Notes: generated from the sequence alone by a model not told the origin. Counted from the first letter of the stretch, positions 1-55,512 are shown. The stretch: 55,512 nt of DNA from Catajapyx aquilonaris (GCA_000934665.2 KZ538092.1:186001-241512); one strand, 5' to 3'. Made by a program: numbers and translations.

Positions 1-4348
<4,348 letters not shown>

Positions 4349-6638
4349 CGGACGTCGTGGATTGGTGGGACAGGGAGTTGGAGAAATGTGAGGTGTAGGA
4401 AGGAAAAGAAGGCAGTGTGCTGGTGGGGGACGGAAGGGGAAGTTGGAGTGGAGAGCAGGGAAGGGGAGGAGGTGGGGAAGAGCTGTTGCTGTTGCAAGGG
4501 TTGGTGGTAGTGCGATAGTCAACCATTGTTAATGCAGATTTCAGGCAAGGATTAGTGGAACCATGGTACCCTATTTTTATGATGGGTTTTACTTCGTGAC
4601 TTTTGTTTCACTTTCTTGACTTTGCATTTACTGCGAGTACAGCCAGGTTTGCAATGATGCAACTTTTTTTTTTTTAATGTACCAGTTGTGGTGTTATAAG
4701 CAAGGAGCAAACAACTGCTGTAAAGTTAAATTTTATTGTGTGGTACATGATGCCTAAGTCTCTGTGCACCTAAATGCTGAGTGGTAAAGAGGCTGCATGT
4801 GTTGCAGCAGCATTTATTAACGAGCTGACCTTGCTGAAAATGACCAGACTGTTTACACAAAAAGTGACTATGACAATATGAGTAATGTAGTGGTACTGTT
4901 AATAATTCGTGATGGGATCACAGGGACTTTCGCTGCATCATGTACTCAAGGCGTTGCTTGATTTCTCCCAAGATGTGCATGGGTAACGTGTGACCAGATC
5001 AGTGTCTTTTGAGTTTTAGAGCCGACTTTTCTTGCATAACGCCGTCCATTTGATTCTGCAAAGAAATATTATGTGGCATTAAACTTGGCTTGAAATTGCG
5101 CTTGAAGTGGAGCTATACATACAGTATAATTTTTTAAAGAGGGAACCCTGGTTAGGCATTGTTGTAGCTGGTTGCATAATTGGGTTTCCTTCACCTGCAT
5201 GTTGCTTATTGAAGGAGGTAGAGTACAGACCAAGTAAATACTGTTGATCAATTGAGGCATGCATTTAATTTTTCTCCCTATGCATTTGAAGAACCATATT
5301 GAAGTTTAATTTTTTTTAAACTACATTCTTGTACAGAATGTGTGGTTATAAGTCAAGACTGCTCCTTTAGTTGTGATGTCCTAATTGGATAGACGAGAGA
5401 GTAAAAGTAGCTGTTCAGGTTTTAATCTGGTAACTACTACTAGCGTCAGGAATGTTATGGATAATAAATAATGACTGTGACTTAATGTAGCATGTTGATG
5501 ATGAAGGATTTTGATCTAGCATCTCTCTCTCTCTCCCCCTGTTGTGTCCGATGGTAACCCAATACTTTCTCTCTTTTAACTGGAGTCGTACTTTTGACTG
5601 TGATATCTAATTGGAAGCCCTGGTTATAATAGAGAGTCCATTGATTCAACCCTGCGTCTGGCAAGAGCACAAAACCTGCCAAATGGAATTCCTTCCATCT
5701 CCGTATTTAATGGAGTTGCGGGGGAACCGGATGACACCATCCTGTACAGTCCTAGGGAAATCTTCCCCATCAATCGCAAAGTAGGGGATATAAACCTTAC
5801 CCAATTTTCTCCTCCTGGTGACAAGGAAACAGTTTGATCCCTGTGATAAAGTGTCCCAGCACAATTACGTTGTTTTTTTTGTGTGTGTTTGTGCATTTGT
5901 TTATTCCTAAGTTATATGGTAATGATTCTGTTTCTCCGAGCGGACAGAGTGGGTGATAACGAGGAAGGAAACTAGTGACCAATGTATTGTTAGATCAGGT
6001 GACTTTTACTGTCACTTGTAACCTTGACTGCTGGTACTTGTTATTGTGCTGTAAATATACTTAATTCATTTACCTGTCCTTGTCCCCATTTTATTGTGCC
6101 ATCACCTTGCATTTCAGCGACTAGTGGAATTTACTCCCGAAAGTTCTGGCAGGAAGTGCAGAAATTTGCTGACAAAAGCGTTTATGCAGTTATGTTTGGC
6201 CCATGTAATGAGCGACTTGCGGAAAATAGAACCGATGGTAAATTTCAGACACTATATGTTGGACGTGACATTTAAGTGCCACTAACTTTCGAACATGGGC
6301 TTCGGAGTATATGCCTACTACTTGGGTGGCATGATCCAATAATGAGTGCAATTTATTTCTGTCATTGTGAAATGCAGGCAATGAGGATTTCTTAATTATT
6401 TTATTTTGCCGTAGTTGGCTGTTTCACCTCTTGCATTGCTGAAGATGCCACCAGCGTGATCTGAGTTGACGTCAGGACACCCAAGCCCGACTCCAATTAG
6501 ATCATTTTAAAAGCACTTTGGACACAATTGGCATTAATGCGTGTTTCACCAATTTTTTAACAATTACTGGACTTGGCTGTTATATTCGTTTCCATTATAG
6601 TGAACATTTTAGGAAGGAAAATGCATGGACCGACTTGT

Positions 6639-6644
6639 AATAAA
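6639..6644 (+). terminator. Candidate distal poly(A) signal (AATAAA) of tankyrase; a proximal candidate lies at 5463-5468
   Basis: AATAAA followed by a U-rich tract; use in vivo cannot be shown from sequence. Confidence 0.4.
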
Positions 6645-6777
6645 AGGTTCCTTTTTATCTCTGGACTTATCAGTGCAGCCAAGAGATTAGACCATCCTGT
6701 GCTTATTGGGATGTGAGCAGTGCTTGATTGGTGTGAAAGTGAGCTGCATGACCCTCATGCACCGAGCCAGTGTTGCA

Positions 6778-9115
6778 ATGCTTGCAAGGATGGTTTTAAT
6801 TTGTGTCGTCGCATCTGGATGTCTCGCCCCTTGCATCACCGAAGATGTCACCCGGATCATCAAAGTCGGTGTCAGGGGCCCTCCGTTGGGATCTCTGTCA
6901 CACTTTTGGACCAGCACTGGCTTCTGGTAATGGACAATTAAGTTTTAGGGCGACATAACATGGATGGCACGCATGTACTCCAGCTGATTGAACAAAGTGG
7001 TTGGCACTTTACTTTGGGATTTAATGCATCACTGTACATGTCACTGATATGATCGTTTGGAGGTGTCAGATGCATAATGTATGATTTTTGAAGCCCACCA
7101 GATCCGCACCAGAAAGCATACCAGTTTATGCTTGGTCCAGATATGAGGATGAATCTGGCTCTGATCAGTTCCCTTCCTGGAGATGGGATAAGCCATGTTC
7201 GGATGCACTGGCTGCTTGACCTTATCACAAGGTCGGTGACTATAGTTCAGAGGGCAATGGTCCCTCTAATTTTACTGTATATTATTTTCCTGCATTGAAT
7301 TCACAGGGAGCAAAGCCGATACAATTTCGAGCACTTGGATTCACTTCTGGATTGGATGAACGATCTGAAGATGAAACCTGGGTTTGAACTCATGGGAAAT
7401 CCATCCAACTGGTTTTCAGATTTTGAGGATTCCAAGCAAGTTGAAGAATGGAAAAAGCTGGTTCTGATTTTGGCCAGTAGATACATAGGTGCGGACACAT
7501 TTCTATGCCCAAAATGTGATTTTACAAGCATGTACTGTACAGGTAGATATGGACTGGATTATGTAAAGGACTGGAGGTTTGAAACCTGGAATGAGCCAGA
7601 TCACCACGATTTTGATGGACTGAATTTTACTCAGGAAGGTATATGTAAACCACTTCCAATTACTGTATACTTACCTCCAGCTAATTAAGTCTCCTTATTC
7701 TGCAAAAAGGCTTCGTCAACTACTACGATGCGTGTGTCACAGCATTGTCATCGGTCCATCCCAGCCTCCAGTTGGGATCCCCTGCCGGATCATGCCATCT
7801 GGACAGATCACCCCTGTGCTGGCACCTCCTGGAGCACTGCGATGGACTTCCTGATGTCATGAAGCCCACTTTCATCTCTTTCCACAAAAAGGGACAAATG
7901 GAGGTCCAGTCAATCATACAGAAGGAGTTGGACACAACTGAACGGATCCGATTGCTCTACCCGAATTTAAGACATGTTCCTGTCGTCAACGAGTGCGTAT
8001 GATCTGTACATGTTGAGAGCTTAACTAATAATTAATTTCAGTGAAGCTGACCCTCTGGTGGGCTGGTCACGTCCTCACGACTGGCGAGCCGATGTCAGAT
8101 ACGCGTCTCTTGTAGCTCTCAGTGTGATTTTGCACCAACAGCAGATCATTCGCAAGAACATATCCCTCGCTTTCATCAGCAATGACAACGGGTTTCTCTC
8201 TTACCATCCATTTCATTTTGAACAAAGGACTCTTTTGGCCAGGTATATGTGACACCCATGTGTGGAATCTTCACGTGTTGTCCTATCAGGTTTCAGATGA
8301 ATCTGACCAAACCGTCTCATGTGCAGTTCATCCGGAAGCCTGTGTTCGCATCAATGGCTTTATTATCAATGATGGGCAATAAGGAACTGCAGGTCACGAT
8401 TCGACCTGACCCCGGGTAAGGCATGGAATTCCATAATAATCTGAGAGTGATCAACTGGGAGTTACAGATCGATGCAAGTGATGGCCACGCAGCATCCGGA
8501 CGGCTGGACCATTCTTCTCGTCCGCAACGACGGTGTCCGAAATGACTCTGGCGATATCGTCAAGACGCGTCTGATTCTACAGGGATGCTCAGCGGAAATG
8601 TACGGTTCGGTGACATATGCAATAGACGGAAGATGGAATGACCCATGGCGGGAGTGGAAGGCCATGGGGAAGCCTGCTTTTCCGTCCAGAGGTCAACTGG
8701 CTCGGTTGAGGAAATTGGAGGGACCTCGTCGCGTGTCAATGGTGCAGAAGATGAAGCGATGCAAGTGGAATCTGAGGCTGTCATTGCCCAGCGTGTGGAC
8801 CGTGGTTGTTTGCAAGAAGGGTCCGGATCCACCTGGGCAGGTGTCCGGACTGATCGCCATCAACGTCACCTTCAATGACGTCCTTCTCCTCTGGGATGAC
8901 GCCCACGTGTCAACGCGGTAGGTCCGCAACTTGTCAACTCAGTGATGCTGTGCGGTGACACGCCTGTCAACCCCCGTCGTAATTAATAATTGATCTAATC
9001 TACAGATGCATCCAGACCTACATCGTGGAACACTCGGTCAGACAAACCGGGGAATTTCGCAGGGTCAACAGACACCCGGTCATTTACACATCATATCAGC
9101 GCACTATACTCAAAG
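6778..9115 (+). CDS. IDUA: Alpha-L-iduronidase (GH39); terminal exon not located
   Basis: Exons 6778-6926, 7094-7231, 7307-7488, 7543-7638, 7710-7992, 8042-8242, 8290-8415, 8468-8917, 9006-9115. Signal peptide, then FWTSTGFCPP, VRMHWLLDL, PGFELMGNPS, acid/base motif FETWNEPD, nucleophile motif NDEADPLVGW, FEQRTLLARFQMN and a C-terminal FN3-like start (PPGQV...LLWDD...RCIQTY). An alternative in-frame ATG lies at 6748. Confidence 0.93.
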
Positions 9116-12100
9116 GTAAGTTTCGTGTGATTATTCAACGGAAAATATATTGAAAATTGTCCGTTATGCAAAGCAAAACAAAATTTTCGCAATGGACGAT
9201 ATGATGAAATTTTCAAACTAGTAGTAGTCGTCATAAAATTAGGCTGAATGCAAAGATGGCCTAGAAAATGTGGGATCAACCCTTGACCTCGGATGTAGAT
9301 TTAAAGTAGGTCGTTTATAAGTGTGTAATATCGGAATTTATGGGGTATGATTTGGCCTCCTATTCGCCGCAATTGAAGACCTCGCAAAAAGTCACATTTC
9401 CCCACAAAAAATAGGGAAAAGAATCAAAACATTCGAATGTGCAAATTAATAGATTATACCACAATTTTTCCTTAATTTATTTGATGAAACTGACTCTTGG
9501 TCAACTGTTTGCTAAGGTTTGCTTGAGACTAAAATTGTTGGAACACCCTGTAGTCTTGCCCATTGTGGCCGAATGACTAATCCGTTGGTTCCTCTCTTCG
9601 GAAGAGCAATTACGAAATGATTCTGATGGGGAATTCAGGCCCAAACACACCCGATGACGTGTTGGGACGTCTGCCACCCCCGAACAGACTGTCTATAAAA
9701 AGGCGGGCCCGGAGTATAATGAGTAAGAGTAAAGGTGGGCGGTGTAAGTGAGGTCAACGTCTCGTCTTTTCCTTCGTCGCCTTCAATAATTACCAACAAC
9801 AACAATCTCGCACCGACACAAAAAAAGAGTTTAAAACACGCTTTTACTCGTAGGTGGTACCTCCTGGCAAGAAAAGGTGCGTGGATTGTACCGCATAATT
9901 GCCCAGGACTTTTGGGGAAGGATGGGACCTCCTTCGAAGACCATCTCATATTAAGCAAGCCTCTGTGTGTGACTTATGTGCCTTCGCCACAGGTGACCCC
10001 CTATTCAAGAAAACCGGATCGGTATATTTCGCCAACATTGTCTCCAGGATGTCACCCTGGGGGGTCTACCACACGTTTTAATGACGTCACGTGGATCTCT
10101 GATTTAATAGAATTGGAAACATCGGCCTTGTTGTTAGGTTTGTAAAAAATAACCAGCTGATGAGGTCAGCTCTTCTTGTCAAATTAGATCTACAAATCAC
10201 ACCAATGCAAGTCAGGGAGGGGCTATAAGGGTGAGAGAATGTAACCAAGAGATGTTGACGTCACCTCCACCTTGAAGTCAAAATCTGCCACGCTGCATTT
10301 CAATCCTCGTAATACAGGACTGATAAAGTGAGCAGTTTTTTTTATACAAGCCTGCCTACTTTTTCCTGCTGTCAGGATGTGAAAAGGGTGCGATTTTTAT
10401 CGCCAGTTGGTATGTAAAAAAAATTGCTTATTTACACCTGAGATCGATACGCAATTGGTGAATATGTAACAAAAAATTGGTCAAAAATGTTTCCCATGTG
10501 GGGATTATGCAATTATTTTTTGGCATATAATTCTGGACTTGAACCGTATGCTCGTAAATACCACCAAATTGATGGTAATACCTGTTTTATAAGCATCATA
10601 ACTTTTGTGAAGATAAAAGGGAATTTAATGCGATTCGGTGGACTCAAGTGAAGATGTCAGCTTTTTTTGCGATGTACATCCCACACGACCGCAGAAAATA
10701 TGCAGTTTGAGGCCATATTTTTTGACGTAAAGTTACGCAACTGGTCAATTCATTTTGTGAAAACTGCTATGCTAACAATGGCGATGTAATGGCGGTCAAG
10801 GTTGTGGACACGTCAAGATGTGCAAGAAATGTGACTAGAAAGGACAAAGTTCAATTGGAGCAGCGCAGCTGCATCTTTTGCTGCCAAAAGGAATATATCC
10901 CCCACAAAATTTAAAAAAGAAAAAGAAAACATGTAACCATTTTGGTGCCTAGAAGTGGTTTTGCCTTTTTGGGGACGAATGGAAAAAGGCTTTCCTGATC
11001 TTGACCTGTGCCCAAGACGTGCCTCTCTCTTCCGTATATCTCACCACGTTTTTGCGATTTCCCCTGCCCATCCGCAATTTTTTCGTCGAATCCAACCGAA
11101 CAAGATGTAATAAATAAATAGATGGCCAGTAGGTTTTTATAAGCAGATAAAAAAACAAGGCGGAAGGATGAATGGCGATAATTCAAAGATCCAAAGAAGG
11201 CGCCGTTAAAGTGTGATGTGGGCGTTAAGGGTTAGCACCAGGTGTGCATACACACACACACATATATATACACCTGTTGACCAATCCCAACAAAACATAT
11301 ACACCACTTTGCCATCAGTCTCACCTTTATCTTGACCCTCGGAGGAGTCGTGCCCATGTATATCTAGATGTCTTAAGGATGGGTTTGAATGAATGGTGTA
11401 GTGTAAGCCTGATCCTTGAGTTTCGGAGTGGACTAATTAAGTCCGAATCAGGTAGACAGGTTTTGTAGGTCAACTGGGTATAAGAGGCGTGAGGGAAATA
11501 TTGGATCAACAAGCTGCTAAGGGGGAGAGAGAGAAAAAGAAGAGGAAAGAGCGATATATTATATTTTATTAATGGTTTAAGGCAGATCACGTCCTGACAT
11601 TAGTCTGCCAAAACCGCATTTGGACTGGAATCCATCTCTGTCCTCCTCCTTAGTTATAACAGTTGGATAACTAACTTAATCCATGTATGGAGATACCGGA
11701 CATTATGTTTTGCATATACCATCAAGAACATGACAAGTTTGTAAAATTCAACTAGGACTTTCTGGACCGGACCGCCGAAAATGTAGCTTACTCGCATATT
11801 ATGTGGCATAAAATATATTTGGCATGTATGTACGCGTGTGTGGCGCTGTTCCCTCTATTTCTCTTCCAATAATTAACGGTCATGAATGGAACATGGCTTG
11901 GAGGAAAAAGTACTGTACGATTTGAGGTGAAGGTTAAGAGAGTGCGTGCAGCTCAACCTCAGAGTCTTATTTTTTTTATTTTGTTTGTATGGGTTGGTAC
12001 TTATTTGATTGGCAAGTCTATGAATGAGTGTCTGACTCCTTTTACGGACATCTGATAAACATTTTATTTCATGAACGACCGGATCGTGTGTGTGTGTGTG

Positions 12101-12421
12101 TGTGTGCAAAGTCTAGACCCAACCCAGCCCCAAACCCGATCTGATGAGAAAGGCGGAAGACATGCGATTTTTTTTTTTGCATGTGTGTGTGTGTGTCTGT
12201 TTTCGTTTCGCTAACATCCAAACGAATCGGGGCGGAGTATCTCCTGTCGGAAGAGAACACAAACGTAACTTGACAAAAATGCAAAAGTTTTGAAGGAATG
12301 AAAGGGATGTGTTGAGAGGTTGTCCCATAAGGATGTTTTTGCAGGAACGCTATTTTTTGCTAACCCAAATTTTTGGCCAGTACACCTCTGAAATAATTTT
12401 CAGTGGTCATCGGTTCATTTC

Positions 12422-12678
12422 ACTCAACCTTTTCCTTGATATTTTCCTTCTGTGTGTTTTTTTTTAAATTTTAAATCCTTTAACGCAATATTTGGTCCAG
12501 CAATAACTCGTAGTTTATATTGGACCAAATAGTGAGCAGAAAATCTTAATGTCAATGCAATAGTGTTTAAGATTTTCTACTCAATATTTGGTCCCAATAA
12601 CTACTGATGTTTAAGAGTTATTGGACCAAATATTGCGTTAAATTTAAAAAAAAACAGAAGGAAATATCAAGGTTGAGT
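12422..12678. mobile_element. ~257-bp foldback/MITE-like imperfect palindrome
   Basis: actcaacc...ttccttctg...ttaacgcaatatttggtcca pairs with tggaccaaatattgcgttaa...cagaaggaaatatcaaggttgagt; a nested inner inverted repeat reuses the ttggaccaaata motif. Confidence 0.75.
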
Positions 12679-13499
12679 CAATCAATTCAATTCTGTATTT
12701 TTTTAAAAAAAAATACGCATGCTGAGTCTTGTCTAACAAAGTGATGATTTTCTATATGAGCTTTTTCTCACTTTACTATGGTACTGATAAGACGAGAAGT
12801 ACCGAAAAACCTGACCTAATATTTTCAATCTTGTGTTGGTCCAGAAATGAGGTTAAATCACGGCGCAGCATAAGACAGGCGGGGGGATCAACCCGTTAAT
12901 AATTAAGCCTAACTTTATTGTTGACATTGATCCTTGACCTCATCATCCGTTATATGAACATGTGGCCTACTTATTGATAGCTGACACCCTTATTACAACG
13001 TGCTGTATGTTCCAGCACGGGAGGGGGGGAAAAAAATCGATCATTCTGGGAGCTTGTATCTTATCCCCCCACTAATTGCAAACTGATTGATTTACATACA
13101 CACTTTATATGACCAGCACTCTCGTGTCGCACTGTGGAGTTTTATTGCCCGTCTGTTAATCTCAAAAAGGCGGGCCGAGATGTCGCATTTTGGATGATTT
13201 CCCAAATGCAATGGAGGTTTACGACGAAGAGGAAAGTGCAATTCAAGGCCAGCCAGAAAGGCAAAGAGTGTTAGTCTCCTCCGGATCGAGCCATTGGTGC
13301 ACACCCAGAAGGGGTTTGAGGGTTGGGTGGCTTGGAGGGGGGGTTGGCAGCCAGTGTATGTGAGAATTCATAGTGCATGGTGTGTGTGTGAGAGAGGGGG
13401 TGGTTAGGGGCGGTTTTGGTCTGGTCGCGTCATTCTGTCTGGCTCGGCCACCAGGACAAGCAGGCAGTACCAGTCTGGGGAAGCCCGCCGAAGAAGTGG

Positions 13500-16400
13500 A
13501 TGACCATGGTGGTTCTGTCTCTCTTGCTGGCCATGGCTGCTGCGGCGTCTGCGGCGTCCACGGCGTCATCATGCGAGCCCGATAAACTCACCGTATACAA
13601 AGTGATGCTCAACACCTTCTGGACCAGAGACAAATTTCCGAAGCAGTTTCCAGAGTGGAGACCTCCTGCGCAATGGTCCAAGTTGATCGGTAAGTCTCTA
13701 ATGTCAGATTTCAACCGAAGTACGATTGATAAGAATTGAATTCAGAGAGGTTTCCACAATATTTAAATTTCCTTTGCCCAGACTTACTCTTAATTTTTTG
13801 CCCCATACTTCAGATGAATTTTTTGGAGTATAGTTGCAATGCACCTAATACCGGATTGATGTATGGGTAATGCGATACCATGTGCGTGAATGGCTAACGA
13901 GAGCTTGCAGCACATACGCGCATAAGTAGAAAAATGTTTGCTCAACGATTACTTGTAAGCATCAAGTTACGTCACATTTTTGTTAACGGCTGCGAAAGTT
14001 GTCCCCACATGAATCTTGATAGCAACAGGTGTATATGCAGATTTTTGTTTTTTTATTTTCTCGCGCGGCGTACACACCCCCACATCAATAAAATATGTAC
14101 AGAACCGTGTCGACATCGAAATATGTCTTCATTAGCACCCTTATCAGCCAGGAGTGGTCACATTACCCTGAAAGGAGTGATCGGAACCAAAAGAAACGAG
14201 CGGACAAATTACAATCGTGGTGACAATGACGTACATGACAAGGTTCAAAGGAAACTGGTCTCGACCTGTTTGCCACACTGCCAAAATCTAGATAGACACC
14301 TGAGGGTGGAGGGGGGGACAGGAGACAGAGAGAAAGAAATGCAAAGACATTTAGTACTAATAGCATTGCATTGTGGAAAGTAGGGGGAGTCATATTGGGT
14401 GGAGCAATGAGAGGAGGCAATTGGAGCACACCTGATGACCTTCTCTTTGGTCACCCTTCTCTTTTCGCTCCTTGGGCTTCCTCAGATGCCTGCTTGTTCC
14501 ACTTCTTTATTTTATTTCCCCCCCCCCCCCCACCCATCAGTGTCTGACCCTCCCTCCTTCAAAAACCATGGTTGTGAACAACTGGTCCCAAAATAAATGT
14601 CCCACACTCATCCTATTCCATTCTGGCTACTGATAGTAGCCATCTTTGTTGTGCTTGGCAGACACTTTGGCAGGGACGACGACCCTACCTGACTGACACA
14701 TTCCTGCGAGATGACATTCGGTCGGATTTTGCAGATTCTCCTATACGTATACGCCTTATGCAATATCCTTTTTTATTTGCATCCGGGAGTCAGCCTTTGA
14801 GGAGCCGATTCAGACATGCCTTTTTCTTCCTCCAAAATATCTATTTCTCCACACGCTGCTGGCACGCTTTTGTACGCCAGCAGAATCTGATAAATTATAT
14901 GATATTCTCAGACACGACGCTTTCGTTGCGTCAGGATTCCCACGTATACAAAAATGATCACGAAGGTTTTTGGAGACGTAAAATGTTTGAATACACGCCG
15001 AGATAAAAAGGACCTCAATTTTGGCATAAAGTAATACAAATGGAAAAATTATTTCTAGCTTCTTCAGGCATGTAGATAGGGCAAGATCATCTTAGCTGTC
15101 ATCTCGAGAAAGAGTAGTGACATAATGCCAATTTATTCAAATATGACTCGATTAATTTTGTCGCAATTCATTTTCACAGGCAATAAAAATTGTTATTATT
15201 TGCTCTAATTCAGCTGTCCGCATGGGATTGTGTTTCTAATTTTTTTGTATATTCAATCAATACTATTTACTATGTGAATTATTGTAGTAAAATCTTACAT
15301 GAGTTCTGAAAGTCGCTCAAAACGAATTGCAAAAATATTTCACCGAGCATGTCACTTTCCGTATAGCTTTTGGCTCCGGTCTTGACTGCGTGCTCGGTTT
15401 TTGTGGACTTGTCAACATATTTTGTTTTTCCGGCCTTGCATGCGGTAAATATTTACTCGTTGCGCAGGGACACGCGGAAGACGACTCATCTCACAAAGTT
15501 TCTCAGAGAGTTTGCGGATGAGGGTGTCCCTCTCATAAAAGGCCCGAGCCGCCTTGCTCCAGACGGAGGCTGACTCATTCCCCTCCACTGCTTGGGACAG
15601 CAGGCATTTTCAGGTCACTCTTTACAGCTCCTCCTATATATGTTGCACTCTCCCAAATATCTTTTGTGCCACTGGACTTGTGTGTGTCCTTATGCAGTTG
15701 CGCTGCTCAACCTTCACACCGTCAGAATGACGTGACGCATCTTTACAGAGCTACAGGATTGTTTCAAAGAGGCGCGCATCCTTTCAACAGTTACATGACG
15801 GCCTTCTTTCTCTTCTTCTTCTTCTTCTTTTTTTTGTATTGCTGCTTTTAGCTGGGTTTATTTTGGTAGCTTCTGACGGCTATATGTGGACAAGTCATTA
15901 ACTTCGGAAGTTATGTGGCGATTTGGTACGCCCGATAAATTATTTTGAGTCTTTCATTGCACTCTTTTTTTCGTCCAGACATTTTAGATGCAATTTTGAT
16001 TGATGACTAACTTGCCTTGTAATAATTTTTTTTGTTAGGTCGATCTCATGATCGAAGCTATGTGCTGTTTCGATTGGGACAGAAGGCGTCCAAAGGCCTG
16101 AAGGTGTTTGCAGAGAATGGACAGTCGGACGCCCTGGACGCCCAATCTCAAGGAGAAGGCGGCGTCTATGATGAGTTCAACGCGCCGCCGATCACTACAG
16201 GCGGAGGAAGAACCGAAGCCGAATTTTTCATCGATGGAAACCATTCCCGGGTAATAAAGAAAACTACCGCATTCTCTTCCCCATATTTTATTTTTCCAAG
16301 GACATACAGCCGCGCACAGCTAGACAGAAAAAAAAAACTATTCGAGAGATTCTGGATCGTGACAAGAACACGTTGCACAACAGGCAGGTAACAAGACTAT

Positions 16401-18089
16401 AAATCGTACCGTTTTCGCAGGTATCTCTCATCTCCAGAATGGTTCCCTCCCCGGATTGGTTCATCGGGTTGGACAGCTTTGACCTGTGCGTGGGTGGCAA
16501 ATGGATCGACAGCGTAACTATCGAGGTATACTATACAACAAGGGTGAAAGGAGGTTGTCCGCCTTTGTGGACAAATGACATCATTGTCTGGTCTCTTTTT
16601 GTCGGCAGGTGGACCCCCTGGACGCGGGCACAGACAACGGATTCACCTTCACGGCGCCTAACTGGGCCACCGAACCTCAAGGGGTCATCTACCGGGTAAC
16701 CAGCAGCTATCCCTCGCATCCGGCCAGCTCATTCAGATATTCGCATCTGAGCAAGCTGCCGCCTATTGCATCCTTCCAGTTCCTCAAGGTGAGACCTCGA
16801 CCTTTTCCTCATCTCCCACTGGAATAATTTACGCCATAATAATTTACGTAAGAAATCCGCTCGGGGATGTCCAATTATAAACGACACTTTTGCAGGTGAA
16901 GGAGTACGAGCTGAGCCAGGTGTTCAACCACTCTGAGGAAGACCACTGGGAGGTTCTTCAACTTGAGCATCTTCCTAGTCCAGATGAGGACAAGACCAAT
17001 GACATTTTGTCCAATGAGTTGTCCCCAAAGTCGTCGTCAAGGGTGCTGCCTCGACCGCCGTCCACTATGGCTCCTCCAGTCGTGAGAAAAGTTCACCATC
17101 CGCATACCACCTACGCTCCTGAGGTGACCTTTCACAACAACAACCTGCTGCTGGAGTCGGATGAGGTGTCGGTCGTGTCCAAGCCTCCCAACAAGAGGAG
17201 GAAGGACAAGAAGAGGCGAAACCATCAGAGGAGGATTAAGAAAATGAGTTAGTATCATGTGTCAGAACAACGTGCCGTAAGACCCACGTTTGAAAAAACC
17301 TTTTATTTTTTTATACTGTACTCTAACAGAAACATCGATTAAGTTTGAGCAAATGGTAAGAATGGCTATATGGCTATAGTGAGACTGGCCAACTCAGGTA
17401 ACATTGCTCTTGAACGAGAGCCACGTTTCCTTGTAGTGAGATAAATGTTATTGCCAATTTTATTACTGCGCAACTAATTGCTAGGGCATGTTGGAGCATA
17501 AATTATTAAGCAAAACATATGGCAGTCGAGCAAATCTGCGTATTTCCGGGAACACGCTTTTAATATTTTGCGGATGTGAAGACAAGGTCATTTACCAGAG
17601 GTCTGGAGTCTCTTTCTTATATAGGCAAGTTTCAGGGATGTTGGACAGTAATACCCGATAATTCAGGTTACATAAAGTACATTTCAACTTATTTAAATAT
17701 TTATTACAATAGGCTATATTGATTTCCTTTATGAATACATACAACGTGTTCCTAGTGTACTACTGTAGTAAAAATACTGCCACTCTCAAGTCGTGCGGGA
17801 GGTAGTGGTACTATCAGGTCGGACAAATATCGGACGGAGAGAATAAGCGGATTAGAATAAAGATGCATTGCTGTAACTTACACGTTTTATAGGACCTCCG
17901 AGGGATTGCCGAGTGTCAGAATGGGGACCATGGTCCTTGTGCAGCAAGACCTGCGGCATCGGAGAGATGACGAGGACCAGGGAGGTGTTGGCCCACGCCC
18001 GAAGAGGAGGACGCATCTGTCCTCCTCTCAAGGACCGTCGCTGGTGCGGAAGCGCAAGGGCCTGCGCCAAGAGCTACTTCAAGTGGTAA
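13500..18089 (+). CDS. SPON2: Spondin-2/mindin-like protein, paralogue 1 (signal peptide, Spondin_N, linker, TSP1)
   Basis: Exons 13500-13689 (alternative ATG 13506), 16039-16250, 16421-16525, 16609-16788, 16896-17247, 17893-18089. Motifs FPKQFPEWRPPAQWSKLIGRSH, PSPDWFIG, DAGTDNGFTFTAPN and TSP1 DCRVSEWGPWSLCSKTCG. Confidence 0.92.
17777..17864. repeat. Dispersed ~90-bp repeat, copy 1 (copy 2 at 26909-26997)
   Basis: Both copies share ctgccac..tca.gtcgtgcg...tactatcag.tcggacaaa.atc.gacggagagaataagc...aagatg in the same orientation. Confidence 0.8.
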
Positions 18090-19168
18090 AATCTCTACTA
18101 TCTGCAAGTTACACCCATCGAAATATTGCGAGCGACCTTCCTTTCTCCCCCAGAAGGTTGCGCGTTCACCTGCTGTTTAGTAGTCTGAGTTTTTCTGTGT
18201 TCCGATTGTTGCTGTTTACTTTTTTTTTGCCAGGAGGGTAGGAGGAGACCTCGCATGATTCACACGTGAGGGGCTGGATTCATGAATGGGGGTGTATTTA
18301 CCTGTGCTCATTCAGAAAAGAATGAGGAAAGGTTACTCCCAAGTGTGTGTGTGGGGAACAACTTACCCTCGGTTGATGAATCCAACCCCAGTTTGGAATC
18401 ACTGGAATCACTGCCAAACTTTCTATCAGGCTATGAATCAGATGAAAAGGTACAAAACAAAATGGCACGACTGACCATATGCTCAGTTATACCCACAATG
18501 AAAATGTACGCACCTTTATTTCCTATTTTCTCCGGTGGTAGACATCACTTTTTCTATAATACTCTGCTCTTTTAAAGATTAACACATAGGCTATACACTG
18601 GTAAAAGACAATGAACTAACCAAAATCTTGGCTCGTTGCTGCGAGAAGAATAATTATTATTTTTGTAAATAGTTTTTTTTTTGGTAGAAAGTAATGTATA
18701 GAGCTGCTGCTTCTAGTTGACATTCAATGTCAGGTGAACCCGATGCTGGTCACAAAAGTTGCAGGAAGGAATGCGAAGACTGAAGGTCGCCCAATGGAGC
18801 GGTCCAGTTTTTTTGTTGTTGTTGATACCCCCAGCATTTGGAGTTGGGTGTGTGTTGGGCATATATGGGGTTTACTTTTTTTTTCTTTTTTTGTGTGTGT
18901 TTTACAAAAGGAGAGTGTGAGTGTGTGGGCGAAGGCGGTGAGGTTTACACTTTGGAAAATGCGGGACGACTAATAGAGTAATAAAAAAAATGTTGTTTTA
19001 TTTCACAGGACGGAGGCTTAATCACAGTTTAGGATCCTTGAGATTTCCTGTCCAGCCGCAGTTTTTTTTTCCAGGTCCTATTGCAACATTTTAAAGCGAA
19101 GGTCACTAAACGGCCATCCCTAAACCGGGTATTAGTCTTTCCTACTTTTCTATACAAGTTATGCATCT

Positions 19169-21078
19169 TCACCATCTAAAGTATGACTTGAGTGTGATGC
19201 ATGATGGCCCTACGCACTGCTTGCTTTGGTGCAGAGCTGGGCAGTCTTTTCCACCTCTTCTTGACGGTGCTACAATGTCCCTGCTTCTGGACATGCTTCC
19301 AACACCGCATGTGTGGCTGCAAGATGACCAAGGTGACCACTCCGACACGTGGCAGTCACGTGGTCGACCTGAAACATTGTTGCTGGTTTACTGGACTCAA
19401 CAATGTGGAGAGTACTTACGTTTCAATTTCCTTCCACGACGAGGCTTCTTCCGACGAACCACCCACATGTCCTGGGAGTCGTTAATGTCGTTGTAGATGT
19501 CGTTAGGATGGTGTTCCTCATCGTCGACAGCACCGTGGTTATGTTGTATGTGATGGTGGTGGTTGGGACCACCAGCTTGTTGGAACACCCCGCTCAAATA
19601 ATACTCCTTGACTTTAGTGAAATGGAACGCTGCTATTGGAGGCAGCTCTTTCTTATCCGGGTAGAAGAATGAGTTGGCCGGATGTTCCGGGTAGTGAGCG
19701 GTCAGCCTGTAGATATTCTCCTGCGGGTTGGATGGCCAGTTCGGTGCGGTGAAGGTGTACCCTGCGTCTGTCCCTGCGTCTAATGGACCCACGTGGATGA
19801 CCTCCGCGTCCAACCAGTGTCCGTCCTGGCAGAGGTCGAAGCTGTCCACTCCGACGAACCAGTCCGGGGATGGGACGAGTCGGACAGCCAGGGACACCCT
19901 GGAGTGGTTGCTGTCCAGGAAGAACTCAGTCTCTGTCCTTCCAGCACCAGTGGTCACTGGAGGCGCGTTGAACTCGTCGAAAATGCCCAGCTCACCCTGT
20001 GATTGGGCGTCCAGGACGTCCGATTTGCCCGATTCAGCAAATTCCTGAAGGCCTTCAGACGCCGTTTCACCAACCCGAAACAGAGTGTATGAAGTGTCGT
20101 GGGAACGACCTGAAAATGCAAACACATGTCGTAAGGCGCATTCAGCATTCCTCGCTCAGAAGCATCGTTAGAACTCCCAAGTTAGAGGCGTTCTAAGTAC
20201 ATACATACGCTGATTTCATATTATTCGGTGTTGACATTGCAATTTTCTAACAACTGCATCAACCAGAGTGCAAGTGACGTCCTATAGCTCGAAAAATAGC
20301 ATTTCCAGAGGTTGGCCTCGCTTCTAGGATATACAGTTAGAATATTGCAGTATGCACTGTGCTATCCATATCCCTGTACAGTATATAGTGTCACAACCAG
20401 TATTGCGTAGGAGGAAAACGGGAATGCCCAAAGCAAGCACCTGCATATCAAAGGCCTTTGTTTCAGGGTTGCTCGAAAATCACTCCTTCTGCCTACACCT
20501 TTTTTTAAAGCAATGAAATTGGAATGAAGCAAAAGCAATCCAGTGGGGCTCATCCAGGTATACACACACAATGTTGTTTTTCCCTCAGCAGCCAAAAATA
20601 ATATTTCGAGCCGTTTCTGCGAGGTCGACGAGCTATTTTGCGAAATAAATGGCTAGTGCAAAATGTTTCACGCAGGGACAAACTAGTTCCGGGAATAATA
20701 ACGCTGCTTAGGACTGGTGTAGGCGGAAGGGAAAAAAGATGACATGCACTAATCATACCAAAAGGGACGGAATGAGTAATGATATCAGAGCTGAATGTGT
20801 GAGGCCGTTGCCCTTCGAGAGATGCTGCAGCTTTTGAAGGCCACACACCGTGCAGATAAAGGAAGAAGAAAAATCAGCGGAAACTTTCGCTTACCAACTA
20901 GTTTGGACCACTGTGCTGGTGGTCTCCAGAGAGGATACTGCTTCGGGAACCTCTCTTCTGTCCACATGGTCTTCAGGACCACCCGGTACACGCTGAGGGC
21001 ATCGGGTTGGCAGCCTCTTTTGCACTCGGAGAGGTAAAGCACAGTCAGAAGGAACCAGAGGACACGGAGGCAGCACAT
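19169..21078 (-). CDS. SPON2: Spondin-2/mindin-like protein, paralogue 2
   Basis: Exons 21078-20895, 20109-19420, 19368-19169. Signal peptide, [44 protein letters not shown] and TSP1 DCHVSEWSPWSSCSHTCG; ends SYFRW*, like SYFKW* in paralogue 1. Confidence 0.92.
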
Positions 21079-22688
21079 GGTTGCGGAGGAACCTGCGGTC
21101 TAATGAGCTGAAGAACTCAGTTTCTTCAGGGGGTTGTCCTTTCCAAGCTTGTGTGTGTGTGTGAGTCTGTGTGCTTCTTTTGCTCCCACGCCAACACGTT
21201 GCCATACTGTAGCTTTGTTGCCAAATCCTATCATATAATTATAGATTTTTGAAAACAATCCGGTACCAATCGACTCCCTCGGTTGATCAAAACGATGTGA
21301 TTGTTGCACAATTTTTGGGAAATATAAATGACGGTTCGTGCCACGTTTTATTATAATTTGGACAAGTTATATGACATTTGGGCTGAGAAATTGCAGCAGT
21401 ACTAATTTCAAGTTCCGCCTTTTGGTAAACCGCTTCCGGATATTTGAAAAGTGACGTAGTTTCATTTTACAAGGCCATTGCTCGAATGAGCTCCAGGACA
21501 AGTCCATTGCCGTGAAGTGAACAGCTTTATGATGTGGCGACATCGCTGACACCTTGGCTGGGCTTGAGGTCAAAAGAAAACGGAATAATAATTCCGCGAG
21601 TGGGTTTGAGTCGATGGCCAAATTAAGGCGGCGGCGGCTTCTATAGTTCTGAAAGGAAGCTGCTTCTTATATGCTCAGTGTGTTTGAATGGAGGTCAGCA
21701 GAGCGGCGCCATGCCCTGCCCTGCCTTCTATTATTGTATCTGCACCATTATTGTGATGTGCGGGGGCAGACAAACAATCGGCCTCGGATCAAATCGGGTT
21801 AAGAGAGCGCAGGCCCCTCTCTCCCTGTGTTTTTGGTGGGTTGCGACCCTTTTGATCGCTTCCGACCAATGCAAGGCCATGGGAGGGCTCGGCCGCATAA
21901 ACTGGAGGTCACAGTTTGCGTATATGCCGACAACCACGGTCAAGGCCCATTTGGTCGTATTTCCATCAGAGGAACATTCATCCATTCACCTACTCCCTTA
22001 GATTGTCTTTCGTCGGGAGTTCTGATGGGATTAGGGCAAGGTTATAGGTCAACAGATTACACAAGAGAGAGACTGCGACGGAGCAGCCTGCTGTTTAAAT
22101 GCTCGTTCCGTCTTTTTGATGCCAATTCTCGTGTTTTTGTCTGGATGAAGGCAGAACATATGATTAGGCTTTTACTTGTGCTGAAAATCAGCTAGATATG
22201 ACTTTTGTAAAGTTGTACCTTATGGTTGCACCTTCCTGTCAAATATTATAGGCCTACATTATTGAACACTTTGCCAGGAATGCCGTTTAAATATTATATG
22301 ATCAATACTAGGTGAGATTTTATGTTCAGAATTCCGTTTATCAAAACCATTGAATGGTTTTCATAAACGGAATTCAGCGCAAACATCGGTATATCATCAC
22401 CATATTTTCTGGTTATCTTATTTATATTAGTTATTTACAAAAAGACCACATTTCATCGAGTGTTATACGGTATATTTCTATTTTGTGTACATGGCAAATA
22501 TCTGAAATATGCTACATAGTTATGTTCATACTTGAAATTTGCATTTTTACATAACATGTTAACTTATGTGTCGAGAATATTCTATAAGGCTTCTATAAGG
22601 CTTCAGTGTACAATATATTATGTTCATGTCATGTTACAATTAAACGTTGTCTTGCAGTATCCTTATCCATCGCACCCACAATTTCAGC

Positions 22689-23308
22689 TTACGTAGGAGC
22701 CGCAGTTGTAGTTGCAGCTGTAGTTGCAGCTGAGAACATGTGAAAAAATTATGTTAGGACACTCGCAATTATTTTGATGGCATTACTTTGAATAGCGTTA
22801 TTCACAATGCAAGCATGTGCCGTGGCCAAGTCACTTACTTGTTAGCTTAATTTTGCAACTAAAATTCATTCTTGACCCAATTATGTAAAATTGCATTGGT
22901 ATATGCTTACCTGTGGTCGTTGCGGCAGTGGTGGTGGGACAAGCGACTGGAATGCAATACTTCCAGATAATCAAGCATCTGCACTCAACGCAACGGCCAT
23001 TGGCAGGGCAGAAAACTAGATCGTTCTCCCCAGGTGCGACAAAACCAAAACTTCTTCCTGAAATTAGACAAAATCCACAGCATTTATATGATACGGATCC
23101 TAGACGACACGAGATGAGATCTCTCCATGTTTGTTGCCCTACATGCAAGGCGGGACATTTAGTTTTTTAAAAAACCCAAATTATCTGAATCGCGATATCA
23201 CTTACCAATAGCGCAACCAAATGGACTCAGATCTACGCGGAAGCCAATCAAGCCATGGGCCACGTTCATGGCCACCAGGACGGTCACCAGGAAAAGAGCA
23301 GCCTTCAT
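22689..23308 (-). CDS. Small secreted cysteine-rich peptide A (96 aa; half-VWC-like module plus Thr/Ala tail)
   Basis: Exons 23308-23206, 23057-22911, 22729-22689 splice in frame to MKAALFLVTVLVAMNVAHG-LIGFRVDLSPFGCAIGRSFGFVAPGENDLVFCPANGRCVECRCLIIWKYCIPVACPTTTAATTTAATTAATTTAAPT*. The paralogue has the same exon structure. A non-coding first exon probably ends at 23560. Confidence 0.85.
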
Positions 23309-23623
23309 CCTGTCGTCTCTTGTGCAAAGGTGTAATGTAGACTCCTGCCTTCAGGTACATAAAATGTAAGGGCAAAGTTAGAGAAAATGAAAAATGATAG
23401 TAGCTGAAAATTAATATACAGTATTACTCATTTCTTAGGGAACTGAGTCAGGTGGTTCTGTTTCTGTAACAGAAACCATAGCCAAAAATTGTGTGAAATA
23501 GGGTATGTTTGAAAATACCCAAAGGCCATAGGAGTCTATAAAAATGAAGTAGTACTTACTTGAATGTTTCTAGCGGAGATATTGCTAGTGGAGCAGTGTA
23601 AGGAGTGTCTGAGGAGACCTCGC

Positions 23624-23630
23624 TTATATA
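23624..23630 (-). promoter_or_regulatory. TATA box of peptide gene A
   Basis: TATATAA on the - strand, upstream of a short putative non-coding exon that ends in a GTAAGT donor. Confidence 0.55.
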
Positions 23631-24150
23631 CACCCGAATTCGACTATAACTGAACTGTATGTTGTTATTTTTTTCTGCGTAAAAGTATTATTATTGTTGA
23701 AGTAACATGTGAAACGTCGTTGCGTAATGACAGTAACACAGCTTTTGTTGCAGGATTGATGGAATAATACACTGGACATGTCTATCGCAAGGCGTGCAAA
23801 GTCTTTACTATTGCAGCTGTCATATTGTTAACTTACGAGTGGATTTGAAGGGAGAGTAGTTATTACATCAGCTCTATCACAATTAATGAATGGGCCAGAA
23901 ATGTGCACTTGGACGTGCAGAAATGTTATGAATAACGTATGATGCTAAGCATGTTGCATATGTTTACAACAGCATTTCGGCGTAAGTGGCAAGTAAAACG
24001 AATTGAAAGATCGTTATGCAAGCGGTCAATATTGCACACTTACGTCGTAAATACGAAACAAGTTGCGAAATGTATATGTTTACAGTATGTTTATGTTATG
24101 TTAGAATATTAAACGTTGTCTTGCAGCATCCTTGTCCATCGCACATCAGC

Positions 24151-24751
24151 TTACGAAGAAGCAGGTGCATTGGCTGTGAACACGAGAAACCAGAAACTAA
24201 AATCAGACATCGTCCAATACTCAATTTGCTGCATGCCTGCGCTTTAATAATACCGACATAAAAATTATGTGCAACTTAACGAAATTTTGGCAGACAGTGA
24301 GTATGACATAAATAATTTTGCACGATATATATTGTTCCTACTTGTAGTAGTCGTTCCGTTATTGGTGGGGCAAGCAGCTGGAAGGCAATACTTCCAGATA
24401 ATCCAGCATCTGCATTCAACGCAACGACCATTGGCAGGGCAGAAAATGAGATCGTTCTTTCCAGGTCGGACAAAACCTAAAGTTCTCCCTGAAATTAAAC
24501 AAAATCATGGGAGACATTAATATAACCTGCAGCATTTATTATAGGATCCTATAGACACCAGATTGTTTGTCGCACTACACACTGTATAATGTATGTATCG
24601 CAGGAAATGCAGTTTTAAAAGACAATAATTATTTCTACTTACCAATAGTGCAACCAATTTGGCTCAGATCCATGCTGCGGAAGCCGCATAGTAAGCCATA
24701 GGCCACATTCATAGTCACCAGGATGGTCACGAGGAAAAGAGCAGCCTTCAT
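24151..24751 (-). CDS. Small secreted cysteine-rich peptide B (92 aa), tandem paralogue of A
   Basis: Exons 24751-24643, 24488-24342, 24173-24151 give MKAALFLVTILVTMNVAYG-LLCGFRSMDLSQIGCTIGRTLGFVRPGKNDLIFCPANGRCVECRCWIIWKYCLPAACPTNNGTTTTTNAPASS*. Same intron phases and same 147-nt middle exon as gene A. Confidence 0.85.
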
Positions 24752-25447
24752 CCTATCGTGTCTTGTGCTAGGGTCAAATGCAGACTATATGTGCAAGTGT
24801 TACGTCCTATACAAAACAAAAAGGTACAGAAGCAATAACGAGTTACGGCAACAATAGTTTTATAGCTGCTTTGCATTTATGGGCGTTCATTAGCAATGGA
24901 GCTCTTCCTGTCATAATCGTTAACTTTCACTGTCCTTCCAGGTCGTCATGCTGTGAATTCCTCGGTTTGCATGCAGCTTATTATGTGACATCTGAGCATT
25001 TTCTGTATCAGATTTTGTGGCTGAAAAAATGTTGCCGTGAATGGATAAATGTAATATATTTACAGTATTGCGTCTCCAGGCATCTGTGGTGTATCGGGCC
25101 TTGCGATGTATAGTAATGTGCAGGTAATTTTGAGACTTAATGCCAAGGCGTGGATAATGTCCCATAAAGTAATATTATTACTGGATATGCGTAAGCAGCT
25201 TTTAAGTATTTTACGATGGACGTCATATTGTCGGACATCAAGGTTAGGATCTGACGTGATATGCATACCAATGTATAGTACAAACTGAGCGAGCGTTGTC
25301 CTATGCTGACCCCGGAGATTTGAAAGTCGGCAGGTCATCGGGATCAAGAGGCCAAATAAGATAGCACGAATTCTCCAAAAAAAAGGACGAGCTGAAAAAT
25401 ATTTATTTGTGCAACTGTATACAGAACCAAAGCGCGATCAGTAATCA

Positions 25448-26640
25448 TTAATCAAGGTACACTGTCAGCTTGATAACCATCGAGTCATCTCGTAGAAACT
25501 CTCTTGACTTAATGACCTCGTGAGGGAAGCCCAATCCGACGCACTCGTAGTTATCTCCGGAGACAGGTCGACGCCAGTTCCAAGCACTGCATAGTTCTGT
25601 TGGGTCCCATACCCTTGAAGCAATGTCCTGAGCGTGTTCAGAGCTCTGGTCCAAAACGTTGATCTTGTGTCGAAGCTTGAAAGGCCACTCAAGTTTGTCG
25701 TCAAAGTCACCTTTGGTCAGACCCACGTGAACGTAAATGTTCTTTTCGTTCTGAAGGAAAATAACACACATGTTGAATTTGCATGTGTATGAAGTGCATG
25801 TATAACACAGACCTGTCTAGGATAGAGTCTCAGGTACATCCTGTATCCTTCTGGAAACACATAGAAGCTGTGACTACGTAGGCTTCGTCTCTGTCCCCAT
25901 CCTGTCATCTTGTAGTCCATGTCACCGATACGCCAATAGTACGAAAATGCTCTGGTCTTACCGTCCACAGTGTATATGGTGCTGTTGTACTGCGACATTT
26001 CTTCTTCTCGAGGGTTCCAATCACCCGAATCACCGTTGCTGAAATACCTGCCACGGCGGACACCATTAAGTTCAAATAAAAAAAGCACTTGAAACATGTG
26101 CAGCGTACCCGTTGGGTTCCTCAAAAATTGCGGAATCGGCGACACCATTACCACCTCCGTTACCAGCACCTGCATTTCCAGCAGCCCCGCCGCCAAAATT
26201 GTTCTTGAGGAAGGTCATGAGTGACCCCAGAAGACGCCTGTGCTGCCTCTTCAACTGGGCCTCCTGACCAGCCAGCTTGTCCTCCAAGTTGAGGATCATG
26301 GTCTTGAGGACATTCAGCTGATCCGCCAGCTGGGTCTCCAGGTTGTGGAATCGATTCTCGATCTGACCTGCAACATTTGACCTTATTCGAGTTGGTGACC
26401 CCGATGTTGCGACTCACTTGGATTGCAGACTCCTTGAAGGACTCTAGAAGCAGTGGCCTGAGCAGTGGCCATCAGGTCCTCGGTTGATATGTGACACATG
26501 GAATACTGGACGTCCGTGGCACCATCAGCGTTCCTTATCACCTCATCCAGGGTGTCCTGCACTTTCTCCCATGCCCTCTGCCTCTGGGCCGCCCCTAGGG
26601 CCAACACGGCCAAGACGCACCAGCTCAGCTTCCAAACCAT
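25448..26640 (-). CDS. Signal peptide + coiled coil + Gly linker + MATH (TRAF-C/meprin-type) domain protein, 339 aa
   Basis: Exons 26640-26418, 26367-26109, 26047-25813, 25750-25448 (1020 nt, in frame). MATH hallmarks YYWRI, SHSFY..EGYRMYLRLYP, GDFDDKLEWPF, VLDQ, FLRDDSMVIKLTV. AATAAA at 25402-25407 (-). Confidence 0.88.
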
Positions 26641-26752
26641 CTCTCGACTCTGATAAGACCTCTTTGCGAACCGAAGAACCAATCAGGACGACCTTTGACC
26701 TCAGCGTCAAAGATTCCATTCAGGTGACGTAACATCTTTCGCTATATTAATG

Positions 26753-26759
26753 TTTTATA
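26753..26759 (-). promoter_or_regulatory. TATA box of the MATH-domain gene
   Basis: TATAAAA on the - strand about 113 bp upstream of the ATG at 26640. Confidence 0.55.
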
Positions 26760-26908
26760 TCCCTTCATATTAGGATAAACTAGTGAACCCTTTGCCAAAA
26801 TTTGGCAAATGATAGTGACAATCAAACATTTTTAATGAGATCGCCCACCGATTTATCACGTATTACTATTCTTCGTGCACAGATGGCGCATACTTCCTCT
26901 GCACACTC

Positions 26909-26997
26909 CTGCCACCCTCAGGTCGTGCGAGAGATAGCGATACTATCAGCTCGGACAAACATCCGACGGAGAGAATAAGCATATTAGGAAAAAGATG
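26909..26997. repeat. Dispersed ~90-bp repeat, copy 2
   Basis: Aligns by eye to 17777-17864. Confidence 0.8.
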
Positions 26998-27078
26998 AGT
27001 AACACCAGGTAGTACAGTCCATCCTCATTTATTCATTTATACATGCCCACGGGCATCACGTCGCTCAGAGTATATTGG

Positions 27079-27081
<3 letters not shown>

Positions 27082-27158
<77 letters not shown>
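27082..27158. repeat. (TAA)~25 microsatellite with one TGA interruption
   Basis: Direct read; it produces the spurious poly-Tyr ORF in the track. Confidence 0.97.
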
Positions 27159-29186
27159 GCAATTATGTTTCTTCACACAATAGATGCGAGGCGAAGGTAA
27201 AAACCAATCGACGTGATCTTTCCCGAATGTTTTGAACAACATTGCATTCTGGACTGTGTAGCACCAGGAACAGCAGACAAAAAAAGGGGGAGGCCACAAG
27301 GGTGACAAAAAAAACACACTTTAATCGACATTTTCTTTAACGAGGTTTGGTATTTCTAGCAGTTAGTACAGGTAGCAGCGATGAAAATAACATGAGTACA
27401 GTTTGGGCTTCGGGGGGTGGGTGGGGAAGATTTGCGAGTTTAGTATTTAGTACATTAGTTTTGGCTTAGAAAATTGGCGGACTTATTTTGGCTCGGATTG
27501 TCCTTGCTAGCGGCATTTATTTTTAAAAAAGAGAGAGAGAGAACAAGAGAGTGAGATATGAGTAAAAGAATAACAACACAAGGCCCACTGAATAAATTGT
27601 CACCTTCCCACACACACAAACCCGTTGCCCATTTTTATAGGTCACTACTGTTTCGTGGACAATGTCACGATTCTGAGTATTGGAAGATCCTGTCGCACAA
27701 TTGCGAGGGATATAATTGAGGGTGAAACATAAAATATTTGCTGCTGCATTAACACATTAACACTTAAGGACAGTTAACAAATGTGAGCACTGGAATTCGC
27801 CACAAACAATGGCGAGGGTTCCAATAATCGTGCATTACTTTTGTTACTATTCCTGAAATACAATGCGATTATCTGGCACGTCGGTGCAAACAATTAAAGA
27901 CAAACTCCTATAACTTTACAATCACGACTGCTTTTTTAAAAAATTTCCCTTCTGGCATAATTATTTTTAAAAGGGAGAGTTCACCCTTTTTTTTCCACCT
28001 TTGGCCATCACAGCTTTGGGAAATAAAGCGTTGGCTTTGATATGCGACATCGTGTTTTGAGCTGACCTTTCCGCTTATGAGTGCTGAGGATGTGTGCTCG
28101 GGGGGGTCAGTATAATATATTTTTTGGTCACTTGGGCGCGGAGAGGTTATTGGCTGGGTATTGGTCGGAAATCGGAATACATTTTACCAACTTGTGAATC
28201 CAGCAATATGAAACAGACTAGAACCAGCAGACCTCAAAGCGCAAAAAAACGCCAATTTTCCTCGTCACCCGAGAAAAAGAGGCAATTTAGTATCAATACT
28301 GCAGCAGTACCAGTCCCGTGATAAGCAAAAAAAAAAAATACAGCGGGGTGAATTGCAAAACCAGAAAATAGTGTCCTATAGGAAAAGTTACATTCGTATA
28401 TGAATGCGACAAGTAAAGTACGGTAATAATAATATCGCAACAACTGTGTCTTGTGTTTCAGGCGTGGCAAACCGGTTTTATCTGTTTAAAAAAAGGACGG
28501 GTTAATTTTTTTTTCCACCCAGATCAGTACAAATGCATGCAAAGTCACATTTCGGGAAAAAGCATTTGCGATGAAGGCAGAGAAAGCGCATTTTATATGC
28601 ACAGAGAAAATGTGCTATACACACCTCAGAAAAGGTTAGTCAAAAATTCCATTAATGTCTGAAATATAGCTCCTTGAAAGGTTTTAGTCATATTTTACTA
28701 ACATTTTCTGAGAGTGTAATTTTGGCGGGAAATTGTGTCTCGTTTTAGCTTTGCTCGGGGTCATTTAATCCACCAAAAAATTACACACACACACAAAAAA
28801 CGTGATGTTAAAAATACAGATGTGCACTTTAGGTGCATGAACCTCATCGAACAAAACTATAGTGTCGGGAGACCAGGAAAAAAATTGCCAACTCCTTATT
28901 TTGCGAGGGAAAGTTGTAATCATGAATCATCACAACCGTCGTGAGCAACAGCAACAGCAGCACATGAGTAGTTACACATAATATTACAGAGCATAGCTTT
29001 TTTCAATATAATAATTATCTTGCAGGCTACGGCAGCACAGTATGTTCACAACCCTGTAGTGAATGTGAGATATTATTATAGAAAGTTACAGCTGGATGTC
29101 GCATATCTACGAGTATCACAGCGATTTTTTGGGGGGTAGGTCGCATATCACGCACGCATATTCCAACACACTCACACACAAATGGG

Positions 29187-32106
29187 TCACTGCAGGCCTT
29201 CGAAAGATGTGTCGTCCAGTGAGTGCAGCCAGTTGAAGATCATCATGTTGCGCTCGTATTTGGACAGGGGCTTTCCCCTGTCCCTCTCAACGTCCCTGAG
29301 GGTTAGAGGCATGCCCTTTGAACCCGGGGCCGCCCTTATGCCCAGCCCTGCAGCACCAGCTCCTTTCGCAGCACGAGCCAGCTCGCTGCTCAGCTGACCC
29401 GTGTCCGTCATTCCGTCCTTGCTGTTTTCAGTCACGGTTCCGCCTCCTTCTCCGCCAGCCGACGCTGCCGACGCCGCCGTCGACGCTCCGCCTGTTCCGT
29501 CCTCAGCAGCCATCAATCCGGCCGACACCGACGCTGGAAGCTCCAGCCGATCCAGGTTGAACTCCGATTGCGACAGTCGCTCCAGAGCTCGGTATGTCGT
29601 CAATAAACGACGTCTGATGTAATTTTGGCGTACCTATCAGTAAATTGACACTTCAGTTTGAAACATTTCGTGATCGGATCATATTCCGATTTGTCGTTAT
29701 TAGTTATTGAATCAACAATAACTAACAACGATATCTGATCGCAATGAATGGCACTATTGTATATATATGCCACGTAATTGCAGGTTATTACAATAGACAA
29801 TGCCTCCAGGACACACATTCCCGGTAGTGTTATTCTTGCCATACATACCAACAAACTTTCTACTTTATATGTGACTATGGAAGCTTCATCCTGTCTGGTA
29901 TGCAACCAGTGTTATGCATCACCGGTTGCGTATGAGCCAGGATGTGTACCTTCTTATTGACGGATCTGATGAGGTCGGCGGCTGTGAAGGCTGGTCCGTC
30001 TGTGACCACCGAGTGGCCCGTGGGCCTGCCCTGGGGCGAGGGCAGCTGGGAGGTGGAGGCGATGTCCCCGACGGCCACCCATAAGGAGCATGACCTAGAG
30101 GCGTGTTCCAGTCTCGGATGAGCCAGCTCAACACGACTGCCCCACACAGCCATCTGGATAAAAACAAGCAGGTCAAACACATCGGAAACGAGCTGTACAG
30201 TTGACCTCTGACCTCTGAAACGGAAGGCTTGAGCATGTTGGCATCGGCCGAGGGCAACTGGGATATATCGCTGGTACTGAAGCTCTTTTGGAGACCCAAT
30301 GCCGAGGAGAGGGCACCGCAAGATCGGATCAGATCAGTCTCTTCCTCGAACCAGATCTCCGGGATGGTTCCTGGGAGTCCGCCCCCGGGCGGCCCCGGTC
30401 CCCCGCCTATCGAGGGCGATCCAGAGCCGCAGTTGTCTCCAGGGACGGTCAGTCGGTTGCGGCTCGAGTCTGGGTTGGGACTCGGGCCACGGTTCAGTTG
30501 AGCCTCGCTGTAGGCCTGGGGTTAAAAACGCTGTTAGTTACGCCTTATGTAACTCGGCCATTTTTCAAGCTCCGGGCCCAAGAAGAAGCGCAAATTGAGC
30601 ACACAAAAAAATTACTCGGTGCAGTTTGTCATACTTTGAGCTCCCCGCTGCTGCTGCTTCTTTTTTAAACCCGAAATTGGCTCTACTCTTTAGTGTCCGG
30701 TCCACTGACTCTTTATGCGGTTTGTTTGTCGACGAGACTTTGAAACGTACGTTTTCTTCGAAAGTTGTTGCAGTAAAACCTTGTCTAAGAAAACTTCTGC
30801 ATTACTTTTTTGTGGTCTCGGACAATATGAAACTATCTGTACATTTCAAGAGGAGGACAAGGACTGCTCAGACATAAATAATCCCAAGTCTCCGTGAATG
30901 TGCACATAACGAAAACTACTGCTGAGTATACATTACAGAACGGCTCACTCTTGTTGTAGATAAGTCAGGCTACTCTTATTAATGCATCACCACGTTTGCT
31001 TTAATGAACTATGCATACAAGTGATTACGCATAATCTACACTTGGGGATGTCCCCATGTGGGATTGGGTAACAAATTCAATTGAAATCGTAGATGGCACT
31101 CTTGATAACGAGGCTTATCTTATATAGGCAGTTTATGTTACACAATAGTAACATGACTCTATAGAGTCGTAAAGTGGACCGGATACTAAAGCCATTATTC
31201 TCTGAATAATCCTGCCCGTTTTGTACGTATACGATACCGTGACTACTACACATAAAACTAAGGACAGCCACAGCTAATGTCTAATTAAGACGCCATCAAC
31301 AAACGCTAGTTTCTACAGGAATCTGCAACTACAGGATTTTGAGGATAACTCGAGGTGCTTTTCTTTTTTCATGATTATTAAAATTGCGGCACATTTTACA
31401 TTTTTCTAAGGATCTTCTCAGTTTCTAGGTTAATGCACACACGCAGCAGCAAAGTTAAAAGACTGTTATCTTGATGCACATGAAGGCAAAGGAAGAAACG
31501 TGTGCGTGTCTGAAACTGTCCACGCCCTGACTTTTATGTATTATCACAGGGGGGTTGTTGGAGAGAGGGGTACTACCGGCTGGTTCTCTCACAGATCAAT
31601 AGGAGAACTGCGCAGAAAATCCGGATCGTACTATAGGGGGGGGAAAGGTTGGAGCTAGGACTGGTTTTGTGTGGGTGTATGTACGGAGCGCAGATGCGCC
31701 CGGATGCGCATTTTACGGCCAACGGGTTCGTCGACCCTTTTTTCTCACCGCACCCGGATTCCAGGTGTTAAAAGGTCACACTCTCATCACAATTTACTGG
31801 CTACCAAAATTTGCAATAAAGTTCTATACTTACAAGTGCTGAAATATTATGTAATAACTGGGCACCCGGTTTTGTTTTCAGGGAAAGGTTTGGGGAGACA
31901 CAGTTTACCTTGAAACTGACCCGTAGCGAGGTCATCTTGGTAGGGTCGGATCCAATTGTTGAGATGGAGAAGAGGGATAGATCCGTGGTGACAGATTCGC
32001 GACTGGGAGAGCGCAGCATCCGGGTTCCAGAAGAAATTGCACCGACTCCTACACCAGCTGTCTGAACACTTATCAAAGGTCTCTCAGAGTGACCCTCAGA
32101 GGTCAT
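29187..32106 (-). CDS. Uncharacterised ~383-aa protein, largely disordered, with a C-terminal KYERNMMIFNWL block
   Basis: Phase-0 exons 32106-31909, 30515-30213, 30153-29950, 29633-29187 join without stops. Structured-looking blocks: FTAADLIRSVNKKVRQNYIRRRLLTTYRALERLSQSEFNL and LSKYERNMMIFNWLHSLDD. A probable 5' UTR exon ends at 32492; the N-terminus is uncertain. Confidence 0.75.
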
Positions 32107-33385
32107 TCCTGGGTTAATAATATGACCCCCCCCCCACAGGTCACGCCATTTGCTCCCTCCAAAGAGAGAAGCTTGCTTCCAGACTACACCATGGTTAACT
32201 TCCAAGTGCCTTTTCCCCCCAACCACCACAGAAGCCCTGCCAACCAGAACACACACAGGCTTGGAATTAGATCGATAGAATCAAGCTAGATTCTGCACAC
32301 CCACACCCCCACCCTTCTTATTCGCAGGCGCAGAATATTCACATTTTTTTTTTGCAGCATCCTTGTAGGAGTTAGGATAGGTCAAGTAAAGATTTGGGTT
32401 GAAAAATGTGAATGAAAAAAAAAATCCAAATTTACGATGCAGGTCATGTTATGTAAGAGGACAAGTTATTCATCGCAAGGGAGCAAATTACCTCACGGTT
32501 AACCTCAACTCGACAGTCGAAATAATTAGATCTGCATTACTTTGCATCGTCACTTCCTCATTTACATAGTGCGTCGTCGATTCGGATTCGAGAAACAACA
32601 GTGTGCTGCGGTCTGCCTCGGTTCCATGAGAAGTGTGTAAAACAGAGTGACACATTCCCACACCTTTTCTTTCCCAATATACGTATATAAAAAAATCCCA
32701 TGTTTCCAGGTCAGCTTCTCTAAAAGTGGAAAAAAGATTCTGATCCGAAAAAAAAAATAGTAGAGAAGGTCCGTTTTTTCTTTTCTTCGGCCAACCGTGG
32801 CCATCCCTAGTCCCTTCAACCTTGTCCAGCTCCGTGACCAACATCCAAACGGTAAAAAGACTAGCCCCTGAAAAGTGCTGGCGACTGCAGCACCGGGTTA
32901 TCCGGCTGCAAATGTGTGCGGAAAAAAAGAAACGCTTCCAAACCGCAACTTTTGCACACACATATTTGTTTGCACACCCTTCAGGGCTTGGAAATATCAC
33001 ACGTGTGTCGCTTATAGGTTTGCAAATGCTGTCCCAATTAACGTGGGGGTCTGCTGGTGAAAATCGGTGAATTGATTGCTGCTTCTGCCCCCCAGGTTGA
33101 TGAGGACGGAAGTTGATGTAATTAGGAAGAGCCCAATTAGAGAATTTGCCATTTTCTTCACTATAGAAGGAGACTGTACAGTACACAGTAGGCGATTCAT
33201 GTACTCATTTTAATGCACTGCATACTGCATGTGTGTCATTTACCATACAATTGGACTGTCCTTGGATACTATAATATACTGGATGGCTTTCGTGGGTCGT
33301 TGTCCCTCCTTCATGTGCTCAGGAAACCATGAAGGCGGCACACACTCTGCATACACATTCGTCTGTAGCTTTTATTTTTTTAATG

Positions 33386-34157
33386 TCACTGATCTTCGAC
33401 TGAGGTTAAGATGTTGCGAAATGAGGATGTGGGGAGTGGCAGAGTTGCTGGGAGACAACCTGTTTGCCTCCAGAGAATTGCTCGGAGGAAATCTGCTCGG
33501 AGCATCCTCGCTGGAATTATGTACTCGTCGTCGTAGTCTTCTTCGTAGCCATGAAACGGTGTCGAGGTGCCGTCAGTGACGGTGAACACAGAGCGTTGGA
33601 GGTGGTGCAGCCTAGCCATTTCTCGCATCCTGAAATTAAACGCATTTAATCATGAAAAGTGATTAGACTCCCAAGTACCTTTATAAGCTGCTTAAAATTC
33701 CGATAACTAAGTTACATAACTAATATGGCTGTGAAATGCATGAAATGTGACACTTGAACGACAGAGAAGCTACAACCGCCTTTTCAGAAATATAAATGCA
33801 ATTACCTCAGTGATCAGTACTGAACTTACAATGTCAGCAATGAAAGTAACCGGTTTAATTATTTAAAGGTGGAAAAATTCCTGCACAGTATTTACCTTGA
33901 GTGGATAATGTTGTAGGCTCTTCTTTCTATGCTGTACCTATGGTCGCTCTGCTCGTCTTCACAGGTGTCAAGTTCATCAGATATAGTTCTTGTCTTGTAT
34001 AAAAAAAAACATTTTATTATTGTCGAAATTGGTTTTTTTAAAAAATTTAATGTTACCTACTTAAACTTACCACCACGCATGGCAGATATTCCATCACCAG
34101 CTGGGACGTTATGTGCCCAAAAATGTCGCACAGGAATTTTAAGACGCGTAGAATCAT
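33386..34157 (-). CDS. Small orphan protein (~142 aa)
   Basis: Exons 34157-34071, 33993-33896, 33629-33386 splice in frame (MILRVLKFLCDIFGHITSQLVMEYLPCVV-TRTISDELD...-MREMARLHHLQ...VEDQ*). AATAAA follows the stop at 33371-33376 (-). No recognisable domain. Confidence 0.5.
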
Positions 34158-34199
34158 TTCCCATCCTCATGTTCCTCCCAATTTACTCTTCCTCTTCTA

Positions 34200-34552
34200 A
34201 TTATAAAATTATAAGAGAGAAAGAGAGTGAAGAAAACTAGGCACACACGGAAAATTTTACCGAGCAATTCCCCATTTTTTTTTCGAATGCCCGCCTCTTG
34301 TACGTCACGACGTCCGTTGCCAACCTACGCTCATTAATTGTTATGTCAAGTTTACAATTATTTTTGTGATTAATTTATCATTACTGCATTATATTGTGTA
34401 AAATAGTTTTACAGTTTATTTTAACACAGCTTATAGAGTTTGTTGTAACTTGCGGTGTTTTATGTTGGCAATGTGAGTTGAAAATGGCGGCGGATTAACG
34501 GACCACGTTTTGTTGAAAAAATCGTTCAATTTTTGTCTTCATTTCAAGTTGG
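34200..34552. promoter_or_regulatory. Putative bidirectional promoter and first non-coding exon of the + strand orphan gene
   Basis: Short gap between two divergent gene models; CRE-like tacgtcac at ~34301-34308; YY1-type AAAATGGCGG at 34481-34490; GTAAGG donor at 34553. Confidence 0.5.
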
Positions 34553-34725
34553 GTAAGGCCTGGTACGAAAATAGTAAAATATGCACTTTTTAACTGCATT
34601 TTGGATCATAGAAATTAATATATACGGTAATACAAGATATGCACATTTACCACACAAACTGTAAGTTAGCCATTTACTTTATGTGCACAATTTATTTGAT
34701 CTGACATTTTTATTTCAGAAACAAC

Positions 34726-35860
34726 ATGTCACAATTATTGACAGACAGTCACATGAGGACTGAAAAGCAACGTTCAAGAATAAAGAGAAAAAAGAAGACT
34801 ATATTCTTCGTATACAAGAAGAGGACTCGGGAGGCAACGAAGGGATGGGAGGTTACGGAGCTGCCTGAAGAACATTTGGAGACACCGGTTCCGCAGGGTT
34901 CGTGTCCAGAGTTGGATTTGCTGTCAACAGCAGAAATTTTGCAGGAGAATGAGCTGGAGGAGATTTGCGATGAGGAAAGGAGGCGCCTGCAGGATACGCA
35001 GCCTTCAGCGAATATAACCTACACCTTGACAAACTCAAGTGAAGAAATACAATGCTCGAGTTCATCTGCAGAGCCCAAGATAACTCAGGACCGAAACACT
35101 GATGGTAGGTTTGGGCAGTTGTAAGGCATGCAGCATGTATTTTGCACAACCTTGTTATTTTATTTGATCCTCACCTTCTTTGTGAAATTCACTATGAAGT
35201 CCTTTTCAATGCTGAGTTAAACTTCAGTGACTGATGTGCTGGAATTTCCGCAACATAGATGACATCCGCAGTGCTTCAAAATTATTGCCTCCATCTCAAC
35301 TACACCTTCAGTTGACATTTGCGTGCACCTCCCACTATGGTGAGACTCTATTACTTTGTGTGTCATGTGATGGATTCATTATTGCCACTGCACAGGAGTT
35401 TGAAAGTTCCTTTGCCGTAGAACTCCATTCCAGCAGTGGCCCTAAACATAAAAATAATGTAACCAGTAACTTGGGGATTAATGAGACATGCTAGTTAAAT
35501 GTAGAAAGCAACCCTTGTAATATTTCCTCATTCCTTTCAGACGATGTGGCATTGCCTTTGGAAAACGGCCTCCAAGATTCCGACATAATCTGGGACTCCC
35601 ATCCCCACCAGCCGGGTACATGGGATTCACATCACGCCATCAACGACAGCAGAGTGGCAGAACTAGCAATCGGAAGCGGCAACACCCACACAAGCAGCCA
35701 GCCCGAATCATTCGCCAGCGAGGAGCTATTCCCCTGCGGTCAGGCTGCATTCCGCCAAAGATTCCAAGTCCCCTTAAAGTCCGGCCACGACATCATCGAC
35801 CTTGTGAACGCCGCAGTCCAAACCGATCCAAGTCCACGGAACTTAATTTCGCATGCATGA
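34726..35860 (+). CDS. Orphan protein (~232 aa) with a basic NLS-like N-terminus and an acidic, disordered body
   Basis: Exons 34726-35104 and 35541-35860 join in phase 1. Acceptor at 34718, ACAACATG start context, AATAAA at 35925-35930 and 35952-35957. Confidence 0.65.
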
Positions 35861-36376
35861 AACAGATATAATTTTGAGTGTGCAGTGTCCTAAAACCGTC
35901 GCTCATAACGTGTGATTGATCACGAATAAATGTGTTCAGTATTATTATTGCAATAAAGACAAATTACATTTCCATATTTTTTTAGGTGTTAAATTTCGAA
36001 CGTTCCCGCCTGTTTGAACAAGTGTTGCCGTCTAGTGAGCAGCTTATAAACTTCCGAGTGTCGATCTGCGCGCCCTCCGACGACTGATGCTAGAACTTTT
36101 CCCCTCCCTCCCTTCCAGCCCCCCTCCCCTTCCCCTCACAATGCCGTTTTATCCCCGCCGCTTGGGCTGCCGAGATAGAACGTCCGCCATATTGAGTTAA
36201 GGGGGTGCCCTCCCTTTCGAAAATGTGTCAGTTCCAGGGCTCAACCTGAAGCTTTTCTTCCCCTTGGTTCCAGCCGCAGAAGCCGGGGAAGGACAGAAGG
36301 AAAAAGGGGGGGAAAAAAAGGAAGTTGGGAGGGGGAAAGAAGAGCCTGCCTTTTGTACCGGGTAAAAGAGGAGGAG

Positions 36377-39300
36377 ATGAGCGAGGGCCGCGGGACGGGG
36401 ACTCAGCCTCGCTTCCCGAACCGCGGTGGCCACCAGTCTGACGCCTCTCCTGACCCGAACACGCCAGAGGAGGAGATGGGGGACGTGCTGGGAAAGGAGG
36501 AAGACAGGCAGGGAGCCAGGGAAGGGGAGGAAGAACAGGAGGTGCGTTTTTTCATTCTATTTGTAATGAGGGGGGAGAGGGGAGGGGGGTAGGCCTAGTC
36601 CATGGAACAATGCTACACATTTTATTAGTTTTAAAAATATATATTACATTTGAATACACAAACGGAAGTGTTTCCGGAATATGCCGCAGACAAAATGGAA
36701 ACTGATGCGTCGAAGTTCCGTCATGTGGTTCTTCAAAAAGTTGACACATTATGCAATGTTTGTACTGGTTGTACACGGTTCAAGTTCCAATAATAGTGCA
36801 CATTCGTATCTGACGGGGGAAATAAGATGCATGGGCATACACTGAGGGGGGTAACCACTTTGTGGAACCGGCTTGGAACCCATCCGGTTCCGGGAACTGG
36901 TGTACACTTTTTTTGTGGAGTTGTTACCCCCCTTAGCATACACTGTACTCCCGATTATCCGTGCTAATTAAATGCACGGGTGTCGCCGATGATTGGGAAA
37001 CAGATAATCGTAGAAGCCGTAAAAATGAGCTATTCAGAGGTTTTAAACTACTGTACATAGTGTATGCTGCTTTAAATAAGGTTTAATCAAAATAATCAAA
37101 ACTTACCGTAGCATTTTATAGTTTGTCTTGTGGAAAAGGTCTTATATTTTTTTTGTTTGGGCGACAAATTGGCAATTTTTTGGGCGTTTGCTTCGTTTTG
37201 GCGATGCACGGATAATAATCTGAAATGTAGATCATCCGCATCTTGATAACCGGGAGTACAGTCTAATATCTTGATTGACATTTTTGGAAAATAAATCGGG
37301 ATGAATTTCAGTTACTAAACACGATATGAGGTCTTGGGCATGTGAAAATCTGCCCATGCAAATTCGGACACTGTGACAGGAGCCTAGATATTGCATTACA
37401 GTATTTATTAGGCCAGTCAGTACAGGAATTTTTAAAAAGAAGTAATTTGCTGAGGAATTCCAAGCCTTCCTGCTGTATAGTAGGTATGAAACAGTAGAGG
37501 GCTGTGTGCCAATAATATGGTAGTCATCCATTACATCAAGGGTGCTTGAGTAGTTTATGACAGGATCCAGCTTCTACGCTTTACAACACTGCGAATATGA
37601 ATACCTCTCTTGACCCTTCCATGACAGCACTCATAGTGTGGGTTTTCCATCTTTATGCTAAGCCTCCTGTTAGCAGCATGCCGTTGGGATTCTCCTGCCA
37701 GCTTTCTCGTGATTTTCAATGTTACATGTTCTGGACAGATTCTGGTAATGTTAGCAGGAGGACAAAAATTCACCCATATTTTTATGCATACTGTCGTTCC
37801 TCTTAACCACATTAACTTTATTTTATTCTGTCTGTATATTACTTTGCAAAATTCACTTCTCCAATGTGAGGTGAAGAATGAGTGTCATTAAAGTTTTAGT
37901 CAACTTTTCTGTGGCATAATTGCTGTGGCCTTTCAAGTCTGAAGTCTCGGACCTGAGTGCGATACTCATTCGACAGAAGAATTTTTCACAGGGAGAAGAG
38001 TTTCAATAGGTTATCTCCATGTTCATGTGGATTTTCATGAATTTTTTTTCAATATTTCTCCCACTGTCCAATCCATCATTAGCATCGGCGTATAATAAAG
38101 TCAGCCATTTAAAAGAGGATTTCCTAGTAGGCCACGTGCTCGCCGTAGGGTAACCTGTTGTTGTGTTTGAAGTTTTATCATTTAACCTGTGCATGTAATA
38201 CTTCAAGTGGAATTTTATTAATATCATATCAAGTGTTGAGGTTCGAACTGATGTGATTATATCGCATTACAATTAACATATGACTTGCACTTGGGATCCA
38301 GGTTTGTTGCCTTATCAAAAGGCACCATTCTATTTGTTGGCATGTCAATGAACTTTGTAACACCGACTTCACTATCACATTTTACATAACATGCTATCAG
38401 CTGTTTGTACATTGAAGCATGTTTTCTTGCCATAACATGGAAGATGAAACACTAGACAGCTTTGCAGACTAAGGAAGATTACCCTAACATTTTTGTTTGG
38501 TTGGTGGCTACAGGGTGAAGAAGAAGACCTGATTGAAGAGAGTTTGATAGAAGAAGTGACGCTGGCATTACAAAATATGGCAGCAAATGAGGACTCCTCG
38601 TCAGAAGGTACGCCTGAAACGCCACCCGGATTAGAATCGGATGAACACGAGGAAGAGGAGGATGAAAGTGGAGATGATGAAGATGGAGAGGAATCAGAAG
38701 AAGAGGAAGAAGTGGGTGGAATGTCTGCCAGAGGGGAGGCAGAGGGAGCTGCAAGTGACAATGCAGATCCTAGTGATGATGAGGATGAGAGAAGTGATGA
38801 AGGTGATTCTGATGATGAAGCATCTGAATCAGGAACGGAAGATTCTCATGGGGTTGACAGCCAGGAAGAGGAGGTATACAGGCTCAAGAAAGCTGATGAA
38901 GCTAAGGTAATTACCTTGATTTCCTGTTTATTAGTTAACTCCATCGTCAATCCAAACAGATAGCTTTTTTGCACCAAGTGTATTCGCAGCACTTTAATAT
39001 GGCAAGTTTGGACATTATGACAGAATTATTTTTCTAGGTTCAGAAATTTTGTGTAAAATATTTTATAGTCTTCTATCAGCAGGTTTCACTGTAATTCTTT
39101 GCAAAAACCACTTGTGTTGATATGCAAGTATAAGTTGTGTTACACATTAGCACACATTTACACGTTGCATGTTGTTGATCAGGGCATGGCTGTGGAGCCA
39201 ATCCAAGGTGCTGCGTTGGGTGAAGAGATGGCACAAGTCTGTGGACTTGCTGTTCTTGCTGGGGTCAGCTTAGGAGAGGAGAAGCCAGAGGTTGACGGAG

Positions 39301-42300
39301 TAGGGGAAGGTGTGGATGAGGACGCAGCAGATGAAGACGAAGTATCATCTACTGCATCCACCACAATAGCCACTCCTCCTGAAAGTGCTTGGAGTCAAGA
39401 TAAACCTTGCCTATGCAAAGCTTGCAGGGAGCGCAGGTACGTTTGAAAAAAATCTTTGTCGCAAGGTACACTCGAACAATAACGATTCATGAGGAGTCAG
39501 TCAGTGGAATAAACTGTGATACGTGTGATATATTCCAAGACTTGGCTGAGGAAATCTACAGAAATTCATGGCCAGAATAGCCAGCATCACAATGAAACAT
39601 TTCTATGCTTGTTGTTTACTGCAAGACACTGCTTTTGTCATTCAGGGAAAGGGCCTTGGAGTTGGAAGCTGAATTGCTTCAGACTAATGCTGACTGGCTG
39701 GAGCTCTGCGGCCACGTAAGGTCCACGTATTCCCTGGCCTTGGAGGGTGCTTTAGAAGACAGCAACCGCTCTGGGGACATCCCTGACGAGACTGTCATGA
39801 GGAACTTAGTTCATAGGTATGTTTTGCAGCAGTTGACATTTTGCAATGTTTGTTGGAATTGGATTTGCATCTAATTTTTGTGCTTGCATTTGGACAGGCT
39901 GTGTGGTCATGATCCTCATGAGCTGTTTCGTCGACTGGACAGGGAGGTCCAGGAGTTTGTCGTGGATGCCAAGATGAAACTTATGAAGATGATTCATCAG
40001 GAGTCATCTGCACCTGTTTCTGGCTCCAAGGCGACTACAGGAGGCAGCCCCACTAGTAGTAGTGTCCTTCTCCCAACTCACCTTGCAGAACGCTTTATGG
40101 AGAGCCTCCTGGACAGTTACGATAGGCTTGGAGAGGCCAGTGCCAAGCTGGGACAGTCTCTCCAGGAGCTGGAGACCTGCCACCTGGTCAGGAACTTCAG
40201 GCTTACTTGGGACCTACACACGAAGCACCTCTTCCAGGCATACCTCTATTCTGATCCTGTGCTGCAAAACCAGCTGCCCGTCTTTGTGTCTCAGGTAAGG
40301 TGGCATAAAATTAGGATTAGGATTTACTTTTTAAAACATGCTCATTCTACTATGGTCACTTCGGAGAGGAGAAGGGTTACTGAATGGTGGTTCCCAAGTG
40401 ATGAGTTCATTGCTCTCCATAAATGACGTGTTGGGAGTTGGATCGCTAGGACTGATGGGAACAAGCCATTCTGCATTTCTTGAGGACAAGTTGAACTATT
40501 GTTGGAGAAAGTACTCCCATTTGTACACAATTCAAGTGCCTGGCAAAAGAATGCTAGCAAGTATTACAGGGAATTTGTCGGACAACTATTTTGCTTTGAT
40601 CGCTGATGTTCATGGTTTGAGTGTGTGTATTAGGTCAGGGAAACCTAGAATTGCAGAACTGAGCCCTATATAGATATTGGGTTGAAACTCATGGATGTTA
40701 TTGACCATTTCAGCTGCGAGGTAGGTTGACCTCCAAGGACCAGAAGAGCTACACAGACCTGGTGCACCGGTACCTGACTTTTGATGATGACATGAATATG
40801 ATTGCTGCTCTCTGGAGGAACTCAGATCTGCTCATACATGAATACAAGTAAGCCAGATTACTTACTAATCAACTTACTTAGAGATAACTTGAAGGTGCGT
40901 TTACATGTGAGTGATTTGATAGCGTGATGCCATCGCCGAGCGGTGCATCGCTGAGGAACCTGAGAAACCAATATTGTTTGAGGTGAAAGAAACAATCGAT
41001 TTTTGCCTCAAACAATACTGGTTACTCCAGTTACTCAGCGATCCACCGCTCGGCAATGATATTGCGCTATCAAATCACTCACATGTAAACGCACCTTACC
41101 TTAAATAAGAGATTACTTACTAAGGCAGCATGACTTCTGTGCTCTGAATGGAAGCAAGTGACACCTAATTATGCAAAATAATAATGATTTAACTCTAAAA
41201 ATAAACAGCCATTTCCCACATGATGAGGCATCAACTCCAGATTTTGTTATGTTGGAAGTTGGATCGCTAGGACTGATGGGAATTATTCTCGCTGTGTGCA
41301 ACTGAACATTTGCAGTATTTGGTTCAGAAAGTCATGCTTGATTAGTTTATGTTACTTTTGTAATGCATAGAGAGAATGCAGGGTTGCCTGGTCAAACATT
41401 GCTGATAATTAACCCAGACTCCTAGAGCAAAGAAAAACAGTAGAATCCTGATTACGTGACTCTGTGGAACAATAGGTAAGGTTGGAAGTAAAGCCAGGTA
41501 TTTAAAATACCTCCGCCATACAGTGTTGGTAATTTAAAGCCATTTTTGTCCTATTCTTTTCCATTGCATGTGTTGTTTGGTGGGGACTGTATCGGAGTAA
41601 CACTGCAAGATGAGAAGTTTATTTTTGTTACGTATCGTAATTTTATTCCCCACAGTGGACAGTTTAATCTTGGTATTGATCTGAAATAATGAAGGTTTTT
41701 CATAGGTTGTATTCAAACATCTTTGCAGCAATAAGCAAGCGTCACTTATGCAGCGGCAGCAGTTCCTGAGGCAGGAGTGGGAGGTTCTAAAAGCCCAAAG
41801 GCGTCTCCTGCAGAAGGAGATGCTTGGGAAAACTGCAGGGGGAGGGGATGTGCCTGACTCTTTCCTGTCCTTACTTAATGGCATGACCCTGGGAGACGGG
41901 GAAAACAAAGTGGAGGATGGAGCAGCCTCCTCCAGAGAAGATGGTGGTGGTGAGCAGGAGATGGGGATGGGAGTGTGTCCTGCATGTAACACCAGGCGGT
42001 GCCCATGTGATGAGTGCACCATCAGCCACGTGCTTACCTGCAGGGTTCTGCCCACCACAAATACCATTGCTTCGCCTGCCTCCTCAGTTGGGGATGGTGC
42101 CAATGCAGCAACACCTTTCTCAAGTGTGACCAGACTCTCCCACTGGAGGTATGTGGCGCAGTTTAATTTAGTAGATTAGTTTAAATTTCCACATTATGTC
42201 AGGATGGGCTCATCTGCATGAATGAACAGACGAGGATTTCAGGAATAATATATGAAGGAAGGACTTGAAAGCCAAGACAAAGCACTTGAAAGGAATTTCC

Positions 42301-45300
42301 CGAATTTTTGGAGCCCTGGGGAAAAAAATCAGCTTTTATCTCAAGCTTTCCGCATTGGATCGTGTGAACTAGATACAGAATATAGGGTAATTTTTGGACT
42401 CCTGCATAAAGAAGTGGAATTGTGTTAGAATGTAAATCTAGTAAATGTGTGCAGGACTTTTGTTATTTTCGCGTGCAGAATCATATTGATGCGAGTGTGA
42501 TACTGCTCCAGAATTCATCCTCTATTGTTGATCCTATCCTACAACAAGACTGCCATGCACGATTGTTTTACGTGCCTTTTGTTCATGTTGTATATCTTTT
42601 CTTATTGTAGCCTGAATGGGGACCGGGGCTCCAAGAGTGACCACCCTCATCATATGCAGCCCTACCCCCGTCCTCACCTGCATCACTCCCACCCGCACCA
42701 TTACCACCACCACCATCACCACCCCAGACCTCCCCCCCATTCTTCCCTGCATCCTTCCCACCTGCCCCCTCACTCATCCTCCAGCCACACCAACCCAAGG
42801 CCTAATGATCCTGCAATATTCCTGCCTTCCTCCTCCGCAGCAACCATCCCCAACCACCACCACATTCACCACAGGAAGCCACACAATTCTTCATCCATCT
42901 CCTCATCTGCTGACTCCTCCTCCGAGTCCTCAGAGTCCCTACCACCCAACAGGGATGCTGATGGAGAAGAATCTGGAAGGGTAGACGATAAGATGGAAAG
43001 GGTGGAGAGGAGAAAAGCAACTGCTGTGGGGCACGGGAGGCAGCCAGTTCAGCAGCAGAGTTGCGAGTGCCATGTTTGCACTGCGCCATTGGTACCTCAT
43101 GTAAGTGACACCTAATTATGCAAAATAATATAATCATTTGACCCTTTAAAAAACACCCATTTCCCACATGATGAGGCATCAACTCCAGATTTTGTTATGT
43201 TGGAAGTTGGATCGCTAGGACTGATGGGATTATTCTCACTGTATACAACTGAACATTTGCAGTATTTGGTTCAGAAAGTCATGCTTGATTAGTTTATCTT
43301 ACTTTTGTAAAGCATATGCAGGGTCGCCTGGCCAAACATTCCTGATAATTATTAACCCAGACTCCTAGAGCAAAGAAAAACAGTAGAATCCTGATTACCT
43401 GACTCATGGAACAATAGGTATGGTTGGAAACAATAAGTGTGAGGAGCAGAGCAAGTTAAGCAGTAGACAAAAATGCAGTATGATTGTCACACTGACAGGT
43501 TTATCTGATAATAATTACAATGCGAACAACATCCAGTTTAATAAGGAGAAAATTATAATGCAACAAAGTAAATTTTGATGAACCCTGCATCAAGCATGCA
43601 CACGCAAAAGAACTTTACTAATTGCGTTGTCAGGACTTGACTGCTGAGATTCAATATTGCACATGATATCATTTGAAGCTATGGACAACGTCAATTTTGG
43701 TAGTTCACTTAGATCAACTTTTCAAGCTATACTGACTCTTGTCACTCATTTCCAGATGGACCTTCCGCCCAGCCTGTGCGAGTGCCATGCATGCTTCCAG
43801 ATGGGCAACCCTCTTCCTCCCGCCAATTCTTTCCTAGGTCTACACCCTGGAAGCTTGCATCTGTACCCTCATATTCATGGTGTTTCCAGCCCAACCGCCA
43901 CTGCCGCCACTTCCAGTTCTATGCCCAATGAGAGGGGGTCTGCTACTGGAGAATCAGATAGAGGAAGCAATACTTTTCCCCCTCCCTTGTACACCCTTCC
44001 TCCTCCTCCGCCACCACCTCCACCCCCGCCGCCTCCCCCTCCCCCACCACAGCCCCTGACCCCAAAGTCACCCTTGTTGTCCCCTCTGAGTCCTCAGAGT
44101 CCCCAGTCCCCCATGTCTCCCCAGTCCCCTCAGTCCCCGTTGTCACCTCAGACACCACCTGGCGATCCGCCCCCTGGCACCGAGGCCTTTGCCCAACTGG
44201 CTGCTATGGCTAGCACAGGAACCCAGACACCACCACCTGCTCTACCGCCACCGCCACTTCCACTCAGGGCAACAGCTCCCAAACCACCTCCGCCGAAGCA
44301 GGCTGTGACCCGTGCATCGCTCAACTCAACTGCAAGGAGCACGACTCAGCCAGCAGCAAAGCCACCAACTGCAGGTCACCCTCAGCCCCATTCTTGTACC
44401 AGGGCTGCTCGGAATGCCCCGAAGGTGGCTGCGGCTGCAAAGAAAGCTGTGCCTCAGCCTTCTGGCGAGTGTAAACAATGTGAGTGCACTTTTGCAGACA
44501 ATGGTGGCGAATTAAGTTGTAGGTGCTAATACAATGGCATTTTTCTCATTGTCTTCTGCGAAGGCGGTGGTATGGAGTGTGCTGACGTAGATGATAGCTC
44601 TAGCATGGAAGACTCGGGCTCAGAACAGTCAGGGTCCACTGCATCGACGCAGAAAGATGGGAAGCATTGCAACTGCTGCTACTGCGAGGTCTTTGGACAC
44701 AGTGTGGTAAGTGCATTGCGTACCACTGGTTACAATGGGATATTCCACCATGATTTCCATGTGGCAATTAAATTAAACTTGGATCAATTATGCAGGTGTA
44801 CACTGCAAAGGGTATGCAGATTTAATGGGCACTTATTTGTTGCTTTAGGCCTTAGGGTGCTGACATGTCATGCAGTTGAGGAATTTGACTTATTGCCATC
44901 ATTGTGTTAACCCCTTTTTTTTTCTTTTCATATAGCCGGCAGTGGCTCCAGTGAGCCGCAACTATCCAGAGATGCGGGAGCGCCTCAGGCTTCTCTTGAC
45001 CAAAAAGCGTGCCCAATGCAAGCAACCATCGGCACAACAACCTCAGCTCCAGCCTATGCAAGGTGGGGCCACCCCTTCAGGGTCCCCAACAACTGCTCCT
45101 GGGGCAGTGCAAGGAGCAGCATCTGCAAATAAAGTTGCAGGTGCTGTTTCCGTACCAGCTCAGCCTGAGAACATACCAAATGCAACTGCAAGGAGTGGAG
45201 GAGATGGCAGAGAGGATGAGCCTCCTGAGGTCCACCCTTCAGAGTTGAAAGGACGAAATCACGATCCACGTGATCTGGAATCTCTTCTGGCTTACATTGA

Positions 45301-48300
45301 GGGCACTAAGAACAAAAAGGCAGAGGAGGAGGAAGCAGTGTACAATGCAAAGAAAGCAGCCAAGAAAGCCCGACAGAAACAGAAGAAGGCAGAAGAAAAG
45401 GTGAGGCGAGAACAGCAGGAGGCTGAGGAGCGAGCAAGGCGGGAGAGAGAGGCCAAGGAGCGGGAGGAGCGAGAAAGGCGAGAGAGGGAAGCCAGAGAGA
45501 GAGAGGCTCGACTCCAGAGGGAAAGGGAGCAGCAGCGGGAGAGGGAGAGACAGAAACAGGCCAAGAAGAAACCACCAGCACCATCGTCGGAAGTCACCAT
45601 CACTCTGGTCAAAAATGGGAGAGGCGCCAATAATAAGGGGAATGCAAAGCAACCCATCACTCGCAGCCTGCAAGCATTTTTCGATCAGCCTGGCGGAAAA
45701 GGGAAAGAGGCTAGGGGAGCGACAATGGCTCCAACACCACCATCGGTTGAGAGCCAGTCAGCTGCAGAGAAGGCACCGCAGATGGTTACCATCAAAAGGG
45801 TGATGGAACCGAACAGCAGTGAACCAACCGTTACCATCACACTCAAAGGGGAGACGCCTGACCAGGACCAGGTGCTCTTCACCCTCGTCAATGGTCAAGG
45901 TAAATGTTACATATCAGCTTGATTACATTTGTGACATTTCACTGCGGGGAAGAACCTTGGAATCGTGTAGATTATGTCAATATCACACATGTTGTAATTA
46001 CAATAGCAGTTAGGATTAACTGGTTCCCAATGATGATTCCCCAATTCCAGAAAAATATTATGCTGGAAGTTTGGATCGCTAGGACTGATGGGAACTTTGC
46101 AATCGCGGCATGTTCTAGTTTCACATGGCTCGGTTTTTAGTTTGGCATCAAAAGGATGTCACGTGTGGCGAGATTGGACTCGACCCAGCCACCTACCGCA
46201 GTTAGATTAGGTAGCCACCCAGTGGAAACAGATTTGCACACCGAACTAGCAGGCTTGACTTGGTGCCAAGAAGCAATAAGCAGGGAGGAGAGAGAAGAAA
46301 AAAAAACAGATGACTTATTAGGTGCAGATATGGACTGGTCAAGTTATTTGATGTTTCGCTAGGTCTAATATTAAGGTGGCTACGTTACGTACGTATTCTG
46401 TCATCTTGCAGTGCTTTACACACGAGGACTAGAGTTGCTTTTCAAGTGGTCTTTTATATGCTTTGGTGTAACTGTCACTTAAGACAATTTTCTGATTATT
46501 TATTAGCACAACTGAGCTCCGTGTCATGCTCATTAAAATTATTGCAGCTGCTGATGAGTAATGACATAGTGAGAAAGCAGCTTCGACATGAAGGTGTTTC
46601 AACTTCATGCTGGAAGGGGAAAATATGCAGGGTAATAAATGTGCGACTCTCGAGACTTTTAGTAACACGATAGCAGGCATCCTCTACGTCAAGAGAGGGA
46701 ATATGTTTGCAAGCGAGGATTTTTACTTATTTCAGTGCAAAAAGCTCTACAGGTTAACAATGGTGAAGGTGGAAAGGGGAAGAAGAAGAAGAAAAAGAAG
46801 GCCACCAATGGTGTGGAGGTAGTCGCTCCGACTCCTCAGTCGAAAGCCAACCAGAAGGCCCAACCCAAGGTCCAGGCTAATGGCAAGCAGCAGTCGAACA
46901 AGGTTCAACCCAACAAGCAGCAGCAGCAGCAGCCAAAGCCGCAGCCCAAATCCCAGCCTAAGGCAACACCTCAACCCCAGCTGAAACCTATTCAGCAACC
47001 CAGGGTCCAGCTGAAACTGCAGCAGCAACAACAGCAGCAACTGCAGCAGCGCCCACCACCTCAACAACAACCTGTACCAATTCCACAGCCGATCCTACCC
47101 AACCACAACCACCCGCCATTCTTCCAGCCTATGCAAAACCACCACCACCATCACAGTAGCGAGCCATCTCCTTTTGTGCTGGAAAACCTGAAGCTGCCTC
47201 CAGGCATCACCATCACCAAAGTTGATGGCCCCCCTCCTCCTCCTCGGTCCCTCCCAGTCCGCCCCCATCCACCACCTCAACCCCAGGTGCCGGCAAACAA
47301 TCAAAACTCAGCTCATCTTCAGAAGGGGATGCATCCGTTCATGTTCCCTGGAGGAATGGGCATGGGTATGGGCATGGGAATGGGGATGGGAATGGGAATG
47401 GGTATGGGTATGGGTATGGGGGCGCCCAGTGTGATAGTTGTTGACACTGGACGACTTCGAGATGAGAAGGATCGGCAGAGAGGTGAGGCATTATCTGCAG
47501 AGTTGCGCCAAGCCACGGAATTGTTTCAGTAATGCATGACCCATTCCCGCTTTACAGAGGATGAGGTTCCAGAGGCTGGAAAGAAGAGCAAGAAGAAGAA
47601 AAAGAAGGCCGACAATGCCATGGGCAACAATCAGCAATCAAACACTGCCAGCAACCACCACCAGCAGCAGCCTCAGCAGCAGGGTGGAAGCAACAAGTCA
47701 AAGTTGATGATCAATAGCATTTCCAAGTCCAGCCAGCCAAACCTGCCGAGCAACAAGCGGGTTCAAAACGGTCAACCACAGCAGCAGAAGCAAGCGCCCA
47801 AGCCTATGGCTAATGGGAAACAAATGAATGGCAATATCAGAGGTGGCCAAGTGCCATCTACTATGCAAAATGGTGGGTTACGGAAAGTGGAGGAGAGGAA
47901 GGGCAAGCAATGCCCCCAAATCCAGCAACAGCAGCAACCCCAACGCATGGTCCCAAATGGGCGCATCCCTTCTGCTAAAGCAACCAGCTTTAAGCAGCAG
48001 GGTGCCCCAGACAAGTTCCAGCAGAGGCAGGCAATGGTCAACGGTTTCGAGCAGGCCAGGTCGGGTGGGGGCAAGCACCACCACCTATTGGCTGATTTTG
48101 GGGCAGTCTTAGAGGCGGCCACCATGGCAGCGGCTGCTGCCGGGGCCAAGAAAAAGAAGAAGAGGAAGAAGGGAGTTGGTCCAAACAGCAATCTTGATGA
48201 CTGGAACTCTGTTGGTGAGTGCCACATTGTACCAGTTATTGATTACACTGGCATTGTCATTGCATGGGAACATTACCTGGAAGAATAACCGACAGAGAGA

Positions 48301-49666
48301 TTGAGATTAACTGGAAGATTGCCATAATTGCCGGTTCGTATGTCAAGAGTGAAGAAGCCAGTTGTATCTAAATGTAGACATATTATGCGTAGGAGTGATG
48401 TTGATTCCTTCCGCATGATTAGGTATAAATCAGACTTATGAGTCACTTAACCCCATTCTCGAAATTTCAAACGTATTCGAACCACGTCTCTGGATTCTTC
48501 GAATCATCTCATTAAAGTTCCCCCCACAGTCATTTAATTAGATCATGAATCACCAACCGTCACACTTGTCTGGAGATTATTCCATGTTCTTGCTCGGCAC
48601 AGAGAAAGCTTCACCATGAACTACCAATATTACCAGCTTGCGATATCCTTTGGAAAGTGCTTCATTATTGCTCCATGTGTGACGGACCATAACCCCCATG
48701 TTAGTGACGCATAAATGGAGCTCTGAGGTTTTATGGCCATGTGCGTCTCATTACGCGATCATCAAATTTAGCCATGGCAAGTGGATGAACTTTAAAGCAT
48801 TTTGGTTAAAATTAACAAGGCTCTTACAGTGAAATTATGAAGTTTCTTAAAGCGATCCTTGGGGTTGTGATTTGGGGACAAAGATCATGCCTTGCATTGA
48901 GACGTTTGCAAGTTTCTAGAAACGACTCGGTGTAATTATTAATATGAATGCATTTTCTTGTAAATGAGGAATTGTTCGGTGGCAAAGTGGACACGAAGCT
49001 GTTGCAATACACCAAAGTTCACCAGGAAGGATATTTTTAGTCCCTTTTTTTTTGCATGGTAATTCCTTGCAAACCCATGAACAATAGGCCCTATTTCTGT
49101 GCTGCTTGTTGATTAGGTAACACAAGATCACAAACAATGCCGCTTAGAATTCAGTTGCAAAACTTTAGTGCCTGTTATTTCTGCACCGTGTTGGGCAAAT
49201 CCTGCTTTTTGCAGATGGGGCTTATTTCAAAACACAAATTCAGGAAAGAGGTGTTTTTTTTTTTTTACTGCTCAAGGCAATGTGTGCAAGGTCTAAAGTA
49301 CTGCTCTAGACTAAGAGGTGGCAGTACCAGTGGTGCTCTTTGAATATGTGGAGACGCACATTAGGGAATTTCTTCACCTTGTATAATATTCTTGCCAATA
49401 TGAAACGAGGTGTTATGCTTTTCATCTTCTTACATTTATTTGACAATTTCAATATTATTTTTCTCTTACCAATTACAGACAGCGTATTTGCCCCAAAGGA
49501 AGACATAGACCTGGAGAATGGCGACATTGATGATGACGAGAAGGAACTGGAAGCGTTCAAGCGCTTCTGTTTCAATTCGGTGCCATTGGCCAGGAAGGAA
49601 AAGGTCAACCTCAATTTAAAGGATTTGGTCATCAAGAAGAGGCCAGGGGTTGCATGTTCCTCTTGA
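36377..49666 (+). CDS. FAM193A: FAM193A-like protein, 14 coding exons
   Basis: Exons 36377-36541, 38514-38906, 39183-39436, 39646-39816, 39898-40294, 40714-40847, 41729-42148, 42611-43100, 43756-44479, 44564-44706, 44936-45899, 46736-47482, 47558-48214, 49479-49666, all phase-consistent. FAM193 motifs: RLCGHDPHELFRRLD, CNCCYCEVFGH..APVSRNYPEMRERLRLLLTKK, DPRDLESLLAYIEG, KKAAKKARQKQKK and the C-terminal DSVFAPKEDIDL...EKELEAFKRFC. Confidence 0.92.
36941..37263. mobile_element. Tc1/mariner-pogo-type MITE (323 bp) with TA target duplication, in FAM193A intron 1
   Basis: TA|cactgtactcccgattatc ... gataaccgggagtacagtc|TA (17/19 TIR match), plus a subterminal inverted copy (attatccgtgc / gcacggataat). 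Confidence 0.75.
40390..40462 (+). ncRNA. Intronic box C/D snoRNA-like unit, copy 1
   Basis: Terminal stem gttccca/tgggaac, box C GTGATGA 40398-40404, guide ttggatcgctagga, box D CTGA 40452-40455; lies in intron 40295-40713. Confidence 0.85.
40892..41097. mobile_element. 206-bp whole-length palindromic MITE (PIF/Harbinger-like ends, tentative)
   Basis: Perfect 33-bp TIR aaggtgcgtttacatgtgagtgatttgatagcg, with imperfect pairing continuing for ~95 bp to a short central loop. No clean 3-bp TSD. Confidence 0.8.
41154..41487 (+). repeat. ~330-bp intronic duplication, copy A (copy B at 43101-43429)
   Basis: Near-identical by eye from aagtgacacctaattatgcaaaata to ggaacaataggta.ggttggaa; includes snoRNA copies 2 and 3. 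Confidence 0.92.
41213..41282 (+). ncRNA. Intronic box C/D snoRNA-like unit, copy 2
   Basis: Stem ttccca/tgggaa, box C ATGATGA 41220-41226, internal hairpin, guide ttggatcgctagga, box D CTGA 41273-41276; lies in intron 40848-41728. Confidence 0.85.
43101..43429 (+). repeat. ~330-bp intronic duplication, copy B (starts at the GTAAGT donor)
   Basis: Aligns to 41154-41487. Confidence 0.92.
43162..43229 (+). ncRNA. Intronic box C/D snoRNA-like unit, copy 3
   Basis: Stem tccca/tggga, box C ATGATGA 43168-43174, box D CTGA 43221-43224; box-to-box sequence identical to copy 2; lies in intron 43101-43755. Confidence 0.85.
46023..46095 (+). ncRNA. Intronic box C/D snoRNA-like unit, copy 4
   Basis: Stem gttccca/tgggaac, box C ATGATGA 46030-46036, internal ttccag/ctggaa hairpin, guide ttggatcgctagga, box D CTGA 46085-46088; lies in intron 45900-46735. 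Confidence 0.85.
47353..47421 (+). repeat. Coding hexamer repeat (GGN ATG)11 encoding (Gly-Met)11
   Basis: Direct read within FAM193A exon 46736-47482. Confidence 0.95.
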
Positions 49667-50372
49667 AGAGCTACCACAGAAAACGCTTAATTTTGGTATC
49701 TGATGAAATTTTTGTGATTATGCAGGTTCAGGAAATTTTTCTTTTCGTGTTTGTTTTGCTGCAGTACATGCTGATCAGTATTTACGAAAGAAGAGAAAGG
49801 GACGAGCCGCAATCGTCCCCTTGCTCTTTTTAATAAACGACACTACGCAAAACAGTTTTAAAGTAAGGGAGACACTGTCCAGGTAAAAATAAAAGTTGTG
49901 TGTTCATAAGGATTGTAAAAGTAGGTGATAGGTTAAAACTTCTTAGTGGCCCTTGCGCCCCCGCTCTCCCGGTTTTGCCAACCACCAAGTTGTACACTTT
50001 TATATCCAAGGTGACTCGGAGATCGCATGATGTGAAGGTGAGAGAGAGGAAGTTCCCTCCTCGACTCCCATCTTTCGCTGCCCACCCCCGCCTTTCCCCA
50101 TTTCCTGCTGCTCCCAATCCCTCCCCAATGACTAGGGGCAGCACAGCTCCGTTTGCATTCATGTTATGGTCGTTTGAAACGGTGTTNCCCCCCCTCCCTT
50201 AGTGTGTTGGCAGATAATTAAAGTGAAGTTAGGGTGCACTTTGATCCTCTGTTGTTTCCTTTAAATTTCCCTCCTTCAGATATTCAATGAGCTTACAGAT
50301 AATTGGTGCAAGATGTTCAGAAGATGACACACACGATGATTTTCTCTAGTAGTTTGTAGCAGTCATGGAATC

Positions 50373-50482
50373 GGAATTTTCGTCATACTACTACTAACTA
50401 GTTACTTCTAACTTAGCAACCAGTGTAATGCAATAGTACTGCTAAGTTAGCAGTAACTAGTAATATGATGAAAATTCCACCC
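50373..50482. mobile_element. Short palindromic MITE-like family, copy A
   Basis: ggaattttcgtcata...ctaacttagca / tgctaagttag...tatgatgaaaattccaccc; related copies at 51355-51410 and 55324-55424. Confidence 0.7.
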
Positions 50483-51354
50483 TTTCTGTTGAATATTACA
50501 GAAGCCATAATATTTTGCCATAAGAGTGATAACGCAGGTTTCATTAAATATTGCGTAAGGAAGGAATGTCGCGCTTCACTTAGGCTTTATGCAATATTTC
50601 AAGCGCTTGCATTACATATGCCTTGGTTCCTCCGCAACACGCTGGTGTCACAGTTATTGCTTCAGGTTCAGAATTTAAGTGCCGGGAAAACCTGTAACTT
50701 CTCCCAAAAGTTGAGTGGAAGTGCTCATCACACTTCCTCCGGTAGCATATATTCCTCCGGTTGCTCCTTCTACGGACATTTCCTCTTCCTGTCATTTTTC
50801 AAGAGAACCATAACTCTTTCTTCAGTTCCTTAAGGTGGGTATTTCAAGGGGGGGTGGTGTGACTCTGAGGGTGTGGGGAGGGGGGGTTATACCACCGAAA
50901 TAAACCAGGGGTGCTGATTTTTTTGCGAGGAGGGGTTGACGAGTGGGTAGACTGGGAATGTCACGTGGAGGCGCTTGTTTCAAGGTTGGAATGATTTTTT
51001 GGACCACCGAACTGGCTGAATGGTGCACACCAGAAGCTGACTCATGAACGAGATACGCCAGATTCTTCTCTCTTTTTTAAATTTGTCGTCCCCCCCCAAC
51101 TCAACCTCTCACCTCCTCCAAGGAGCGTGAAATGTCTTATTAGAAATTGAGTAATGCTACTGCAACAAGTTATGTAGCTGTACAACCGGGGCCAAATAAG
51201 ATTTAACTCCATTTAAAAAGGCCGGAATTGACATTTAGTGCGAATAATTATTGCCAAATATTGCTGGACTCAGACGTAACAAATGTTGCTGGATTTATTG
51301 TACAGGTTTCTTCCTAATTATTCAAAATTTATGTACAGGTGCAATTTAGCATCA

Positions 51355-51410
51355 TTTCGTCCCACTGCTAACTTAGCAGTTTAACTAGCAGTGGAACGAA
51401 AATTCCACCC
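51355..51410. mobile_element. Short palindromic MITE-like family, copy B (internally deleted)
   Basis: tttcgtcccactgctaacttagcag...tagcagtggaacgaaaattccaccc. Confidence 0.65.
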
Positions 51411-51522
51411 ACTGTCGTTACTAATTGTTAGTTGGCATTATAAATGCATCATGTTGCCGATACAGCCTACGACATGTCCATCGCTTCAAAAACTGGTTGG
51501 TGTTACTATGTGGCAATGCAAC

Positions 51523-51687
51523 TAGAAAAAACGAGCGAAGCGAGTGTTTCTGTAACCGCAGGCATAGAAAAATGAGAGCAAAGCGAGTGTTTCTGTAACC
51601 ACATGGGTAGACAAATGAGAGCGAAGCGAGTGTTTCTGTAACCGCAGGCATAGAAAAATGAGAGCGAAGCGAGGTTTTTTTTCTAGT
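51523..51687 (+). repeat. 42-43-bp tandem repeat (3 full units plus a partial one) ending in a Helitron-like CTAG-T terminus
   Basis: Units start at 51523, 51565, 51608 and 51651 (tagaaaaatgagagcgaagcgagtgtttctgtaacc + 7 nt). The last unit ends gagcgaagcgaggtttttttt-CTAG-T. Confidence 0.85.
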
Positions 51688-54600
51688 ACATTTCAAAACA
51701 AAAAGTCGTTTTCAAAATAAATTGATCGTTAATTGCATGCACCATAGGGCGATGTGACACTTTAAAAGAGCCATAACCCAGCGAATGGGATGCTGTTCTC
51801 CGCCCATTTTTCCTCCTGTAAAGATCTGGCAAGAAATGGTAAATAGGGAGGTAATAAGTGGCGGGAGTGGTAATAAATGCGGTGCTTCTCTAATGGGCGT
51901 GCTGGGGTCCTCAGGTAGGCCAAGAAGAAGAAGAAGAAAAAAAGACGAGTGGGAGCTACCTAATAAAGCATATGCTTATGGGCCCTGCTAAGACGCCTTA
52001 AAAACAGCCGTAAATTTTACAGATCCAAGCGGGTGTCCTTACCCCTCCAAAAAAAAATTTAACCATAAGCCTATGGTTTGTCTTAGAAGCTCAACCTGAA
52101 AAGTTGGCCTGAATTTATTATGAAACAAGCTTATGAGGATGTAAGAATGAGTTCCAACTGTTTCTGTCGCATTCTTGAAATCCGCACAAAACTTCCGCAT
52201 ACTCGTCTAGCCAAAATGCAAAAAAAAGGGGATTTTTCCAAGCAGTCATTGGCCTCTCATTTCTCTGGAAAACATCCCTCAAATTTTTCAAAGTATTTTT
52301 GAACATTATATGAGCCAGAAAAAAGACGCATGTCTTCTATTATTTCGGACAACACTTTTCTTTGGCGTAAAGCGAAGCGAGTGGCTTTCTAGGCTTGCAA
52401 ATATTTTTCTAGTGGATTTTTATAAGAGAGAAAATTTGCATACTACGCAGATGTATTGTCTCTGGAAAGTGTCGCTTGTTCACTTTTAGAAACTTTCAAG
52501 ATGAGTTACACCCTCTTTTGTGAAACGCGTCAAAAAGTTTTTAATGAGCCTCAAAATGAACACCGTTTATCAAAACGACTCGGCCCATTTCTCACTCGTC
52601 CCTTTCTGAAATTCCTGCATCTTACTCATTGAACAATTGCTTCTGTACACACACTGGGTAAAAAGTGTCTTGAGCGTCCGAAAGTGTCGAAGTGGTGTTT
52701 GTCCAAATTGGCGCAAACACACGTAACATACTAAGAGACACCATAATTAATGAGCCCAGCTCGTTTCTGAATCGAGCTCTTTTTTTCCCCCCCTTGTACA
52801 TGTCTCCTGGAGGCATGGAGCCCAGTTTTGAAGCACTGGCCATTCGCCCACCCTTGTCCACACATATAAATAGGATTGGCAACTTCGCACCTCTAATAAT
52901 AGTTAGTCCGCGCGAGAAAAAAAAATCCGCAAAAAAAATATGAAGAGATACGTTTCCTGTCGCGTGCTAGAAAATCGCGCAAACATTTAGGCTTCCGGAT
53001 AGCGACAGAGGGCATTGGTGGTCTGGTTATTTAGCATTTGAGAGGGTGGGTTTATTTTTGGGGAGCCTTCTCAGAGTTGCAGGAAATAGACAATATGTTT
53101 TGGTGGGGTTTCTTGCCCGCTTGTCCAAACTGGGTTGCTCGACACGAATTTTTTCGTATAATTTATAATCAACAGCGGGTTTGGGATGTGGGTGCCAGCA
53201 GCCAAAATAATTGTATGGACATGGCGAATTAGGACGCCCACTATACTAGAGCCTTGGTTCTTAATGGCATAATTGGAGGCTGCAAGGCACTTGTGCCAAA
53301 CTACCATACATACAACCGCCAATATTACGCATAGCAAGTGCGCTCTTCCATTGAAAAAAAAAATATGACGCCTCCAGGGTTGTAAAAACAGCAACAAGTG
53401 TTGAAATACTAGCCTTTAAAAGAAAAAGACAGTGTGTGTAAAAACGATATGGGTTTTTACTACAGTGTGAGGCTACAAATATTTGTTTTTCATTCTCTTC
53501 CACACTAGGGGGATGAACCCCCTGAATTTCTGCCCATTTTCTTTTGGAGAAAGAGGACAGTCGTTTGCATAAAATATGAAGTCCCCATCTGCCCCCTCTT
53601 AAGAAGGGAGCGGCATGTGCATATGGATATGCATAAAAAGGGAGCCATGGATAGAGGGGAAGTGGAGGATGAGGCAGCAGCTGGGCGCGTGTCTCATATG
53701 AGTACAAGATGTCTCGGTTGGATTTCTTCGCCTGCCTCTCTGTGTCCCTCCTTGAGAATGAATGGCTCCAAGGAGGGATCCTCTCATACACAGAAAGAGG
53801 AAATGGGAGGCAGGTGGAGAAAGAAAATAATATATACTATATATATAAAAAAGGAAGAAGTCCTCAGCTGAAACGGACAGATGCGTTCCGGCAAAATGGG
53901 CGTGGAAACCCACAAGGAAAATAAATACCGACTTAATTAAGTCTGAACCTCAAATGTGAGCCGCTTACCCCTTTTCAATGTTTGTCGAGCCGGTTATGTA
54001 TACTCAGAAACACATCCTCTCCTGTAGGATATGCAATCGGCCAGGTTGCACATTCTCCAGGATAACGACCTTTTTGTGTGTAAAATATTATACAGATAAT
54101 TAGATCTCAAGGAGTAATTCTGTCCCTACACGCATTGACTCATCACCAACGTGCATGTAGTACTACTTGCCCCTGACAGAGGCAGCAGTGTGCATAGAGG
54201 GGGCCTATGCGCCAGCTGGTAGTGGCATATTGTACTACGTCCAAGTGGGCCGTGTTGCCAAATTTTTAGCAACGGTTTCACTGCTATAGTTAAACATATT
54301 AATCTGGCAGTGAGAGCACCCATGAACACATCAAAAAGGGAGCTATTTTCCGTCCGTTTAAAATCTCCAAGGGCATTTAAAATATTGTCAGCTTGAAGGA
54401 TCAAGATTGGGTGCCCCAAAATCTGAGTAATCAGAACTGGAGCAAAAGGGGTCCGGGCCCATGCAGCAAGGCAAGGCGTATAGAGTGCAGCTGGACCGGA
54501 AGAAAGATGAAGAGAAGGGCAAGGGGAAGATGGGGTAGGGCAGAAGGGAAGGGATCTTCTTGGATTTTTGTCTCTTCATCTCCTCGGCACACACCAGATG

Positions 54601-55323
54601 GATGAGTCAGTTTACTCGAGTGTACATCGTTCACATACACATGAAGCTTCTGTAGCTGGGGGGNGATGAATTTTAATTTCCTCCCGGGGCGGGTCATAAA
54701 TTGTGCTTACAGGGTGTGGTGTAGCTTTCTTTGCCAGGACCTTTCTTGTCCTTTTTTTTTAATGTGTGTGTGCGTACTCGACCTCTGGTGGTCGCTTAGG
54801 AATTGGCGTCTTTAGCGGACGGAAGTCGTATTCTTGTGTGGCAACTCGTTATCAACTATTAGACGCGATGTGTGTCACGCTCGATATGTTCAGGCGTCCA
54901 GACACTTAAGCTTTGTAATGAAAGAAAGATATATTGGGGAGCCATTGCAGTTAGCGTGCTTTTTCCTAATTAAGAATTTCGTGCTTTGCGGCTGCTGATA
55001 AAATGAGCGTCATCGTCTTTTACTGGACGCACGTAAGTGCATGTCTATTGTATGTAGAGGAATTCATGGAAGCGGTTATCGGTGCATAAGCTGCACTTGC
55101 GTAGGACGTTACGCAACCTTGAAGTACGGGACTGTTCATATCACGTAACCGAAAACGCACAATAAATCGCGAGATAGAAATAACTCCATGATTAAGTGAG
55201 CATCACATTAATAGGCGGAATTTGCATAATTTACAGTATAGAAAAATATCTTTAAAAAAATCGGGTTTATGTAATAATTATATTCCTCTGGATAAATTCG
55301 TGGCAACATTTCAGCTGACAAAT

Positions 55324-55424
55324 GGTGGAATTTTCGGGTCCCACTGCTAGGGAGTAGCAGTACCAGTGTTGATACTGGCACTGCTAAGTTAGAAGTAGTT
55401 AGCAGTGGGACGAAAATATCACCC
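55324..55424. mobile_element. Short palindromic MITE-like family, copy C
   Basis: ggtggaattttcgggtcccactgcta ... tagcagtgggacgaaaatatcaccc. Confidence 0.7.
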
Positions 55425-55512
55425 GAGCTTTCCAAGTTGTCTAAATTGAGTTTGTGGCGAAATTATTATCGATATCGAGTTATTAATTTATATTGACTGA
55501 CCGATTTCCCCC

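Follow-up and report, generated by a model that had tools for sequence, protein, structure and literature searches.

Four intronic copies of a putative box C/D snoRNA family in a FAM193-family gene of Catajapyx aquilonaris

The window analyzed here is a stretch of 55,512 nucleotides (55.5 kb) of Catajapyx aquilonaris (GCA_000934665.2, KZ538092.1:186001-241512). It carries on its + strand a long protein-coding gene that belongs to the FAM193 family, with tankyrase-2-like, IDUA-like and spondin-2-like genes as neighbors. The last coding exon encodes the FAM193 C-terminal domain (FAM193_C, E = 4.4e-23, 81.3 bits vs a cut-off of 27), and 49 FAM193_C homologues with PF15914 matched at E <= 0.001. 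The best named matches of this exon were from arthropods and molluscs (82% to Ladona fulva), with no vertebrates among the matches listed. Protein searches with an N-terminal exon of the gene gave no match, and the ESM Atlas returned only low-confidence, unrelated clusters. The first-pass annotation had called the gene FAM193A. Its membership of the FAM193 family was borne out by the domain match, and the choice of A over B is tentative, being based on gene size and neighboring genes (IDUA, SPON2 and FAM193A are neighbors on human 4p16.3). The same annotation knew of no description of FAM193A as a snoRNA host, and the literature that we searched, partly by title, gave no counter-example: no paper tied FAM193A to such a role, and none, as judged from titles, described hosting of a SNORD by FAM193A or FAM193B. 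Moreover, fam193 is absent from the host-gene supplement of the zebrafish snoRNAome (PMC11880993), in which the box C string ATGATGA is also absent though host-gene names are present.

Four units of 68-73 nt lie in this gene (Table 1), in agreement with the earlier description of four ~70-nt units on the + strand that share a terminal stem, RTGATGA, CTGA and an identical 14-nt stretch; a pattern scan and a dissection of each copy recovered all of these elements in all four. Box C reads GTGATGA in unit 1 and ATGATGA in the other three, all four units have CTGA as box D, and the terminal stems, (G)TTCCCA / TGGGAA(C), are 5-8 bp long, the class having stems of 4-8 bp and lengths of ~60-100 nt. 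The 14-mer TTGGATCGCTAGGA abuts box D on its 5' side in every unit; antisense elements of the class are 10-21 nt long and adjoin box D or D' in this way. It occurs exactly four times in the window, always on the + strand, and no further match was found on either strand at <=2 mismatches; 100 dinucleotide shuffles gave a mean of 0.36 and a maximum of 2, and none of the 100 came to 4. The scan for RTGATGA followed by CTGA 40-110 nt on and a terminal stem of >=5 bp, run on both strands of the 55.5 kb, returned exactly the four units (100 mononucleotide shuffles: mean 0.25, maximum 2). All four fall within 5.7 kb of one gene, and the window holds no copy on the opposite strand, outside introns or in other introns of the host, such as 42147-42608. 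The fold z-scores of the units (-0.5 to -1.2) are unremarkable, as is usual for C/D RNAs, and add no support.

Table 1. Units, host introns and related features in the window (positions counted from its first nucleotide)
Feature	Position	Strand	Details
Host intron with unit 1	40291..40709	+	GT..AG; joint 40290>40710 in spliced RNA contig
Unit 1	40390..40462	+	73 nt; 5' stem GTTCCCA(A) 40390-40397; box C GTGATGA 40398-40404; interior 40405-40437; guide 40438-40451; box D CTGA 40452-40455; 3' stem TGGGAAC 40456-40462
Host intron with unit 2	40848..41728	+	GT..AG; joint 40847>41729 in spliced RNA contig
Unit 2	41213..41282	+	70 nt; 5' stem TTCCCA(C); box C ATGATGA 41220-41226; D'-like CAGA 41238-41241; guide 41259-41272; box D 41273-41276; 3' stem TGGGAA
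Host intron with unit 3	43101..43755	+	GT..AG; joint 43100>43756 in spliced RNA contig
Unit 3	43162..43229	+	68 nt; terminal stem 5 bp, TCCCA/TGGGA; box C 43168-43174; guide 43207-43220; box D 43221-43224
Duplicated intronic block	41156..41487 (unit 2) vs 43103-43429 (unit 3)	+	blastn 90.5% over 337 columns
Predicted host intron with unit 4	45900..46735	+	donor caag|gtaaat, acceptor tttcag|tg; frame continuous across junction
Unit 4	46023..46095	+	73 nt; 5' stem GTTCCCA; box C ATGATGA 46030-46036; D'-like CAGA; internal hairpin TTCCAG/CTGGAA; guide 46071-46084; box D 46085-46088; 3' stem TGGGAAC
Last coding exon of host	49478..49663	+	FAM193 C-terminal domain, Pfam PF15914; joint 48213>49478

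The placement of one unit per intron on the sense strand, as first proposed, is confirmed for three introns by RNA contigs and predicted for the fourth, whose junction is bridged by none of them. These contigs come from one sequencing run; they are spliced and so RNA-like, and they leave the units uncovered, being uninformative on expression.

The four copies are not equally independent. Unit 3 is a near-identical recent copy of unit 2. The two units differ at 1 of 70 aligned columns, while the flanks that were duplicated with them differ at 31 of 267 (p = 0.004 in a one-sided Fisher test that takes every gap column as a separate difference). Because units 2 and 3 arose by one 337-nt duplication, the family consists of three old lineages and one recent copy. 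The earlier reading of "four paralogues" thus overstates the independent evidence, which comes from three lineages in one gene of one genome. Units 2 and 4 (41213-41282 vs 46024-46094) are 82% identical over 72 nt, with the similarity stopping at the unit edges, and unit 1 has only the 3' 33-35 nt in common with the others. The flanks, 100 nt on each side of the units, align at 46-54%, which we take as background for the aligner used. All copies carry the same guide, box D and 3' stem (23-25 nt at 100% identity), whereas their interiors are 53-65% identical, and the strictest conservation forms one contiguous block of ~33 nt. Conservation is confined to boxes, stem and guide, as the first-pass annotation had noted, and this pattern is compatible with selection on these elements.

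With regard to class membership, a search of the whole window against Rfam 15 gave no family at the gathering threshold, and the best sub-threshold scores were 12.5-20.3 bits vs thresholds of 43-48. The best match of unit 4 was snoR53Y (20.3 bits vs 43). With the laxest filters, unit 2 gave three matches, all to box C/D families on the + strand (12.5-16.6 bits, best 16.6 vs 48), one spanning the whole unit and two covering its 5' 45-48 nt. In the best-scoring models, snoR53Y (RF01279), snoMe28S-Gm1083 (RF00528), SNORD57 (RF00274) and snoZ199 (RF00200), the stem, box C and box D align with the units whereas the guide regions fail to do so, and E-values were 0.7-8 even in a 106-nt search. Judged by these alignments, the resemblance is one of class and not of family membership. 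The Rfam check proposed for the units thus yielded weak matches of the C/D class and no known family, and the guide is common to no Rfam family. A text search of the literature for the guide and its complement returned no paper, and viral contigs gave, among the matches listed, chance matches to the 14-mer only.

Taken together, the data make it probable that the four units are copies of a single uncatalogued box C/D snoRNA family, made up of three old lineages and a recent duplicate, and that each copy sits in a separate intron of the FAM193-family gene and is oriented like its host. The data show the anatomy, the sense position within introns and the pattern of conservation; for processing, snoRNP assembly and methylation we infer, by analogy with known members of the class, the following course. 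After splicing of the host pre-mRNA and debranching of the lariat, exonucleases would remove the intron sequence outside the terminal stem and the C/D kink-turn, the latter being bound by SNU13, NOP58, NOP56 and fibrillarin, and leave an RNA of ~68-75 nt. Through its invariant 14 nt, this RNA would then base-pair with a target carrying 5'-CCUAGCGAUCC-3' (full form UCCUAGCGAUCCAA), and a 2'-O-methyl group would be placed on the A opposite the fifth guide nucleotide (A in CCU-A-GCGAUCC).

Whether such a target lies in rRNA was examined with 145 eukaryotic rDNA loci (260,541 nt) from many eukaryotes, 116 of them collected from metagenomes via a 5.8S motif and 29 from contaminant contigs of prokaryote assemblies via an LSU motif; the 5.8S motif also occurred at 13 loci in viral contigs, none with rDNA. 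For locus L203, Rfam confirmed that it contains SSU positions 8-1831 and LSU positions 1-1769. By blastn, the LSU-motif set overlaps LSU from about position 600-800 of the L203 copy onward, and several of its loci extend another 2000 nt 3' of the motif. The complement of the 14-mer in rRNA sense, at <=1 mismatch and <=2 G.U pairs, was found in none of the 145 loci. The best LSU match is 11 bp, the complement of guide nucleotides 2-12 (CCTAGCGATCC), in 2 of the 18 loci covering the site (L259 and L273), and the best SSU match is 10 bp plus one G.U (CTAGCGATCCG) in locus L158, 1 of 13 anchor-motif matches from 11 loci. The family could consist of ordinary rRNA methylation guides for a lineage-specific site in the rRNA of this organism, LSU GGCCUAGCGAUCC or SSU GCUAGCGAUCCG. 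The canonical register of the LSU match beside box D speaks for this explanation, as does its rarity among shuffled guides, which give a perfect 11-mer in that register in 657 of 20000 trials, a figure that falls to 63 when two or more loci are required; the dinucleotide neighboring the LSU site moreover varies among eukaryotes (TAT, TAG, TAA, TCA). When G.U pairs and any register are allowed, however, the real guide is equaled or surpassed by 302 of 400 shuffled ones, and a duplex of 11 bp would not account for 3 of the 14 invariant guide nucleotides. Furthermore, the LSU site of zebrafish early-type, zebrafish late-type and human 28S reads GGGGCCTCACGATCC and the SSU site of zebrafish 18S CCCGCGATCC in the alignments of PMC7668251; GGGGCCTCACGATCC has two central mismatches to the guide, one at the nucleotide to be methylated. 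In these zebrafish and human alignments, a TAGC-anchored, non-exhaustive inspection by eye gave a best complement of 8-9 bp, and the guide core has no occurrence in the zebrafish rRNA-guide SNORD catalogue (PMC7668251), of which five of the six supplementary files were covered. The shuffle control and the differing zebrafish and human sites led us to reject both CCTAGCGATCC and CTAGCGATCCG as evidence, and a lineage-specific rRNA site seems unlikely to us.

The antisense stretches on the D' side vary from copy to copy; perfect 11-nt complements to them are few in the rDNA set, each confined to one locus, and none of their 10-mers has a complement in three or more loci. No target-like site was found within the window either. 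As the search yielded no convincing site in rRNA, the family counts as an orphan guide for now: of the methylation-guide snoRNA first proposed, the box C/D architecture stood, while guidance of methylation by the 14-mer is putative, there being no target above chance in the rDNA set. The box C/D snoRNA could be a true orphan, restricted to one lineage, kept in several copies by a non-ribosomal host and directed at a non-rRNA target (mRNA, snRNA, tRNA or pre-rRNA spacer) containing UCCUAGCGAUCCAA; we raise this possibility tentatively.

Other explanations dispense with a functional RNA. The units could be snoRNA pseudogenes that are decaying or never functioned, or else copies of a short dispersed repeat, multiplied through local duplication of introns; their likeness would then reflect recent copying or gene conversion instead of selection. 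The segmental copy of units 2 and 3, the RNA contigs that leave the units uncovered, the empty target search and the clustering of all copies in one gene, where gene conversion is possible, would all agree with this. It is nevertheless improbable, because units 1, 2 and 4 keep the 23-25 nt and box C intact despite diverged interiors and flanks without similarity, and gene conversion is unlikely to end precisely at functional borders in three copies. Copies on the opposite strand or outside introns are also missing from the 55.5 kb. In addition, the 3' flanks of the units read CAAGCCATTC, TTATTCTCGC and CTTTGCAATC, in which no A-rich run or flanking direct repeat was seen; lacking an A-rich tail, the units are unlike retroposed snoRNA copies (snoRT). 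A still different reading is that the 3' module (14-mer, CTGA and TGGGAA) is an intronic cis-element, for example a site for a splicing regulator, and that its snoRNA look is incidental. Although the contiguity of the ~33-nt block and the restriction of the module to four of the many host introns fit such an element, it would leave unexplained the 5' half, box C and the complementary stem, kept 57-59 nt upstream in every copy. The confinement of the whole architecture to the four units in the window and the C/D-only Rfam matches also oppose it, and we regard it as very improbable.

The box C/D family that we favor resembles the intron-encoded box C/D snoRNAs of vertebrates (SNORD) and Drosophila (snoMe) in its boxes C and D, its terminal stem, its antisense stretch beside box D and its arrangement, one gene per intron on the sense strand of a spliced host. 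It differs from the catalogued ones in that the units score below Rfam 15 gathering and the guide is without an above-chance rRNA site in the set examined. One snoRNA paralogue per intron of a single host is found in GAS5, SNHG hosts, the Drosophila dUhg genes and extra fish and frog copies. There, as in the block of units 2 and 3, copies of one guide occupy successive introns by local duplication, whereas the copies described here sit in a long protein-coding gene, a member of the FAM193 family. Local duplication that places one paralogue per intron, together with selection acting on boxes and guide, is expected snoRNA behavior and would therefore be no surprise to specialists. SNORD115 and SNORD116 likewise combine many copies, one to an intron, with a constant antisense element and the lack of an rRNA target; they form long tandem arrays in an imprinted, non-coding host of mammals. 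In contrast, the present family has only four copies, a protein-coding host and no tandem unit structure, and its orphan status reflects an incomplete target search. If the orphan reading is true, its logic would be comparable to that of SNORD115/116, outside mammals and tractably small. If the RNAs are expressed, snoRNA annotation would gain a new host gene and a box C/D family not yet catalogued, and there would be a compact orphan-guide case of four copies with one invariant guide and no obvious rRNA site. The practical value lies in the annotation and in a testable target prediction, the A within CCU-A-GCGAUCC.

Finally, the position of the units within their introns speaks against the snoRNA reading. 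Unit 1 begins 99 nt after the donor and ends 247 nt before the acceptor, and the unit-to-acceptor distances range over 247-640 nt, far beyond the 60-90 nt usual between snoRNA and acceptor in mammals. The intron of unit 2 (40848-41728) also contains an inverted repeat at 40892-41097.

The four units are probably genuine snoRNA genes, and their anatomy, position and conservation pattern support a reading as box C/D paralogues, one per FAM193 intron, with a guide that would be under selection. The first-pass annotation had placed four units on the + strand with a common layout of stem, box C, guide and box D; all four were confirmed where it had put them (see the table), and the layout was the same in 4/4 units on dissection. 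Every unit consists of a 5' stem strand (G)TTCCCA, a box C reading GTGATGA or ATGATGA, an interior of 32-34 nt, a 14-nt guide, the box D CTGA and a 3' stem strand TGGGA(AC). The short interior hairpin previously described is present in every unit, between D'-like CAGA (CATA in unit 1) and C'-like TGYTGG motifs. RNAfold predicted the terminal stem in 4/4 units, with overall fold energies (z -0.5 to -1.2) that do not stand out, as is usual for C/D RNAs.

The guide, TTGGATCGCTAGGA, occurs four times in the window and, with as many as two mismatches allowed on both strands, at no other site; its count in dinucleotide-preserving shuffles averaged 0.36 with a maximum of 2, and 0/100 reached four. 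A C/D scan of both strands of the 55.5-kb window, which required RTGATGA, a CTGA 40-110 nt further on and at least 5 bp of flanking stem, returned exactly units 1-4, compared with a mean of 0.25 and a maximum of 2 in 100 mononucleotide shuffles. No degenerate fifth copy was found in the window, and no A-rich tail was seen in the 3' flanks of the units.

Spliced contigs of X1, a sequencing run that behaves as RNA, were placed on 38000-50000 and their GT..AG joints on the + strand were read. The claim of one unit per host intron holds by these joints for units 1-3 and by prediction for unit 4. None of the X1 contigs bridges the intron around unit 4, which is predicted because its donor and acceptor preserve the frame of the flanking open frames.

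Introns of the host gene and the snoRNA units within them
Intron	Strand	Unit (position)	Basis
38905-39180	+	none	X1 GT..AG joint
40291-40709	+	1 (40390-40462)	X1 GT..AG joint
40848-41728	+	2 (41213-41282)	X1 GT..AG joint
42147-42608	+	none	X1 GT..AG joint
43101-43755	+	3 (43162-43229)	X1 GT..AG joint
45900-46735	+	4 (46023-46095)	predicted; donor caag/gtaaat 45899/45900, acceptor tttcag/tg 46735/46736
47481-47555	+	none	X1 GT..AG joint
48214-49477	+	none	X1 GT..AG joint

The last host exon encodes the FAM193 C-terminal domain (PF15914, E 4.4e-23), and a database search with this exon found 49 FAM193_C proteins; the named matches are from arthropods and molluscs (best 82% identical), with no vertebrate among those listed. 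Membership of the FAM193 family can therefore be counted as tested, while the 'A' of the name FAM193A, given to the host earlier, is suggested by gene size and by tankyrase-like, IDUA-like and spondin-2-like neighbours. IDUA, SPON2 and FAM193A are neighbours on human 4p16.3. Upstream genes in the window lie at 2165-4345 (+), 7299-8918 (+), 16026-16388 (+) and 19400-20155 (-). They include a tankyrase-like gene with ankyrin, SAM and PARP domains (best PDB match human tankyrase-2) and an alpha-L-iduronidase-like gene (GH39), and Spondin_N occurs in two open frames on opposite strands, the longer of which has human spondin-2 as its closest match. Two low-complexity stretches lie in the host coding exons, at 47340-47430 and 43990-44060: a (Met-Gly)n run from a GGNATG repeat, and a long run of prolines. 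They also attracted unrelated RNA contigs.

With regard to the relations among the copies, units 2 and 3 lie within a 337-nt duplicated block (41156-41487 and 43103-43429, 90.5% identical) and thus count as one lineage. Differences within the block fall on 1/70 unit columns versus 31/267 flank columns (one-sided Fisher p 0.004, with gap columns counted singly, which flatters the result). Between the old lineages, the guide, box D and 3' stem show 100% identity and the first purine is the only variable base of box C, whereas the interiors, by which unit 1, units 2/3 and unit 4 can be distinguished, are 53-65% identical, in agreement with the earlier claim that conservation is limited to boxes, stem and guide; the 100-nt flanks, at 46-54% with the same aligner, were taken as background. 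Similarity between units 2 and 4 is limited to the predicted RNA (41213-41282 versus 46024-46094), and unit 1 has only the 3' 33-35 nt in common with the others. This is the pattern expected of a gene family selected for the C/D kink-turn and one guide. Neutral decay or gene conversion would be hard put to yield it, and we regard it as unlikely that the units are non-functional copies.

That the units act on a site in the organism's own rRNA seems doubtful. The guide would target CCUAGCGAUCC (full form UCCUAGCGAUCCAA), and by the D+5 rule the methylated base is predicted to be the A in 5'-UCCU[A]GCGAUCCAA-3'; no site of this type occurs in the window. We gathered 116 metagenome rDNA loci around 5.8S, one of which (L203) alone spans SSU 8-1831 and LSU 1-1769, and 29 contaminant contigs of prokaryote assemblies around an LSU motif, which overlap the L203 LSU from about position 600-800 onward (blastn), several continuing for another 2000 nt beyond the motif on its 3' side. 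No rRNA-sense pairing with the 14-mer at up to one mismatch and two G.U pairs was found in these 116 + 29 loci. Two shorter candidates were rejected, namely CCTAGCGATCC in LSU, which complements guide positions 2-12 and occurs in 2/18 loci covering the site (the variable base being T in 14 and A in 2 of the rest), and CTAGCGATCCG in SSU, found in one locus. Among shuffled guides, 657/20000 had a register-specific perfect 11-mer and 63/20000 had one in at least two loci; when G.U pairs were allowed, along with any register that takes in positions 3-5, 302/400 equalled or bettered the real guide. Both candidates are absent from zebrafish and human: the LSU site reads GGGGCCTCACGATCC in zebrafish early-type, zebrafish late-type and human 28S, and the SSU site reads CCCGCGATCC in zebrafish and CCGGCGATGC in human (PMC7668251). 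A non-exhaustive by-eye scan of the zebrafish/human alignments from the same source, anchored on TAGC, gave at most 8-9 bp. Thus, no rRNA target is supported.

At least 29 contigs filed as bacterial or archaeal species genomes (L249-L277) carry an exact 23-nt 28S rRNA motif that is regarded as eukaryote-specific. By blastn, nine match the eukaryotic LSU of L203; in 19 the conserved LSU site follows the motif by about 355 nt; and a 24-kb Bryobacteraceae MAG contig has two motif copies (L275, L277). These sequences look like eukaryotic contamination of the assemblies. At that distance 3' of the motif, the 28S stretch GGCC-T-NN-CGATCC has two adjacent bases that vary among eukaryotes: L249-L277 read TAT in 14 loci, TAG in 2, TAA in 2 and TCA in L263, and zebrafish and human read TCA (PMC7668251 supplementary data 3, columns 4391-4405).

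Rfam 15 at gathering thresholds gave no match anywhere in the window. Over 40000-46500 in E-value mode, 11 matches were listed, two of which touch a unit: snoR53Y (unit 4; 20.3 bits against a threshold of 43, E 5.1) and snoZ168 (unit 1, overlapping its 5' end; 18 bits, E 7.1). A search of unit 2 on 106 nt alone, which amounts to the laxest filters, gave three matches, each on the + strand and each to a box C/D family (snoMe28S-Gm1083 16.6, snoZ199 13.5 and SNORD57 12.5 bits; thresholds 47-48), in which the stem and boxes align but the guide does not. Such sub-threshold matches point to class resemblance without family membership, and the units, as judged by these models, are similar to the C/D class and members of no curated Rfam family. 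Neither the guide nor its complement occurs as text in the literature searched, and none of the SNORD sequences in five of the six files of the zebrafish rRNA methylation catalogue has the guide core (PMC7668251). The first reading knew of no description of FAM193A as a snoRNA host, and this agrees with what was found: the items listed for FAM193A with snoRNA or SNORD in the literature searched were all unrelated, and fam193 is absent from the host genes in the zebrafish snoRNAome supplement (PMC11880993). The units would form a new family within a familiar class, in a gene unrecorded as a snoRNA host in the literature searched; they are useful for annotation and a neat orphan-guide case, not a surprising one.

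The duplicated block begins at the donor of intron 43101-43755 (G/GTAAGTGACACC; 41152-41165 compared with 43099-43112), and the copy within intron 40848-41728 retains a decayed donor-like GCAAGTGACACC. It seems that the snoRNA spread when the start of one intron was copied into another. The intron of unit 2 also holds an inverted repeat (40892-41097; 97-nt arms, 87% complementary, 12 nt apart), on which RNA contigs are piled to a bin depth of ~126; an A>T difference at 40990 is common to 11 contigs, whose loose ends run into unrelated sequence. It resembles a dispersed MITE-like hairpin element more than a part of the snoRNA family, and weak Rfam MIR397 matches on it were taken as hairpin artefacts. 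In the intron of unit 3, 43499-43583 (+) weakly matches Drosophila snoMe28S-Cm3227 (28.1 bits, threshold 43, E 0.5); its boxes are off-consensus (TGATAA, TTGA), though both changes could still pair with each other, and its guide regions do not agree with the model. This match may reflect chance similarity in an AT-rich stretch or the decayed remains of another snoRNA.
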